The notes: generated by a model from the sequence alone, not told the origin. DNA of 64,000 nt from a virus (IMGVR_UViG_3300037515_000251:7926-71925); one strand, 5' to 3'. Numbered from the stretch's first letter, positions 1-64,000 are shown. Numbers and translations are program-made.

Positions 1-22
1 CGCCCACGTCAACACGACAGCA

Positions 23-688
23 TTGAGCCAATCTGTTCTGCACCGCAGCATCGCCCAAAATGGAACCATGGGAAGCGAGCAGGTGATTGACGCAGACGGC
101 AATGCGCCCGTACTTGGCGACAGCTATGATGCCGGGGGAGGCGTTGTAAAATTGGCGGTACCCTATCTGAGCGATAGGATTACAGGAGACAGGCATTACT
201 TCCGGGTTGCATTGGCCGACTCCGCCGTGGACCCATCGTGGGCCACTGAAACGCCGACCACCGATCCAGTGGTTAGACCCTTTGGACCCACGGAAGATGG
301 CCTTACTGGCAGTGGAGGGGAACGAGGGCCGGTGGCATGGCGCAATGGAGAACTTCACATGGCGATGAGCGCCATATTAGCAGCAAATCTTCCTGGAGTC
401 TTCACCGACCTGGACCTCTATCATGTCAGCCGGTCTGCTGCTGGCGTGTGGGGCGCGCCGACATTTCTTTACAGCTTGGATGAAACCGCCCCGCCTCATT
501 CCGAGGGAGTTTCAGGAGTTCGTATCACTAACATCGACAATGGGGTAGGGATTTTCTTCATGGGCAATGGAGCCGTTCTGTCTGATGACAACCTCATTCC
601 GTGGTATACAGAAGTCGCTTTTAGTGATGCCTGCAATCCGTGCCCGCCAGCGGCCGGCGTCAACCGGGCGTTCTTTTTCGGGAGATAG
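23..688 (+). CDS. hypothetical protein (first gene of virion-type plus-strand block; may extend upstream of window)
   Basis: 221-aa ORF, G/C-rich third positions, co-oriented and tightly spaced with following genes (stop 688 / start 692). Confidence 0.4.
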   Translation: MSQSVLHRSIAQNGTMGSEQVIDADGNAPVLGDSYDAGGGVVKLAVPYLSDRITGDRHYFRVALADSAVDPSWATETPTTDPVVRPFGPTEDGLTGSGGERGPVAWRNGELHMAMSAILAANLPGVFTDLDLYHVSRSAAGVWGAPTFLYSLDETAPPHSEGVSGVRITNIDNGVGIFFMGNGAVLSDDNLIPWYTEVAFSDACNPCPPAAGVNRAFFFGR

Positions 689-691
689 AGA

Positions 692-2431
692 GTGGCTGAA
701 GTAGAAATACTGCCGATCCCAAAGCCTAAATTGACGGCCAACGTCTTCAACGAGACGCCAATCCGTATCCAGACGCAAACCACTCACAGTTTCATAGACG
801 GAGAGGCGGTCTACGGATGTGGCCATAGTGGGAATACTTGCGCCGACGGAGGACCAAATTACAATCACTTTGTTGACGCCGATGAATTCAACCTGACGAC
901 CATAGGAGGATCGCCCATCGTGGGAACCAACCCGCCCTGTGGCGTCTACACCAGTGGAGGGATATACTCGGTTCACCGCGAAATTCAGATGAATGCGGCT
1001 GCTGCGAGCGGGCCGTGGGAGCATAACAACGCGCTGTATTATCTGATCGAAGATCATGCCGGTCTCTCGCAGGGCAGCGCGGCAGACCTCAACGATCAGT
1101 TGTCGATGATGAAACGCCAGCCTGGCGGGACGTGGCTCGCTCTCGACAATGCCAACGCACCTAGCCGCAACACGGGACTACCAGCTACCGAGCGCTTGCT
1201 GCTACTGGCGCATGGGGCGTTCAAGCGCGGGAACACGATCTGGGTTGCCGGAGTCGTCGATAATCCAACGGCGTCGATTGATTTCCAGGTATTCATCCAG
1301 CCATTCGACCTGACTTCCGAAATGTGGGGGGCGAAGATCAACGGCGGAACCGACATAGAAGGTTACAGCGGCGTGGTCGCTGGCGGGAACAGGGCGCAAG
1401 GAATCCGTTGCTGTGTTTCCGCGGATGGAACGAAGATTCTCGTGTTCTCCGCCGGGATTCGAGAAACGATTGCTAGTCAAGGATATGACCGCCCCTACGT
1501 CAGAATCTACGATACCGGCACGGGAACATGGTCCGCTCAAATCATGGCGTTCGGCTCCGCCGATCCCCGCTACTTTGGCCCTGCCGGGTGCGTTATCGAT
1601 GATTCCGACGTGGTTCACCTGTTCGCCCTAGTTGGACGCAACGATGTAACCGTGTTTCCGAACGGATCGGACTGGATCGACGAAGGAGAACTACTGCATC
1701 GCACGATTAGTTTGGCGGGAACCTTGGGTGGCGTGACGACACTGGCCCTTGGGGTTGTTGGCAGCATCAACGAAATCCCGGTTGGGCAGCCGATCTACTA
1801 TCACAACGGGACAGAGGGAAGGCTGGCGATCCCTTACACGAAGGGTTCCCCTGGAGGAACCCCAGGAACGGCCGACACCGCCCCGGTAGCATCGATCAGA
1901 CTTCTCACGGCGGCATCGGCGGTTCTTTCCTGGACGGATGAAGTAGTGACGGCCGATGTAGCTGTTCTTCCGCCGAAGGGCAGCTTACAGGTCAACGCCG
2001 GGATTGGATCGGCGGCAATCAATCCCGTGTACGAACCGGCAACAGGTGAAGTGTGGCTATTCTGGAGTACCGACCAGAATCTCGTAACAGGAGACAACCC
2101 AGCGGAAATTTATTATGCCAGAAGAGCGCCGGTCGCTACGTGGGCCGCTCCGGTGCTATGGAAAAGCGGAAATGGACTCGATCCTTTGTGGGCCACATCG
2201 AGCACAGCTACGATCTTCGAGCCTGGACCGCTCTGGTTCGGAAATCCGCAGCCTGTAGTGTTCGGCGGATTGGTTCAGGTAGCGTACAGCAGGTTCTTTC
2301 AGAACCAAGTTCGTGATTGCCAGACTAGCGGGACGGGAATTCCACAGACAAGAATTTTCGAATTCCCACACTTCGATTTCGTGAATCTCTGCCCCACCAT
2401 CGGCGAAGGCAACTACTCCTACTTCGACTGA
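692..2431 (+). CDS. BNR/Asp-box-like repeat protein, possible tail/receptor-binding beta-propeller protein
   Basis: 579 aa; Asp-box-like motifs S/T-x-D-x-G-x-T-W (YDTGTGTWS, SADGTKI); no catalytic residues verifiable. Confidence 0.4.
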   Translation: MAEVEILPIPKPKLTANVFNETPIRIQTQTTHSFIDGEAVYGCGHSGNTCADGGPNYNHFVDADEFNLTTIGGSPIVGTNPPCGVYTSGGIYSVHREIQMNAAAASGPWEHNNALYYLIEDHAGLSQGSAADLNDQLSMMKRQPGGTWLALDNANAPSRNTGLPATERLLLLAHGAFKRGNTIWVAGVVDNPTASIDFQVFIQPFDLTSEMWGAKINGGTDIEGYSGVVAGGNRAQGIRCCVSADGTKILVFSAGIRETIASQGYDRPYVRIYDTGTGTWSAQIMAFGSADPRYFGPAGCVIDDSDVVHLFALVGRNDVTVFPNGSDWIDEGELLHRTISLAGTLGGVTTLALGVVGSINEIPVGQPIYYHNGTEGRLAIPYTKGSPGGTPGTADTAPVASIRLLTAASAVLSWTDEVVTADVAVLPPKGSLQVNAGIGSAAINPVYEPATGEVWLFWSTDQNLVTGDNPAEIYYARRAPVATWAAPVLWKSGNGLDPLWATSSTATIFEPGPLWFGNPQPVVFGGLVQVAYSRFFQNQVRDCQTSGTGIPQTRIFEFPHFDFVNLCPTIGEGNYSYFD

Positions 2432-3216
2432 ACCGGCTTGATCTCCCCCGACCCCGGCACCGGCTTGATGGTGCCCACGTAGCCGACCCTGTTGCCCGCC
2501 GGCCCAACCTGCGGCGCCGCATTCATCGACACCTTGGCCCTCTGGCCGTCCTCGTGAACGCAGTAGAAGTCCGCGGCGAACGGCTCCCCGGCCTTGACCG
2601 CCTTGATCCAATCGTTGAATACCCGCTCGCGGTCGTTGGATTCGATTCTGATTTTCCAGCCGTGGTTGTTGACCTTCGGCGGGTATGCCCCGATGATCTC
2701 GCACAGCGGCTCGCTCACGCTGGTCCAGCCGCCATCCGGCCCGGCAACGAACGTGGCGATCTCGCTGTAGTCCTCGATGGTCCGCAGGCGCGCGCCGATC
2801 AGCAGCAGGTCGCCGTGCATCTGAGACTGCATTTCGAGTGACTTCTTGAGCAGGACCGGCCCCTGGGCGCAGAGTTTGCCGAAGTCCCAGAGCACCTTGA
2901 TGAACGCAAGCCCGCGTTGCTTGATGAGGTAGATCGACCCCATGAACGCCGCAATCCAAGCGATCGTCTCGGCAAACCCGATGAAGGTCTGCTTCTGGCG
3001 CTCCTGTACGAGTTCGTTTCTCAAGCGGTCCAAATCCTGCGGAGTAACCGACTGCGGGGCGGCGGTGATTGCGGCGAACAGTGCCCAGACTGCCGCCGTC
3101 GCCAGGTGCCGCTGTAGTCCATCTCCGTATTCAAGCAGCCATTCTCTTGTAACTCGCCGTACTCTCAGGCTCCAAAGCCAGATTCTCGCCAGCAGCCTCC
3201 ACGCCACTTTCTGCAT
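2419..3216 (-). CDS. membrane-anchored PAS-domain protein (lone opposite-strand gene, moron-like)
   Basis: two hydrophobic helices near N-terminus, C-terminal PAS-like fold (…NDWIKAVKAGEPFAADFYCVHEDGQRAKVSMNAAPQV…GYVGTIKPV); exact start uncertain. Confidence 0.4.
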   Translation of the reverse strand: MQKVAWRLLARIWLWSLRVRRVTREWLLEYGDGLQRHLATAAVWALFAAITAAPQSVTPQDLDRLRNELVQERQKQTFIGFAETIAWIAAFMGSIYLIKQRGLAFIKVLWDFGKLCAQGPVLLKKSLEMQSQMHGDLLLIGARLRTIEDYSEIATFVAGPDGGWTSVSEPLCEIIGAYPPKVNNHGWKIRIESNDRERVFNDWIKAVKAGEPFAADFYCVHEDGQRAKVSMNAAPQVGPAGNRVGYVGTIKPVPGSGEIKPVQSK

Positions 3217-3332
3217 TGGCTCGTCCTGTTCCTCATGTTTTCGGGAGCGGCCCCTCCCGCGTTGACGCCTATGATACCATTACTGTGAAAACCGCCTAAC
3301 AGGGGTTCCTCGCGGGCGACGAGGACACAACG

Positions 3333-4985
3333 ATGGCATCGTTCGCAAGCCCCCTGCTTCCTCCCGATTACAACTACTACGATCCGCCCCAGCTTCCCGA
3401 CACCCCGCGCAATCCGATCCCCTACAACAACTTCTGGGGAATCCAGGATGCGACGGTCCACGGCCGCCAGCGAGCGGCCGGCGCGGAAGACATGTACGCG
3501 CAGCGCTGGCGCGATCTGGATTACCCCTACTACCAACAGGAGCAGCGTGCCCGTGATATCGGCTACCAAGCCTACGAGCCGATCTTCCGCGGCCAGGGCG
3601 GGTACTCGCCACAAGAGCAGGAATCGTTGCGGCTTTCGCCGGGCGAAGAGCAGGGCATGTACCTGCAAGACTGGGAGCGAGCCGGAATCGAGGGCAACCC
3701 GGAGGAAGCATTCCGCTACTATAACCCCGGCTTGCTGTGGGGCAACGTGGGCGAGACCGAGGCCCGGATGCGCGAGGGGCTGAACGAAGGCGGCATGGGG
3801 ATTCGCGGCGCCTACGGCTACGGCGAAGCGGGCGAGCAAGCGGAATTGGCCCGGTTGCGCGGCGGCCTGGACGTGGCGATCGACCCGGAACGGCTGCGGC
3901 TGTCGGAAGGATTCCAGCAGGACTACCCGCTCAGCGACCAGGAAATTCAGCAGATGGCCGAGTTGTCTGGCCGGGCAGCGGGAATGCGTTATCAGTCCAG
4001 CTACGACGACATCGCCCGGCGGGCGGCTGCTAGTGGGACGACATCGCCGCTGGCGCTTGGAGCGCTGTCGAGCCGGATGACTCGCGAGGGCGCGATCGAG
4101 GGTTCGGACGCGCTGACACGGGCGAAGCTGGGCGGATTGGCCTTGCAGCGCGATCAGATGGCCGAAGGCGAGCGAATGCGCCTGGGGGCCGAACAGGGAC
4201 TCACCGACAGGCAGATCGACGCCGCGATGGGCTACGGAGGTTATGCGCTGAACACCTTCGGGCGCGGGGCCGATCGTAGGATTGGCGGCGAGACAACCCT
4301 GCTTGGCTCGCGGATGGGAGCCGAGAGCGATATTGGCGGGCTGAAGTCGCGGACCGGGGAGTATCTGACGAATCAGGGCATGGACTACCAGCGCTACGCT
4401 GAAGCCGAGCGGGCACGGCGGGCGCAGGACATGGCGTACAACCGCCAAGAGACGAGCCGCTACATTCCGAACGAGCGCTACCGCCGGAACGTGGACATCT
4501 ACGGCCAGCGCCGCGGCGACGAGCAGGAAGCCCGCGAGTATGCCCGCTGGCAGCAGCAGCAGCAGGGCCAGCAGTACCAGCGCGGGGCGGATCGGGATTT
4601 GCAGGCGTGGGGCGAGACAACCGCACGGCAGGGCGGAAACCTTGGTTTGCAGATTCAGAACCGGGGAACGGCGGGGCCGATTGAGAGAATCGGAAGGCAA
4701 TTGATTGCTACGGGCGGAGAAGTAGCCAAGGGATTCGAATTTGCCGAAGGTGGCGTAGTCACCGAGCCGACCGAGGCACTGATCGGCGAAGGTGGCGAAC
4801 CGGAGCTGGTGCTGCCGATGTCGAAGGTTGGCCCCGACGAGTTCAGCCGTTTGGCTGGAATGGTTGGGCCACCCGAGCCTCTGATGGAGACTTCGATTTA
4901 CGAAGAGAAGATCGAATGTCCGCAAAAGCCGACCGTGATGTATTCCGATTACCGCAGCCGGGCAAGCCAGCGGCCAAGCCTGTAG
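3333..4985 (+). CDS. hypothetical Q/R/G/Y-rich protein, likely virion internal protein
   Basis: 550-aa ORF with low-complexity RRxxQQQQGQQYQ segments, operon-like packing with neighbours; antisense 617-aa ORF 3165-5018 judged spurious. Confidence 0.5.
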   Translation: MASFASPLLPPDYNYYDPPQLPDTPRNPIPYNNFWGIQDATVHGRQRAAGAEDMYAQRWRDLDYPYYQQEQRARDIGYQAYEPIFRGQGGYSPQEQESLRLSPGEEQGMYLQDWERAGIEGNPEEAFRYYNPGLLWGNVGETEARMREGLNEGGMGIRGAYGYGEAGEQAELARLRGGLDVAIDPERLRLSEGFQQDYPLSDQEIQQMAELSGRAAGMRYQSSYDDIARRAAASGTTSPLALGALSSRMTREGAIEGSDALTRAKLGGLALQRDQMAEGERMRLGAEQGLTDRQIDAAMGYGGYALNTFGRGADRRIGGETTLLGSRMGAESDIGGLKSRTGEYLTNQGMDYQRYAEAERARRAQDMAYNRQETSRYIPNERYRRNVDIYGQRRGDEQEAREYARWQQQQQGQQYQRGADRDLQAWGETTARQGGNLGLQIQNRGTAGPIERIGRQLIATGGEVAKGFEFAEGGVVTEPTEALIGEGGEPELVLPMSKVGPDEFSRLAGMVGPPEPLMETSIYEEKIECPQKPTVMYSDYRSRASQRPSL

Positions 4986-4992
4986 GAGAACC

Positions 4993-6447
4993 ATGAGTCC
5001 AATTCCACGCATTCGCAATTACACCATGGATCGGCCGCCGTTTTCCTACGATCCGCTCGACCCCTATGCCAATCAGGAGTTCGGGCGGCCAGCGGTGCCG
5101 CCATCGCCTCCGCCGCCCGTTCCGCCGTCGCCAGTGACGCCCGTGAACCCGATGATTCAAGCCATCGAGGAAGGGCGCTTCGAGGAATACGAGCCGCCCA
5201 TTCCGCCGTCCCCGACAGGTGGATTCCAGTACGAAGAGCCTGCCAGCGTGAAGGCGCTCCGCGAGCACTCCCAGGCCATGCCCGAATACGAGAAACCGCC
5301 CTGGTGGAAGACGGCCGCCGGGCTGGCGCTGAGCACGATCAACGTCGCGCCAGCACAGATCGGCGCGCGCAAATTGCTCTACGGCGACTATCCGCGCGAG
5401 ATGGCCGAATGGGAAGCCAAGCGGGGAGCGCTCGAAAAGTCGGCAGGCGAAGAGGCCGGGCTGACCAAGGGCCGCATGACGTTCGAGCAGCAGCGGATGC
5501 AGGATGAATCCGATCTTGCCGAGAAGGGGCTGGTGCAGGTCGATATCAACGACCCCGAGTTCAAGCGTTCCGACTACGAGACGCTGACGACCGTGGGGAG
5601 CAAGGTCTGGGGCAAGCCGAAAGAGCGGGTGACGGCGAAGGAAGTAGCGAAGGATACCCGCCTTGTGCCGCGTTCGGTATTCAAGGCGGCTGGATTGGAG
5701 CATTTGCTTGGCCCGGAAGAACAGAGCCGCCGGATGTCGAACAAGGAAGCGGAGGAACTGTTCGGGTCGTACCTGGAGCAGATCAAGCCGATATCGCTTT
5801 CTCCTGGACAGGTTAGGGTTGGCGGGCCGGAAGGCAAGGAAACTGGCCGTGGATTGCCGCGCCAACAAGTGCTCTATCCAGGAGCGCAGGTAGCCGAAGA
5901 GACCCCAGGCAAAGGCTTGCAATTAACTGGAGTCAAAGTAGCACCGCTGCCGCGAAGGGCTGCCGGGACTACGGACCCATATCAATCGACCAGGAACCAG
6001 ATCGAAGCCGAGTTCCGCCGGAACGTGGAGCGGGTATTGCAGAGCAAAGAGGGCGAAGTTATCACATGGAATGGCATTGAAATCAGCGACGGCAGGGGTA
6101 TGTCCGAGGAAGAGAAGCAAGCGGCTATCCAACGTGCCATCGCCGCTCGCGACGTAGCCTACGAAATGCAGCTTCCAGGCCAAGTCGCCAAGCCGCTCCC
6201 CCCGCAATACCTGGAGATGCTGGGCGTGGAAGCACAGCCGGGAGCGCCAGCCGCTCCGCCACCCCCAGGACCGGCGGTTGGACCGCCCCCGCCGGGAGCG
6301 CAGGCTGGCGCAGAGCGCGTCACCGCCGAACAGGTCCAGTACGGGTTGAAGAATGATCCCGACGCACGGGGCATGACACTCGAACAGTACAAGCAGAAAA
6401 TACGCCGGGATGCGGCGGCGCAAGGCGTGACGGTCGTTTTCGAGTGA
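4993..6447 (+). CDS. hypothetical proline-rich protein
   Basis: 484 aa, PPSPPPPVPPSP and PPPPGPAVGPPPPG tracts; start 8 nt after previous stop. Confidence 0.5.
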   Translation: MSPIPRIRNYTMDRPPFSYDPLDPYANQEFGRPAVPPSPPPPVPPSPVTPVNPMIQAIEEGRFEEYEPPIPPSPTGGFQYEEPASVKALREHSQAMPEYEKPPWWKTAAGLALSTINVAPAQIGARKLLYGDYPREMAEWEAKRGALEKSAGEEAGLTKGRMTFEQQRMQDESDLAEKGLVQVDINDPEFKRSDYETLTTVGSKVWGKPKERVTAKEVAKDTRLVPRSVFKAAGLEHLLGPEEQSRRMSNKEAEELFGSYLEQIKPISLSPGQVRVGGPEGKETGRGLPRQQVLYPGAQVAEETPGKGLQLTGVKVAPLPRRAAGTTDPYQSTRNQIEAEFRRNVERVLQSKEGEVITWNGIEISDGRGMSEEEKQAAIQRAIAARDVAYEMQLPGQVAKPLPPQYLEMLGVEAQPGAPAAPPPPGPAVGPPPPGAQAGAERVTAEQVQYGLKNDPDARGMTLEQYKQKIRRDAAAQGVTVVFE

Positions 6448-6450
6448 TAG

Positions 6451-9400
6451 ATGCCGAACTCGCTGGAATTTATCCGAAGGGCCAAGCCGGAGCAACTACC
6501 GGTCGGCGCCGGGAATTCGCTCGATTTTATTCGCCAGGCGAAGCCGGGCAATTCCCTGGATTTTATTAAGTCGGCCAAAGCATCCGATCCCGTGTCAGTT
6601 TGGCACGGACAGCCCACGCCCGCAACCGCCGTCTCGACCACGCCCTCGCGCCGGGAACTCGGAGCCGAGCCGGAGGGTTTCTCAATCGGCCGCTTTGCCC
6701 GTGGTTTCTTTCGCCCGCCGGGGGATACACAGGAAGCCGAAAACGAGCGCATCAAACGCGCCGTCGTGGGCACGCCGGAGAAGCCGACATGGTTCACGCC
6801 GGAGACCCCGGAGCGCCCCACGACCCCGGCTGGCTACATGCGCCAAGCCTACCAGGAAGGAGGCGCCCTGGGTGCGGCTGGCGAAGTCGCCAAGATGGGC
6901 GTGCTCGGCCCGCTCTACGGCGCATTCAAGCAGCGCGACACGCCGCCGGTCCAGGCGGGCGAGCTATTCGAGCCGGGCACCGAGGCCCGCGGAATCGCTG
7001 AAGCCGTCTCGCATTTCGCCACGCCGACGAATGCCGCGATCATTGCCGGGGCCTCGACACTGACTGGCATACCCGCGATAGCCCTGAGCGCGTACTTCGC
7101 TACCGACATGGGCGTTGGAGCCTACCAGACTGCCGGGGAGATCGCCAAGGCCAAATCCGAGGGCCGGGAAGACGATGCGCGGGAACTCACCGGGCAGTTG
7201 ATGGTGATGATTCCGGCGGCGCTTGGCGCGGCGGGACATGCGGGCAAGAAAACCGTGGGGATCATCGGCGACCGGAGTGGACGAATCAGAAGCGGAGAGC
7301 CGACGACGCAGCCGCCGGAAATCACGTCGGTTGATGCGCCAGCGGTGCCGCCTTCGCCCATCGCCGCGCGTGCCGAGCCGTTGGCTGGAGAGATGACTGC
7401 TTCCCTCCAGGGTGGCCAGCGCACGCTGCCATTTGTAAGTGAAGCGGACCTTCGCCCTCCGCCGCCGCCAGCACCACCAGGAGTACCGCCGCAAGGTCCA
7501 GGCGGTCCCGCGGTTCCGCCCACGCCGCCGGGAGCGGGCCGTCTACCAGAATCCGAATCCTGGGTTCAGAAGCGCATTGATCTTGAAGACCGGCTCTATC
7601 CCGTCAAGGCGATGGAGAAGATGGCCCGTGACCCGCTGAGCATCGAGGAATCCGCCTACCACCGAATGCGGATGTACCCGGCCGTGTTCGCGCGCGCGCA
7701 AAGCCATCTCGAAACGCTCCGCAAGGGACTCAAGCCGATCCGCCAGACGTTCCGCGAGGATATCAAATCGTTCATCACCGACAAGAAGCCAGCCGATCTG
7801 GTGAGCGAGTTCGAACGCTACGCCACGAACGCCCATGAACTCGACGTGCAGCAGGTCTATCCCGAACGCCAGTTCTCGGGCGGACGCACCCGCGAGCAAA
7901 TCATCCAGGAACAACGCGATATTCAGCAGCGCCTTGGCCCGGACAAGATGGCTCGCCTCAATCAGGCGCAGCGGGCATACTCGGAGTTCGGCCACAGAAT
8001 GCTCGACGAGCTTGTGGACGCTGGCGCATTCAGCCGCGACGTGGCCGCCAGGCTCAAGCAGGCGTATCCGCGCTATGTTCCACTGGAGCGCGTGCTGGCG
8101 GAAGCGGAGGGCGTATTGAAGCACCCCGGAACCGGCGGCGGGAGATCCATGTCGGTTTCGACTCAGAACGTCGTCCGCAAACTCACCGAGCAGGGCAGCG
8201 AACTCGAAATCCAGCGAGCACTTGAAACCATGAGCCGTAAGGCGTTCGACGCATTCTCGCTAGCCGAGCGCAACCGGGCCTCACGGGCCGTCTACGATCT
8301 TGCCGGGAAGGAAGAGTTCGCCGGAACGGTAATCCGCCTGCGGCCGGAAGCCGATCCACCGCCGGGCATGGTGCGTTCGTCGGTGCTGATCGACGGCGTG
8401 CGGCACGATTACGCTGTACCACGGCAAGTCGGCGAAGCGATCCAGGGATTGACCAAAACCCAAGCGGACGTGGTGACGGAAATGGCAGGCAAGAGCGCCC
8501 AAGCCCTCCGCGCCGGTGCAACGACCTGGAGCCTGCCGTTCCTGGGTACGAACATCGCCCGCGATTACTACACGGCCTCGATGCGCTCGCCGGTCGGGTT
8601 CACGCCGCTCGACATGATCGCCGGGTTCTACCACGGCCTCAAGAAAGACGCCCTGTACCACGACTACCTGCGCTCGGGCGCCGCCATGTCGGGGTTCTTT
8701 GAGCAATTCAAGACGCCGCAGCGCGAAGCCCGCCATCTGGTCGAAAGCCAAGCGACCAGGAACATGAAGAAAATCCTGAACCCGTTCGAACTTATGTCCG
8801 AGATCGGCCAGGCTGGCGAGAATGCGGCCCGCATCGGTCTCTACCGGCGCGGCAAGCAGGCTGGACTATCCGAGATGGAAGCCGGTTGGCTCGGGCGCGA
8901 TACGACCGTGGACTTCGCCAAGTCCGGGCGGGTGATTCGCGTCCTGAACATCCTGACGCCGTTCATCAACGCCCGCATTCAGGGCAGCGGCAACATGCTG
9001 CGTACCTTCCGCGATAATCCAGGCGAGGCGAGTTTGACTTGGTGGGCATTGATCGGCGGGCCGTTGACGGCGCTCTACCTCTACAACACGCGCAATCACC
9101 CGGAAGCGTACCGGGACATGCAGCCGTACACCGAGGAAGCCTATTACCCGCTCATTACCGGAGACGAAAAAGACGAAGATGGCAGCTATCCTGGCTTCAA
9201 GTTCCCGATGGAAGAGTTCGGGCAACTCGGGGCGCGCAGTCTGCTGGCGGCCTTGCAGCATCTCGATGAGAACGACCCGGTGGCGCTCAATAAGCTGGCG
9301 AGCCGCATGGGCCTCAGCGGGCGCGAGCTTCAGCCGGGGGAAGGCAAGAAAGCGCCGAGCGCGGCCAAAGTTGCTTTCGAGACGGCGACTGGCCTGCTCC

Positions 9401-10194
9401 CGGTCGATGTCACCCCAGGCGGGGACGTTGGCCTGATGCCAGCCTTGCGCGGGACCGCCAGCGGCCTGCTACCGCCGATTGCCCGCGGAGCGCTCGAAGC
9501 GGGGACCGGAACGAGTTTCTTCACCGGACGCCCGATCGGCAAACTTCAGTCCATGCGCGATTTGCCGGAGGCCGAGAAGTACATCCGGGGCGAGACGCCG
9601 GAATGGCTGGTCAGCGTCGGCAAGTGGACCGACACATCCCCAGAACGGCTGAAGCACATCATCGAATCTCAGTTCGCCACGGTGGGGCGGCTGGCAACGC
9701 GCGGAGAAACGCCCACTGGACAGGTAGCCAAGCGGTTCAGCGGAATCCCCGGCGGGGCCGTCGAGAGCAAAGGCTTCCAGCGCACATCGGAATTGCGGGG
9801 CCAAGCCGCGATGGAGCGCATGGAAACCACCGCGCCGGCCGAACAGGCATTCAAGGAACTCAAGGCGATTCCGAAAGACCAGATGGCGGCGGCGTTCCGC
9901 GAGAAGATCGGGCAACTGCCGCGTGAGTCGCGGTTCGTCCTGCTCGATTTGATCGCCAAGGATGCTGGCGGCCTGACACGCGAGGAACAGAGCCTCAAGG
10001 CGCAGTTGATCGGAGTTCGGGCGAAGCGCCTGCTGGAGAAGATGCAGGAACTACCACAGGATCAGATTCAGGGGAACATCAACCGCTGGGCCAAGGGCGG
10101 CCTGCTCACCAAGGACACGCTCAGAATGATGCGCCAGATTCAAGCAGCGGAGGCTCAGGGGGTCGAGCCGAAGTTGCGTCAGCCGCGCCGGTAG
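6451..10194 (+). CDS. large (1247 aa) virion internal/DNA-ejection-like protein
   Basis: longest ORF in window; N-terminal triple repeat NSL(E/D)FI(R/K)xAKP; proline-rich linker; size and position typical of podovirus/siphovirus internal core or tape-measure-like proteins; no enzymatic motif confirmed. Confidence 0.5.
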   Translation: MPNSLEFIRRAKPEQLPVGAGNSLDFIRQAKPGNSLDFIKSAKASDPVSVWHGQPTPATAVSTTPSRRELGAEPEGFSIGRFARGFFRPPGDTQEAENERIKRAVVGTPEKPTWFTPETPERPTTPAGYMRQAYQEGGALGAAGEVAKMGVLGPLYGAFKQRDTPPVQAGELFEPGTEARGIAEAVSHFATPTNAAIIAGASTLTGIPAIALSAYFATDMGVGAYQTAGEIAKAKSEGREDDARELTGQLMVMIPAALGAAGHAGKKTVGIIGDRSGRIRSGEPTTQPPEITSVDAPAVPPSPIAARAEPLAGEMTASLQGGQRTLPFVSEADLRPPPPPAPPGVPPQGPGGPAVPPTPPGAGRLPESESWVQKRIDLEDRLYPVKAMEKMARDPLSIEESAYHRMRMYPAVFARAQSHLETLRKGLKPIRQTFREDIKSFITDKKPADLVSEFERYATNAHELDVQQVYPERQFSGGRTREQIIQEQRDIQQRLGPDKMARLNQAQRAYSEFGHRMLDELVDAGAFSRDVAARLKQAYPRYVPLERVLAEAEGVLKHPGTGGGRSMSVSTQNVVRKLTEQGSELEIQRALETMSRKAFDAFSLAERNRASRAVYDLAGKEEFAGTVIRLRPEADPPPGMVRSSVLIDGVRHDYAVPRQVGEAIQGLTKTQADVVTEMAGKSAQALRAGATTWSLPFLGTNIARDYYTASMRSPVGFTPLDMIAGFYHGLKKDALYHDYLRSGAAMSGFFEQFKTPQREARHLVESQATRNMKKILNPFELMSEIGQAGENAARIGLYRRGKQAGLSEMEAGWLGRDTTVDFAKSGRVIRVLNILTPFINARIQGSGNMLRTFRDNPGEASLTWWALIGGPLTALYLYNTRNHPEAYRDMQPYTEEAYYPLITGDEKDEDGSYPGFKFPMEEFGQLGARSLLAALQHLDENDPVALNKLASRMGLSGRELQPGEGKKAPSAAKVAFETATGLLPVDVTPGGDVGLMPALRGTASGLLPPIARGALEAGTGTSFFTGRPIGKLQSMRDLPEAEKYIRGETPEWLVSVGKWTDTSPERLKHIIESQFATVGRLATRGETPTGQVAKRFSGIPGGAVESKGFQRTSELRGQAAMERMETTAPAEQAFKELKAIPKDQMAAAFREKIGQLPRESRFVLLDLIAKDAGGLTREEQSLKAQLIGVRAKRLLEKMQELPQDQIQGNINRWAKGGLLTKDTLRMMRQIQAAEAQGVEPKLRQPRR
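6592..6606. repeat. genome-wide palindrome copy inside CDS
   Basis: within 5' region of 1247-aa gene. Confidence 0.85.
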
Positions 10195-10198
10195 AATC

Positions 10199-10217
10199 GG
10201 TGCCAAACTGACACCGA
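10199..10217. repeat. genome-wide palindrome copy (cgGTGCCAAACTGACACcg)
   Basis: between convergent gene ends 10194/10218. Confidence 0.9.
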
Positions 10218-10838
10218 TTACTCGTCGTCTTCCTCGTTCGCCAACTGGCGGCACCAGGGATGCAGGTTCGCGTCGGGGATGTCGATCCCGAGTTGTCTGG
10301 TCAGATAAATCTGAAACGTCGAGATCGTGTTGTGCGGGTTGAGCACGAACTTGGCTCCGGGGCCTTCCCAGTAGGGCACAGGCTCCCGCGTGTCGTCGGG
10401 CACGTAGGCGTCGGGGAACTTCGAAATCCAGCGCAGCTCGCCGCGGCCCGACTTGCGGCTGACATGCTGCACGGCGGCAAACTGAGGCAGCCCGGTCGTC
10501 GCCCAGGGATAGTTGCTGCCGTAGACCCGCGCGACTTGCAGGTATTGAAATTCGGTCATGCCCGGAGGAAGGCCCGCTTCGACGAAGTGCGCGTAGGAGT
10601 CGTCCCACTCGCCCTGGATGACATCGCCCTGCCGGTTGGAATAGCCCTTCGCGCGCAATTCCTCGTTGGTGGGCCGCTTGCCCCACAGCTTCTCGAAGGT
10701 CGCCCGGCCGGTGCCGCTGATGATGCCTATCGCGCTGACATCGAAGGTGCCGACTACCTCGGGCGGCTTGGGAGCGCCGCCTGCTGGTTCATTCTCTTCC
10801 ACTTCCGGGCCGAATGGGGTCTTGCGCTTTTTCGCCAT
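10218..10838 (-). CDS. hypothetical protein
   Basis: ORF 10218-10898 with probable start MAKKRKTPF at ~10838; convergent with gene ending 10194, palindromic motif between them. Confidence 0.4.
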   Translation of the reverse strand: MAKKRKTPFGPEVEENEPAGGAPKPPEVVGTFDVSAIGIISGTGRATFEKLWGKRPTNEELRAKGYSNRQGDVIQGEWDDSYAHFVEAGLPPGMTEFQYLQVARVYGSNYPWATTGLPQFAAVQHVSRKSGRGELRWISKFPDAYVPDDTREPVPYWEGPGAKFVLNPHNTISTFQIYLTRQLGIDIPDANLHPWCRQLANEEDDE

Positions 10839-11335
10839 GTTGATTACCTCTGCCCGATTGTAGCAAAAACTTCTCCGCAATATCGATCCTGGCGGCAACC
10901 AGCCGGTCCTTGAACGTATCCGACGCGAACGGATGCTCGGCCTCGACCAGATAGCGGATGAACTTGCCGAGCGTGACGATCTCGCGGGCCAGCGCCATGT
11001 CGCGCAGCGCGATCGGTATGCCGGGCGTCGAACCGTCCACCGGATCGGTCATGGCGACGGCGATCACGGGCTTGATGGGGTCACTCATCGCAAACGTCCT
11101 TTTCATAGTCGAGCGGCAGTTGCTCGCCGCTCAAGGTTAGCCCCGGCAGCAGGTCGATCAACTTGCCCATCCGCTGACGCAGCCTGTTGGCCTGTAGAGT
11201 GCGGCGCTCCAACTCCTGATCGGCCTTGACCAGCAGTGCCTCGAACGCTTCCCGGTCGGGGAACTTCTGGGCGTCCAGCAGGTGCAGGACATCCCGCGTG
11301 AGTATTTGACTCATCAGATTCAGCATGGTTTTCTC

Positions 11336-11791
11336 CTATTCCAATTCATCCAAATCGAACACCGCGCCCCGGCAGAATTTCTGCCCATCATCGTAGATCA
11401 TGAATGGAGCGTGCGGTGCCGTGGTGCGTATCTCCCAACATGCTTCGCTGTCGGGATTGTCGTCATTCTGTTGAGCAAAGTGCAGATCAACCCGATAGGC
11501 ACCCTCGCAGAGCTGCATGGCGGCGTGCAGTAGGCCATAGCGCTTCAGCGAGATCACGTCGTCGGGCAAGACCCACGGTGGCATCACCCGGCCATTCAGA
11601 AGTTTGAATATTATGCCGCCCGGCCCAGTTTCCAGAACATCGTCGATTGCGCCGCGCAGGATGCACCTGTCTTCATCCTGCCCAAACACCGCAACGAGTC
11701 GCGACCGGCGTGCCATGGAGGCTTCTTCGCTGGTAATTTCATGGCCCGGCTCGCGGGCATTTATGAGTCTTGCTAGTTCTTCTTTCAGCAT
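11336..11791 (-). CDS. hypothetical protein
   Basis: 151-aa ORF in co-oriented minus-strand array. Confidence 0.35.
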   Translation of the reverse strand: MLKEELARLINAREPGHEITSEEASMARRSRLVAVFGQDEDRCILRGAIDDVLETGPGGIIFKLLNGRVMPPWVLPDDVISLKRYGLLHAAMQLCEGAYRVDLHFAQQNDDNPDSEACWEIRTTAPHAPFMIYDDGQKFCRGAVFDLDELE

Positions 11792-11800
11792 CGTTTTCTC

Positions 11801-12270
11801 CTATCGAAACAACTCCATCTTCGGCGGGATCGCCCGCCGTAAATCGCCCGCATTGTCCAGCTTCCAGAACAGCGCCCCGTCCCGCCGGCAACGCTCGGCG
11901 AAATCCTTCTGTTCCGGCCGCAACTTCTCGCCCGGCCTCTTCGTCTCGATCCAGCCGATCCGCGCATGGGAGCACGTCTCGATCTCGCCGGTCAAGAAAT
12001 TACGCACTGGCCGGTTGGCCGGAATCATCAGCAGCACGTCGGCGGTGCCCTTGGGGGCGCCCTGGCCCCAACGGGTGCGCTTCTTGTCGTCCCCGTCTTT
12101 CTCATCGTCCCCGCCGGGGAACTTAAACAGCCCACAGACGATGTTCGCCCGCCAGATTCCTTCCCATTCCAAGTAGTCGAGCACCGCTTTCTTGAAATCG
12201 CCCTCAAGAGCTTTCGGCGCCCGCCATGGACGGCTGCCCCAGCGGGGCTTGCGGTTGGGGTTAGCGGCCA
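11801..12270 (-). CDS. VRR-NUC domain nuclease (PD-(D/E)xK fold)
   Basis: GTADVLLMIPANRPV…ETKRPGEKLRPEQKDF…GALFWKLDNAGDL matches VRR-NUC pattern (G-x-PD…E-hyd-K…Q); start taken at MAANPNRKPRW just after HNH stop. Confidence 0.55.
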
Positions 12271-12629
12271 TGCTGCTTCCCATGGCAAGGCTGGCAGCGC
12301 CCCTCGATATTGGCAACCCGATCATCCCGCCCATGACTGCGGAACCTCTTGTGATGGGCCTGCAACGGCTTCATTTCACCGCACCGCGCGCAACGCCAGC
12401 CCTGCTGCTCGAACACGAGCTCGGCATTGCGCTTCAGGTTCCAGTCCACGAACTCCTGCGCCATATCTTTCATCTGCTGCGGCGAAGTGCGCTTCGTGCA
12501 GCGCTTCTTGGTGAGTTCCTTCACCACATCGCCAGCATCGTCCAGGGCAGTCAGCGTGAGGCTATCCGGCGGCTGGAAGATGATCGCTATCTCGTATCCG
12601 GTGATCTGGCTGGCGTGGGAGAGAGTCAT
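12261..12629 (-). CDS. HNH endonuclease
   Basis: CxxC…AHHKRFRSHGRDD…N…CQPCH zinc-finger/HNH motif; palindromic motif 8 nt upstream of ATG. Confidence 0.65.
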   Translation of the reverse strand: MTLSHASQITGYEIAIIFQPPDSLTLTALDDAGDVVKELTKKRCTKRTSPQQMKDMAQEFVDWNLKRNAELVFEQQGWRCARCGEMKPLQAHHKRFRSHGRDDRVANIEGRCQPCHGKQHGR

Positions 12630-12636
12630 GGATTCC

Positions 12637-12651
12637 GTGTCAGTTTGACAC
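12637..12651. repeat. genome-wide palindrome copy (GTGTCAGTTTGACAC)
   Basis: 8 nt upstream of HNH ATG (minus strand). Confidence 0.9.
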
Positions 12652-13844
12652 TAGGTTTCGACGGCCGGCGCGTATTCCTGTTCGGTCATCCCCCAACTCG
12701 CGGCCAATGCCGCGCGCGCCGTGCGGTGTTGTGGATTCGCCCATAGAACGGTCGTCTTTCCGGTAGTGTGGCAAGTGACCGATAACAGGCCCCATCCCAC
12801 GTTGCCGCCAAGATCAAGGGTGTAGAGTTCCGCGAGATGCGCGGCATTCTGGTCGATCAACTTTAGGCGCTTCGAAGACAACAGCTTTCCCTTGCCGTAA
12901 CGCTCGATCATCACCCGCCGCACTTCCGCGTTCGGTTCGGCGAAGATGGCATCCTCGGTGATTGTTTCCGGCCTCTCGATCACGTCTTGCGGCACGCGAA
13001 CTCCGTGCCACGCCCAGATATTCCAGCCGTCGTTGAATTTCATTGCTGGCCCGGTCTCGCAATGCAGGCGGTTGATGCTGCGGTCATCAACCTCCGTATG
13101 GACTTCCGGCCGGGCGGACACAAAACACATATTCTCGAAGAAATAAACCCAGCCGCAAGAACGGCAGAGATCGGCCATGATGCAGAGCCTTGTGGACATC
13201 TCGGGTTCATAGCGGACGCCCAAGTGTTCGCAAAATTTGTAAAAGCACACCCAAAAGGAATCGTGCTGGCCCAAAAAATACGTGTCCCGAAGGCTGGCCC
13301 CAAGGCTGTCCCGAAGGCTGTCCCCAAGGTTGTCCCGAAGGTTGTCCCCAAGGCTGTCCAGAAGGCTGGCCCCAAGGCTGTCCCAAAGGCTGTCCCGAAG
13401 GCTGGCCCCAAGGCTGGCCCCAAGGCTGTCCCGAAGGCTGTCCCCAAGGCTGTCCAGAAGGCTGGCCCCAAGGCTGTCCAGAAGGCTGTCCCCAAGGCTG
13501 GCCCGAAGGCTGTCCCCAAGGCTGTCCCCAAGGCTGGCCCCAAGGCTGTCCCCAAGGCTGGCCCGAAGGCTGGCCCCAAGGCTGTCCCAAAGGCTGTCCC
13601 GAAGGCTGGCCCCTCGGATCGCCGCAATGCCAATCTGGCACGTCAGCGGAGAATCGCACCATACGATTACCGGTGGACCCTTTCCGATGGCGCGATAGGC
13701 CCGATTGATCGCGTCCCTGGCGAGAATTTGATCGCACGGGCCAGCCGCCATCCCAATTCGCAGCCACTCGTCGCGCCATTTGGGAATACTTGCTTCCTGC
13801 TCTGGCGTGAGGGCTTCAATCCGCAACGCTTTTAATGACGGCAT
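12651..13844 (-). CDS. tetrapeptide-repeat protein ((S-L-[GRWL]-[DA])n, ~30 copies) with unique N- and C-terminal domains
   Basis: 397-aa ORF; central ~356 nt is a 12-nt tandem DNA repeat (ggctgtccccaa-type) encoding SLGD/SLRA/SLWD units; overlapping plus-strand and other-frame ORFs are frame artefacts of the repeat. Confidence 0.55.
   Translation of the reverse strand: MPSLKALRIEALTPEQEASIPKWRDEWLRIGMAAGPCDQILARDAINRAYRAIGKGPPVIVWCDSPLTCQIGIAAIRGASLRDSLWDSLGASLRASLGDSLGASLGDSLGDSLRASLGDSLLDSLGASLLDSLGDSLRDSLGASLGASLRDSLWDSLGASLLDSLGDNLRDNLGDSLRDSLGASLRDTYFLGQHDSFWVCFYKFCEHLGVRYEPEMSTRLCIMADLCRSCGWVYFFENMCFVSARPEVHTEVDDRSINRLHCETGPAMKFNDGWNIWAWHGVRVPQDVIERPETITEDAIFAEPNAEVRRVMIERYGKGKLLSSKRLKLIDQNAAHLAELYTLDLGGNVGWGLLSVTCHTTGKTTVLWANPQHRTARAALAASWGMTEQEYAPAVET
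13265..13620. repeat. 12-nt tandem repeat array (~30 units) inside CDS 12651-13844
   Basis: ggctg(g/t)cccc(a/g)aa units repeated head-to-tail; period 12 = 4 codons. Confidence 0.8.
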
Positions 13845-14208
13845 CGGGGGTTTCCTCTGTCTGAATCCGTGCTTCCCAGATACCGTTGAAGCCGGGCACA
13901 GGGATGAGCAGCACGTCGCCCTGCCGCTGTATTGTTGGCCGCGCAGGATCTAGCAGTAACGGCCCATGCCGATCCTCTCCCGGCTCGACGGGAGCCAGAT
14001 TCGACGGGTCTTTGCCGTGGATGATCCGCACCGTCACGTCGTCGCCAACGACGCGGATCAGGGCGCGGGAATCGAGTTCGTACATCTCGACGAGATGTTC
14101 GTCTTGCGTAGCCACGGCGTGCATGTGGCCGGTGACTTCACCGAGGGCCAGCGGGCGCAAGGGAATGCGCTTGGCTCCAGGTGGTACGTGCGCTGAAGTG
14201 TTCTTCAT
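13816..14208 (-). CDS. hypothetical protein
   Basis: 130-aa ORF; palindromic motif and GGAGA-like SD ~20 nt upstream. Confidence 0.4.
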   Translation of the reverse strand: MKNTSAHVPPGAKRIPLRPLALGEVTGHMHAVATQDEHLVEMYELDSRALIRVVGDDVTVRIIHGKDPSNLAPVEPGEDRHGPLLLDPARPTIQRQGDVLLIPVPGFNGIWEARIQTEETPDAVIKSVAD

Positions 14209-14235
14209 GGTGTTCTCCTTTGTCTCAGATTAACG

Positions 14236-14250
14236 GTGTCAAACTGACAC
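14236..14250. repeat. genome-wide palindrome copy (GTGTCAAACTGACAC)
   Basis: ~27 nt upstream of minus-strand start at 14208. Confidence 0.9.
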
Positions 14251-14253
14251 CGG

Positions 14254-14502
14254 CTAACGGCGGTCCCCTGAAATGATCCTGGATACAAGACTCTGGCTGA
14301 CCCCATACGCTTCGGCGATGTCCGACTGGTTGTAGGATTCCGCCAGAATGCAGATTGCCTTTCGTTGGACGGCTGACAACATGCGTGGAGGCCCTGCCTG
14401 ATTGCGGCGTTGCCCCGAACGGTAACGTCCCCACAGCGCCCTCAACTCCTCATCACTGAGGGTTGTAGAGCAGTGGGGGCAGCGAGTGACCAGCAGCGGC
14501 AT
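14254..14502 (-). CDS. small Zn-ribbon/HTH DNA-binding protein
   Basis: CPHCS N-terminus, C-terminal HTH-like ICILAESYNQSDIAEAYGVSQSLVSRII (sigma-r4/LuxR-like). Confidence 0.4.
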   Translation of the reverse strand: MPLLVTRCPHCSTTLSDEELRALWGRYRSGQRRNQAGPPRMLSAVQRKAICILAESYNQSDIAEAYGVSQSLVSRIISGDRR

Positions 14503-14801
14503 TAACTAGCGAGTTGGGCTTCGATGGCCTCGATCTCTTTTCGCAGCGCAGTCTTCTTCTCGGTCGGCGTCTTGAGCAGTTCGAGTTGCTGCCGGGCCTG
14601 CCGCTGGTGCCGGATGAGATCGGCCCGAATGCGGGATTTGATTTCGACGTTCAGCGTCTCGACCGAATGCCCCACCCATTCGGGGGGATCGATCTTGAGG
14701 CGCTTATACTCGTCGGTAAGGCTCTTCGCAAACGCACTCAGGGACACCAAGCCGTCGAGTTCAAGGCGGTCAACATTGACCTGCCGGAGTTGTTCAAGCA
14801 T
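14502..14801 (-). CDS. hypothetical coiled-coil protein
   Basis: 99-aa ORF, start overlaps stop of upstream gene. Confidence 0.35.
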   Translation of the reverse strand: MLEQLRQVNVDRLELDGLVSLSAFAKSLTDEYKRLKIDPPEWVGHSVETLNVEIKSRIRADLIRHQRQARQQLELLKTPTEKKTALRKEIEAIEAQLAS

Positions 14802-16254
14802 ATGCCATCTCCTTTTTCGGTTGTTTCAACACGACTTCGAGCCGCAACAGCGGCGCGGCCATCACTTCGTCGATCAGGCTGTAGCGGTTGGTCCGCATGG
14901 TCTGAACGAGGTTCGGAATCGAATACTGATCGACTCGCTGGTTCGTCAGATCGAACATCTGAAGGTCCAATCCGGCGTGCTGCATGGCCGCTCCGAGATA
15001 GTTCGGGTCGCCCGCCAGCCGGTAGAGATATACCGGAACATCTTTGCCGGTTTTCTGCGAATACTTCTGGAACTCGACAGGGAACGCGGGGACGTTGTTC
15101 TCGCCGCCATCCGAAACGATGGCGATTCCGTCAATCTCTATCCCGCGCTCCATGATGTACTTCAACCCGCAGCCGATCGAGGTTCCGCCTTGCGCCGTGA
15201 CGAATCGCGTGAGGGTGTTGATCTCGTCGAGCGTCTTGCCGGTCACGTCGAGGTAGGTCGGCATCGTGTTGAAGAACACGAGATGGACCTTGCCGGCCGC
15301 CAGCCGTGCCAATACCCCGGCGATCTCGCGGGCGGCGGTAATCGCCGTGTGCATGGACGCGCTTTGATCGGCCAGTACAAGCCAGTCGCCCTCGACACTG
15401 GCTTTCGACAACTTCGCTTCCTGGACGGCCTTCACCTTCTCGCGCAATCCTTCGTCGTCGAGGGATTCGACCGCCTTGGTCAGCTTCAACGCCGACGATT
15501 TGCCGTCCCGCGCCTTCGACAGCGCAGCCTCAAGGGCGGAGCGCAGGGCCGGATTACTCTTGACGCCAAGCCGTTCCAGCATCTTCATGTTGTTGCCGAG
15601 CTCCGCCGGAGTCATCCGGTCGATCAGCGCAAGCAGAACATCGGTATCCTTCAGCCGCGGCCCGATCGCGCCGGCCGCGATCAGAAACGGGATACGGTGC
15701 TCGATAACGGTTGCCGCAGCTTCCGCCGGCGGAAGGTTCTTCAGGTTCGCAATGACGGCGAACACCGAGTTGGGCGGATACGAGCGCTCAAATAGAATCT
15801 TGGCCGCGAACGCCGCTGGCTTGACGTGCAGCATCGCGTAAAGCGACTTCAGGGCGGCCCGGTGCTGGACCGCTGTACGGTTCCATTGCTTGCGATCAGC
15901 TTCAAGAGAACGCAGGATTGATTCCCCGAGGCGCCGTAGCCGCCGGGACCATCGCGCTTTCGTGCCATCGCAACGCAGTGCCCGAATGAATTCGCGCGGC
16001 GGAAGCAACGCCAGATGCGCGGCGGCATTATCGGTGAATTCCGGCGCACTGGGAGATTCCAGCGCAACCAGCGGCAACGCCACCTTGCTGTCCCGCACGG
16101 TGCCCTTGATGCGGTTCCACGAGATCAGGTGAGCGTAGAACTCGGGATCGCTGGCGTGTGCTTCGCGGGCGATCGGGAAGTAGGATGCCAGATCGCGGTG
16201 AGACGACTTGGCGAGATTCGCAATGATTTGCTGCTTGGTGATGCCGGTTTCCAC
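14794..16254 (-). CDS. rsr: Ro60/Rsr-like protein (helical TROVE-like N-terminal region + C-terminal vWA domain with MIDAS motif)
   Basis: C-terminus LADQSASM…GGTSIGCGL…IVSDGGENN…YSQKTGKDVPVYLY parallels Ro60 vWA (ALDVSASM…GGTDCSLPM…FTDNETFAG…YRKKMDIPAKLIV); ~300-aa alpha-helical N-terminal domain; 486 aa. Confidence 0.55.
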   Translation of the reverse strand: METGITKQQIIANLAKSSHRDLASYFPIAREAHASDPEFYAHLISWNRIKGTVRDSKVALPLVALESPSAPEFTDNAAAHLALLPPREFIRALRCDGTKARWSRRLRRLGESILRSLEADRKQWNRTAVQHRAALKSLYAMLHVKPAAFAAKILFERSYPPNSVFAVIANLKNLPPAEAAATVIEHRIPFLIAAGAIGPRLKDTDVLLALIDRMTPAELGNNMKMLERLGVKSNPALRSALEAALSKARDGKSSALKLTKAVESLDDEGLREKVKAVQEAKLSKASVEGDWLVLADQSASMHTAITAAREIAGVLARLAAGKVHLVFFNTMPTYLDVTGKTLDEINTLTRFVTAQGGTSIGCGLKYIMERGIEIDGIAIVSDGGENNVPAFPVEFQKYSQKTGKDVPVYLYRLAGDPNYLGAAMQHAGLDLQMFDLTNQRVDQYSIPNLVQTMRTNRYSLIDEVMAAPLLRLEVVLKQPKKEMAYA

Positions 16255-16400
16255 GGGAACCCCCTTGGAGTTACGGAGAGTCGGGTCAGCGTTTTAGGCT
16301 TTGCAGGCGTGTAGGCTGTCCAGTATCCGTAAAATTAATTCGCGGAATGCCAGTAACCGCCAAACTTGATGCCGGGATGTCGATGAGCAGTTCCGCCTTG

Positions 16401-16472
16401 CGGCGTCGGCTGGATTTGAACCAGCTACCTAAAGTTTTCAAAACTTTCGCTCTACCAATGAGCTACGTGTAT
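16401..16472 (-). ncRNA. tRNA-like RNA (D-arm, anticodon-like arm with loop UUUGAAA, T-arm GCUGGUUCAAAUCCAGC) lacking a pairing acceptor stem; candidate Y RNA (YrlA-like tRNA mimic) or partial tRNA
   Basis: minus-strand sequence …ACACG-UA-GCUC-AUUGGUA-GAGC-G-AAAGU-UUUGAAA-ACUUU-AGGUA-GCUGG-UUCAAAU-CCAGC-CGACGCC-G; 5' heptamer AUACACG cannot pair with 3' CGACGCC; 3' tail forms CGCC-GCAA-GGCG GNRA hairpin; T-arm identical to tRNA at 46386. Confidence 0.5.
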
Positions 16473-16556
16473 GCTCAGCAGTGCCCGGCAAACCATTAAG
16501 TTACCACAACTGCATGATGCTGTCAAGCGCCGATGCAAAAATAATTTGGGGTCTTC

Positions 16557-16571
16557 GTGCCAAACTGACAC
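16557..16571. repeat. genome-wide palindrome copy (GTGCCAAACTGACAC)
   Basis: between gene end 16575 and tRNA-like RNA. Confidence 0.9.
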
Positions 16572-16574
16572 CGG

Positions 16575-17288
16575 CTAATTCCCGATTAAGTGCTGCCGCC
16601 GCGCCTCATCGACTTCGTTGAGGATCGCGCCTTTCATGCAGTCCACCTTGTTGTCGTGGCCGTCGCCGGAGAGTAGCGCGAGTTCGTCCGATTCCAGCAG
16701 GTCGGCGAACGCCTCCGCCGCGTCGGCACTCAGTTTCTTGGCGAACTCCGCGATCCTCTGGACGTGCGGGGCGGCTCCATTCTCGAGAACCCACACCCGC
16801 ACGCAAACCGGGATGTTCGCCCCGGCCGCTACGGCTAGTTGGTGGGTCGGCATGGTCTTCGCCTTCTCGATCAGGTCGGGCTTGATGTGGCCGTTGATCT
16901 GCTCGTGCCGGGCGAGAAAATTCCCATTCGAGACGCTGATCTCGCCGCGATCTTCGGGCGAGAGTTGCTGAAGCGCCTTGCTCGACGCCAGGAACATCGC
17001 CCGCCCGGCGGTGCCCTCGCTGATCCCGAAGTGAGCCAGCCCGGACTTGCGGAACTCGGTCCAGGTCTTGCAGCCGAGTCCCTCGTAGAGTCCGCGGTCC
17101 TGAATCAGCAGCAGCAGGTTGCCGAGCGCGACCCGCATGTTGATCTCGGCGGCCTGAAGGAACTTGTCGGCCTGGCCGAACGCAGTCAGGTAGTCGCGCG
17201 TGGCGGCGGCGTCGAGTTCGGGGATGTTCGCCGCATCCTGCCAGTGGCGGATGACATCGAGCGGTTGGGATTCGGTGAGTTCGGTCAT
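16575..17288 (-). CDS. hypothetical protein
   Basis: ORF 16575-17363, likely start MTELTESQ at ~17288. Confidence 0.4.
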   Translation of the reverse strand: MTELTESQPLDVIRHWQDAANIPELDAAATRDYLTAFGQADKFLQAAEINMRVALGNLLLLIQDRGLYEGLGCKTWTEFRKSGLAHFGISEGTAGRAMFLASSKALQQLSPEDRGEISVSNGNFLARHEQINGHIKPDLIEKAKTMPTHQLAVAAGANIPVCVRVWVLENGAAPHVQRIAEFAKKLSADAAEAFADLLESDELALLSGDGHDNKVDCMKGAILNEVDEARRQHLIGN

Positions 17289-18400
17289 TGGGGTAGTTGG
17301 TTGTGCTCCACGCCGTCGAGCAGGCGGCCGGCGGCGTGCTTGCCGACGCGCTCCATGAACCACGAATGGTCGTCTGGACGATAGATGTCTCCGCTATCTA
17401 CTTGTCCTGTTGGCGAGACACGCACCGTGCGATCCGGTTGAGCCTCAAAGAGAACTGATGGCGTAATGTTGTCCGTGAAAGAATCGGCGCAACCTACTGG
17501 CTGAAACTCGCCCCACTGTTTGAAAAAATGGGCCGTGCCAGCCACCTTGCACTGATCCCTGATACTTCTAAACCAGTCGGGATGCGCGGGCCGTGCGCCG
17601 GGGCCTGACTCGCCGCCGGAGATGATCCAGTCGAGGCGCGGCGGTAGAGCTTCGACGCAGAGATGATGATCCCCATGAGTTGCCGCATCCCTGGTGCCGT
17701 AGCCACACTTGGGGCAATAAAGGAATGCGCTGAAGTCCACCGGCCCCAAAGCTGGCTCGTAGCTCACGAACCGCACGGCAGCCGAGGTCTTCAGCAGCCA
17801 CGGGATACGCTCATCGGCGTACTTCTGGTTCTCGGCGGAAACGCCGAGCCAGACGTTCGGAAGGGGCCAGCCACCGGGAACCATGCCGTCCCGTTGCGTA
17901 GGAAGGATGGCCCCATAATGTGGTGATCCCAATAGCTGTTGTGCGGCTACGTTCAGATCGTGAAAGCGCTCTGCACCGTTTACCCCAGACGCCCATTTGT
18001 ACATCCGCTCCGCCCGCTTGGTCAGCACCATGTGGCGATGCTGCGGGGTGAGCGCCATCACGGCGAAACACTGGTCGATCCACTCGTCGGGCACGAGCGA
18101 CCAGAACATGTCCGTCATCGAGCACCAGAAGTACGCCGTGGGCTTGCGGCGGCGAAGCACCTGCTGAAGCACGGCTTGGTCAAGGTAAATCTCGATTTCC
18201 CCGTTCGTGTACTTCTCCGGGGCTTCGTCGAAACTGGGTAGCCCAAAGCGGTGCTGTTCGCGAGAGCTATAGCAGAACACGCAGCCCGGAGAAACCTTCG
18301 CGCAGGCATGGCCGGAGCGTTTGCCGTGCCTGCGGTCGGCCCATCGCGCCCGGATTGGGTTGATCGTGAACTGGGTCCACTCGATGCTTGATTTAGCCAT
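17285..18400 (-). CDS. DUF5131 / phage Gp37-Gp68 family protein
   Basis: N-terminus MAKSSIEWTQFTINP…SPGCVFCY resembles the conserved IEWT…NP…C..C start of the Gp37/Gp68 family. Confidence 0.5.
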   Translation of the reverse strand: MAKSSIEWTQFTINPIRARWADRRHGKRSGHACAKVSPGCVFCYSSREQHRFGLPSFDEAPEKYTNGEIEIYLDQAVLQQVLRRRKPTAYFWCSMTDMFWSLVPDEWIDQCFAVMALTPQHRHMVLTKRAERMYKWASGVNGAERFHDLNVAAQQLLGSPHYGAILPTQRDGMVPGGWPLPNVWLGVSAENQKYADERIPWLLKTSAAVRFVSYEPALGPVDFSAFLYCPKCGYGTRDAATHGDHHLCVEALPPRLDWIISGGESGPGARPAHPDWFRSIRDQCKVAGTAHFFKQWGEFQPVGCADSFTDNITPSVLFEAQPDRTVRVSPTGQVDSGDIYRPDDHSWFMERVGKHAAGRLLDGVEHNQLPQ

Positions 18401-18603
18401 TTGCCTTCCCCCTCAGCCGTCCGTCCATCGCCTGCCAGCCAGCCACCCAAGCATCGCGCAGGAACCTACTGGCGTACTCGTCCGGGGCCTTTGATTCGCT
18501 ATTCAGCCGTTCCTCGCAGCCGCACGTCCACCACACCCGCTCGATCCCGCCGGGAACGCCAGTGAACACTTCGCCGTTCGATGCCTTGTAGGGCGTGTTC
18601 TCG

Positions 18604-19026
18604 TCACGCGCCATGGGGTTCCCCCTTCAGCTTGCGGAGGGCGTCGCGGGCAGCCTCGAACGCAGAAAGCCCATCAGGTCCGACCAGGGGCCATCCTTCC
18701 AATTCGTTCCGAAAGAACTCTAGCTTCAGCGCCGCCTCCACCACGCGCTTCTCGGCGGCACCAACTTCCCTGTCCTTGGCTGCTCTGGCGTCTTGGGCGG
18801 CCCACTTTTCGCGCTTGGCGGCGTCCCGTTTGTCCCGCTTGGCCTTCACGGTCGGGGGATGGTGGAGTCCGCAGTACCACTTGCCCTTGTGCTGGAGGCT
18901 GGCATTATAGGCGCAGCGTTGATTGCCGAATCTGGAACTCCAGGCTTTGTGCTCGCACGTATGCTTCTCGCTCATGCCCCCTGCCCCTCCACCTTCGCCC
19001 GCAACTGCCCGTAGGGACAGCGGCAA
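18604..19026 (-). CDS. hypothetical Cys/His-rich protein
   Basis: 140-aa ORF; start uncertain. Confidence 0.3.
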   Translation of the reverse strand: MPLSLRAVAGEGGGAGGMSEKHTCEHKAWSSRFGNQRCAYNASLQHKGKWYCGLHHPPTVKAKRDKRDAAKREKWAAQDARAAKDREVGAAEKRVVEAALKLEFFRNELEGWPLVGPDGLSAFEAARDALRKLKGEPHGA

Positions 19027-19508
19027 TGGACAAGAGCCATGTACTCACGCACCCTGCCAGTCTCCACGTTGCGCTGGTGGAACTTCTTCGGCTCGCGCCC
19101 CAGTCCGTCGCAGAACTCGCAGTTCTCGGCCTCCCGGCGTAGCACGGCGAGCCGCGTCATGTCGCTTGCCGACCAAGCCTTTTCATCGGCAGCGGTGCGG
19201 ATGTCGAACTCGGTTGGGGTCCACTCCCCGGACGTGGCGAAGTGCTCGACGCAGGCTGCGATTGCCTCGGCATTGGTGCAGTAGCGTAGCACGGCATCGA
19301 TCAGCGTCTTGCGGATGGCGGGATCAGTGGGCCAGTTCTTGAGAGTAGCCCAACGGGTAATCCCATTGATCGCTTCCTGTTCGGCGGGACTGAGTTTGCG
19401 CTTCTCAGGCGCCGAGGCTTTGGATGTACTCGGCGATCCCGTCCGTCTTGCTTGGTTTGGCTTGGCGGCGCTGCTGTTCAGTAGTGAAGAAACACTCGAT
19501 AATGGCAT
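18972..19508 (-). CDS. hypothetical protein
   Basis: 178-aa ORF with CxxC…CxC cluster. Confidence 0.3.
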   Translation of the reverse strand: MPLSSVSSLLNSSAAKPNQARRTGSPSTSKASAPEKRKLSPAEQEAINGITRWATLKNWPTDPAIRKTLIDAVLRYCTNAEAIAACVEHFATSGEWTPTEFDIRTAADEKAWSASDMTRLAVLRREAENCEFCDGLGREPKKFHQRNVETGRVREYMALVHCRCPYGQLRAKVEGQGA

Positions 19509-20510
19509 CGGCTGAAACTCCTTTCATGTGATCGGCGGCATGTTTTTCGAACGTCCCAATCAACCTCGTCTCGAAACCTGGCTTGTCTTGCAGGTACATC
19601 GCTTCGAGCAGCGCGATCTTCCAGGCTGGCAGGTGAAGATCAACCCACTGCACAACACCGTTTCCGGGCGGCAATGCGCGTAAACGGCAGGCATTCACCA
19701 CCGAGATGATGACCCCGGCTTGCGGGCGCGGATCCAGCTTCGTGTCAGTTTGGCACCGATTGGGCCGGGAGAACGCCTCGGATGGCTGGCGCGATCTGGT
19801 AACCCCGCCATTCGGCCGACGCGGACGCCCTGGGACCCCGACCAGGGCCAGCACGTCGTCGGTCACATTCCCGCCGTCCCCGGAGCGCTCGTCGAGTAGC
19901 GCCGCGATCCGCTCCCGCAACTCCGGCGAATCAGCCTCGGTGAGCAGCCGCCGCTTCGACCCCGTGGTGATCCGTAGCGACAGCCCCAGGCTCCGCGCTT
20001 CGTCCGCCGCCCACTTGTCGATGGGGCGCTCCATTTCCGCGGAGTTCTGTTTTGGTAAGGGGGTAGGGGGATTATCTCTTTCTTTAGTATTTTCTTTAAG
20101 AGAAGAATCTATAAGGACGGGATCGGGGTTGACCGTCGCATGGGTGCGACTGTCACCGTCGCATGGGTGCGACTGTCGAGCGGAATCGACCGTCGCATGG
20201 GTGCGACTGTCGAACAGGATCGAGTAGCTGACTGGGAAGCCTCCGCCGTTCGGACTTTTGGCGATCAAGCCGCGCTCAATGAGTGAGTTTACTGCTCGGT
20301 GAAAGGTGGCGACGTTGATCTGCGACCACCCACAAATCGTGTCCCTGTCAACCGTGACGACTTGACGCTGGAACCCGATCGTGAGCCGGTAGATCGACAG
20401 GTAGACCTTCATCTCCGAGGACGATAAATCGCCCATGATCTGCTCGATGAAGTCGTGATTGAGTTGGCTGAAGTTGCCTGAAGGCGGCCGGTTCGGCCTG
20501 GATTTCATGG
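19405..20510 (-). CDS. replication-initiator-like protein (winged-helix N-terminus) with origin-like iterons inside its coding sequence
   Basis: probable start MKSRPNRPP at ~20510 (GAGG upstream); N-terminal MKVYLSIYRLTIGFQ…INVATFHRAVNSLIERGLI helix-turn-helix-like; ORF reads through palindromic motif at 19742 without a stop, so 3' boundary uncertain. Confidence 0.4.
19742..19756. repeat. genome-wide palindrome copy (GTGTCAGTTTGGCAC)
   Basis: inside/at 3' end of initiator-like ORF. Confidence 0.9.
20132..20211. repeat. three 23-bp direct repeats (accgtcgcatgggtgcgactgtc; iteron-like) next to an AT-rich patch (20075-20115): candidate origin of replication
   Basis: copies at 20132-20154, 20155-20177, 20189-20211; flanking ttatctctttctttagtattttctttaagagaagaatctataagg is strongly AT-rich for this genome. 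Confidence 0.6.
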
Positions 20511-20745
20511 CGTGCCTCGCTTTACGGAAGTGTTCTGTCGCCGGTACCCGCGGCAGACAGAGAACAGTGTACGCCAAGACGAGCGAGAACCGCAAGCCTA
20601 AAAGGGTGCGGCCCGGACTTGTGGGTACGCCGGGCCGCTGCGAACTTCCAGTAAAGGAGGTTGTTTTTGTCGGTTTGTGTCCTGAGTATAGCACGGCAGT
20701 CAAGGAAAAGTCCCGGCCCGGAGGAGAGACGGGCCGGGCACCGCA

Positions 20746-22629
20746 TCAGGCGGCGGGAGATACCGCTTTCACCGCCCCATCGGACAAAAAGAAAACCTTG
20801 GCCCCGTGGTTCAGCCAGCCATCGGGAACGTCAGCGACCACGCACTCGATCACCTGATGCCCGCTGGCCTGCAATTGGCACGAGATGTCGTAACGGAACG
20901 CATCCGTCATCGGCGCCAGATCGTCCACGGCCACGATGCCCACGCCGGTCACGGTCGCCACGGCAACCTTGAACGCGGCCTCGAACATCATTGCCTTCTG
21001 GCCGTCAGAGAGCAAGTCGGCTCCCCGGCCCGTGCAGACGAATCCGCCATCGAAGGTATACTCGACACCCTCAATCCCGAACGGCTCCAGGAACCCAGCC
21101 ATGATGCCCAGGAATTGCTCCAGCCGCCCGCCGACCATGGACTTGCGGAGTGCGAGCAGGTCGTCTACGATCTTGCGTTCCCGGTCGATTGCGGCGGCTT
21201 TGGCGGCCACGTTGTCGCGCCACTTGCGAACCGCTTCCGCCTTGGCTTGCCACTCCCGGTATCCCTCGACGGCCGTGGTGTGGGTGTCGCGCAACTGCTG
21301 GCACTTCTCGATGTCGGAGCTGATCTTGTCGCGCCGCGCGCGGGCTTCGTCCAGCGAGTTGCGGGCAGTGTCGGCTTCGGTGTGGATCGCGGCCAGCCGG
21401 TTGGCTTCGGTGTTCAGTTCACGCAGCTCACCGGACTTCAGTTCGAGGGTTTGCCGGGCCTTGATGGCAACCGCAAGGGATTCTTGGTGCTTGGCCGTCT
21501 TGAGGGCGAGGCTGTTTCGGTCAGTGGTGATCTCATCGCACTCGGATGTGAGTTGCGCCTGCTGTGATTCCAAGCCCAATATCTCGGTATCGGCCTGCTC
21601 AACGAGACGTTCGATGAGCGGACAAGCATCGGCTGGACACTTAATCTTCGGCCGCTCGGAGAGCTCGGCCATGCGCTGACAGATGGAGCGCAAGAGAGCC
21701 TGCTTGGCTTCGTATTTACCGCCAGATTCGCCGAGTAGGTTCATCCCGGTTTGGATTGCCCCGGAAATCTTTGCCTCCGTCTCCCGCGCAGCCTTCAGGT
21801 TCTCGGCGTTCTCGATGATCGCCTTCGTCAACGCCTCGGATTGTTCCGCCGTGGGCCGCGGCCCCGCCTGCTCCGCGCGCCGAATCCGTTCCTCGAACAT
21901 GCCGATGGCGGACGATACGGTTTGCAGTTCCTTGGTCAACGCGACGAACTTGGCATTTAGGCCGTCGAGCAGCTTCAGCCTCGCGTCAAGGTTCACGCCC
22001 TCCGGCTCTTCGCCAGGCTCTTCGGGCGGATGATCGTCGAGAGACTTGGCCTCGCGGTTGAGATCGCGCAGCGTGACCTCTTTGTGGTCCTTCAGCAGCG
22101 ATTCGATGTGCTCGATACCGGAGATCGTCGGAATTCCGGCGTCCAGCAGCGATTGCGGCACGGTGATCTTCGCCGGCCGCAGCACCCGCAGCAGCGCCGC
22201 CCGCTGGTCCTCGATGGGGCGCTCCAGCACGGGGATCGGGTCGAACATCGCCCAGATCGTTTCCGCTGGCAGTTGCAGAGCGTCGAGCAGGCGGGTCTCG
22301 TTGTCGCTCACCTTGTCGCCATCGGCCCATGAGAGCGTGAGCTTGTGCTTCTTGGCGCTCCGCGTGCGCTGGACGGTGCCGTGGGGGTCGAGCGTGAGGC
22401 TGATGGACGATTCGGCGGCGCCGGTGCGGATCAGGCGCTCGAATCCGCGGCCCCGCTTGTCGGTGAGATGGCAGGTTCCGGTGAGGGCGAGCGAGATGGC
22501 CCGCAGTACCGTGGACTTGCCGGAGCCGTTCGTCCCGACGATCAGATTGTGGCCGGGCGAGAACGCGAAGGTGACATCGGCGTGAGGGCCGATGTTCTGA
22601 ATGGTTAGGCGGGTGATTCTGAGTGGCAT
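20746..22629 (-). CDS. SbcC/Rad50-like SMC ATPase
   Basis: Walker A GTNGSGKST, long coiled-coil, CPADACP zinc-hook-like, signature LSDGQKAMM, Walker B IVAVDDL. Confidence 0.7.
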   Translation of the reverse strand: MPLRITRLTIQNIGPHADVTFAFSPGHNLIVGTNGSGKSTVLRAISLALTGTCHLTDKRGRGFERLIRTGAAESSISLTLDPHGTVQRTRSAKKHKLTLSWADGDKVSDNETRLLDALQLPAETIWAMFDPIPVLERPIEDQRAALLRVLRPAKITVPQSLLDAGIPTISGIEHIESLLKDHKEVTLRDLNREAKSLDDHPPEEPGEEPEGVNLDARLKLLDGLNAKFVALTKELQTVSSAIGMFEERIRRAEQAGPRPTAEQSEALTKAIIENAENLKAARETEAKISGAIQTGMNLLGESGGKYEAKQALLRSICQRMAELSERPKIKCPADACPLIERLVEQADTEILGLESQQAQLTSECDEITTDRNSLALKTAKHQESLAVAIKARQTLELKSGELRELNTEANRLAAIHTEADTARNSLDEARARRDKISSDIEKCQQLRDTHTTAVEGYREWQAKAEAVRKWRDNVAAKAAAIDRERKIVDDLLALRKSMVGGRLEQFLGIMAGFLEPFGIEGVEYTFDGGFVCTGRGADLLSDGQKAMMFEAAFKVAVATVTGVGIVAVDDLAPMTDAFRYDISCQLQASGHQVIECVVADVPDGWLNHGAKVFFLSDGAVKAVSPAA

Positions 22630-22952
22630 GAGGTCTCCTGCGGTTCGTAGTAGAGTTCGTTCGGCACCTTGATTTCGCAGCGCGTGGGCTTGTAGGCGTC
22701 CACCACGAGGGTCTTGCCGCGAAGTTTCATGGCGTAGTTCTGGATTGCTTCGTTGGGCGTGTGGCCATCGCCATACGCGCCACTCAGGAATGGACCTTCC
22801 TTTATCTCAGTGCCAGCGAACGAGGCGTGGTATCGCGAGGCTGGCGAGCACGGCATGGACCGCTCATCGACCACCAACTCCAAGCCGTGCTTGTCGGCGA
22901 ATTCCTGCAAGGAATCCGGCCCATCGCCGAAACGGTTGATGGTGACTTTCAT
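22605..22952 (-). CDS. hypothetical protein
   Basis: 115-aa ORF. Confidence 0.35.
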   Translation of the reverse strand: MKVTINRFGDGPDSLQEFADKHGLELVVDERSMPCSPASRYHASFAGTEIKEGPFLSGAYGDGHTPNEAIQNYAMKLRGKTLVVDAYKPTRCEIKVPNELYYEPQETSCHSESPA

Positions 22953-23182
22953 TTCCCGCCTCCCTCTTCCGGCTCCACCGCCTCGTAGCGGTAGCTGCCC
23001 TTGATCGACTGATTGAACTGACGGCCCGTGCTTGGGGCCAGGATGAGCTCCGCGTAAACGTCGGCGGGAACCTCGAAATACTGGTAGACCTTGCCGGTCT
23101 TGAACTCGATCTCCAGGATTCTCTTATCGGGGTCGTAGCCGACCGATGCGATCTGCGACGATTTCACTTCTGCTCGTTCCAT
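22949..23182 (-). CDS. KTSC-domain protein
   Basis: IASVGYDPDKRILEIEFKTGKVYQYFEVPADVYAELILAPSTGRQFNQSIKGSYRY fits KTSC domain pattern. Confidence 0.5.
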   Translation of the reverse strand: MERAEVKSSQIASVGYDPDKRILEIEFKTGKVYQYFEVPADVYAELILAPSTGRQFNQSIKGSYRYEAVEPEEGGGK

Positions 23183-23191
23183 GGGTTACTC

Positions 23192-23479
23192 CTATTGGAT
23201 AACACTTCGTTCTGAGTGATGCTGGCTGCTTAGCCGCAGACCTATTTCGTATCCGACATGAAGCGCCGTCAGAACCAACGCCTCAACTTCGCCCATCTTG
23301 CCTTTATATGGACGGGACACAGTAATACCCATCATTCGCCTGTCCCATTCACGTCCAAACGCTGATCGGGCTACGGCTTCAATAACATCCCCGGCATGCT
23401 TGGGAATGGCATCGCCAACTTCTTTGAGTGTTAGGTCAGCGTAGGTCTCGGAAACAATTTTGTCGAGATTATCTTTCAT
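23192..23479 (-). CDS. hypothetical protein
   Basis: 95-aa ORF. Confidence 0.35.
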   Translation of the reverse strand: MKDNLDKIVSETYADLTLKEVGDAIPKHAGDVIEAVARSAFGREWDRRMMGITVSRPYKGKMGEVEALVLTALHVGYEIGLRLSSQHHSERSVIQ

Positions 23480-23982
23480 TATGTCCCCTCAATGCCAAGG
23501 CCAGGCGTATAGACTAGCAGCGTGGTCCGGCCTGGATACCACCATGACGGGAAGCACAGATCATTCCCAAGCTGGTAGCCAATTCGGTATCGGAAACAGA
23601 GTTCCTCGGCGAGGTCGGTGACATGCGGCCAGTCGTATAAATGCACTGCAATAGCTGCTGGATGATACGGGCGCTGCCGCTCGCGGAAGTAAAATGGATG
23701 ATCCAAGACACTTGCGTGGCTGCCAAAAACTTCAAAGGTTTCGGTGTTGCGTTGTTGATTAGAACGCCGCCCAAGCTGTCCTGGATGAATCCATGTTCTT
23801 GTCAACTTCCAGTTATAGCGACTACCGAATTCAGTCGCCAAGAGTTTCTGTAGTATTGCGACTTCATGCTGTAGAATCTTGATGCGGGAGTGATGTCCTT
23901 TAGTGTTTGCCATCAATTCCGCGATCACCCTATCCGAGTCCATCATCTTCTCCACGATTTCGTGAACTTGATTGTCGGTCAT
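23479..23982 (-). CDS. hypothetical protein
   Basis: 167-aa ORF; motif + GGAGG SD upstream. Confidence 0.4.
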   Translation of the reverse strand: MTDNQVHEIVEKMMDSDRVIAELMANTKGHHSRIKILQHEVAILQKLLATEFGSRYNWKLTRTWIHPGQLGRRSNQQRNTETFEVFGSHASVLDHPFYFRERQRPYHPAAIAVHLYDWPHVTDLAEELCFRYRIGYQLGNDLCFPSWWYPGRTTLLVYTPGLGIEGT

Positions 23983-24000
23983 TTCTCGGCCTCCGGCTCC

Positions 24001-24015
24001 GTGTCAAACTGACAC
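24001..24015. repeat. genome-wide palindrome copy
   Basis: 19 nt upstream of minus-strand ATG at 23982. Confidence 0.9.
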
Positions 24016-25050
24016 GGGAAAACGTTTCATCGCGATGAGGTCCATTAGCAGTTCCTCGGCTACCTCGCGGCTCGGCTCCAGCGGCAGCATAGAACGGTCC
24101 CGAGCGGCCTTCGCCTCCGCGAACAATTCCTCGGCGCATTCTTTCACTGTCTCGATGGACCACTCCCCGCGCTTGATGGCGAGAAGTTCATCGGCATCCC
24201 GCTCGCGGTAGACGTTGAGCGTGCCCGAGTCGAGAAACTCCCGGCACATCCTCAGCAGCCGAATGCAATGAGCGGCGTGCTTGGTGTCGTATCCGCGCTC
24301 CAGGATCAGGCGCTTGCGCTTCTCACCCAGGTAGCCGAGATTCGAGTTCTTGGAATGAAACGCCTTCAACTTATCGCGGAGATGCTGATCTTCGTGGAAC
24401 GCGAAAATGGTGGTTTCCTCAACCGGGAACTTCTCGCCGCGATGCTGCGGATGAATCCCGCGTTGCTTCATCTCGGCAACGAGTTCAAGGTAGTCCTGCA
24501 ATGTCGCCCGGTCGAGGCATTCCATCCGTTCCAACTGCCCCGCCGCGTATCCGGCGAACGGCTTGTAGACATGGCGACCGATGAACAGCGCGCGATTCGC
24601 TATGAGCAAATTGCTGAGTGGGGAAGCGACAATCCGGTGTTCGGGCCTTGTCCACAGTGAGCTCATGATGTTGGGATTCCCGGCCAGCAGCAGCGAGAAA
24701 GCCTTGCGGAGTTCGTAGAACAACAGGTCGAACTTGCCCTGCTTGGTTTCCTTGGTGCCGCGAGAACCCCATTCGGTGAGGCCGATGTAGTGCGCTTTCG
24801 GGGCCACGGCAAACCCGATCACGTCCACGTCGTCCACCGAATGCGGATCGCTCTCGGGCAGATACATGCCGTGCGCCACTGAGCCTCGAAAGGCCGCGAA
24901 GATCACATCGTCCGGCAGGATTGCGCTGAACCCGTCCATGTGTGGGATAAACGCTCGGGTGCTGGCCCCGAGTCCAGGACTCGAACCTGGATTCTCCGGT
25001 CCACAGCCGGGTGTCTTAACCTGTTGAGACGAACTCGGGATTTCATTCAT
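24004..25050 (-). CDS. pol-beta superfamily nucleotidyltransferase (GS-x9-DxD) with helical C-terminal domain
   Basis: FRGSVAHGMYLPESDPHSVDDVDVIGF minimal NTase motif; palindromic motif + GGAGA SD 11 nt upstream of ATG at 25050. Confidence 0.55.
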   Translation of the reverse strand: MNEIPSSSQQVKTPGCGPENPGSSPGLGASTRAFIPHMDGFSAILPDDVIFAAFRGSVAHGMYLPESDPHSVDDVDVIGFAVAPKAHYIGLTEWGSRGTKETKQGKFDLLFYELRKAFSLLLAGNPNIMSSLWTRPEHRIVASPLSNLLIANRALFIGRHVYKPFAGYAAGQLERMECLDRATLQDYLELVAEMKQRGIHPQHRGEKFPVEETTIFAFHEDQHLRDKLKAFHSKNSNLGYLGEKRKRLILERGYDTKHAAHCIRLLRMCREFLDSGTLNVYRERDADELLAIKRGEWSIETVKECAEELFAEAKAARDRSMLPLEPSREVAEELLMDLIAMKRFPVSV

Positions 25051-25061
25051 GGTTTATCTCC

Positions 25062-25076
25062 GTGTCAAACTGACAC
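25062..25076. repeat. genome-wide palindrome copy
   Basis: 11 nt upstream of NTase ATG (25050), SD GGAGA between. Confidence 0.9.
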
Positions 25077-25078
25077 TG

Positions 25079-26305
25079 CTAAAACGGCGGTTCCTCTTCA
25101 AACTCTTCCGGCGGCTCGTCCCCCGGCTCCCGGCCCAGGAACCGCTCCGTCTCGGCTACCGGGTCCATGGCGTCCACGAACTCATCGGCGCTCTCGGCTT
25201 TCCCGCCCTGCGTGGCGACCGCCTTGCTCGCCGCGCCGTAGTCGTCGGGGTTGACGCCTTGGACGACATCGACCCAAGGATTAGCGGCCCGGACATGATC
25301 GGGGATTGGGGCGGAGTTGGCCTGCGGCGCCGGCGCGGGAGCCTGCGGCTTCGTGGCGGGCTGAGCGGGTGGCTCTGGTTCTGGTTCCGGCTTTGGAGCG
25401 CCCGCCATCTTGCGGGCCGTGGACTTCGCCTTGGCCGCGTCCCGGTTTTTCTTGTAGACTTCCAGCCACGGGTCCAGAATCTCGTTCACGGCTTTCTTTC
25501 GGCCCGCTTCGTCGAGTGAATCCCACTTGGCCGACAACTCGGCGATGTGTTTATTGGCGACCGCCTGCTCCACGTTGACCTTGTGGGAGGCGTCCCGAAT
25601 AGACTGCATGATCTCGGCGGGCACATTCGATTCCGGGGCGGTGAGCACCGCCGTCGCCATGCGCTGCTGGAGGACTTCGGGCGGCGCATCGTTGTCCATC
25701 TGGTGCAACTCTTCGGCGATGTAGAGGCCGCGCAGGTTGCGCGGGAATGCGCGGCGCAATCCGCCTGCTTCAGCGCATTTGGCGATCTGTCCCTCCGGCA
25801 TTGTGTTCCAGAGACCGGCAGGTTCGCGCCGGTTCGTCTGCCTATTGAAATACGATTGGCAATAACTCGAAAATTTAACGGTATGAACCAGTGGTTCGGT
25901 GAACCCGTGACGCAGGATTTCAATTTTGGCGGCGGCGGGAGCCTCGTCTTGAAGCCACACGTCTTTCCAGACGCCATCTTTGCCGCACCAGAACGGCCCG
26001 CGCTGGCCCGCGTACTGGCCCGTGCTTTCGGCCTGTGTGCGTAGGCCGTCAATGCCAACTTGGATTGTCGGAACATCCCGCTGCTCCTTGGCGCTGAACC
26101 GTTTGACAAGATGGATTTCCCGCCGGAAGGGATCGAACCCAGTGGCCTTGCAGACCGCCAGGAAATAGTCCAGTTCTTCATCGGTCGCACCCTTGGCGAT
26201 GGTGTCCTTGATGACCTGAACCTGCTTCGGGGTAAAGCTGAGTTCGACTGGCTTGGATACGGCTTGCGGCTGGATCACCGCGACTGCTTTCGTTTCTTTG
26301 CTCAT
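25079..26305 (-). CDS. recT: RecT-family single-strand annealing recombinase
   Basis: FLAVCKATGFDPFRREIHLV…IQVGIDGLRTQAESTGQYAG core typical of RecT/Bet; acidic proline-rich C-terminal tail. Confidence 0.65.
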   Translation of the reverse strand: MSKETKAVAVIQPQAVSKPVELSFTPKQVQVIKDTIAKGATDEELDYFLAVCKATGFDPFRREIHLVKRFSAKEQRDVPTIQVGIDGLRTQAESTGQYAGQRGPFWCGKDGVWKDVWLQDEAPAAAKIEILRHGFTEPLVHTVKFSSYCQSYFNRQTNRREPAGLWNTMPEGQIAKCAEAGGLRRAFPRNLRGLYIAEELHQMDNDAPPEVLQQRMATAVLTAPESNVPAEIMQSIRDASHKVNVEQAVANKHIAELSAKWDSLDEAGRKKAVNEILDPWLEVYKKNRDAAKAKSTARKMAGAPKPEPEPEPPAQPATKPQAPAPAPQANSAPIPDHVRAANPWVDVVQGVNPDDYGAASKAVATQGGKAESADEFVDAMDPVAETERFLGREPGDEPPEEFEEEPPF

Positions 26306-26315
26306 AAATGGTCCG

Positions 26316-26735
26316 TCAAACCTCGTCTTCGATGCTTTCTTTCGGTGACTCTGGCAAGGTTTCCAGATAGGCTATTGTTTGGTTAATATAATCACGCAAG
26401 TCTCGCAGATGCCTAACAACATGTCCCGACACATTTGCTGATGATGGATGTCTTCCGTAGGGGCTATCATCGCTTGGTTCCCCGCCGAGTTCATCCCATA
26501 TCACCTGCTCAATCCCCCCTCGGAACGTGCAGCATTCGTACAACTCAACATCCTCATCCTGCCACGGATCATCCAGCCAATCGTTGTTCAGTCTGGTATA
26601 GAAGTGGATTCCTTGCGTCGGAGAACAGAGAACAGAGAGTTGAGAGTGCTTTATCCATGAAGGCCGCTCTACTTTATTCCCGTTTCCATCGTCTAGCCAG
26701 TGGGTGTCATCGAAGAGGTCTGCGTTGTCGGCCAT
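26316..26735 (-). CDS. hypothetical protein
   Basis: 139-aa ORF. Confidence 0.35.
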   Translation of the reverse strand: MADNADLFDDTHWLDDGNGNKVERPSWIKHSQLSVLCSPTQGIHFYTRLNNDWLDDPWQDEDVELYECCTFRGGIEQVIWDELGGEPSDDSPYGRHPSSANVSGHVVRHLRDLRDYINQTIAYLETLPESPKESIEDEV

Positions 26736-26747
26736 ATTGTTTTTCCC

Positions 26748-27584
26748 CTAAACCTCGATCAATCTGGTAGCGACATCCTGGCTCGACACGATCACCGCGT
26801 CGAGCCGCTTGCGGCGCCGGGCGTTCGCCTCGGCCATGATGCGCCGCACGAGCTCGGGGTCGTTGTTCTCGCCCGACAGGTGCAGGGCCACGACCGTATG
26901 CGCCGTTTCCGGCAAACTCTGGATCGCCAGCGCCGCTTGGTCGTTGTTGACATGCGTTGACCACGTCCGCTGATTCACCGTCTCGGGCCTGTCTGGGTTC
27001 TCCAAGCACGCCGTCTGATCGTGGTTCATCTCGATTCCGTACACCTGCGCCCCGAGGCCCGCCTTCCACATTTCGGCCGTGATCTTGCCAGTCTCGTTCC
27101 AGATCGCTATCTTGCGGCCGGAGTAATTCTTCAGGCAGAACGTCATCGCGCCTTCGGAGTTGTGCTCGCAGGCCAGCCCGATGCCCGTGAACAGCTTGGC
27201 ATGGTCCCGGCTGAGTGCAAATGGCTTACCGAACTCGACGGCGCGCGCATCGCCGGGGAACGGTTTCTTCTCGCCGAGCTTGTCGCGCATTGTCTTGAGC
27301 GTGGCCGCGTGGGCGTAGACGATTGCGCTGGGACAGTGTTTCCAGAACGGCAGCAGCGATTGCCAGTGATCGCCGTGGGCGTGCGAGATGAGGATCGCCT
27401 TCACATCGGCCGGGGCCATCTTGAACTGTTTGAGGTCGGCGGCGATGTTTGCCGCGGCGAGGCCGCAGTCGATCAGCACGGCCCAGGGCAGCGGCCAAGG
27501 CTGGTTGTTGGCGGCGAGCGGAGCAGGCTCCCAGATCAGGATGGCGTTGCCCTTGGAGCCGGAGCCGAGTACGCAGAGGTTCAT
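26748..27584 (-). CDS. metallo-beta-lactamase-fold hydrolase
   Basis: VLGSGSKGNA…ILISHAHGDHWQSL (HxHxDH motif). Confidence 0.6.
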   Translation of the reverse strand: MNLCVLGSGSKGNAILIWEPAPLAANNQPWPLPWAVLIDCGLAAANIAADLKQFKMAPADVKAILISHAHGDHWQSLLPFWKHCPSAIVYAHAATLKTMRDKLGEKKPFPGDARAVEFGKPFALSRDHAKLFTGIGLACEHNSEGAMTFCLKNYSGRKIAIWNETGKITAEMWKAGLGAQVYGIEMNHDQTACLENPDRPETVNQRTWSTHVNNDQAALAIQSLPETAHTVVALHLSGENNDPELVRRIMAEANARRRKRLDAVIVSSQDVATRLIEV

Positions 27585-27789
27585 TAGATGTAATCCCTGT
27601 CAACCTGCACGATGGAACGTCTGTCGCAGTGCTCAATTAAGCCGTTGGCGCGTGTATAGGCTGGTTCCCCGGCTGCAAGCCAGTCAACATCGGTGATTTC
27701 GAAAGCCGTTGTGTCGCCGAAGCCGACGGCCATGCAGGCTGTCGCGTCCAGCGGGAACGCTTGGAGTTTGTCAATCAACTGTTCAACCG

Positions 27790-28077
27790 TCATAGCTGCT
27801 CCCCAAACACAGACTTGACGAAAGCCAGCAAGCGCCCCGGCTTGACCTTGCCTTTCCTGCCGGTCATAGAATGGTGGTAATTCCGCCAAGATGGGTAGAA
27901 GTTCAGCACGCCGTTGATCTGGTAATGATACTCGGTACACTTCTTCACCGTGAAACCAGCGTCCTCCACGGCCTTGATCTCCGCCCCGACTTTGGCCAGA
28001 CGCGCATCGCGGCGCACGGCGGCTTCTTGTTTCCGCATTCGGGAGATGGCGATTACATCGTCGAGCGATTCACCCAT
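27790..28077 (-). CDS. hypothetical protein
   Basis: 95-aa ORF, ATGA overlap with downstream small ORF 27584-27793. Confidence 0.3.
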   Translation of the reverse strand: MGESLDDVIAISRMRKQEAAVRRDARLAKVGAEIKAVEDAGFTVKKCTEYHYQINGVLNFYPSWRNYHHSMTGRKGKVKPGRLLAFVKSVFGEQL

Positions 28078-28092
28078 TTGGTTGCTCCTTCG

Positions 28093-28371
28093 TCATCTCC
28101 CCAATCCCTCCAGTTCCTCGACTTCCCGAATCGCCTTGCCGAGGTGAATGCCGACGAACAAACCCCGGCAGAGCGAACGGCTAGCGAGCGCCAGCATGGG
28201 TGGAGTTTCAGGAAGCGCGGAAAATTCCGTCGTGATTTCATCGAACATTCTCGTTTTCCTCAACGCTTCCAGGAAATGCGGTATGCCAGCGAAATCGGCG
28301 GATCGCCCCGCCGGTTGATCTATCTCATCCCACACCTTGTCGATGATGGCGGCGAGTTCGGGGGCGGTCAT
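28093..28371 (-). CDS. hypothetical protein
   Basis: 92-aa ORF. Confidence 0.3.
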   Translation of the reverse strand: MTAPELAAIIDKVWDEIDQPAGRSADFAGIPHFLEALRKTRMFDEITTEFSALPETPPMLALASRSLCRGLFVGIHLGKAIREVEELEGLGR

Positions 28372-28553
28372 TCGGGATCTACCTTTGGCGCAGGTTGTGT
28401 GCTGGATGGGGAATCCACGAGTTGCCAGACACCGACTGAAATTACGACTCCGGCGTTAAACGAAACGTCCCCGCTCACGATGGTCGCGATGATAGAGCCG
28501 ACCAGCAAGGTTAGGCGGCATTTTCCTGCGATGGTCACTGGCAAATTCTCTCC

Positions 28554-28568
28554 GTGTCAAACTGACAC
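28554..28568. repeat. genome-wide palindrome copy
   Basis: upstream of small minus-strand membrane ORF. Confidence 0.9.
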
Positions 28569-29168
28569 TGAAATTTCAGATTCCGTTTGGGTCATCGCCA
28601 CATCCGGATAACCCCGATAACCCAGGAGCCGAAGATGCACCCAAGGGCGAACGCAAGCCACCAGCGAAGTCTATCGCAGCGCCGGTGCAACGCCTTGATT
28701 TCCTTCATCGCCGGGTAGAGGATATCCCACTTGTCGAGCCGAATACCGTCGCCCTGATCGGGCATGTTGGGCATTCCACGGGCCATCTCGTATCTGAACT
28801 GCTCACGTTCCTTGTCGGTCATCGTTTCACCTTCGGCCATTCCTTCTCGATCCAGGCGCCCATGTCGGGGTGCTGGCTGCACGACCAATCCCTATCGCAG
28901 CTTTCATTCAAATTCACGCGACTTGGTACCGGCACAAACTGGCAACTCCCGGTCTGAGGCGGCGTGTCTTCGCCCTCCGGCAACTCTACCCAGTGCGGGC
29001 ACGTCCCGCACGTTGGGCGCGGGGCAGGGGGATCGTGCCTGCACTCAATCTCTAGCGCTTCCTCCGCTGTGTACTGACGTAGGTAGTCCCAGTGCCAATA
29101 CAGGCCAGACGTGTGTTGCTTCCAGCCCTTCTCCCGTAGAATGTCTTCCGTTGTTCGCGCCGTCATCT

Positions 29169-29660
29169 TCATCGCTTCCCCCTGTCAAGGTTGCAGACGG
29201 CGCGGACCCGATCTGCCAACGTCTGAAGCATCAGGGCAAGCCTGATTATTTCGCAAGCGGGATCGACGGCGATTGCATTTGCCCCTTCCATCGCGTCCTC
29301 GCAGTGCTTCAGCAGCCGCGACTTCCGGTACTCCCATCCGTCCAGGTCGTAGGCTCTGGCAAGGCAGGCGGTGGAGCATACGCCCGCATTCTGGAGCGGT
29401 TCGAACCTGAGCGCCGATTGAGCGCAATCGACGAACGAAACCACGCCGGCCGCGGCCATCTCGACACAGCAATTCTCACAGAGCGCTTCTCCGCAGACCT
29501 TGCACACGAGCCAATTCTGAGCGACGGCGTTTTCCTCGAATAGTTCCGCCCGGCAGCCCTTGCAGGTCCAGAACGGGCGCTTCTCTTCCGCCGCCTCATG
29601 GGCACGGAGATCGGCGGCAACGCGGTCGGGAGTTTCGCTCATATCGTCCCCCTCTGCCAC
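29169..29660 (-). CDS. Cys-rich putative zinc-binding protein
   Basis: multiple CxxC pairs (CKGCRAELFEEN…CKVCGEALCENCC). Confidence 0.35.
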   Translation of the reverse strand: MAEGDDMSETPDRVAADLRAHEAAEEKRPFWTCKGCRAELFEENAVAQNWLVCKVCGEALCENCCVEMAAAGVVSFVDCAQSALRFEPLQNAGVCSTACLARAYDLDGWEYRKSRLLKHCEDAMEGANAIAVDPACEIIRLALMLQTLADRVRAVCNLDRGKR

Positions 29661-30037
29661 TTGGTCTGATTATTGTGGTTCCGCTCGTGGGTCAGAATGT
29701 GATTGACCCACTTCGGCTCCGTCTTGCCGCACATCCGGCAGCGGTACAGGCCGTCCGGGTCCAGCCGCCACATCGTGCGGTCGCTCTTGAGCATGGCGAT
29801 GTCCCGGTACTGCCCGGCGAACAGGCGCCGGTCGAACTCTTCCGGCTCCAAGCCGACCGCGTAGGCAAGGTCGGCCCGGAACCCCGGCGTGGCGTGCCGC
29901 TTCAGTTCGAGCACTTCGTAGATGCCCGGCTGGCCGTGTCCCGTGGCTTTTGCCAGGTCGTTCGAACCCCACGGCTCGCGGACCCTGGTAATCAGCCCTC
30001 CGTCTGGCCTGAATCGCACGATTTCAAGGTAGCACGC
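29639..30037 (-). CDS. hypothetical protein with C-terminal CxxC
   Basis: ORF 29639-30115, likely start MACYLEIV ~30037. Confidence 0.3.
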   Translation of the reverse strand, partial: ACYLEIVRFRPDGGLITRVREPWGSNDLAKATGHGQPGIYEVLELKRHATPGFRADLAYAVGLEPEEFDRRLFAGQYRDIAMLKSDRTMWRLDPDGLYRCRMCGKTEPKWVNHILTHERNHNNQTKWQRGTI

Positions 30038-30134
30038 CATAATCCGGCCTGTCAACACTAATGTTGCATTATTTTCGTTTGCTACACTGTGGACGATGCG
30101 AAGGTCGCTACCCAAGAGACGTTCGAAATGCGAG

Positions 30135-30797
30135 ATGCACCCGCAGGTGGAAGCCCTGTTTCAAGCTGTGACCGAGGGCGAGCCGATGAATTCGATCCTG
30201 CGCTGGCTCGATCCGCCGGTTTCCCGGCCGACGCTGACGAGATTCAGGGACGACGTATTGGGGAACCGGATCAAGACACAGGGGTTGGGGCGGGCGGAAC
30301 CGGCCAAGGCCGCGGAGATGGTGCCCGCGCGGCAACTGTCGATGAGCGCGCCGCGGAGCCGGGAAGCGATGGTTGGCCCGCCCGAACGCGCATTCGATGT
30401 GGAAGTCGAGCCGCAGCGGTTGGCGGCTGTGCGGCGCCGGGTCGAATTGGTCGAGCGTTTCTACGAGGACAGGGCGCTGACGGTCCATGAGGAGCAGCTC
30501 GGCGCGGTGCGGCAGTTGACCGGGATGGCGGCGGACCCGGCTTGCGATCCAGTCCAGCGCGTGAAGTTGCTCGAACAGGCCACGAAGCTGCTCAACGGTG
30601 GGGCGTTGGAGCGGTCGCTAGGGGAAGCGGCCAGCTATGCCAACGTGCAGCGCAGCCAGTCGAAGCAAGGCGGCGGGCGGTCGCTGATCGAGATGAATTA
30701 CATGGTGATGCCAGCCGCGCAGGTGCCGATCAACCACACGCTGCCGATGCCAAGACCAGCACCGGCCCTGATTGAGTCAGAGCCGGTGAAAAAGTAG
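30135..30797 (+). CDS. hypothetical protein (plus-strand moron inside minus-strand block)
   Basis: ORF 30096-30797, probable start MHPQ at 30135; AT-rich divergent spacer 30037-30135; palindromic motif at its 3' end. Confidence 0.4.
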   Translation: MHPQVEALFQAVTEGEPMNSILRWLDPPVSRPTLTRFRDDVLGNRIKTQGLGRAEPAKAAEMVPARQLSMSAPRSREAMVGPPERAFDVEVEPQRLAAVRRRVELVERFYEDRALTVHEEQLGAVRQLTGMAADPACDPVQRVKLLEQATKLLNGGALERSLGEAASYANVQRSQSKQGGGRSLIEMNYMVMPAAQVPINHTLPMPRPAPALIESEPVKK

Positions 30798-30802
30798 CGG
30801 CG

Positions 30803-30817
30803 GTGTCAGTTTGGCAC
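30803..30817. repeat. genome-wide palindrome copy
   Basis: between convergent genes 30797/30822. Confidence 0.9.
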
Positions 30818-30821
30818 GGAA

Positions 30822-31488
30822 TCACGGTTCGCCGGGTTCCCCTTGTACCGCGACCATCGCATTGAAGTCGAGCACAAACGAGCACGGCCCTGGACGGTAG
30901 GGCCGGTAATCGTCCTCGTGGCCGTGCTCTTCGCGCCATTCGCGGATCGGGATGCCCCTGGACTCGGCCCACTCGTCCCAGGCCATCGCCCATTCGTCCA
31001 TCGGCTCGTTGTACATCCCGGCGTCAAGCCCGCTGATTACGATTTGCGGAAGAGAGCCAACCGGGATGCGTGCAATGTCGTCGTAGCTGTCGTCTCGCAG
31101 GACGATTCCAAGTTCTTCGGGTGATGTCCAACACCCGTATGGCTTCACGTCGAAGCTGTATTCGCTCTTCGGAAAGCCCATCCGTTCCTGGTTATGCCAC
31201 AGCGCTTGGGCGATGGCGCACTGGCTGCAACTGCGGGCCTCGCCGTCGCTGATGTGCTTGCGCGTGACCCGGATGGCGAACAGGCAATGCGATTCGAGTG
31301 CCTTGATCCGCTTCGCGGCTGCTGCCCTGGCGGCGCGGGCGAGAACCGTATCGCGGTCTGGCCCCAACTCGATTCCGGCCACTCGCCCGCCGTGGCGCAT
31401 GATGATCTGGTACTGGGCGAAAGATCGGCCGTCACCGTAACGGATACGGCCGATCTCGGTTTCGAATGTGATTCTGTCTGGCTTCATG
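30822..31488 (-). CDS. hypothetical protein
   Basis: ORF 30822-31574, likely start MKPDRITF. Confidence 0.4.
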
Positions 31489-31752
31489 CTCCCACCGCCT
31501 CTCTTCGGAACGCAACCCGGCGGCTGGCCCGGATGCGCGGGATATTCGCTTCGACCACTTGCGCGTGGAGCCATGACCCGGCCACGCTGACTTGCCTGCG
31601 CTGAGTCGGCAGGCCCTTGGGGTAGACGTAGGCCACGCCATCCCAGATTTCCAGGATGACAGGCCGGTTTTTACCGCTGGCGAACACGGTTTCGGCGAGT
31701 TCGCGGCGGGTACGTGATTTCGTGATTGGCATTGGTTTCGCTCCTGTGTTCG

Positions 31753-31767
31753 GTGTCAGTTTGGCAC
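31753..31767. repeat. genome-wide palindrome copy
   Basis: between 31732 start and 31775 end. Confidence 0.9.
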
Positions 31768-31774
31768 TGCCATA

Positions 31775-32026
31775 TCAGTTGGCAGGCAGGTTTCGCCCGT
31801 AGTATTCGAGAATGCTGCGGGCGGCGGTGATGGAGAACTCAGGGACGCGCGAACCAAGCCGGACCATCTGTTCGGCCCGGTTCACGATGTCCTCCGGTTT
31901 CCCCTTGTCGGCGATGATGACATTCCGGCTGACCGGGTAGCCCTCGTCGTCGGTTTTGACGGGGCCGCGCACGATGTGCCCGGCCCTGGTTGGGTGAGTC
32001 GCTGAGTAGACGTAGATAAAGTCCAT
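31775..32026 (-). CDS. hypothetical protein
   Basis: 83-aa ORF; palindromic motif just upstream (31753). Confidence 0.35.
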   Translation of the reverse strand: MDFIYVYSATHPTRAGHIVRGPVKTDDEGYPVSRNVIIADKGKPEDIVNRAEQMVRLGSRVPEFSITAARSILEYYGRNLPAN

Positions 32027-32098
32027 GGGTGCTCCTGGGGAAATCCCCGCCTGTGGCCGGAGCGGTGGTCTGCCCCGGCCCTGGGCGCGAATGTCCGG

Positions 32099-33154
32099 TT
32101 AGGCGACTGCCTCAACCTCGATCGGCGCCGGTTCCGCAGGCCCGGCGGTTGCCTGCTTTGCTTTCCGCAGCTCGTCAAGTACCCAGTTCCGCTCAGCCTG
32201 AAGGTTGCGGTATTCCCTGAGTTCCCCGGCCCAGTCCCGATGACGGTCGCTGACACCCCAGCCGTACAACTGGCCGTGGTACTCATCGAGTTTCGGCGGT
32301 CGGCTCTGCCCGCCCGCGAATCGCCAGAGTTGGCGGACGTACCCGGCCAAGCTCAGATAGCGGTCGTTATTGGAGCGTGAGCGGCCCTGCTTCGCTTCGC
32401 CCATGGTCGTCACGCTGAACCCGGCGGCCCGCAGCATATTGTACAGTTTCGCTTCGGACTTCCCGCCCGTCGAAAGCCAGGCCCGCCAGATTCGGCCCAA
32501 CTGCCGGCGCGCCGGTTTCCCCTTGCGCCAAGCGGACCATGATTGCCGGTCGCTGTCGTCGAATGTCCCGCGTTCGCGCCGCGGCCAAAGCCGTTCGGGA
32601 AACTTCAGCGGGTCGTAAGTCCGCTCCCATTGCTTCTCGATGCGCTTTAGGTGAGCGGTCCAGGTCTTTTCGGCCGGGGTCATCTTGGCGATGACTTTCA
32701 CCTTGCGGCGGCTCTCGCCCCACTTGGCATTACCTACCAGCACGCCGCCCATGTTGCGCTCGAAATGGCGGCGATTGCCCCATCCGGCCTTGTGGACGTT
32801 GCCCCAGTTATAGCCCGCCGCGGCTTGAGTGAAGCGGTAGACCGCGTAACCCGGCCAGCGAACGCCTTGCCGGTAGCCCTTGACGACCAGCCTGGTAGCG
32901 GCTTCATTCTGTGGCATTGTGCCGCGCCAATTGCCCGGCGGCCCGTCGTCAGCGGCTTCGAACCCGATACTCGTGATGGTTAGCCCTTCCAGCGCGATTG
33001 ACGCGCGCCCGGAATCGACTACCCAGGGATGCTCCCCCGGCCTTGGGATACCCAGGACCGGCGGACAGCCGCGCCCGTTGCGCTTGAGCGCTTGGACGAA
33101 ACCGCGAAAGCCCGTTGGGGCTTCGCCTTGAATTGCGAGGGGATCATTCAGCAT
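32099..33154 (-). CDS. hypothetical protein
   Basis: 351-aa ORF, W/R-rich, no recognisable motif. Confidence 0.4.
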   Translation of the reverse strand: MLNDPLAIQGEAPTGFRGFVQALKRNGRGCPPVLGIPRPGEHPWVVDSGRASIALEGLTITSIGFEAADDGPPGNWRGTMPQNEAATRLVVKGYRQGVRWPGYAVYRFTQAAAGYNWGNVHKAGWGNRRHFERNMGGVLVGNAKWGESRRKVKVIAKMTPAEKTWTAHLKRIEKQWERTYDPLKFPERLWPRRERGTFDDSDRQSWSAWRKGKPARRQLGRIWRAWLSTGGKSEAKLYNMLRAAGFSVTTMGEAKQGRSRSNNDRYLSLAGYVRQLWRFAGGQSRPPKLDEYHGQLYGWGVSDRHRDWAGELREYRNLQAERNWVLDELRKAKQATAGPAEPAPIEVEAVA

Positions 33155-33737
33155 GGCCGGTCCCTCCGCTGTTCAGCGTGCCAAGCAGTTCAATCGCCCG
33201 GTTCAGTGACGATCCGGGGTTGCTGTCGTCCAACTCATCGCTGAGTGCAAGCAGACCCGCCACGATATCGCCGATGTTGGCTGGTAGCGGATCAGGCCCG
33301 CAGTTCAGCCGTTCGCAGAGAACGTCGATCTGCTTGGTTGAGGGGCAAAGCACACTCTCCCCGATGAAATGATCCCAAGCGGTAGACATCGCGCCAGGGC
33401 CGTAGCGCTCAACGTCGCGCTGAAGCATTCGCAGGCCGACCAGCACGGCCGCGAATTCCTGCTTGGTGAGGTTGAGCGGTCCGTGGGCGAGGTCTTCGGG
33501 GTCGGCTGGCTCGGCTTCGATGAAATACCGCATATCGCTCACGCGGGCGTAAGCGTGGGTGCCTTCGCAGATGGCGCGGTCAGGGCCTTCACTCGTAATG
33601 GGGAATTGCTTGCTCCATGCCGGGTAATTGAGCCGGAGCGCGTCTGCGGCGTTCTCGGCTGTCACGGTGTCGCGGGCGAGCTCGGTATGCTCGGCTCCGG
33701 GGCCTTCGGTGTACTCGATGACGTTGTAGGCTTTCAT
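33144..33737 (-). CDS. hypothetical protein
   Basis: 197-aa ORF overlapping next gene start. Confidence 0.4.
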   Translation of the reverse strand: MKAYNVIEYTEGPGAEHTELARDTVTAENAADALRLNYPAWSKQFPITSEGPDRAICEGTHAYARVSDMRYFIEAEPADPEDLAHGPLNLTKQEFAAVLVGLRMLQRDVERYGPGAMSTAWDHFIGESVLCPSTKQIDVLCERLNCGPDPLPANIGDIVAGLLALSDELDDSNPGSSLNRAIELLGTLNSGGTGHAE

Positions 33738-33834
33738 GGTCTGGTATCTCCCTTGCCGCGCTCAGCGTTACCCATCCTCACCACTTGGCGGTGGCGGCTT
33801 TGAGGACTGGCCCGGATTGTCCGGGCCGATTCAA

Positions 33835-34278
33835 CTACAACCACTCATGCCGGAAAGCGTATCCGCCGTCGGAATGCCAATGGGGATTGCTCTTGCTGTG
33901 CTGCACGCGGCTAAGGTCGCCGTTTGTGTGGTCGTTTGATTGGTAGTTTTCGCCAGAGCACCCAACACCTTTGGGATACAGCGTGCGGCCAAGATTGTAA
34001 ACGATTTTGAAGCCCATATCCATACCGCAATCGCCGATTTTGATCCCCTCGGGGCGGCCCGTGCTGAAGGTGAATCCGCAGGCTTTCGCAATCCAGTACG
34101 AGAGCCAGGACCGCTCAACCTTGCCGCGTTTCGCCCGGAAGTGGTAAACGTCAATCACGCGGCTCATGCCGGTACGTGAAACTTGCCGGAGCACGGTGTG
34201 GAGCGTGTCGCCAGGTTTCAGCGTCGCGCGAAGTTTCGAGATGTACTCGTCCCGTTCGGACTGCTGTTTTTTGTTCAT
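33835..34278 (-). CDS. hypothetical protein
   Basis: 147-aa ORF. Confidence 0.4.
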   Translation of the reverse strand: MNKKQQSERDEYISKLRATLKPGDTLHTVLRQVSRTGMSRVIDVYHFRAKRGKVERSWLSYWIAKACGFTFSTGRPEGIKIGDCGMDMGFKIVYNLGRTLYPKGVGCSGENYQSNDHTNGDLSRVQHSKSNPHWHSDGGYAFRHEWL

Positions 34279-34722
34279 GGTTCCCTCACTTGCCGGGTTG
34301 ACCGGCCTGCGTCCCCGTGGACCGCTTGCGCGGTGGCCGCCTACGCCTTCGCACGGCCTTATCTGGGGTTTCGGCCCAGCGTATCGCCCTGGGCCTGCCC
34401 GGCGCGCATCGCCGGGAGCGCTCCACCGCGAGATGGAGTGCGGGGGAGGTCACAGGATTTTTGTCGCCACGCCTTGCTCGTCTTGGTAATAGAGTGGCAG
34501 TCCCTCGATTTTGGCGAGCTTCCTGCCCGACGCTTCGGCATCTTTCCGGTGCTCGAAAATTGCGATAGTGTCGCTCGATTCATCGTCGCGGCTGACGATC
34601 CAAGCGGGTCCCGCGAAAGCATCACCAGGCATTGTGTCATCCGGCCATACCGTGATTCTTTTTTCTGTTTTCATCTCCATCTCCTGCCGGGGGCTGCCCG
34701 GCTAAAACAAGTACTCCGTCGT

Positions 34723-34737
34723 TTGTTCCGCCGTGTC
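34723..34737. repeat. genome-wide palindrome copy
   Basis: intergenic 34680-34751. Confidence 0.9.
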
Positions 34738-34750
34738 AAACTGACACGGG

Positions 34751-35026
34751 TTAAAAGTGGATGTCCTGCTTCGGATAGGTGAATCCGATTGCCTTGCGGA
34801 CCTTGGCGGCCTGCTTGTTCTGATGCTTCACGGCCGCCGCGTGTCCATCATCTCCGCAGCCGTCGCCGGAACGCCTCATCAGATAGGCGGCCATGCGGAC
34901 GGCCCGCACTGCGATTGCGTCAAGCTCTTGCGCCGTCTCGTCCAATTCAGACGCCTTGCGGCGTTTGCAATAGGCGTCAAGGTCGGCAAGCGCCTTTGTG
35001 TTCAGCAGGGTAAAAGCCTTTTTCAT
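34751..35026 (-). CDS. hypothetical protein
   Basis: 91-aa ORF, motif at 34723 immediately downstream. Confidence 0.35.
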   Translation of the reverse strand: MKKAFTLLNTKALADLDAYCKRRKASELDETAQELDAIAVRAVRMAAYLMRRSGDGCGDDGHAAAVKHQNKQAAKVRKAIGFTYPKQDIHF

Positions 35027-35854
35027 GCTGCAACCTCCATGTCCGCCGGTTCCCCGGTCAGTCCGTCGATGATCCGCGTCGCGGCCCGATAGATCGCGCT
35101 CAGCGAGTCGCTGAGGGCTTTCGGGTCGCCAGCCATGTGGATGTAATCGGCGCTATTCGCCCCGCACTCCACGCCGGCCGCCGCGCAAACCGCCGCAGCC
35201 ACAGCCTGAGCCTCAGTTTCCTTTAGCGCCGCGGTCATCTCCCGGCGCCGCTCCAGCGGGTGTAATAGCTCATGGCCGAGCTCATGCGCCAGCACGTCAA
35301 ACTCGTAAGCAGGCTCAAGGCCCGGTTTGATGGTGATGCGCCCGCCGGCGGACGTTCCGAGTGTGCCCGAGACGTGCTGATAAACGATCTCGATTCCCTG
35401 AGCCACGGTCCACGCCTTGAGCCGTTCCAGCAGTTCGCCGGGTTCCCCTTGGGGCTTGGCGATCTGGGGTAGTGGTTCGCCTTCGGTTTGGGTCACGTCG
35501 AACACGTAGACGCCGCGAAAGAACGTCACCCGCTCCGGTTCGCCTTGCTCGGGTTCGCCCGTTTCCCCGTCCGATTCGCCCTTGACCTTGCAGAGCATCG
35601 GGGCGAGAATGAGAATACCGTGCTCGCCCTTGCGGACGTGGCGGCCAAGCTGCAACCAGGTCCGAAAACCCGCCACGTTCGTAGCGCCCGGACATTGCAT
35701 GGCAATCATCATGCAATTGCGCCACGAGTAGCGCCTGAAACGGCGCATCGTTTCGAGATAGGCCGTGAGCCGTTCAGACTTGCCGGCCGCAAGGTCCGCG
35801 CTCAGCTCCCGGAGAGCTTGCGCGGCACGTTCTTTGGCATCGGCGGGGGTCATC
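35023..35854 (-). CDS. ArdC-like antirestriction protein (N-terminal ssDNA-binding domain + C-terminal HExxH zinc metallopeptidase)
   Basis: N-terminal ERLTAYLETMRRFRRYSWRN…AGFRTW pattern; C-terminal LAHELGHELLH; start taken at MTPADAKERAAQ. Confidence 0.55.
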
Positions 35855-36367
35855 GGGTCACCTTCCGGCTTCCGGTGACGGCGCACGAACCGAGGCGGTT
35901 CCCGTTGATATCGTGGATACTCCAATTGTCGGAAGGCGTCAGATGATTCAAACGATCTTCGTCCAGAGTTGCGAGTTGCGTTGCAACGTTGCGCAATACT
36001 CTGGCGATATCCTCGCCGGTTCGCATCGCATCGATTTCGATCTCAAGTGTGAATTTCATGGTCGGTATCTCCAGGGGAAACGTCCCCGCAAGGGGAACGG
36101 ACGGCGCCCGCCCGCTCCCTATGCGCGAAGGTCTCAGTTTTGGGCGCCAGCCAAAGCCACAACCGCCCGTGCCAATCGGCGAACCTCCGCCGCGCGATCG
36201 TCCACCACGGCAACCAGTGGCTTCAGGTCTGTTTCGCCCGCGTGCCAAGCATCGCGCCAACGCATGACGGCAGAGCACAACGCGGATTGTGCGCGATCAA
36301 GATCAAACCGCGAACAGGCTAACTCGAATTTTGTATCTGATTGATTCAGCATGGTTTACTCAGTTTC

Positions 36368-36382
36368 GTGTCAGTTTGACAC
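36368..36382. repeat. genome-wide palindrome copy
   Basis: edge of control region. Confidence 0.9.
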
Positions 36383-36879
36383 GGGGTTAAATCAGCTTGT
36401 CAGTGGAACGATGCGGCCTAACTCTCCGCTCCGTCCCTACCATTGCCAGCGAGAACGCCAGCACGATAACTGCGGTCAGCGGGTCATCCGTATTCAGGAT
36501 CGCCACCACCGCCGCCACGATTGAGAGGGGGATTAGGGTCGTCATCTGGAAACCTCGTCGCTGGTCCAGAGGTCTGTCCCAGCCTCGTAGAGCCGTACCC
36601 TGATTCGCTCCAGTAAATTCCATGCTCTGTGCTTGGCCCCACGTTGCAGGCGGTCCACGATGTAGAGCGCCTGAGCCGTAGCCGATTCACGATTGATGAA
36701 TTGTGGTTGAGCTTTCATGGCATCTCCTTTGGTTTCAACGGCTTTGGTAGCATAGAGCCTCGGCTCATCGGATCGTCTCGGCGAAACGGCCGGCCCAGCG
36801 TTCGTCCCGCCTGCCAGCCTCTTACCACCGATTGATCCGCCACCCATACCGCTACATCCCGGCGAGCCATTCGAACCGC

Positions 36880-37700
36880 TATGCTCGCCAGTCATAATGC
36901 AATACTAGCATTGCATTTCGGGGCTAGTCAAGCGGATTATGATAATTATTGGCGATTCGGCGAAGATTTTACAATTAGTACACTCGTGTTGACAGTAGAG
37001 TGTCAGAAAAATCTGACAGGTGTCAGAAAAATCTGACAGTTTGGGGATTACGACTGTAAGGATTTATGACAGTCGGAGGTCTTTCCCTTGGGGTGTGAGA
37101 CACTCGTTAGACACTTTATGGCGCAAAGTGTCTCATGTGAGACAGTCTATTGCTCGGCCCTCCGAATCAGCACTATCGGCGCCGCCGGCAGCAGTGATGG
37201 CAGGCCCGCCGCAGCGTCAGGACCGCACCAGGTCGAATCGCTGGCAGGGTTGATAATGTCGTATAACATGTATTGTGTAAACTTCTGAAATCGAAACTAA
37301 CTACTGTGCTGTCATACAGATACAGCGATATGCCGGAATTATGGAACACCCAGGAAAATAGGCAACCACAACATGTTGTGGTCAGTGCTACTGGTGGAGT
37401 GCTGCTGGTCGAGCGGTCGAGCGCGTGGCCGGAGCTGGTGGAAGTGGACGAGTCGCGGCCCGTGCGGTGGGTGTGGTGGCCAGGCTCGGTCGGTGGCGCG
37501 GCTGGCAGTGGTGGACCTCGTGCGCGACCCCCATGCCCCCTTTTCACAGGAATGGGTTCCCATCTGCCCGTGGTATCACGATTCTCCGTCCACATACATC
37601 CCGATTCCTGCGACCATGGTACACGAGTTGTATTTTCAACGACTTACGGGAGGCAAAAACATGGTGCGATTATGGTACGGGTTTATGCGATAATGGTAGA
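36880..37700. promoter_or_regulatory. low-GC divergent control region between minus-strand early block and plus-strand regulator block; contains TTGACA box and several operator-like palindromes
   Basis: AATGCAAT-N6-ATTGCATT (36886-36907); TTGACA (36999-37004); tandem TGTCAGA-AAAA-TCTGACA at 37011-37028 and 37031-37048; GTGAGACAC … GTGTCTCA … TGAGACAG inverted set (37095-37145); no convincing ORF across 36900-37690. Confidence 0.6.
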
Positions 37701-38113
37701 AGTATGGATGAATTTAGCCAAGAATCGTTGACGCCGTTCCAGGAGATCGCGATGTGGAGACATAAGGGGAAGGATGGGCGGCTAATGAGCCGGGAGAGGC
37801 GGTCGGCGGTGATGCGGGAGTTGGGGAAGCTGAGGCGGGGGCGTGGAGGGCGGGAGGCGACGGTGTTGCACGCGCCTGGGCCGAGAGGGGGGTGTCGGTG
37901 TGCGGAGTGCCGGCGGGGAGGTGGGTCGGCGGACAGGGGGAAGGGGAAAGAGCATGCCCCTGGGAGCGCCGGGCAGGCGCAGAAGCCGGTTTCGGTGGAG
38001 TTCGAGCGGGCGGCGGAGGGGGAATGGGAGTGAAGCCGCTGGCGCGGTACATCGCGAGGGCGTTTCGGCCGGGTTGACAGGGACGGGCCGGTTATGCAAC
38101 ACTGCTGTTGACA

Positions 38114-38784
38114 TGGCGGATGGTGCCAGACTGACACGGCGGGACGGGCGGATCGTGGAGATGCGGGCCGGGGGGATGACCTTGGCGGCGATTGGGCTTG
38201 AGTTTGGGGTAACGCGGCAGCGGGTGCGGCAGATAATCGAGAAGGCGTGCAGGGGCCGGCTGTGCGTGCGGTGCCGGCTGCCGGATGGGCGGCTGGACGG
38301 GGACGGGCTGTGCGGGAAGTGCGTGCGGCTGCTGGAGATCGTGGCGGACGATTCGCTGGCTTGCGAGGAAGCAGGCCAGAAGGCGGGTGTTTCTGGTGCG
38401 GTTGTTCAGCAGACTCGCCGGAAGTTCGGGATTCGGCATCAGTACCGGAAGCATTTCAGGGACGGTGTGCCGGAGGATGTATTCGATCCGCGGGCGAGCG
38501 CGTTGGCGCTGACACGCAAATACGGAGTTGGCAAGGGCGTTATTCAACACTTGCGAAAGAAGGCTGGGCTGGCTGGCCTACAGCGGAAGAAGCTGTTCCC
38601 ACAAAAAAGCTGGACGACTGACGAAGATCGTGTGCTTGTGGAGATGCGCCGGGCTGGCAAGACCTGGGCGGAGATTGGGGAGAGCCTGGGGCGGTCGCCT
38701 CAGGCGTGCCGGACAAGGCAGATCAACCAGCGGCGGAAGGGGATCGAAATGGGCGCGTGGCCGGAGGTCGCGGCGCCGTGCTGA
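38114..38784 (+). CDS. multi-HTH transcriptional regulator (sigma-r4-like HTH + SANT/Myb-like C-terminal repeat)
   Basis: LAAIGLEFGVTRQRVRQI HTH; C-terminal WTTDEDRVLVEMRRAGKTWAEIGESLGRSPQACRTRQ Myb-like; variant of the genome-wide palindrome (GTGCCAGACTGACAC) overlaps codons 4-8. Confidence 0.45.
38123..38137. repeat. variant palindrome copy (GTGCCAGACTGACAC)
   Basis: overlaps start of regulator gene 38114. Confidence 0.7.
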
Positions 38785-38848
38785 TCGAGGCGAACCCGGA
38801 GTACGTCAGGCTGATCCGCAAGCGCCTGGCGCAGGAGGTTTTGTTCGG

Positions 38849-39613
38849 ATGAAAGAGCACCCCATGATTTGTGCCGACGCCGAAATGCGGGCCTTCCTGG
38901 ATGGCCGAAAGACTCAGCACCGGCAGATCATCTCCGCCAAGAACTCCACGGTGAACGGGGAAATCCCGAATACCAGCCGCTCGGCGAAGGAGTTCACGGA
39001 CGGCTGGCGCGATCTCGATTTTGAGGGAACCGGCGGACTACGCCCTTACGCCGATGGACACCAGAGCGAATGCCCGTGCGGATCGTACTTGCATGTGCCG
39101 TTGGCCGGTTACGGCGTGGATGGCGATCATCGAGTCTTCAGGGTACGCTCGCGGGTTGAACCCGGCGACTTGATCTGGTGCCGGGAGAACGGATGGGAAC
39201 GCCCATTTAGGACCGCCACGGACATGCGGGAAGGTGCCGACACATGGGAGAAATTCTACTACGATGCGGACGGTTTAACTGAATCTGATCGGGACGATTT
39301 CAAGCGCTGGCGATTCAAGCGACGCCACTCCACCCAGATGCCCAAGTGGGCTTCGCGCTGCCGTCTCCGCGTGCTCAGCGTGCGCCCAGAACGCGTCCAG
39401 GACATCAGCGAAGAGGATGCACGGGCGGAAGGTATCAGGATGTTCGACAACTCCGGCATGTATGCCGGTAGAAGGGGGCCGGGACGCAAGGTAACGCCCT
39501 GGTGGACGGCCCGCGAAGCATTCACCGATCTATGGGACACCCGCCACGGCAGTGGCGCATGGCTGCGTAACGACTGGGTTTGGCTCTACGAGTTCGAGAA
39601 GGTGGAACCATGA
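38849..39613 (+). CDS. hypothetical protein (possible ASCH/PUA-like N-terminus)
   Basis: start MKEHPMICADAEMRAFLDGRKTQ; weak resemblance only. Confidence 0.3.
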   Translation: MKEHPMICADAEMRAFLDGRKTQHRQIISAKNSTVNGEIPNTSRSAKEFTDGWRDLDFEGTGGLRPYADGHQSECPCGSYLHVPLAGYGVDGDHRVFRVRSRVEPGDLIWCRENGWERPFRTATDMREGADTWEKFYYDADGLTESDRDDFKRWRFKRRHSTQMPKWASRCRLRVLSVRPERVQDISEEDARAEGIRMFDNSGMYAGRRGPGRKVTPWWTAREAFTDLWDTRHGSGAWLRNDWVWLYEFEKVEP

Positions 39614-41475
39614 AAAAACGACAGACCAAAACCGAGAAGATTGAAGCCGAGAAGTCGGCGTTGCGGCTGAGGCTGTACGATCTGGCTTGCGGGGCGTTCG
39701 GGCAGGGATTCACTGAAGACAGCCTGGATGACCTTGGCGGAGAGCTGATTCACATCACCGACATCGAAGGCTTCGGTCGCTGGCTGTGCGCCATCAGGGA
39801 AGTTTTCGAGCTAAACGACAGCGTCGAAGGCCAGCACAAGGCGTACATGACGCATCCGCAGTGCCTTCACAAGTTCGCCACGCTCGACTCGGCAACGGAA
39901 TTCCTGTACGAGCGTGGCATCCGGGCAACGGACTGAAAGGGTGAAATGACTGACCTTCGGAAGATGACGCTGCGGGAGTTGATCTCCAGGATTCCGTCCC
40001 ATGCTGGTGCGTTGCCAGAGTTACAGCGCCGTGCCCCGATGCTTGAGGCGGCGGTGGAGCTGGCGGAAGAAGTCTCCAAAAAGGATGGGGCCGGTTACAA
40101 CTTTGACGACCATACCTGGATAGACCATATCTGTACTTTGGGTGATGCCTTCCGCAACGCCAAGGAGCAATCCGATGACGCAAAGTGAGATCGACTCGGC
40201 TAACGAGGCCGTATTGTATTGGGTGAGTCTGGCTGGCGCGTCAATTCCACCTACGCAAAGTGGGATGGATGAAGCGGAAGAAGCTGGACGGGAAGCCCTC
40301 GAACGCCTCTGCGAAGCCGCCAAGCCCGCCGAGGATTTGGTGGGGCGGATTGGCCGATGGGAAAATGGTGATCGATCCAAGTTTGAGATCATCGCCGGAG
40401 ATGGGACATGGTTTGTCGTGCGACCCTTTGGGACAGATATGCGTGAGGTCGCATCGCGTGGCGACTTCGACCTTCTCCCCGACGCCCCGGAAGACGAACG
40501 GAGGGAGCCATGTGGACCATAAGGGTTAGTCGCAATTTCGGCGGTAGGCGGCCCCATTGGGAGGTGCTGCCTGGCCGGGGAGCGAACGGGCCGTGGGTGA
40601 TCCAGAAGGCTTGGCCGGATGAGCACGGCTATCGGTACGATCCGCCGATTCACAAGAACATCAAAACAAAGCGGGAAGCCATGGAGATCAAGAGGACGTT
40701 GCCATGAGAGATCCGGACAAGATTGACGAAGGCGGATTCGCCACTTTCGGCGATTTCATAATCAGCAACGGGTACGTGCTGCTGTCGTTTGCGGTTCCCC
40801 GCATCATGCGAATCGATAAAGCCCGCAAGCTCCACGCCGATCTCGGAGCAGCGCTTGAGCGGGCCGACGCGTTGGCGAAGGAAGGTAAGGAATGAACGCT
40901 CTTGAGATCGTGCGCGAACACTTGAAGGCCAACGGCTACGACGGCCTGTTCAACTGTAGGGGCGATTGCGGCTGCGAACTGAGCGGCCTGTCTCCTGGCA
41001 ACTGCCTGACTGAGTATTGCGCTCCGGGCTACAAGGTGCCTTGTGACCCGGAAGATTGCCCCGCAGAGGGGCAGTGTGAATGGCACATTGCCCCTCAGAA
41101 GGTGAGGAATGACCCCCGCTGAAACCACCACCGACCGCACCCCCGAGCAGTGGGCCGAGTTCTGCGCCCGCGAGGTCATGGGGTGGGAGCAACGAGACGG
41201 ACAGTGGTGGGCGAAAGGGTCACTAGATTTTTCGGTTCATGTGCGGTATGTCTGCGACTGGTCCCCAATCGACAACCTCGCCGACGCGCGGGTAGTACTG
41301 GAGAAGCTGGCGCAAAGGAAATGCATCGGCGAATGGTACATCTACCACCAATCCGAGGGCTTTTTCGGGGTAGTTCTGGGGCCGATGGAGGCGGATTCGC
41401 CCTGGGCTGAGGCTACCGGCCCCCACGAAGGCCCGGCGATTTGCGAGCTAGCCGAGAAGATTCTAGGAGCAAACC

Positions 41476-41850
41476 ATGCACAAAACCAAGGAAGTATCTA
41501 AACTGACCGGCCTCAGCGTCCGGCAACTCCAATACTGGGATGAGCACGGCTACGTCGTCCCCAAAATCGAGCGGCACCGCAGGCTCTACGACGACCGGCA
41601 GTTGCGCGGGCTGATGGTCATCGCCGCCCTGAAGCGCCGGGGAGTCAGTCGCAACGACGTGCTCGCCCAGGTCAACGAGGGGTTCTGGAGATTCATTGGG
41701 TACATTCAACTGGAAGCAGGTGGCTGGCTGCTGTGGGACCACTATGGCGGCGCTGAGCCGCTACGGTGGTGCCCCACCGAGAAGTTGCTGGCCGATGTCG
41801 CGGCAAAAGCCGAAGGCCCCGTGACCATCGTGGAGTTCAAGGCCGCATGA
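41476..41850 (+). CDS. MerR-family HTH regulator
   Basis: MHKTKEVSKLTGLSVRQLQYWDEHGYVVP N-terminal MerR-type HTH. Confidence 0.55.
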   Translation: MHKTKEVSKLTGLSVRQLQYWDEHGYVVPKIERHRRLYDDRQLRGLMVIAALKRRGVSRNDVLAQVNEGFWRFIGYIQLEAGGWLLWDHYGGAEPLRWCPTEKLLADVAAKAEGPVTIVEFKAA

Positions 41851-42117
41851 TCGACACGTCGAAACTCAATTCCGGCTGCATCGGCCGCAAGGTGGCGGTG
41901 AAAATTGTCACCCGCGAACCGGCTACCGGCGCCGCTGTCGGTGTCTCGACGACGGTTTACCGGCTGGCGGATTGGGATGAACGGGAAGTGTGCGTGCTCG
42001 ACGACTCGGTTCCCGGCGGCGAACGCTGGATCGACAAGGAATCCGTCGAGCCGTTCGAGCCGTTCCCGAAGACGCTCCCGCCGGAGCCGCGGAAGAAGAG
42101 GTTTTGGACGTAGAGCG

Positions 42118-42132
42118 GTGTCAGTTTGACAC
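42118..42132. repeat. genome-wide palindrome copy
   Basis: upstream of XRE-like gene. Confidence 0.9.
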
Positions 42133-42205
42133 GGGGCCACAACACGGACGTTGACAGGATGAATCGCCATGAGCAATACTGGTGTTGCATGACCAAGGAC
42201 TGCCG

Positions 42206-42436
42206 ATGAACATTACCGAAGCGCTTCGCCAGGCCCGCCGGTCGGTTCCCCGGAGTCTCGCGGGCGTGGCCGAAAAGATGGGCGCGACCACCCAGGCCGC
42301 CAGCCGCATCGAGCGGGACGCCGGGCGGGCGAACTTGCTGACGCTGGCGAAGTACGTCAAGGCGCTCGGCGGGAAGCTGATTGTCGAGATCAGGATGCTG
42401 GGCAAGGACGAGCGGACGTTCCGGGGGGATGTATGA
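42206..42436 (+). CDS. XRE-family HTH regulator
   Basis: MNITEALRQARRSVPRSLAGVAEKMGATTQAASRIERDAG HTH_3-like; motif ~75 nt upstream. Confidence 0.45.
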   Translation: MNITEALRQARRSVPRSLAGVAEKMGATTQAASRIERDAGRANLLTLAKYVKALGGKLIVEIRMLGKDERTFRGDV

Positions 42437-42619
42437 CTATTTTCCTGCGGGTTGCGGCGACGGTAATTCTGGTTCTGGTCAGCCTGCGGCTTGCATCCGT
42501 AGCGGCCGAATTGATGACGATGGCCGAGGACATGGCCGTTCTCGCAGGCGTGGCGATTCTTCTCGGAATAGTCGCGGCATGGGTGTTCACAGTCAGAGTC
42601 TTTACAAGGAGACAGAAGG

Positions 42620-43477
42620 ATGCTGAAGACAATTTGTATCGCCGTTGGGGTGCTGTTCGGCCTCATCGTGTTGACCCAAAGCTGTACTCGCGTGGACGTT
42701 GGACATGTGGGGATCAAGGTCAACTACGCTGGTAGCGACAGGGGCGTTGACGACTATCCCCCGACAACCGGGTGGGTGTTTTTCAACCCATTCACATCAA
42801 CCGTGCTGGAGTACCCGACGTTCATGCAAACAGCACAGTGGACCGCTGGAGAGGACGAAGGCTCCACGGCCAACGAGGAACTATGCTTCAACTCGAAAGA
42901 GGGCTTAGTGGTTTGCGGCGACATCTCGCTGAGTTACCAACTCAGGGACGATAAAGTGCCGGCTTTTTACGTGAAATTCCGCAACGATGACCTGCGCGTG
43001 TTCACGCATGGGTTTCTGCGGAATATCGCCAGGGATTCGTTCAACGAAGTCGCGTCCACCTTCCCCGTGGATGAGCTCTACGGACAGCGCAAGGAAGAGT
43101 TTTTGAACGCAGTGAGGTCCAGAGTAAACGCCGAAGTGGCCGCGATTGGAGTACAGGTCGAGCAATTTGGTTTCATTGGGGCAATGCGGTTGCCGCAGGG
43201 TGTGGTGGATGCTCTCAATTCGAAGATCGCCGCAACGCAGAGGGCGATCCAAGCCGAGAATGAATTACGGCAAGCTGAAGCTGAAGCGCAGAAAGCGATT
43301 GCCAAGGCCAGGGGCGAGGCCCAATCGAACGAAATTTTGACGAAATCGCTGACATCCTCGCTGTTGGAATGGCGCCAACTGGAAATCCTAGACAAGAAAT
43401 GGAACGGCGCATACCCGCTCTACGTGGGCGGTGGTGGATCGCCAGTGCCGATGATTCAACTTCAGAGTGGACGATAG
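42620..43477 (+). CDS. SPFH/band-7 (stomatin/prohibitin-like) membrane protein
   Basis: N-terminal TM helix then VDVGHVGIKVNYAGS…GDISLSYQL…coiled-coil AENELRQAEAEAQKAIAKARGEAQS typical of SPFH domain proteins. Confidence 0.55.
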   Translation: MLKTICIAVGVLFGLIVLTQSCTRVDVGHVGIKVNYAGSDRGVDDYPPTTGWVFFNPFTSTVLEYPTFMQTAQWTAGEDEGSTANEELCFNSKEGLVVCGDISLSYQLRDDKVPAFYVKFRNDDLRVFTHGFLRNIARDSFNEVASTFPVDELYGQRKEEFLNAVRSRVNAEVAAIGVQVEQFGFIGAMRLPQGVVDALNSKIAATQRAIQAENELRQAEAEAQKAIAKARGEAQSNEILTKSLTSSLLEWRQLEILDKKWNGAYPLYVGGGGSPVPMIQLQSGR

Positions 43478-44223
43478 CATGAAATCCGAAGCCGCCATCC
43501 GCAAGCTGCACGACCGGCTGGACAAATTCATGGTATCCGGTGACGTCAAGGGACTCAGTGCGAACGACCCGGAGTTGTGGAGCAAGATGCTCGGTGTCTG
43601 GGTGACGCTTAAATGGGTGCTCGACATCCGTACATCCTGGTATCAGTACTGGGGCATCAGCGCGTTGCGCCGGATCGCGCGGAGGAAGAAATGAGCGGAT
43701 CGCGGACCAAACTACTCCGAAAGGCGTTCAGGCTGGCCCACGGCCAAGCGCCGACCAAGCGCGAGTGGCTGCTGTGGAAGCGCGAGGCGAACAGGCGGCG
43801 CGTCACGGCCCTGGAGCCGTCGAAGGTGCGTTCCATCGCCACGGCTGGCCGCAAGCGGGCCGAGCGCATCAAGCTCAGGATGGTGGAGCGCAAGCGGCTG
43901 GAGGCTGGCAAGAAATGAGCATTCGCAACAGTTTAGAGGACTGGCAAGTCGGCGAACGGGCCGACTACAAGGAAGGTGCGGACATCTTCCGTGTCGAGAT
44001 TCTGGAGAAGAAGATTGGGCCGCTGAAGGAAATCATGCCGCGCTACACGAAGGACGAGAGAAGGTTTATCAAGTTTCGATTGCGGAATCTCAGGATGGGT
44101 AGCGAGTTCGATGTGTACTCATCGCTTGAACCGCTGGACCAAAGCTGCATTATCTGGCGCTTGTTTCAAGAAGGCGATTACACGCTGATGGATGAGAGTT
44201 ACCCGGAAATCGGAGGCAAGGCG

Positions 44224-44238
44224 GTGTCAAACTGACAC
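44224..44238. repeat. genome-wide palindrome copy
   Basis: overlaps stop of 43917-44235 ORF, upstream of ligase-like gene. Confidence 0.9.
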
Positions 44239-44379
44239 GGACATCGAAGCAGGCGGACCGTGGGCATGAATCGCACGGTGGTTCGACGACTAACCGGCGT
44301 CCGCGGCCCGTCTGCTTGGGCGTCCAGCCCGGACCCCTGAATCCGGGCGCGGCTGGCAGAGCACGGGCGCCCAACTGAA

Positions 44380-45102
44380 ATGAACGAATCGGTCAAACCG
44401 CTCGGCAAAAAGGCTTACGGCAGCATCCCGCACCTGCCGGGTAGCCGCCGTGGGCCTGGCGACCATCACTGCCATGAGGGCCAGGCGCTCATCTGCACCG
44501 AGAAGACGCGCGACAAGCACGATATCGTCAGCGTGACCGTCAAACTCGATGGCTCATGCGTGGCTGTGGCCAAAATCAATGGCCAGATCGTGGCGCTCGG
44601 CCGCGCTGGCTGGCCGGCGCAATCGTCACCCTACGAGCAGCACCAGTTGTTCGCCCACTGGGTCAGGCAGCATCACGATCGATTCAGCGGCCTGCTTGCC
44701 GAGGGGATGCGCGTCTGCGGCGAGTGGCTGGCTCAGGCCCATGGGACGCGGTATGAGTTGAATGGGCGTCAGCCGTTCGTTGCGTTTGACGTGTTCAGCC
44801 GGGATAACGAGCGGTTGCCAACGGAACATGCGCTCGACTTGATTCTGTCGTCCGGGTTGGCCGTTCCCAAGCGGCTTCAACTCTCGAATGATCCCTTGTC
44901 GATCGATGCCGCGATGGCTCTGATCGCAAACGAGTACCGCCGTGGCTATGGAGAACTCGACGAAGTAGAGGGCGCGGTCTGGCGCGTGGAGCGCCGCGGG
45001 AAGTTCGATTTTCTCGCCAAGTACGTTCGCCCAGACAAGATTGACGGGTTGTACCTGCCTGAGATTTCCGGCCAGGAACCGATTTGGAATTGGCGTCCAT
45101 GA
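44380..45102 (+). CDS. ATP-dependent RNA/DNA ligase-like nucleotidyltransferase (KxDG motif I)
   Basis: VTVKLDGSCVAV motif I; downstream EGAVWRVERRGKFDFLAKYVRPD motif V-like lysines; 240 aa fits minimal RNA-ligase size. Confidence 0.5.
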   Translation: MNESVKPLGKKAYGSIPHLPGSRRGPGDHHCHEGQALICTEKTRDKHDIVSVTVKLDGSCVAVAKINGQIVALGRAGWPAQSSPYEQHQLFAHWVRQHHDRFSGLLAEGMRVCGEWLAQAHGTRYELNGRQPFVAFDVFSRDNERLPTEHALDLILSSGLAVPKRLQLSNDPLSIDAAMALIANEYRRGYGELDEVEGAVWRVERRGKFDFLAKYVRPDKIDGLYLPEISGQEPIWNWRP

Positions 45103-45793
45103 AACTGACCGAGCACACCCCGGAAGTTCCGAATTCCCCATGGCGGACGGCGCTCTGCTACCTTTTCGGGCCGCTCTACGGCCTGATCGGCGCGATGGAC
45201 GACATCGGCGGCATCGTGGGCTTCGTGCTCGGAGCGCTGGCGATGGCGGTATTTGCAATGTGGATGCTCGGATGAGCCAGTGCCCGAAATGCGCTGGATT
45301 CGACGGGTTCCACTGGCTCGGCTGCCCGAAACTGTTCGAACAGCCTGCGCCGCATCCCGATGGAGCCGTGCTCGACGGCCCGGCTGGGCTGGTGCGGTTC
45401 CGGCAAGGAGTGAAACCGGATGAAACTCGAATGGCCGATCCTATTAGCGATTGTCGGTGCCATGTTAATCGGCTTGGCGCTGGGCGTGGTCACGGGGAGA
45501 CGTTTCCCAAAGCAGAACAAGTCGGCTCAATCAGACTGCAAAATCGAGGCCATGAACCGATTGGGAACGATCGTCGTCCGGCTCGACCAACCAGCCCCCT
45601 GCGACCCGGCCGCGATGGCAATCGAGGCTGGCACCGCCGTTAAGGCGGCGACGGAGGAATCCCAGTGAAAGCCTACAACGGATTCTATTTCGACATTCTC
45701 TGTGCTGTGGCCGCCATCGGAGGGCTTTGGCTGGCGGTGTTCGGGTGGTTGGTTGGCCTCAAGGTAGCGATGTAATTTTTCAAAAGGAGCAAC

Positions 45794-46378
45794 ATGTCAC
45801 GTAAAACACCTATCACCACAACAGTGACCGACCCCACGGGCCGCGTCCTCGCCGAAGACAAGGGCGACGGGCAGGGACTCCAGGAAGTCGGCGACAACCT
45901 CAAACAGAGCATGGCCGAGATGGTTGGCTTGCCCACCAGGTGGGTACTCTACGACGAGCACGGTGGAGAAATACTCGTACCCACCGGCCAGGACGGGAAG
46001 ATCGTCTTCAACCGCACCGGCACCGAGATGCTGAAGCACGATTTCAGCGACAAGGAACGCGCCGAGTTGTCGGCGCGCGCCGGTCAGATCGACAAGAACG
46101 CTTCCGAGTTGGAGGCGCGGCTGTCGTCACTCAAAAAGCAGATGCAGGGAGAGATCGACTCCGACCGTGCCGAAGTCTCGAATATCCTCCAGAAGTGCCG
46201 CGACGGCTACGAGTTCCGTGATTTCAGGACCGGCACGATCCTGCACTGCCCGACGAAGGGCAAGAAGATCATCGTTCGGCTGGATAACGAGCAGGTCGTC
46301 AAGGTGCTCGACATGGCTCCGCACGAGTTCCAGACGGAGATGTTCGCCGAGACGCCCGCTGAGGGTGTGGGAGAATAA
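45794..46378 (+). CDS. hypothetical protein
   Basis: 194-aa ORF immediately upstream of tRNA pair. Confidence 0.4.
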   Translation: MSRKTPITTTVTDPTGRVLAEDKGDGQGLQEVGDNLKQSMAEMVGLPTRWVLYDEHGGEILVPTGQDGKIVFNRTGTEMLKHDFSDKERAELSARAGQIDKNASELEARLSSLKKQMQGEIDSDRAEVSNILQKCRDGYEFRDFRTGTILHCPTKGKKIIVRLDNEQVVKVLDMAPHEFQTEMFAETPAEGVGE

Positions 46379-46385
46379 AGGTCTT

Positions 46386-46466
46386 CGGGGCGTAGCTCAG
46401 TCAGGCCGAAGGAGCGCTCGGTTTGGGACCGAGAGGCCGCTGGTTCAAATCCAGCCGCCCCGACCA
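46386..46466 (+). tRNA. tRNA, anticodon UGG (Pro) predicted, genomically encoded CCA, unusually long D-loop
   Basis: CGGGGCG-UA-GCUC-(13-nt loop)-GAGC-G-CUCGG-UUUGGGA-CCGAG-AGGCC-GCUGG-UUCAAAU-CCAGC-CGCCCCG-A-CCA; 7/7 acceptor pairs. Confidence 0.65.
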
Positions 46467-46476
46467 TTCGATGTAC

Positions 46477-46547
46477 TGCGGGGGCGGTGGTCGCAGCCGA
46501 GACCCATAATCTCAGCATCGCCGGTTCGATTCCGGCCCCCGCTACCA
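46477..46547 (+). tRNA. tRNA-like gene with CAU anticodon loop (Met/Ile2-like), non-canonical 5' half, encoded CCA
   Basis: T-arm GCCGG-UUCGAUU-CCGGC, 3' CCCCGCU-A-CCA, anticodon arm CGAGA-CCCAUAA-UCUCA; I could not fit a canonical D-arm/acceptor by eye. Confidence 0.4.
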
Positions 46548-46774
46548 ATCCCGTGGTAGGATATAACTTCGGCATGAAATTTGATGCCAATGATCGCGGC
46601 GAAAGCCCGGCAGCCTGAGAAGAGCGAGCGCGCCCACTACGAGAAATCGTAGCGCCACACGGCGACCCGTGGCCGGGGCGTGGAAAAGTCACAGCCAGCA
46701 ATGGTCGGCCATGTCGCCTAACCGGGTAACTGTGGGGGCTGCCGCCAAACTTTCCGGCCTACGAGACCAACCCC

Positions 46775-46789
46775 GTGTCAAACTGACAC
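46775..46789. repeat. genome-wide palindrome copy
   Basis: between tRNAs and structural block. Confidence 0.9.
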
Positions 46790-46999
46790 CGGATGTGCTA
46801 GGCTGGACTCAAGAATCGGCATTCACATGCTGGTTTCCTCCCAACGAATCAGAGTACATCGCCAAATGGCCCGGCCCACCAGCCGGGCCTATTTTTTGGT
46901 AGGATTGGAATGCACGTAAAGTCTCCTCGATAAAAACGGGACTCTGGGCCGTGGTTGTAGACGAGATCGCGATCGGCCGCGGCCCAGAACCAACAGACC

Positions 47000-47401
47000 A
47001 TGACCGGCGACCAGATCACCGACCAGGCGGCATTGGCGGTATTCTTCACCTGGGCTTTCCAGCACATCAAGGCCGCGCCGTGGGCCTCGTTCGTCGGCGA
47101 TCACGCCCCAGGCATGAGCCGTGCGCTCTCGACGGCGTTCGCCGCGCTGGTCGGTGCGGGCTTCACCTACGAGTGGACCGGCAGCGCGGAGGCGGGCTGG
47201 ACAGGATCGATCTACATCCCGCCGCTGGCCGTGCTGACGCAGTTCGGGACAACTTTCGCGATCCAGTGGTTCGGCCAGAAGGGCGCCTACAAGATCATGT
47301 ACGGGATTCCGGGCAAGCCGGAGCTGCCGAAACCCCCCGAACAGCCCAAGCAGCCGATGATTATCACCACGACGGGAGCGGCCATTCCATCGCAGCCTTG
47401 A
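47000..47401 (+). CDS. hypothetical hydrophobic protein (possible membrane/holin-like)
   Basis: 133 aa with hydrophobic segments; overlapping longer ORF 46951-47457 in other frame. Confidence 0.3.
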   Translation: MTGDQITDQAALAVFFTWAFQHIKAAPWASFVGDHAPGMSRALSTAFAALVGAGFTYEWTGSAEAGWTGSIYIPPLAVLTQFGTTFAIQWFGQKGAYKIMYGIPGKPELPKPPEQPKQPMIITTTGAAIPSQP

Positions 47402-47554
47402 CACCGCCGCCCGGCGGTGTTACCTTCATCGATAAGGACTCCCAACCGGCGGGATAGTTCGGGGCGGAACCCTCCAAGTAACACGCCTGCCGGGTCCGGT
47501 AAGCGCTTAGCACGAATTCCTGTAGCCCTTCGGGGCACGTAGGAGGCAAGCGCC

Positions 47555-47917
47555 TTGGGAGCAAACAACACGGGCCGTCACACGGTCGATGTCACGATCC
47601 CGATCAACACCGCCCTCTCGAACGCCATCCAAATCACCTTCACCGACATCGTTGGCTTCTACATGCCCGCCGCTTGGACGGCCGCCGACATCGGATTCGA
47701 GGTTTCGCACGATGGCGTAACCTACTACATCGTCAGCGATTCGGCTGGCGCCCTCGTCACGATTCCCGTTGCCGCCGACGACTTTATCACCCTGCCGGAC
47801 GGCTTCGTTCAGGGCAATAAATGGTGCCGCGTGCGGTCTCAGAACGGCGGGACTGGAGCGGCAGTCAATCAACTCGCCGCACGCACAATCAAACTCGTGA
47901 AGCGCGATCTGCGGTAG
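47555..47917 (+). CDS. hypothetical protein
   Basis: 120-aa ORF preceding large fibre-like gene. Confidence 0.35.
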   Translation: MGANNTGRHTVDVTIPINTALSNAIQITFTDIVGFYMPAAWTAADIGFEVSHDGVTYYIVSDSAGALVTIPVAADDFITLPDGFVQGNKWCRVRSQNGGTGAAVNQLAARTIKLVKRDLR

Positions 47918-47926
47918 GAGAACGCC

Positions 47927-50668
47927 TTGAAACGACTGCTTGCCGCTGTTCTCCTGATCGCCGGTAGCCTGTTCGGGCAGAACCCGAACGACGCCCAATA
48001 CCCCGACTCGGTGCTCACCGAGCTTCAGGCCACGATTCAGTCGAACGAGGTCGTCACCGGCCAGATGGCGCTTTCGGCCGGCCACAACTCGACCGCGCTG
48101 ACGATTTCGCTGGTGGACGCCACGAACCTGATCGTGCCGTCGTCTATCCAGGTTGGCAACGAGATCATCCTGATTCAGTCGAAGGCGGCGAACGATCTGA
48201 CCGTGTTTTCGTCGTCGCTGACGGCGAACGACTGCACCAACGCAACGCCGATCGTGGTCACTACGACCACGGCGCACGCGCTGACCGGGCGGGAGCGGGT
48301 GACGATTACCGGCGTTACCGGCAACACGAACTGCAACGTGACGGCCAACGCCATCGCTGTGCTTTCGACGACCACCTTCTCGCTGACCGGCGTGAACGGC
48401 AATGGAGCCTACCTCGCGGGCGGCGCCGTGACGGCCACGGGGCGCGGCTTCGACGGCTCAACCCCGGCCTCGCACGTCACCGGGGCGCTGGTCGAGCCGA
48501 ATATCGTGGCTCATCATGTCAACCAGCACACCGCAGAGATTCGGGCGATGCAGTCCGAACTCGGTGTCAGTTTGGCCAACGTGGCCGTGCTGAATCGGTC
48601 GAATGTGTTTACCGGGGTGCAGCAGACCTTTACATCGTCGGCCACGCGCGCGGCGGCGAGAATCCTGTGCGCGGCGCTGCCATCGGCCCCGGAAACCGGC
48701 GACGTGGCCTGCGATTCGGGGGATTCGAACATCTTCAAGGTGTGGAACGGGTCTGCATGGGTTTCCCTTGGCGGAGCATCGACCCACGATTTGCTCAGCG
48801 CTACCCACACCGATACAGCCGTGGGCACGGTGGTTCGCGGCGATCTGATTACCGGACAGACGGCCACACCGGCATGGACCAGGCTGGCGATCGGGGCGGC
48901 GAACCGTTATCTGTCTTCCGATGGAACGGATGTAGCTTGGGGACAGGTGGCTTTCTCGCAGCTTTCCGGGGCTGCAACCCTCTCGCAATTGCCGTTCGGG
49001 ACGGCGAACCAGGTTCTCGGCACCAACGCCGGGGCGACTGCTCAGGAGCACAAGACGCTCGGCGTGGGCACTACCGGGACCGACTTTGCCATCGCCCATG
49101 CCGCGAACTCGATTGTCTTCAACCTGCCGACCGCCAGCGCCTCGAATCGCGGGGCACTTTCCACGGCGGACTGGAGCACGTTCAACGCCAAGGCCGCTGG
49201 AACCCACGCCAGCCAGCACACGGCGGGCGGGGCCGATATCGTCACGGTCGATGGCACCGACGCCGGGGCTGGAACGACGCGGACGGCATGGAACCCGATC
49301 AAGATCTCGCGCCACGATACCGACTGCACATCCCTGACGGATGGAGCGGCTGGCGAGCCGTGCTACGAAGAGGACGCCGACACGCTTTATGTCTGCGAGC
49401 CTACGGCTGGCGGCTGTGACACGGCGGCGGAATGGCGGCTGGTAAGCGGGGCTGGATCGGCCATCGACGTTCAAAACAGCGACGTATCGATCTCGAACCC
49501 GGCCTCGGTGCTCGATTTCTCAGCCGAGTTCACCGTGACCGAATCGCCCGCCGGAGAGGCGAATATCGCGCTTGCTGGCGGCGGAATCGGAAACACCCGC
49601 AACTATACGACACTGTTCACTTCGACGACCAGCGTCACGGTCACCGGAACGGCCCATGGATTCAATCATGGGGCCATCATCGTCCAGTGCTACGACCAGG
49701 CGGTTCCGAAAGCGAAAGTAGAACCGAACACGGTTACCATCGCTCCGGCGACCTACAACGTCACGATCACGTTCTCGACGGCCCAGTCTGGCGAGTGCAT
49801 CCTGGCGGCCTCGGGGGGTGGCACGGCGGATTCAGCCTATGCCGGACTCTACATCTCGACCCCCGCCGCTACGGGACCGTTTGCCGCTGGAACTTACGTC
49901 AAACTCGCCGGAACGTACTCGAATCTGAGCGCCGGGCCGGATGACTTCGATGAACCCGTGGATGGGCGCCTGCGCTACATCGGGGCACGCACCCTGGTCT
50001 TCAACGCCTACGTGTCGGTCTCGTTGTCGATCGATGCGGCGGCCACAGTCAGCGTCCGCCTGGCCCGCAACGGAACCACGATCGCCGATTCCCAGCAAGA
50101 CGTGAACATGGCCACGGCCAGTGTGGCCTATCCGATTTCGCTGCATACCCAGGTGGGCTTGGCGACGAACGACTACCTCGAAGTATTTGTCGATCACGAC
50201 TCGGGTTCCGCCAAGACCGTAACCGCCGAACTGCTGACGATGACGGCGACCCCGGCCACCGGAGTCGCGAACAACGAAGGCAACCCCTGCTGGCAGAAAT
50301 ACACGATCGACGAGACGGCGCTGACCGACGCGGACACGAGCGAGGACGAGACGCTGTTCACCTGCTCGCAGTTCTGCAAGATTCGCGGCGCGGTCGTCAA
50401 GCACTCGGAGGCATTCACCGGCGGAACGCTTTCGGCTATGACGGTCAGCGTGGGAACCACTGGCACGCCAACGAGGTATACGAGCGCATTCGATATTTTC
50501 CAGGCGGCTGCCGACACGACCTTTCAGGACACCGACCTGATGAAATCGGAGACGATGGCGGCGGCGGGGCACAGCGTGATCGCTCAGTTCGTTTCGACCG
50601 GCGATAACGTGGTGAATGCGACGGCCGGGAGTGTCGATATCTGGGTTTGCTCGGAGACAATCCAGTGA
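47927..50668 (+). CDS. tail-fibre-like / receptor-binding protein (913 aa) with signal-peptide-like N-terminus
   Basis: MKRLLAAVLLIAGSLFGQ hydrophobic N-terminus; T/S/A/G-rich beta-rich composition typical of fibres; N-terminus paralogous to 51093 gene. Confidence 0.4.
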   Translation: MKRLLAAVLLIAGSLFGQNPNDAQYPDSVLTELQATIQSNEVVTGQMALSAGHNSTALTISLVDATNLIVPSSIQVGNEIILIQSKAANDLTVFSSSLTANDCTNATPIVVTTTTAHALTGRERVTITGVTGNTNCNVTANAIAVLSTTTFSLTGVNGNGAYLAGGAVTATGRGFDGSTPASHVTGALVEPNIVAHHVNQHTAEIRAMQSELGVSLANVAVLNRSNVFTGVQQTFTSSATRAAARILCAALPSAPETGDVACDSGDSNIFKVWNGSAWVSLGGASTHDLLSATHTDTAVGTVVRGDLITGQTATPAWTRLAIGAANRYLSSDGTDVAWGQVAFSQLSGAATLSQLPFGTANQVLGTNAGATAQEHKTLGVGTTGTDFAIAHAANSIVFNLPTASASNRGALSTADWSTFNAKAAGTHASQHTAGGADIVTVDGTDAGAGTTRTAWNPIKISRHDTDCTSLTDGAAGEPCYEEDADTLYVCEPTAGGCDTAAEWRLVSGAGSAIDVQNSDVSISNPASVLDFSAEFTVTESPAGEANIALAGGGIGNTRNYTTLFTSTTSVTVTGTAHGFNHGAIIVQCYDQAVPKAKVEPNTVTIAPATYNVTITFSTAQSGECILAASGGGTADSAYAGLYISTPAATGPFAAGTYVKLAGTYSNLSAGPDDFDEPVDGRLRYIGARTLVFNAYVSVSLSIDAAATVSVRLARNGTTIADSQQDVNMATASVAYPISLHTQVGLATNDYLEVFVDHDSGSAKTVTAELLTMTATPATGVANNEGNPCWQKYTIDETALTDADTSEDETLFTCSQFCKIRGAVVKHSEAFTGGTLSAMTVSVGTTGTPTRYTSAFDIFQAAADTTFQDTDLMKSETMAAAGHSVIAQFVSTGDNVVNATAGSVDIWVCSETIQ

Positions 50669-51092
50669 GAGACACAAGAACCACCTTTCAAGAAAAACGA
50701 CGGCCGCGACTTTTCTGGAAAGTCGTGCTTGTGATTATCGGCACGGCGGCTGCCCTGGCGCTGCTTGACGCGATTCTGCCGAAGGCTCCCGGCCAGCGCT
50801 CGGAAATCAGCAACCTGGATAACGCCTTGCGCGGGGGCATGGGAGCCGAGTTGGCGAGCGCAACGACGATCATTCCGACGAATCAAGTCCACGCGGTTAG
50901 CGGGATCGCGGCGATCAGCACAATCACCGCTCCATCCGGCATAAGGCCCGGAGATGTTCTGATCCTTATCCCCAAGGGCTTAATCACCTTTACTGCGACT
51001 GGCAACATCGCAATTGGAGTTACGGCCGTCGTCAATAGGGCTTTGATTCTGGTGTGGGATGGTACGGACTGGATTCCGAGTTATTTGCTATG

Positions 51093-51908
51093 AGATACGC
51101 ACGGTTCATCGCTCTTTTGTTGTTCGGTGTCAGTTTGGCACCAGGTCAGGCGGTCATCAACGGAGCGCGGGTGATGCCGGAGATCAGCTCTCCGTCCAGC
51201 CCGGCGGCGAACAGCTTGGCGGTTTACGTCTGCGACGACGCGGGAACCACGAAACTCTGCTCGAAGGATTCGGCGGGGACCGTGTCGATTGGCATCGGCA
51301 CTGGCGGAAATGGCGTGGCGCAGGGAGGCACCGGCCAGACCAGTTATACCAAGGGCGACCTGCTGTGCGCCACGGGGGCGACGACGCTCGCTAAACTTGC
51401 CGTTGGCACGGACGACCAGGTGCTTACCGCCGACAGCGCCGAAGCCTGCGGGGTGAAATGGGCGGCGGCGGCGGGCGGTGGCGCACAAACAGCCCAGCGG
51501 GCGACCATGTGGGCCGATGAGTTCACTCCGGGGGCTAGCTGTGCATCCATTACTACAACAATAGACGCGGCGCAGAATTATGCCTTTTATTCAAACTGTG
51601 CCGACAATGCCGATGGAGACGATTTCACAACATCATTTTCATTGGCTGCTGGCACCTACACAGTTTATGTGCTCGGCGTGACTTTCAATAATCGGGCGAT
51701 ACTCGACTGGGAAGTGGACGACGTATCGGTAGAGACGGGACAGGATTGGTATTCTGCTGGAGTTGTAGCTGGTGCCGTCAAAACATTCCCGATCACCGTA
51801 ACTGACGGATATCACAAACTCGAAGGAATCGTGAACGGCAAGAACGCATCGTCCTCGGCATTCATTGTCACACTTACAAAGATTTGGATCAAACCAGCAG
51901 CGGATTAG
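51093..51908 (+). CDS. tail-fibre-like protein with signal-peptide-like N-terminus
   Basis: MRYARFIALLLFGVSLAPGQA; G/T/A-rich; C-terminal ~90 aa has a frameless paralogue immediately downstream. Confidence 0.4.
   Translation, partial: RYARFIALLLFGVSLAPGQAVINGARVMPEISSPSSPAANSLAVYVCDDAGTTKLCSKDSAGTVSIGIGTGGNGVAQGGTGQTSYTKGDLLCATGATTLAKLAVGTDDQVLTADSAEACGVKWAAAAGGGAQTAQRATMWADEFTPGASCASITTTIDAAQNYAFYSNCADNADGDDFTTSFSLAAGTYTVYVLGVTFNNRAILDWEVDDVSVETGQDWYSAGVVAGAVKTFPITVTDGYHKLEGIVNGKNASSSAFIVTLTKIWIKPAAD
51127..51141. repeat. genome-wide palindrome copy inside CDS
   Basis: within signal-peptide-like coding region of 51093 gene. Confidence 0.9.
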
Positions 51909-51935
51909 GATTACATTATTATGCTCAAACCTGAA

Positions 51936-52212
51936 GACTTAGCACCAGTACAGCGCCGGGAACCTACGAGTTTTCGGCTCTCGGGCCACAGTTCACCAAT
52001 CGCGGAATCATCGATTGGTACATCGACGACGTACTGATCGGAACACAGGATTGGAATGGGGGCTTGGCATACAACGTCGTCAAGACCATCGGAGGCGTTG
52101 CACTCGAAGGTGGACGGCACACGCTCAAGGGAGTCATTAACGGCAAAAACGAAGCGTCGTCTGGGTTCGCGATGACGCTCACGAAATACTGGCTTCTTCG
52201 GACTGGTGATTG
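51936..52212 (+). pseudogene. start-less paralogous copy of the C-terminal domain of gene 51093-51908 (alternative fibre-tip cassette or gene remnant)
   Basis: translation GTYEFSALGPQFTNRGIIDWYIDDVLIGTQDWNGG…GVINGKNEASSGFAMTLTKYWLLRTGD aligns with …GTYTVYVLGVTFNNRAILDWEVDDVSVETGQDWYSAG…GIVNGKNASSSAFIVTLTKIWIKPAAD; in-frame stop at 51933-51935 and no ATG. Confidence 0.5.
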
Positions 52213-52275
52213 ATCGGTGAATGCCCTACCAGCACACGACCTGGCCCACCCTGAAGATAGCGCTGCCCGATAGCA

Positions 52276-53103
52276 ATGCACTATGACACCGACCGCCTGC
52301 GTGAGCAGATCGCCGCCCGCCGCGAGGCGAAGCAGAGGTTGTTCGTGCGGCGCGTCGTTTTCGTGGGCTTGATGACCTTGTTTGCATTGGCGTTGCTCTA
52401 CTTCTGGCCGCCGCGAGCGCTTGGGGCCGACCTCACATTCTCGTTCCACCGCCAGCCCGACGAGGAAAAGCACACGCCCTGGTATCTCTGCGTCGAGAAC
52501 CTGTCTCCCGAACCGGCCCGCGTGCGGCTGGCGGACATCTACCGGGCGGCTGGCGGAAACGTGGCGCTCTACGACCCCGGCAAGCTGTCGAACGTTATGC
52601 GCCACAAGCCGCGGGCGAAGTGGCTCAGGGCGCTTGGGATCGCCGGGGCCGCGGCCTCGATTGTGATTCCGCTGGCCGGGGTGAAGGAAATCGGCGTCAA
52701 CCTGATTGGGCCGGCCCTGAGCGGCGGAACCGCCATCGCCGTCCCGGCCATTGAGGCAAACCAGCGCTTTGAAGTCGGGATTGAGGGCTACTGGACGACC
52801 GATCACCTGCTCGACGCCCGCGAGGCCCGCTGCTCTCGCGTAATGTCGGCACGGTCGAAGGATACTCTGGCGACGTTCACATTCGAGAGCCGGGATGTGC
52901 GGGCGGAAATGTTCCACGAAGCACAACACGAGCAGGATGAATTGATTCCATTCAGCAGCCTGAAGGTGGAGCACGGCGGGGCCTACACATTGCCCGGCGA
53001 TTGTGTTTCGTGCCAAACTGACACTGCCATGTTACAGCCGCCGTGCAGGCCGTCCGCCGTGGTTGAAGAGGATGGAGTCGAGCCGTGCGCTTGGGTAGAC
53101 TAG
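52276..53103 (+). CDS. hypothetical membrane-anchored protein
   Basis: 275 aa, TM helix near N-terminus, strong GC3 bias (antisense 350-aa ORF rejected); palindromic motif lies inside its 3' end. Confidence 0.4.
   Translation: MHYDTDRLREQIAARREAKQRLFVRRVVFVGLMTLFALALLYFWPPRALGADLTFSFHRQPDEEKHTPWYLCVENLSPEPARVRLADIYRAAGGNVALYDPGKLSNVMRHKPRAKWLRALGIAGAAASIVIPLAGVKEIGVNLIGPALSGGTAIAVPAIEANQRFEVGIEGYWTTDHLLDAREARCSRVMSARSKDTLATFTFESRDVRAEMFHEAQHEQDELIPFSSLKVEHGGAYTLPGDCVSCQTDTAMLQPPCRPSAVVEEDGVEPCAWVD
53010..53024. repeat. genome-wide palindrome copy inside CDS 3' end
   Basis: within 52276-53103. Confidence 0.9.
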
Positions 53104-53107
53104 CGGT

Positions 53108-53614
53108 ATGCCCCAGAACCCAGCCACGTTTTCCGGCACGCCCTACGGCCCGCTGGCGGAAATCGGGAACACGATCCCGCAAGGCAGGCTGGCCCTAGCC
53201 CCGAACGCGATCATTCCCTACGGTGTACTCGCCATGCCAGATTCCGGCAACTACCTCCACATGACCAGGGGAGACGGCTTCCCGATCCCGATCGACGTTT
53301 GGATCGGCGTGGACTCCTATGATCTCACTGCGCACGATATCTGGGCGACGTTCAAGAGCGATCTGCTGCTGACCGACGCCCAGGCCGAGATTCAGAAGAC
53401 GCTTGGCGCCGGGATCGCGGTCTCGACCAACGTGGATACGCAGGTCGATCAGCGGCTCACGATCACGCTGGTCGAGGCCGACACGAACCAGTTGCCGAAC
53501 GTGGACACCTACCTGCACATGGACGTACAGATCAAGCAGCCGGGCAGCGACGATCCCTGGACGATCTATCGGGGCATTCTGGAAATCCGCTCGGAAGTGA
53601 CGCTGAGTTCGTAG
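53108..53614 (+). CDS. hypothetical protein
   Basis: 168-aa ORF. Confidence 0.4.
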   Translation: MPQNPATFSGTPYGPLAEIGNTIPQGRLALAPNAIIPYGVLAMPDSGNYLHMTRGDGFPIPIDVWIGVDSYDLTAHDIWATFKSDLLLTDAQAEIQKTLGAGIAVSTNVDTQVDQRLTITLVEADTNQLPNVDTYLHMDVQIKQPGSDDPWTIYRGILEIRSEVTLSS

Positions 53615-54091
53615 ATGAACAAGCCGATCGACACCATTGAAGCCCGTGGTAGTTTAGGGGGGCAACCTTTTCACGGCAATGAATCTGGGCTTTGCTGGCT
53701 GATTGAAGACGCCACGGGAGAGTGCCGGATCGCCCACAAGCCGTGCCGGTTTCACCGTGGCGGTGGATATCACGGTGGGGTACTGCCTGAATTCTGCCCG
53801 CTCCGCGAGGGGCCGGTAACAATTTCTCTTCATTCCTGGCACTACGATGAGACTGTCCAGCGGGACAACCCAACCGTGGAGCAACGCATCGCGGCGATCC
53901 CAATCGAAGCGCAAATCGACGAGGCTACGGAGGCTGAGTTGCGTAAGGCCGGAAATCCGTTTTGGCGGCTGGACGACGAGTTGGAGAGGGAAGGCAAGTA
54001 CGCGCAATTCGCCGCCGAAACCAGACACAAGGTTGCCTGCGGCCTCCATGACCGCAACCTGGAGCAGTTGATCTCAAAGAGTGCCGTCTAA
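53615..54091 (+). CDS. hypothetical protein
   Basis: 158-aa ORF abutting terminase gene. Confidence 0.4.
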   Translation: MNKPIDTIEARGSLGGQPFHGNESGLCWLIEDATGECRIAHKPCRFHRGGGYHGGVLPEFCPLREGPVTISLHSWHYDETVQRDNPTVEQRIAAIPIEAQIDEATEAELRKAGNPFWRLDDELEREGKYAQFAAETRHKVACGLHDRNLEQLISKSAV

Positions 54092-56366
54092 GCCTAAATA
54101 CCGCGCCGAGAAGCTGTCCGCCGATGGGGTCCGTAAGCGGCAGGCGTGGACGCGCCCGCCAGAGGCGATCGTTCTCGACTCGCTCACCTACGACTCGCTC
54201 AAGCACGAACTCCACAACAAGCCAGTCTGGGAAGCGAACGCCTGCTACCTCTGCACAGGCCATCAGGTTCTTTCCCGCTACACGGCGCTGCTCCATTTCC
54301 AGTGGATGCACATCGACATCCTCAACGGCGGCCCGGCCACGCCCGAGGACGAAGCCGGTATCCGCAAGCTGGTAGGGGCGATCCGGCAGGAGTATGGGGT
54401 CGATGCGCCCTGGCCGAAGGGCGATCCGGTGATCTGTCCGGCCTGCGGAGGGACCGGGAAGGGGCCGCAGCATTTGGCGCTGACGACGTTGGCGGATGAA
54501 ATCTTCTTCGGCGGCGAAAAGGGCGGCGGCAAGACGTCCGCCATGACCTTTTGGATGGTCCACGGCAACCCGGATCAGCCGCAGTATGACGACCAGGGAC
54601 GGGCGATCTGGCACAACCAGGCGTATTATCATCACCCGGCGTACCGCGGCTTGGTGGTCCGCAAAAACCAGGAGGATTTGAGCGGCTGGCTGAAATACGC
54701 CATCCCGTTCTACCAGAAACTCGGGGCGGAATACCTGAAAGCCGAGGGCACATTTGAATGGGCTTCGGGCGCCGTGATCTGGACCGGACACCTGGCGGAC
54801 GCCAAATCGTATCAGAAGTACATGGGCAAGCCCGAGCTTCACCGGCTGGCTATCGAGGAAATCACGCAGTTGCCAGAGGAAGAGTTGTACGAGCAGATGC
54901 GCTCGAACGTGCGGACGACGCACCCGGAGTTGCACCCGCAGATTTTCAACTCGGCGAACCCGATCGGACCAGGTAAGCAGTGGGTCGCCGACCGTTTCGT
55001 GCGGATGAAAGACGAAAACGGCAATCGCATTCCGCGCAAGACGCTGGCGACATTCTTCGTGCCTAACCCGTTCACCGGCAAGAAAATGCCCCGCACGCGC
55101 ATCTTCATCCCGGCCGGCCTGCGCGACAACCCGCACATCGACAAGGGCTATCTGGGCGTGCTGGCCGGCCTGTCGCCGCGGCTGCAAAAAGCGTACCTCC
55201 AGGGCGATTGGGAGTCGATGGAAGGGCAATACTTCCACACGTTCCGCGATCCAGATGCACAGAACTTGGCTGCATACAACGAACCCGAGAATGCCTGCCA
55301 TGTGATTAAGCGCCGCAAGGAACCGCCGTTCTACCCGAAACTGGACCACTGGTGGGCGCGGCAAATGGGCGGCGACTGGGGTAGCGAGCATGAAGCATCG
55401 TACCACTGGGGCTGCCGCGATCCGTACACGTCCCGGCTGCACGTCTACCGGGAGTTTGTGTGCTCGAAGACGACAGCGGTATCGCAGGGCGTCCGCATTG
55501 CCGAGTTGAGCCGCGACGACCTGGAGCGGCTACCGGATCACTCGATGACGCTGTGGTACTCGCGAGATGCCTTCATTCAGCGTTCGAACGACGAAGGAAT
55601 GACCAGTCTGGTCGAATTGCTTGCTCGTGGAATCGCCATGGTGCTCGGCCCGGACGCGATCTCGGTTCCGGGATTACAGCAGCTTGCGGCCAGCACCCAA
55701 GATTATTCCTGGGACGACCGGCCCCGGTTCCGCCAGGAATTCAATGAGTTTCAGCAGTCGTTGGCAATCCAGAAGAGTTCGGGCATCACAATCCGCATGT
55801 GCAATTCCAACCGCGTACTCGGCTGGAACTACATTCGGGAAGGTTTCGAGTGGCTGGACCCCGTGGCGGCCGATGGCGAGTACAGCCAGGAGCTTGAGCT
55901 GAAGATCAGCCGCGAGTTCGGCATGGTCGAGGCCGAGCGCTACCGCAACCGCTTCAACCGCCAGAAGGTAGTTCGCCCGTGGCTTCAGATTTGGGATACC
56001 TGCCCGCGGCTGCGGGCGGCCATTCCGCGTGCGCAAGCTGACGACCGCAACCCCGAGGATGTGAGCAAGAAGCACTTCACGGGGGCCGACGTCATCGATA
56101 GTTTTCGCTACCTTGTAGTTGGCTTCCGCGACGACCCTTCGCCGATTCCGCCGGAAGTCCAGAAGATGCACGCGATCGATGCGTTCAAGGCGACTAATCC
56201 GAACCACACCTTCGATGACCTGGTGCGGTTCAACGAAGCATTGGAGCGGGCCGAAAAAGCGACTGGCGGGCCGTTGCATTATGCTACATTAGGACGCAGG
56301 GCGACCATGGCGGGCCGGATTCTGAAGCAGGCATGGGGCCGCCGGCCGCAAGGGAGTTTGCAGTGA
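54081..56366 (+). CDS. terL: terminase large subunit (ATPase + nuclease) with N-terminal Zn-ribbon extension
   Basis: Walker A-like GGEKGGGKTSAM, Walker B LAIEEITQL, RNaseH-like C-terminal half (…DVIDSFRY…); CPACGGTG upstream of ATPase. Confidence 0.65.
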   Translation: MPSKPKYRAEKLSADGVRKRQAWTRPPEAIVLDSLTYDSLKHELHNKPVWEANACYLCTGHQVLSRYTALLHFQWMHIDILNGGPATPEDEAGIRKLVGAIRQEYGVDAPWPKGDPVICPACGGTGKGPQHLALTTLADEIFFGGEKGGGKTSAMTFWMVHGNPDQPQYDDQGRAIWHNQAYYHHPAYRGLVVRKNQEDLSGWLKYAIPFYQKLGAEYLKAEGTFEWASGAVIWTGHLADAKSYQKYMGKPELHRLAIEEITQLPEEELYEQMRSNVRTTHPELHPQIFNSANPIGPGKQWVADRFVRMKDENGNRIPRKTLATFFVPNPFTGKKMPRTRIFIPAGLRDNPHIDKGYLGVLAGLSPRLQKAYLQGDWESMEGQYFHTFRDPDAQNLAAYNEPENACHVIKRRKEPPFYPKLDHWWARQMGGDWGSEHEASYHWGCRDPYTSRLHVYREFVCSKTTAVSQGVRIAELSRDDLERLPDHSMTLWYSRDAFIQRSNDEGMTSLVELLARGIAMVLGPDAISVPGLQQLAASTQDYSWDDRPRFRQEFNEFQQSLAIQKSSGITIRMCNSNRVLGWNYIREGFEWLDPVAADGEYSQELELKISREFGMVEAERYRNRFNRQKVVRPWLQIWDTCPRLRAAIPRAQADDRNPEDVSKKHFTGADVIDSFRYLVVGFRDDPSPIPPEVQKMHAIDAFKATNPNHTFDDLVRFNEALERAEKATGGPLHYATLGRRATMAGRILKQAWGRRPQGSLQ

Positions 56367-56670
56367 GCGAAGTCTGGAAGACGACGATTCCCGATCTGAT
56401 TCTTTGGCAGGTGGTCAAGCCAGGAGAGGTCGCCGAAGTATCGGTGTCGGTGCATCGCGACGCGCTGACAGGGAAGCGCTCGATCTCGGTACAAATCAAC
56501 GAACGTGATATGGCGTTCGATCTTGATGATGGCAAACCCCTTGGTTCTGGGATTGCCGTGTACTGGGGGCCATCGAAGGACTGGGCGCGTGAATTCGACA
56601 GAGTTAATCAGGGAGCTACTGGAATCGAACCGATTCGAAGCGGTACAAGATTGTCAGGGGGCCTCCGATA

Positions 56671-57072
56671 ATGTGGTTCCAGCGCGACGACACGGTTTAC
56701 CGGGAACGGGAAGAATTGCGGGCACGCAACGCCGAACTGCACGCCGCGAACGGGCAACTGCGCGAAACCATCGAAGGCTTGCGCCAGCAGGTTGCCGAGT
56801 TGCAAGGGCGGATTATTGAGGATAACCACCGCATCATCGATCACTTCGCCATGCGGGCCACGAACAGCCCGGTATTCGCCAACCCGCCGGAGCAGCCGGC
56901 GCCGGTCATGCAGGCCGACCCCAGGCCGCGGCTTGAAGATATCGCCGAGCGGGAAACGCGCAAGTTTTACCAGAACCACCGGATTGCCGGGCTTGGCCTT
57001 CCGCTGACCCCCCAGGTAGCGCCGGCCGATATGAACGCCAGAATGGCCGACCCCATAGCACAGGAGCAATAG
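56671..57072 (+). CDS. hypothetical coiled-coil protein
   Basis: 133-aa ORF. Confidence 0.35.
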   Translation: MWFQRDDTVYREREELRARNAELHAANGQLRETIEGLRQQVAELQGRIIEDNHRIIDHFAMRATNSPVFANPPEQPAPVMQADPRPRLEDIAERETRKFYQNHRIAGLGLPLTPQVAPADMNARMADPIAQEQ

Positions 57073-57076
57073 AAGA

Positions 57077-57490
57077 ATGCGTACCAGGCGTGAAATGTTC
57101 ACAATTCCAGCACTCTCGATCGCTGCGGGAACGATGGTGATCGCTCAAAATACGGTAAAATCACCAGAGACAGCCCATCTTTACGAGTCATTCGACGCAC
57201 AAGATTGGGCCAAGGCGTTCGTCTCGATCGCAAAGGCCAATCCGTCCGTGCCGTTCGATGAAGAAACTATGGTGACATGGTTCGCCAGCGCGCTGATGCG
57301 AGGCTACGATGAGCACGCTAGCGAGGTGGAAGCGCAGGCCAGGATCGCCGGAAAGAGCGTTCACGAACACCTATCTCAGATCGAGCTTCGCGGCCGCGTT
57401 GCTCAGGGATGGTGCTCGGAGAAGAATTCCCACAAGGTGATGGACGGCGACTTGGCTGAGGCAATCGTTGAGCGTTTGATGGATGCCTGA
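57077..57490 (+). CDS. hypothetical protein
   Basis: 137-aa ORF. Confidence 0.35.
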   Translation: MRTRREMFTIPALSIAAGTMVIAQNTVKSPETAHLYESFDAQDWAKAFVSIAKANPSVPFDEETMVTWFASALMRGYDEHASEVEAQARIAGKSVHEHLSQIELRGRVAQGWCSEKNSHKVMDGDLAEAIVERLMDA

Positions 57491-59937
57491 TGACCCCGCA
57501 ATCTCCGCTCAGTCCGCTACTCAACGCCCTGACGCCGAACAGGTTCGGGGCCGATAACGCCACGGGACTCGATGGCGATCTCACCGATCTTTCCCCCGAA
57601 CAATTCCTGGAACGGGCCGAGCCTGAACTGAAGCGGCTGATCCAGGAACACATCAACGAGCAAGTCGAGCCGGAAAAGCTGGAGCAGTACGCCAACATCA
57701 GGCGCAATGACGCCTACTGGCGTAACCGCAAACTCCAGATTCCGATGCTCACCGAGCAGGGGTTCCTCGATTTCATCCCCGTGAACGGTGGGATGCTGCC
57801 GCGCTCGAACGAGGGCGCGGAGGGCGATACCGGCTTCGACGACTACGACACGGCCATCTTCAAGGGCGAGCTCCGCAAGCTGATCGCGGTAATCGGACAA
57901 CGCTCGCCGGGAGTGACGGCCGCCGCATTGCGACCCTCCGATGAAGAGCAGATCGCGCGCGCGAACAAGGCCGATGAGATCGCTGGCCTGCTGCGGGCGG
58001 TGTGGATCGCCGACAAGCGCAACCGCCAGATCACGCTGAAGCTCGGAAAGAACGGCGTGGTCTTCGTGCGGACCCGCTTTGTCACCGATTCGAGCACCTA
58101 TGGGCTACATGAAGAGCCGATTCTGCGCGAGGTCGAGCGTGAGATACCTGGAACCGGAGTGGGCACCTGCCCCGGCTGCGGGAAGCAATCCGCGGAAGAG
58201 TTCGGGACGGACGAGCTTGGATCGCTGATCTGCGAAGAGTGCGGCATGACGATCCCGCCCGAGATGGTCAAGCGGGAGAAGTATACCGATGTCGAGCAGG
58301 ACGGCTCGCGGTTCTACGCCCGAGGCAATGTCGAGATCAAGATCAAATCCGCCCTGGAAGTCACCACGCCAGGAGGGATCGAAGACCTTTCGGAAGCCGA
58401 TTGGCTGCGGGATGAATACGAGGTCAGCAAGGGCAAGGCGCTGGCGGCCTATCCGATCCTTCGGGAGAAGAACCCGGACAGCGGCTCGGGGACCTACCTG
58501 TCGAGCAGTGCCGAGTACGGCGCCGAAGTCCGCGAGCAGGTCAAGTCGTTCGCGCTCTATCAGTCGAACTACCGGCTGAATCGCTGGCGGGCGACCGATA
58601 TCTGGATTCGCCCCTGGATGTTCGAGTTGATCGAGTGGGAGAAGCCGCAAAGCCCGCTGCGGGATGCGTTCAAGGACCGCTTCCCGATGGGCGTCAAGAT
58701 CACCGCCATCGGCAACGTGCTGTGCCAGGTGGAGCATGAATGTCTTGACGAGGTTTGGACCGCGATCTCGCCCGAGGAAGGCGAGTCGATGTACACCGAC
58801 CCGTACCTCGACACGATGATCGAGGGCGACGACAAGACGAACATGCTGATGAACATCGCCTCCGAGAGCGCGGAGAAGTCGGTGCCCATCACGATCGCCG
58901 ACCCGCAGATTATCGACCCGCGCTCGGTGAAGCGAATCGGCCGCAATATCGCCGAGATGCTGTTTTCGAACCCCGGCAAGGGAGCGCAATTCGCCCATGG
59001 GTTCTACAAGTTGCAGCACACCGAGCCGCGCCCGGACCTGATGCAGTTGGCCCGCGAGGAATTGGACATCCAGCGCTCGATTTCCGGGCTGACGGACCCC
59101 GTGGTGGGATTGGGTGGGCCGTATCAGACCTTGGGCGAGGCCGAGATGGCCCGCAATCAGGCGCTGCTCGTGCTCGGGCCGCTGTGGTCGCGGATCGGCG
59201 AAGGATGGGAAGGCGTCTACTACCGGGCGGTGATGCAGTTCTGCAAGCACTCGCCCGATGGACGTTTCGTGATTCCGCTGCCGACCCGCACCGGCCAGCA
59301 GATTATCGAGATGGGCGATGTTTCGGAATTGCTTCTGGGGGGCTGGTATTTCAAGGCCGAGGAAGCTATGCCGATGGCCCCGAACCAGATACGGGCATAC
59401 CTGAACGAATTGCTCACCCAGTCGAACCCAGAAGTGCAGAGCGTGCTTGGCATTCTCGATCCGGCGAACGGCGAGCGGTTCTCGAAGGCGCTTGGCATTC
59501 CGGGCTGGAAGATTCCCGGCAACGACCAGCGCAAGGCGATCCAGGGATTGATTCGCGAACTAACGAAGGGCCAGCCGATGCAGCAACTCGACCCCTTCGG
59601 AATGCCCTTCATGGCCCCATCGATTCCGCCCGATCCGTTCTTGCATGACCCGATGCTGGCAGCGAATACTGTCAAGGATTGGGCGAACTCCGAGGAAGGA
59701 ATGCAGTTGCAGGGCACGCCGGGCTACGAGAACGTGTACCTGTGGGGCAAGGCGAACTTCGACATCGCGCAGGCGCAAATGGCCGGAGGCCCGCCGCCGC
59801 CGGAGGGCGGAGGGGAAGAGCCGCTACCGCCGGGACCGCCGCCCACGGGTGAGGGGATTCCGGGCGAAGGCGGGCCGCCGCCGCTGCCGGGATCTCCGCC
59901 GGAGGGCTTGCCGGAAGGCGCGGGGATGATTCAGTGA
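57490..59937 (+). CDS. portal-like protein (815 aa) with internal Zn-ribbon and C-terminal G/P-rich tail
   Basis: position after terL, size; CPGCGKQ…CEECG; C-terminal GGPPPPEGGGEEPLPPGPPPTGEG; portal assignment by synteny only. Confidence 0.4.
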   Translation: MTPQSPLSPLLNALTPNRFGADNATGLDGDLTDLSPEQFLERAEPELKRLIQEHINEQVEPEKLEQYANIRRNDAYWRNRKLQIPMLTEQGFLDFIPVNGGMLPRSNEGAEGDTGFDDYDTAIFKGELRKLIAVIGQRSPGVTAAALRPSDEEQIARANKADEIAGLLRAVWIADKRNRQITLKLGKNGVVFVRTRFVTDSSTYGLHEEPILREVEREIPGTGVGTCPGCGKQSAEEFGTDELGSLICEECGMTIPPEMVKREKYTDVEQDGSRFYARGNVEIKIKSALEVTTPGGIEDLSEADWLRDEYEVSKGKALAAYPILREKNPDSGSGTYLSSSAEYGAEVREQVKSFALYQSNYRLNRWRATDIWIRPWMFELIEWEKPQSPLRDAFKDRFPMGVKITAIGNVLCQVEHECLDEVWTAISPEEGESMYTDPYLDTMIEGDDKTNMLMNIASESAEKSVPITIADPQIIDPRSVKRIGRNIAEMLFSNPGKGAQFAHGFYKLQHTEPRPDLMQLAREELDIQRSISGLTDPVVGLGGPYQTLGEAEMARNQALLVLGPLWSRIGEGWEGVYYRAVMQFCKHSPDGRFVIPLPTRTGQQIIEMGDVSELLLGGWYFKAEEAMPMAPNQIRAYLNELLTQSNPEVQSVLGILDPANGERFSKALGIPGWKIPGNDQRKAIQGLIRELTKGQPMQQLDPFGMPFMAPSIPPDPFLHDPMLAANTVKDWANSEEGMQLQGTPGYENVYLWGKANFDIAQAQMAGGPPPPEGGGEEPLPPGPPPTGEGIPGEGGPPPLPGSPPEGLPEGAGMIQ

Positions 59938-59946
59938 TGTAAACTC

Positions 59947-59961
59947 CGTGTCAAACTGACA
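59947..59961. repeat. genome-wide palindrome copy
   Basis: between portal-like and scaffold-like genes. Confidence 0.9.
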
Positions 59962-60080
59962 CCGACTTGCCTTTACATGTAAAAAAAGCGTACAGTATCA
60001 GTGAGCCGGATATCCCGTATTCCGTACCCCGTAGGGCCGACAGGCCCATGTAGGCTCCCGATGAGATACCGAGAGAACAC

Positions 60081-61622
60081 ATGGGCGCTTCGCCATCCGC
60101 AATTCCAGCCGGGGCACCGGCTACCCCCCCGTCGCCGGTAATTCCCCCAGACTCCACTCAGGGAGCCGCACCGGCCGACGTTCTGAGCACCCTGGAATCG
60201 CTACTCCAGGAAGACGATCATCCCTCTCCAGGAACTCCCGAACCGGAACCGCCGGCCGCCGAGCCACCAGCGGAAACCAAGCCAGCGGCGGACGCCGGCC
60301 CGGAGTTCCCGCCCGACGACGAGAAGAAAGCAGCGCCGGAACTGCCCGACGAGATCACCTTCCCCGGCGAGGAGCCCGAAGGCGAAGCCGATGGCAACAA
60401 GGCCGAGCCGGAAGACAAGCATCTCGACGGACTCACAAAGCAGCGCGACGAGCTTGCCGCCAAGGGTCAGACCGACAAAGACCTGGACGACAAAATCCGC
60501 GGCGCGTTCCTGAGCAAACCGCGCGGCCAGCGCATGATGGAGCGGGACAAATACGCCCGCGAACTGCAATCCGAGTTTGGCCAACTCCCTGAAATCAAAG
60601 ACCTCAAGGAAATCCGCCAGAAGGCCGATGCCGTCGAACGGATGCTCGACGACTTCCATGAGGCCGACGAATCGCCCGGCAACGCGCAGACGTTTCTCGA
60701 ATACTGGTTGACGCCGGTAGTTGAGGAAGGCCGCCAGCCGGAATTGCGGCCCGGCGCGGTGAGCGTCATTCGGACGCTGCCGGGATTTCTGGCGGCGAAT
60801 CCAGCCACGCAGCAATTGTGGTATCGCGAGATTGTGCCTTCGGTGGCGATGAGCCTTTCCGATGCGTTCTACGCCATGTCGCGTAAGGCTACCAGCGACC
60901 GCGAGAAGGCCGGGATGCACGCCACGGCGCAATGGCTCGACCAGCATTTTCTCGGCAAGGTCCGCAGCCAGGCGCTCGATGAGCCGCCGAAGTCGCGCGT
61001 GAACGGATCGGACGGCAAGCCCGACCCGGAAATGCAGCGCATCGTGGCCGAGCGCGATCAACTCAAGCAGCGCTTGGGATGGCAGGAAACTAATCGCTTC
61101 AACAGCTTTGTCGGCACGGTGATGAATGCCGCCGACCGGCACATCGAAGCCGATATCGAGCATGTGTTCAAAGAGATTCGGGGACAGGTTGCTCCCCGCT
61201 TGTTCAAGAGCTTCACCAAGGATTTACAGGCCGAGATCGCCAGCGCCCTGGCCGGGGACGACGATTTCTACCGCAATTTCGAGCGCGGGGTTCGTGGCGC
61301 TCACAAAGCACCACCAGGGGATCAAGGGGCTGCCATTGATCGACTGAGCAAGTCCTACCGCGACAAGGCGCGCGCGTATGTTCGGAAGAACTACCAAACG
61401 CTGAGAGCGGACCTCGTGGGCGGCACTTCCGCCAACGGGATTTCGGCGGCTTCCCAAAAGGTCGCCGATTCGGAAAAGCGGCACGCGGCGCACGCCAAGG
61501 CGCAAGAGCGGAAGGGGCCGGAGGGCGGAACCGCCACGCCCGGTATCCGCATGGCGCCCGTAAGCGACCGCCGCCCAGGGGAATCCAAAGAGGACTACCT
61601 GCTGCGTGAAATGAGCAGTTAA
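60081..61622 (+). CDS. scaffold-like acidic protein
   Basis: 513 aa, acidic/proline-rich N-terminus, helical; position between portal-like and capsid-like genes. Confidence 0.3.
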   Translation: MGASPSAIPAGAPATPPSPVIPPDSTQGAAPADVLSTLESLLQEDDHPSPGTPEPEPPAAEPPAETKPAADAGPEFPPDDEKKAAPELPDEITFPGEEPEGEADGNKAEPEDKHLDGLTKQRDELAAKGQTDKDLDDKIRGAFLSKPRGQRMMERDKYARELQSEFGQLPEIKDLKEIRQKADAVERMLDDFHEADESPGNAQTFLEYWLTPVVEEGRQPELRPGAVSVIRTLPGFLAANPATQQLWYREIVPSVAMSLSDAFYAMSRKATSDREKAGMHATAQWLDQHFLGKVRSQALDEPPKSRVNGSDGKPDPEMQRIVAERDQLKQRLGWQETNRFNSFVGTVMNAADRHIEADIEHVFKEIRGQVAPRLFKSFTKDLQAEIASALAGDDDFYRNFERGVRGAHKAPPGDQGAAIDRLSKSYRDKARAYVRKNYQTLRADLVGGTSANGISAASQKVADSEKRHAAHAKAQERKGPEGGTATPGIRMAPVSDRRPGESKEDYLLREMSS

Positions 61623-61652
61623 CGCTTTTCCGGCTGACAGGAGATCGCCACA

Positions 61653-62999
61653 ATGGCCGTGACCGCAGTAATCTCCACCCATCTCGAAAAGGTGGAGCCG
61701 AAACTTCAGGTTCTCTACGACAAAACCGACATGACGCTGGCCTCTCGGATCAAGCCGAGCAAAAAGGTCCAGCCGGTCAATCGGTATCTGTACCGCATTC
61801 CGCTGGAGTTGTTCCCGGCGGGCGCGTTCCACAAGTACAGCGCCAACGGTTCGAGCCTCGGGCGCGGATCGACGCTTTCGACGACCCACATGACCGCCGG
61901 TTACATCTACGCCACGCTGGCATACGAGATGACCGACGAGGAACTGGATACCACCAAGGGCGGCGCCGGCGCGGTGATCGACGTGCTCAACAAGGCCCTG
62001 GCGGAAGCCATCCCGGTCTACCAGGAGCACGACAACATCACCCTGCACACGGACGGGACGGGCACGCTGACGGCCGATTCGACCGCGAGCGCGGCCAACT
62101 CGCTGACTTTCACCGACACCGCCCTGGGCGTGAACCGCTTGCGCGAGGGCATGGAAGTTGACGTTTGGGCCTCGGGCGGCGCGACGAAGCGCGCCTTGGC
62201 GGTTGGCGCTCCGCTGCTGATTACGCGAATCAACTACGCAACCGGGCTGGTGACGTTCAACCAGAACGTGACCGCCATCGCCACGACCGATTTCCTGGCA
62301 TTCGCCGGACTGGACGCCTATGGTCCTGCCGCGCTGACCTCGTTCAGCGCAACGTGGCCGCCGTCGCCGGAGACATCGGTTGCGGCCGGGCTGGGCGGAG
62401 ACTCGTTCCGGCACGGGCTGTACTACGCGAACGACTTCACGGCCGCCAATTACCATCTTGGCGTCCAGAAGTCCACGGTGCCGCAACTGCTGGCCGAGCA
62501 GGTGGATGCCTCCGATGCGCTGAATTTCGCGCACGGGCTGAAACTGGCGGAGCAGCTTCTTCAGCGTATGCCCGAGGAAAGCATCAAGGGGATGCGCTGG
62601 GTCTTCCATATGAAGCAGATCCGGCAGGTGTTCAACATCGGCATGGGTTCGGTGAACATCGACGTGAACGGCGGCTCGTTCGGGCGGATGCCCGACCTGG
62701 CTCCCGACCGCGTGGACCGTAGCGGAACGCTGACCTTCGCCGGGTTCCCGGTGGACGTTTCCAAGCGCCAGTACAACAACCGCGTCGATGCCTGGATTCC
62801 CGAGAATTGGGGCCGGGCCGTGGCTCGCGATCTGAGTTTCTACGACGACGGCAATGGCGGCAAAATCTTCAAGGGCCGCAGCATCACCGATGGCACCGTG
62901 ACCAGCGTGAACAACTTCTATGTTCGCGCCGCCATGGACTTTTTCTGCAAAAACCCCGGCATGGGCGGGGCAATCACCAACCTGGACATCCCGGCCTAA
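61653..62999 (+). CDS. major capsid-like protein
   Basis: 448 aa, position after scaffold-like gene; by synteny/size only. Confidence 0.4.
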   Translation: MAVTAVISTHLEKVEPKLQVLYDKTDMTLASRIKPSKKVQPVNRYLYRIPLELFPAGAFHKYSANGSSLGRGSTLSTTHMTAGYIYATLAYEMTDEELDTTKGGAGAVIDVLNKALAEAIPVYQEHDNITLHTDGTGTLTADSTASAANSLTFTDTALGVNRLREGMEVDVWASGGATKRALAVGAPLLITRINYATGLVTFNQNVTAIATTDFLAFAGLDAYGPAALTSFSATWPPSPETSVAAGLGGDSFRHGLYYANDFTAANYHLGVQKSTVPQLLAEQVDASDALNFAHGLKLAEQLLQRMPEESIKGMRWVFHMKQIRQVFNIGMGSVNIDVNGGSFGRMPDLAPDRVDRSGTLTFAGFPVDVSKRQYNNRVDAWIPENWGRAVARDLSFYDDGNGGKIFKGRSITDGTVTSVNNFYVRAAMDFFCKNPGMGGAITNLDIPA

Positions 63000-63074
63000 G
63001 CGGGTGTCTGAAACAGCGGACGGGGCCGGAGGGACGCGGGAGTTCAACCGGCCCCGCCGTCAAGGAGAAACGAG

Positions 63075-63803
63075 ATGGCCTATGGATCGTTCCAGTCCGA
63101 CAGCGCGGGCATGAAGCCGCGAACCGAGATGGTGAAGCCTCCCAACCCATTCGAGCAGCGCTTGCTCCAGCCGGAACCGGCCCCGGCACAGCATCCCGGC
63201 CTCAATCCGGCGTCGTTCCGCTCGAATCCATTCGCCAGGATGGGCGGCATGGGAGCGCGTGCCGCGATGGGCGGAGGGCAGCCGCAGCCACCGCCGCAGG
63301 CTCCGGCGTATGGGCTGCGGGAACGTTTATCAGGGGGGATGCGCGGGCTGCCGCCGATGATGGATCGCGGCGGCGGTGGTTACAACCCGAACGCGCCAAG
63401 CCCGGATATGCAGCGGCGAATGCGAATGCCGGAGGATTATCGACGCGGGGCGGACGAAGCGTTTTCCCGTGCCAGTTTGGCACCGCCGCCGACTGGAATG
63501 CCCGGCGGAATCATGGGCGAGCGTAGCGGCATGGACCGGCTGCGAGCCGCTGGCGGACAAATGCAGGGAATGCCCACCGACCCGATCCGGCAACGCCTGA
63601 TGGCACAACGCGGCGGTGGAATGCCGCCGCCACAGCCAGCGCCGCCAGCTTGGGCTGGCGGCGATCCGAGATTTCCGCCGCAAGGACGGCCTGGATCGGC
63701 CAATCCATTCTTCGATCGCCTGTACGCCCAGGATCAGCCGTCGCTTCAGCGGCCAGCGCCAATGCAACAAAACTGGAACCTGCCTCCGGAGATGTACCAG
63801 TAG
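63075..63803 (+). CDS. low-complexity P/G/M/Q-rich protein
   Basis: 242-aa ORF, repeats of MGG/PPP/QRP; contains a palindromic motif copy at 63469. Confidence 0.3.
   Translation: MAYGSFQSDSAGMKPRTEMVKPPNPFEQRLLQPEPAPAQHPGLNPASFRSNPFARMGGMGARAAMGGGQPQPPPQAPAYGLRERLSGGMRGLPPMMDRGGGGYNPNAPSPDMQRRMRMPEDYRRGADEAFSRASLAPPPTGMPGGIMGERSGMDRLRAAGGQMQGMPTDPIRQRLMAQRGGGMPPPQPAPPAWAGGDPRFPPQGRPGSANPFFDRLYAQDQPSLQRPAPMQQNWNLPPEMYQ
63469..63483. repeat. genome-wide palindrome copy
   Basis: inside 63075-63803 ORF. Confidence 0.85.
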
Positions 63804-64000
63804 CCCATGCGAACCATCGGAGAGTTGAATAATCTGCTGCGCCGGGAACTCGGCGAACGCGATCATTGTCATGCCTGGATGCGCATGGACGATGAGCGCC
63901 TGCTGATCCCCATGCAGCAGTTTCAGTTCGTGGACGGCAGGAGCATCCCGGTCTACGACTATTTCTGCGTCTGTGGGAAAAATGTGCAAATCCACCGGCC

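Follow-up and report, generated by a model that had tools for sequence, protein, structure and literature searches.

Fibre-like proteins with apparent bacterial export signals in a tailed-phage cassette, and a probable pseudogene remnant behind it

Why should the fibre-like proteins of a tailed phage begin with what look like bacterial export signals, and what is the truncated stretch of coding sequence that lies behind the last of them? These questions are raised by a locus within a viral stretch of 64,000 nt (IMGVR_UViG_3300037515_000251:7926-71925; hereafter the window), from a tailed phage of ~72 kb, in which the genes concerned lie directly upstream of the packaging genes. Our overall reading, to which we assign a probability of about 0.6, is that the locus is an exported, fibre-like receptor-binding cassette with a pseudogene remnant behind gene 2.

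Organisation of the cassette

Judged by its sequence, the region 47927-51908 is an adsorption-protein cassette made up of gene 1, a 142-aa ORF and gene 2, the products of which are fibre-like, modular and predicted to bind glycans (Table 1). This agrees with the tail-fibre-like character proposed in a preliminary description of the locus: the proteins have motifs in common with Peptidase_S74, Mtd_N and Pectate_lyase_3 proteins, domains that are carried, as motif-level matches, by homologues of gene 1, and the family to which the gene 2 tip belongs is found in siphophage tail modules. Leaderless members of this family stand at the end of such modules, beside Dit, tape-measure and Sipho_Gp37 genes, and one homologue with a leader is located within a structural module, where adaptor-like and other structural genes flank it. 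None of the cassette proteins matched a characterised fibre, and no other fibre or receptor-binding gene was recognised in the window, many of whose proteins have no assigned function. Membrane proteins flank the cassette at 47000-47401 and 52276-53103, the second of these being 77% identical to d278 of the relative L002.

Table 1. Features of the cassette and its surroundings (positions counted from the first letter of the window; a slash marks the predicted cleavage site)
Feature	Position	Strand	Remarks
Gene 1, fibre-like protein, 913 aa	47927-50668	+	TTG start, AGGAG 6 nt upstream
Gene 1 signal peptide (predicted), codons 1-17	47927-47977	+	predicted cleavage SLFG/QNPN
142-aa ORF	50665-51093	+	GTG start overlapping gene 1 stop (GTGA); JGI call in L010
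Gene 2, 272 aa	51090-51908	+	ATG overlapping upstream stop as ATGA
Gene 2 signal peptide (predicted), 19 aa, MRYARFIALLLFGVSLAPG/Q	51090-51146	+	ATGA overlap; conserved in L002-L005
Copy of 15-nt motif GTGTCAGTTTGGCAC inside gene 2 leader codons (G V S L A)	51127-51141	+	
Gene 2 conserved N-terminal domain, aa 20-76	51147-51317	+	presumed attachment domain
Gene 2 fibre motif region, aa 77-135, GGTGQTSYTKGDLL...GTDDQVLTADSAEACGVKW	51318-51494	+	PHROG matches
Gene 2 C-terminal predicted carbohydrate-binding beta-sandwich, aa 136-272 and stop	51495-51908	+	low-GC, apparently imported
AT-rich spacer, GC 0.37	51909-51946	+	AGGA 51907-51910; ATG 51921
Truncated second carbohydrate-binding module (predicted), HMM positions 48-136 of 136, and TGA	51947-52213	+	probable pseudogene remnant
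275-aa protein, N-terminal transmembrane segment VVFVGLMTLFALALLYFW	52276-53103	+	next conserved gene; context

Sequence comparison presents gene 2 as a chimera that runs from a conserved leader and a 57-aa N-terminal domain, through a fibre motif, to a predicted carbohydrate-binding beta-sandwich. Residues 1-76 are kept in L002, L004 and L005 (73-78% identity over residues 20-76), and the remainder is either unrelated or 35-40% identical. A constant N-terminal part joined to a C-terminal part that differs in each relative is the build of modular phage receptor-binding proteins, from which gene 2 departs in having its N-terminus preceded by an apparent export signal. The fibre motif region is common to many fibre-like proteins and has a GC3 of 0.76, typical of the genome; residues 62-134 match PHROG 32934 and PHROG 30390, both of unassigned function.

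Leaders of the fibre-like proteins

Genes at 47927 and 51093 had been described as starting with hydrophobic N-termini, and this is borne out, with the ATG of gene 2 corrected to 51090. Their products begin MKRLLAAVLLIAGSLFG/QNPN (gene 1) and MRYARFIALLLFGVSLAPG/QAVING (gene 2), and the 142-aa ORF between them has a long leader, ...LFWKVVLVIIGTAAALALLDAILPKAPG/QRSEISNLDNAL, which ends ...APG/Q. The locus encodes a run of three consecutive fibre-like proteins each starting with an apparent bacterial export signal, which is unusual for phage fibres. When all window ORFs were passed through a simple n/h/c scan, gene 1 and gene 2 were the only real genes in which a signal-like leader is followed by glutamine, the 142-aa ORF having such a leader too. 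The n-h-c architecture (MKR-LLAAVLLIAGSLF-G/Q in gene 1 and MRYAR-FIALLLFGVSLA-PG/Q in gene 2) follows the same pattern in relatives by this heuristic scan, with a hydrophobic core of ~10-13 residues and small residues at -3/-1. Glutamine occupies +1 in every leader of the window and of L002-L009, and none has a lipobox cysteine. The n-regions read KR, R..R or RR and lack the twin-arginine pattern S/T-R-R-x-F-L-K, except for a weak RRLF in gene 1 of L004.

In relatives, gene 1, gene 2 and the 142-aa ORF all retain a leader that ends (G/A)/Q, as does a further gene present in L004 and L005 (MKSTILLLLTATLSFA/Q). These leaders diverge faster than the mature N-termini or are swapped on fixed mature ends. 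The gene 1 homologue of L004 is 82% identical, yet it opens with a different leader, MRRLFTWLALALLTSLPSLG/QNPN; in strain L008, which is 98.8% identical, the mature N-terminus of the 142-aa ORF (an ORF that L002, L004 and L005 lack between the two genes) is unchanged but is preceded by an unrelated leader, MFRHDLKIALSSAALTAACIVASFG/QRAEISNLDNAL. The earlier suggestion that the leaders of genes 1 and 2 are paralogous is not supported by this comparison, since BLASTP of gene 1 against gene 2 gave no N-terminal match and the gene 1 leader of relatives differs in sequence. The gene 2 leader is evidently translated, because relatives keep R5 through synonymous codons (CGG, AGG or AGA), synonymous changes falling at R5 and L10 in L002-L005.

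Export and receptor binding

The preliminary description had wavered between anchor helices and genuine Sec signals. The leaders look like Sec/SPase-I signals and not like membrane anchors or fortuitous hydrophobic stretches, a view supported by the short core, the small -3/-1 residues, the glutamine at +1, the conserved but replaceable leaders and the paired cysteines of the mature proteins. Leaders were found on 45 of 240 homologues, and in 33 of these 45 glutamine is at the predicted +1, against a background of 2.9% for Q after A/G/S. Cysteine density is 1.3 per 100 aa in leader-bearing and 0.43 in leaderless homologues (p=2e-11), and the cysteine count is even in 33 of 40 leader-bearing ones (p=2e-5). 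Gene 1 encodes 14 cysteines, with counts of 14, 14 and 16 across its homologues (a pairwise gain in L009), and the N-terminal domain of gene 2 holds a conserved pair, C48 and C57. The odd mature count in one relative, for gene 2 of L002, counts against a disulfide reading. Disulfides could also form once the proteins leave the cell.

SPase I substrates of Bacteroidetes have been described as carrying glutamine at +1 (PMC5837995), and proteins with such Q-rule signal peptides have been noted in some Porphyromonas gingivalis phages, where the authors read them as host-surface modifiers (PMC10367356). The present leaders resemble these substrates in their positive start, core length, small -3/-1 residues and glutamine at +1, and are phage-encoded like the P. 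gingivalis phage proteins. Whereas those proteins have no assigned function, the leaders here sit on large, fibre-like proteins that have swapped tips and are encoded in a tailed phage's late region; moreover, the Q rule is one of Bacteroidetes, and homologue labels here are mixed (two Acidobacteria MAGs and one Saprospiraceae).

In such a scheme, signal peptidase I would cut each leader before the glutamine, and the mature proteins would acquire disulfide bonds and fold extracytoplasmically. Because tailed-phage particles assemble in the cytoplasm, exported fibres would need a late and unproven joining step, and we lean towards the exported proteins being phage receptor-binding proteins that meet the particle at lysis. 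A possible but doubtful alternative is that they are not virion parts, and are instead secreted or periplasmic glycan-binding proteins acting on the infected cell's own surface, where they might mask the receptor polysaccharide (in superinfection exclusion, or protecting progeny from debris) or remodel the envelope. Signal peptides and paired cysteines would place the proteins outside the cytoplasm and away from tailed-phage assembly, the Q-rule proteins of P. gingivalis phages were interpreted in this manner (PMC10367356), and other membrane proteins flank the cassette; the downstream piece would remain a pseudogene on this account also. Weighing in favour of virion membership are the receptor-binding architecture, in which the N-terminal domain is constant and the C-terminal modules are swapped, the motifs and tip family shared with tail-module proteins, the leader-bearing homologue among structural genes, and the fact that the window, for all its unassigned proteins, has no other recognised fibre or receptor-binding gene. 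We consider it unlikely that the hydrophobic N-termini are uncleaved helices of fibres assembled in the cytoplasm, used for tail docking or for membrane contact during infection, or that they are in part an artefact of start choice. The public gene call P0001 does start gene 2 at M29, with GGAG 8 nt upstream, but the corresponding codon in relatives is not a start, and they keep the leader with synonymous changes; AlphaFold 2 predicts a helix for gene 1 residues 2-16, in a model too poor to use, and a DNA motif constrains part of the gene 2 leader (see below). Against this, a core of 10-13 residues is too short for a membrane span and is always followed by a small residue and then glutamine, the swapping of leaders between 98.8% identical strains with the mature end fixed would be unexpected for a docking helix, and the density and parity of cysteines favour extracytoplasmic folding.

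The gene 2 tip and the piece behind it

The gene 2 tip family has a beta-sandwich (jelly-roll) fold of ~130 residues. Searched against the PDB, the profile of A4 matched 6F2P (1.5e-7), the C-terminal module of a Paenibacillus xanthan lyase, and 7EHG (7e-7), the xanthan-binding module MiXBM, both from PL8 xanthan lyases. The sandwich is a member of the family that includes xanthan-binding and CBM35/6 modules, and it seems to lie on a horizontally acquired block of low GC. Its identity to xanthan-binding modules, CBM35, CBM6 and CBM36 is 16-17%, and it is attached to a fibre, whereas the xanthan-binding modules are attached to an enzyme. The family comprises 1,234 representatives, with no tblastn match below E 1e-5 in the cultured-phage collection, and tandem copies are common, both within single proteins and as adjacent genes.

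Behind gene 2 is a frame at 51935-52213, with an in-frame TGA directly upstream (51932-51934). Homology extends over 51947-52210 and matches the 89 C-terminal residues of gene 2 (BLASTP against residues 181-272: 46% identity, E=1e-22), so that the C-terminal alignment confirms the earlier account of a piece homologous to the C-terminal ~90 aa, with an upstream in-frame stop and no ATG. The piece contains no in-frame ATG, and its only in-frame start is a TTG at 52064 (49-aa ORF). Its match to the family HMM scores 99.5 bits; among 72 family members it ranks lowest (93 bits against a minimum of 102), and two of 12 invariant residues have been lost. It had been taken for a duplicate of the C-terminal domain of gene 2, a view that these comparisons do not support, each copy having higher identity with other family members (59% and 65%) than with its neighbour (46%). 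In a codon alignment the gene 2 tip and the piece share 54% of nucleotides (0.61, 0.65 and 0.37 by codon position), with a longest exact run of 9 nt; such saturation of the third codon positions means that the two copies did not arise by local duplication. GC3 of the piece is 0.63.

The piece is absent from L002-L005, the relatives in which the gene 2 region is assembled. Scans of three collections returned no close relative spanning 51.5-52.3 kb, the contig of the 98.8% identical strain ending earlier, and 185,579 species genomes included no relative of the phage. Non-conservation in relatives combined with similarity no better than chance had been named beforehand as evidence against a significant duplicate; the piece is indeed not conserved in relatives, but its homology goes far beyond chance.

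Most likely, the piece is a recent pseudogene or recombination scar of a second carbohydrate-binding-type gene and not a switchable spare tip. Of the options raised initially, that of a decaying sequence fits its mid-fold start, its lowest family score and a ribosome-binding site and ATG stranded in another frame. The ATG at 51921, preceded by AGGA, is in the frame of gene 2 and not of the fragment, and opens a 38-codon ORF (MLKPEDLAPVQRREPTSF...) whose peptide may bear a weak resemblance to the family pre-domain motif (N/E)(D/E)LPxR. The piece would be the 3' two thirds of an old, diverged member of the gene 2 tip family that would have arrived as the second of two tandem copies, the arrangement common in this family; an out-of-frame deletion of ~136 nt, about the first 45 domain codons, would then have left the ribosome-binding site and ATG in a different frame. 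We infer this deletion from the short, weak peptide resemblance and from one genome. A truncated homologue adjoining a tip on a compositionally foreign block is reminiscent of tip-exchange remnants, although, unlike the usual ones, the piece would be a second member of the imported family and not of the tip type of the relatives. A fragment that keeps a 92-codon open frame could still, in principle, have some residual role.

Recombination and the 15-nt motif

The preliminary description had also raised the idea of an exchangeable tip cassette. The invertible fibre segments of phages Mu (G) and P1 (C) and the diversity-generating retroelement (DGR) of Bordetella phage BPP-1 (mtd) likewise have a second copy of a fibre 3' coding part beside the fibre gene. 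The copy here is direct and not inverted, unlike those of Mu and P1, and differs from that of BPP-1 in being ~54% rather than nearly identical, with mismatches at all four bases and not specific to adenine. No invertase, integrase or reverse transcriptase was found in the window ORFs scanned (incompletely below ~115 aa in 1-37 kb) or among JGI/Logan Pfam marks for 37.9-60.7 kb. Both an invertible or shufflon cassette, for which the sole flanking inverted repeat is one of many genome-wide motif copies lying away from the breakpoints, and a DGR template/variable pair were rejected on these grounds.

It is highly improbable that the piece serves as a functional spare tip, exchanged by homologous recombination (through the phage RecT) or by site-specific recombination for receptor switching. 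It does share domain family and orientation with the gene 2 tip, lying directly downstream and with its frame still open, the phage does encode a RecT recombinase (25079-26305), and a 15-nt perfect inverted repeat encloses the gene 2 body through the 275-aa gene, which contains the inverted copy at 53010-53024; the pair is kept in L002. However, nucleotide identity and the longest shared run are low, flanking crossover sites are lacking, and with copies in direct orientation recombination would only delete, irreversibly. The piece also begins at fold position 48 without two invariant residues, and it is missing from the relatives. As for the inverted repeat, it is one of 22 copies of the motif in the window (0.06 expected), most of them between genes, the homology breakpoints lie elsewhere, and a hypothetical inversion would run the leader into the antisense of the 275-aa gene.

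The motif copy inside the gene 2 leader is identical at the same position in L002-L005. Its five third-codon positions all stay the same in the window and three relatives (5 of 6 if the adjacent sixth codon is included), against 12 of 28 elsewhere. The embedded motif, rather than protein constraint, accounts in part for how strongly the gene 2 leader is conserved at the DNA level.

Fibre cassette, relatives and the tip domain family

The window consists of phage DNA. An identical stretch is found in a 71.8 kb JGI contig that was seen in three samples. The fibre cassette lies upstream of the terminase gene on the same strand. The preliminary description had reported two tail-fibre-like genes followed by a start-less piece of coding sequence; this arrangement was confirmed, with coordinates that proved right to within 3 nt.

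Coordinates of features in the window
Feature	Position	Strand	Remarks
133-aa membrane protein	47000-47401		first of the features upstream of the terminase
120-aa protein	47555-47917		between the 133-aa membrane protein and gene 1
Gene 1	47927-50668		913 aa
142-aa ORF	50665-51093		between gene 1 and gene 2
Gene 2	51090-51908		272 aa; ATG overlaps the preceding stop as ATGA
AT-rich spacer			38 nt, between gene 2 and the start-less piece
Start-less piece	51947-52213		after the spacer
275-aa membrane protein	52276-53103		follows the start-less piece
Large terminase (TerL)	54081-56366		PHROG 979 at 2e-19; ~26% identity to many phage terminases
15-nt motif, copies 1-11	6592, 10200, 12637, 14236, 16557, 19742, 24001, 25062, 28554, 30803, 31753
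15-nt motif, copies 12-22	34733, 36368, 38123, 42118, 44224, 46775, 48564, 51127, 53010, 59948, 63469
Sigma-70 region 4 and Myb-like protein	38176-38784	+
MerR-family protein	41476-41850	+
LPD38 protein	6451-10194	+	1,247 aa; PHROG 9854
Tape-measure-like protein	3333-4985	+	550 aa
tRNA-Pro(TGG)	46386-46466	+
tRNA-His(GTG)	24963-25039	-
tRNA-like match	16407-16467	-	Rfam only; partial (model positions 6-65)
RecT	25079-26305	-
Metallo-beta-lactamase-fold protein	26748-27584	-
SbcC/SMC-like ATPase	20746-22629	-
RlaP-family nucleotidyltransferase	24004-25050	-
RNA ligase	44380-45102	+
PAS-domain ORF	2419-3216	-
ORF overlapped by the PAS-domain ORF	692-2431	+

For comparison we used two relatives with an 83% identical terminase (L002 and L003), three with a gene 1 that is 80-82% identical (L004, L005 and L009) and a strain with 98.8% nucleotide identity (L008); contigs L001 and L010 are the window itself and not independent relatives. 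Further relatives were found neither among viral contigs, queried by gene 2, by TerL and by a DNA pattern, nor among genome contigs, queried by TerL and gene 1; metagenome contigs searched with a 168-aa protein and a DNA pattern yielded two chance matches only (L011 and L012).

Residues 62-134 of gene 2 match two PHROGs of unknown function, and gene 1 has a central motif common to proteins with Peptidase_S74, Mtd_N and Pectate_lyase_3 domains. With a mean pLDDT of 49, the AlphaFold 2 model of gene 1 was unusable, and a sequence search of gene 1 against the PDB gave no match. Across the relatives, residues 1-76 of gene 2 are 73-78% identical and the C-terminal part is different in each, as is commonly the case in receptor-binding proteins. 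Leader-bearing homologues also sit among structural genes in two further phage contigs with similar G+C; in one of the two, these genes include adaptor-like ones.

The C-terminal tip of gene 2 belongs to a family with 1,234 representatives at E<=1e-3, which had no match in the cultured-phage collection searched. Some members are stand-alone proteins of ~150 aa encoded last in siphophage tail modules, others form the C-terminal part of longer proteins, and others again occur in tandem, either within one protein (P0002, P0003, P0241 and others) or as two adjacent genes (contigs L013-L016). The domain represents an extensive, so far uncharacterised branch of the xanthan-binding/CBM35 fold in phages, which points to exopolysaccharides as putative receptors. 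In L013, a siphophage unrelated to the window phage, adjacent small genes at 5493-5999 and 6001-6453 hold one full copy of the module each and directly follow tail genes, as is also seen in L014-L016. Such a gene pair is a natural example of the tandem arrangement proposed as the ancestor of the pair in the window.

Leaders, cysteines and predicted export

The N-terminus of gene 1 reads MKRLLAAVLLIAGSLFG, with predicted cleavage before QNPN, and its TTG start has a strong AGGAG 6 nt before it; that of gene 2 reads MRYARFIALLLFGVSLAPG, with predicted cleavage before QAVING. These N-termini had been called paralogous, but BLASTP found no similarity between them, and their likeness is that of signal peptides in general. 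In the retrieved relatives, all homologues of gene 1 and gene 2 start with a leader whose last residue is small and is followed by Q, as in L004 gene 1 (MRRLFTWLALALLTSLPSLG before QNPN) and a gene 2-like protein of L009 (MFRRNPVVVLLLATIPLWA before QSEK), and L004 and L005 carry an extra gene that starts with MKSTILLLLTATLSFA before Q. In L008, the 142-aa ORF has a wholly different leader and the same mature start, QR(A/S)EISNLDNAL. Judged from these comparisons, leader sequences are replaceable across relatives. The start at M29 given for gene 2 by one public gene call is wrong, since relatives have no start codon there and residue R5 of the leader is preserved through CGG, AGG and AGA codons. 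The 142-aa ORF is itself missing from L002, L004 and L005, and in L008, where it has an unrelated signal peptide (L008 12742-12852), the contig stops right at this ORF, which suggests strain-level heterogeneity at this spot.

A signal-like leader was present in 45 of 240 homologues, with Q at the predicted +1 position in 33 of the 45 (background 2.9%). Leader-bearing homologues contain 1.3 cysteines per 100 residues and the remaining homologues 0.43 (p=2e-11), and among homologues with at least two cysteines the count is even in 33 of 40 with a leader (p=2e-5) versus 52 of 83 without. All 14 cysteines of gene 1 are kept in L004, and L009 has 16, two having been gained together. The six cysteines of gene 2 are arranged as three local pairs, and leaderless homologues lack a cysteine at four of the six positions. 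Of two capsid-region proteins in the window, that of 513 aa has no cysteine and that of 448 aa has one. Taken together, the recurrence of leader plus Q in relatives and the density and parity of cysteines indicate that both N-termini are probably signal peptides, one of the two options that had been suggested. A Q at +1 follows the "Q-rule" published for signal peptidase I substrates of Bacteroidetes (PMC5837995), and the pattern has also been described in P. gingivalis phages, for five proteins of unknown function (PMC10367356). In the literature searched, we found no account of signal peptides on the tail fibres of tailed phages.

One possible reading, to which we give a probability of roughly 30%, concerns a clade of ~70 kb tailed phages from environmental metagenomes, whose host is probably in the Acidobacteriota or Bacteroidota. 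All receptor-binding fibres of this clade would be exported by the host Sec machinery, cut by signal peptidase I so that they start with pyroglutamate, and would acquire disulfide bonds in the periplasm; they would join the particles assembled in the cytoplasm only when the cell lyses. If true, this would be a spatially split assembly route of a kind not described for tailed phages. A rival reading, to which we give a similar probability, has the exported fibre-like proteins working at the host surface rather than as parts of the virion. Should the fibres be Sec-exported and oxidatively folded, either virion maturation would have a step outside the cytoplasm or adsorption modules would be deployed on the host surface, for example in receptor masking. 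Both options would change the annotation of such genes, because signal peptides normally count as evidence against a structural role.

Origin of the start-less piece

Searching six-frame translations with a family HMM gave exactly two copies of the module, both in the window and none elsewhere: a full one in gene 2, and positions 48-136 of 136 at 51947-52210. The second copy therefore starts one third of the way into the beta-sandwich and cannot fold alone. Alignment bore out the proposed homology to the C-terminal segment of gene 2 (46% amino-acid identity), whereas the description of the piece as a duplicate of that tip did not hold, each copy being nearer to other family members (59% and 65%). 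The longest shared nucleotide run is 9 nt, and identity at codon positions 1, 2 and 3 is 0.61, 0.65 and 0.37; the copies thus diverged long ago, mostly under protein-level constraint, and we rejected a local tandem duplication of gene 2's own tip. This pattern implies that the piece was still a functional coding sequence in the fairly recent past. Scored with a profile of the final 89 positions, it reaches 93 bits, the lowest of 72 members (member minimum 102; gene 2, 131), and it has lost two of twelve invariant residues; by these measures it shows relaxation.

Third-position G+C is 0.78-0.83 for the genes nearby and 0.75-0.76 over the first half of gene 2, but drops to 0.51 for the tip of gene 2, 0.33 for the spacer and 0.63 for the piece, which marks 51500-52230 as a foreign block. 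The spacer contains AGGA and, 10 nt on, an ATG (51921) in a frame different from that of the piece, the product of which, MLKPEDLAPVQR..., weakly resembles (N/E)(D/E)LPxR, a motif located ahead of the module in its stand-alone members. Counted from this ATG, the conserved A-G-T-Y motif comes ~45 codons too early. We infer that such a shift would fit an out-of-frame deletion of ~136 nt in a former second, stand-alone module gene.

The piece had also been suggested to be an exchangeable receptor-binding cassette, a reading that found no support. As the piece is directly oriented, any recombination between it and gene 2 could result only in a deletion, and nucleotide identity is too low for homologous exchange, the phage RecT notwithstanding. 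No invertase, integrase or reverse transcriptase was found among the ORFs scanned in the window, and the six-frame HMM search detected no such piece in the relatives with an assembled gene 2 region (L002-L005). We found no close relative spanning 51500-52230, the contig of the 98.8% strain breaking just after gene 1. A DGR template/variable pair was rejected on 54% identity, mismatches that are not adenine-specific and the lack of a reverse transcriptase. Read-through or frameshifting from gene 2 into the piece fails on the difference in frame and an intervening TGA. Inversion through a 15-nt inverted repeat at 51127 and 53010 was likewise discarded: these are among 22 copies of one motif, homology breakpoints lie elsewhere, and the frame after inversion would be the antisense of a conserved gene. 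The piece is most likely an unremarkable leftover of a tandem module that became a pseudogene, a recombination scar, and a useful example of one misread by gene callers, which annotate it as a 49-aa protein.

The 15-nt motif and other features of the phage

The near-palindromic motif GTGTCAGTTTG(G/A)CAC occurs in 22 copies on both strands, against 0.06 expected, and is also present in relatives L002-L005 and L008. Most copies are intergenic, often immediately ahead of GGAG plus a start codon or right behind a stop, and the copy at 63469 has a compensatory change in both half-sites (GTGCCA...TGGCAC). The motif has no Rfam match. Its G variant is equally frequent in sense and antisense relative to transcription; this lack of orientation bias argues against an RNA hairpin and for a putative DNA site of a dimeric regulator. 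The copy at 51127-51141 lies within the leader codons of gene 2 and that at 53010-53024 close to the 3' terminus of the 275-aa gene; together they constitute a perfect inverted pair that flanks the body of gene 2 through the 275-aa gene. This pair is kept in L002 (1574-1588 and 3683-3697), despite 83% terminase identity and a different gene 2 tip, and does not mark homology or recombination breakpoints. Candidate readers of the motif are a protein with sigma-70 region 4 and a Myb-like DNA-binding domain, which has a motif copy 39 nt upstream, and a MerR-family protein.

The phage carries two tRNAs and a set of recombination and repair genes, and mosaicism of the fibre cassette could stem from RecT. 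The protein with an LPD38 domain and that with a short tape-measure-like stretch probably belong to one structural module, wrapping from the terminase region on a circular ~71.8 kb map. The minus-strand PAS-domain ORF, with a third-position G+C of 0.83, lies inside a run of plus-strand genes of structural size and overlaps the end of one plus-strand ORF, the two being conflicting candidate genes.
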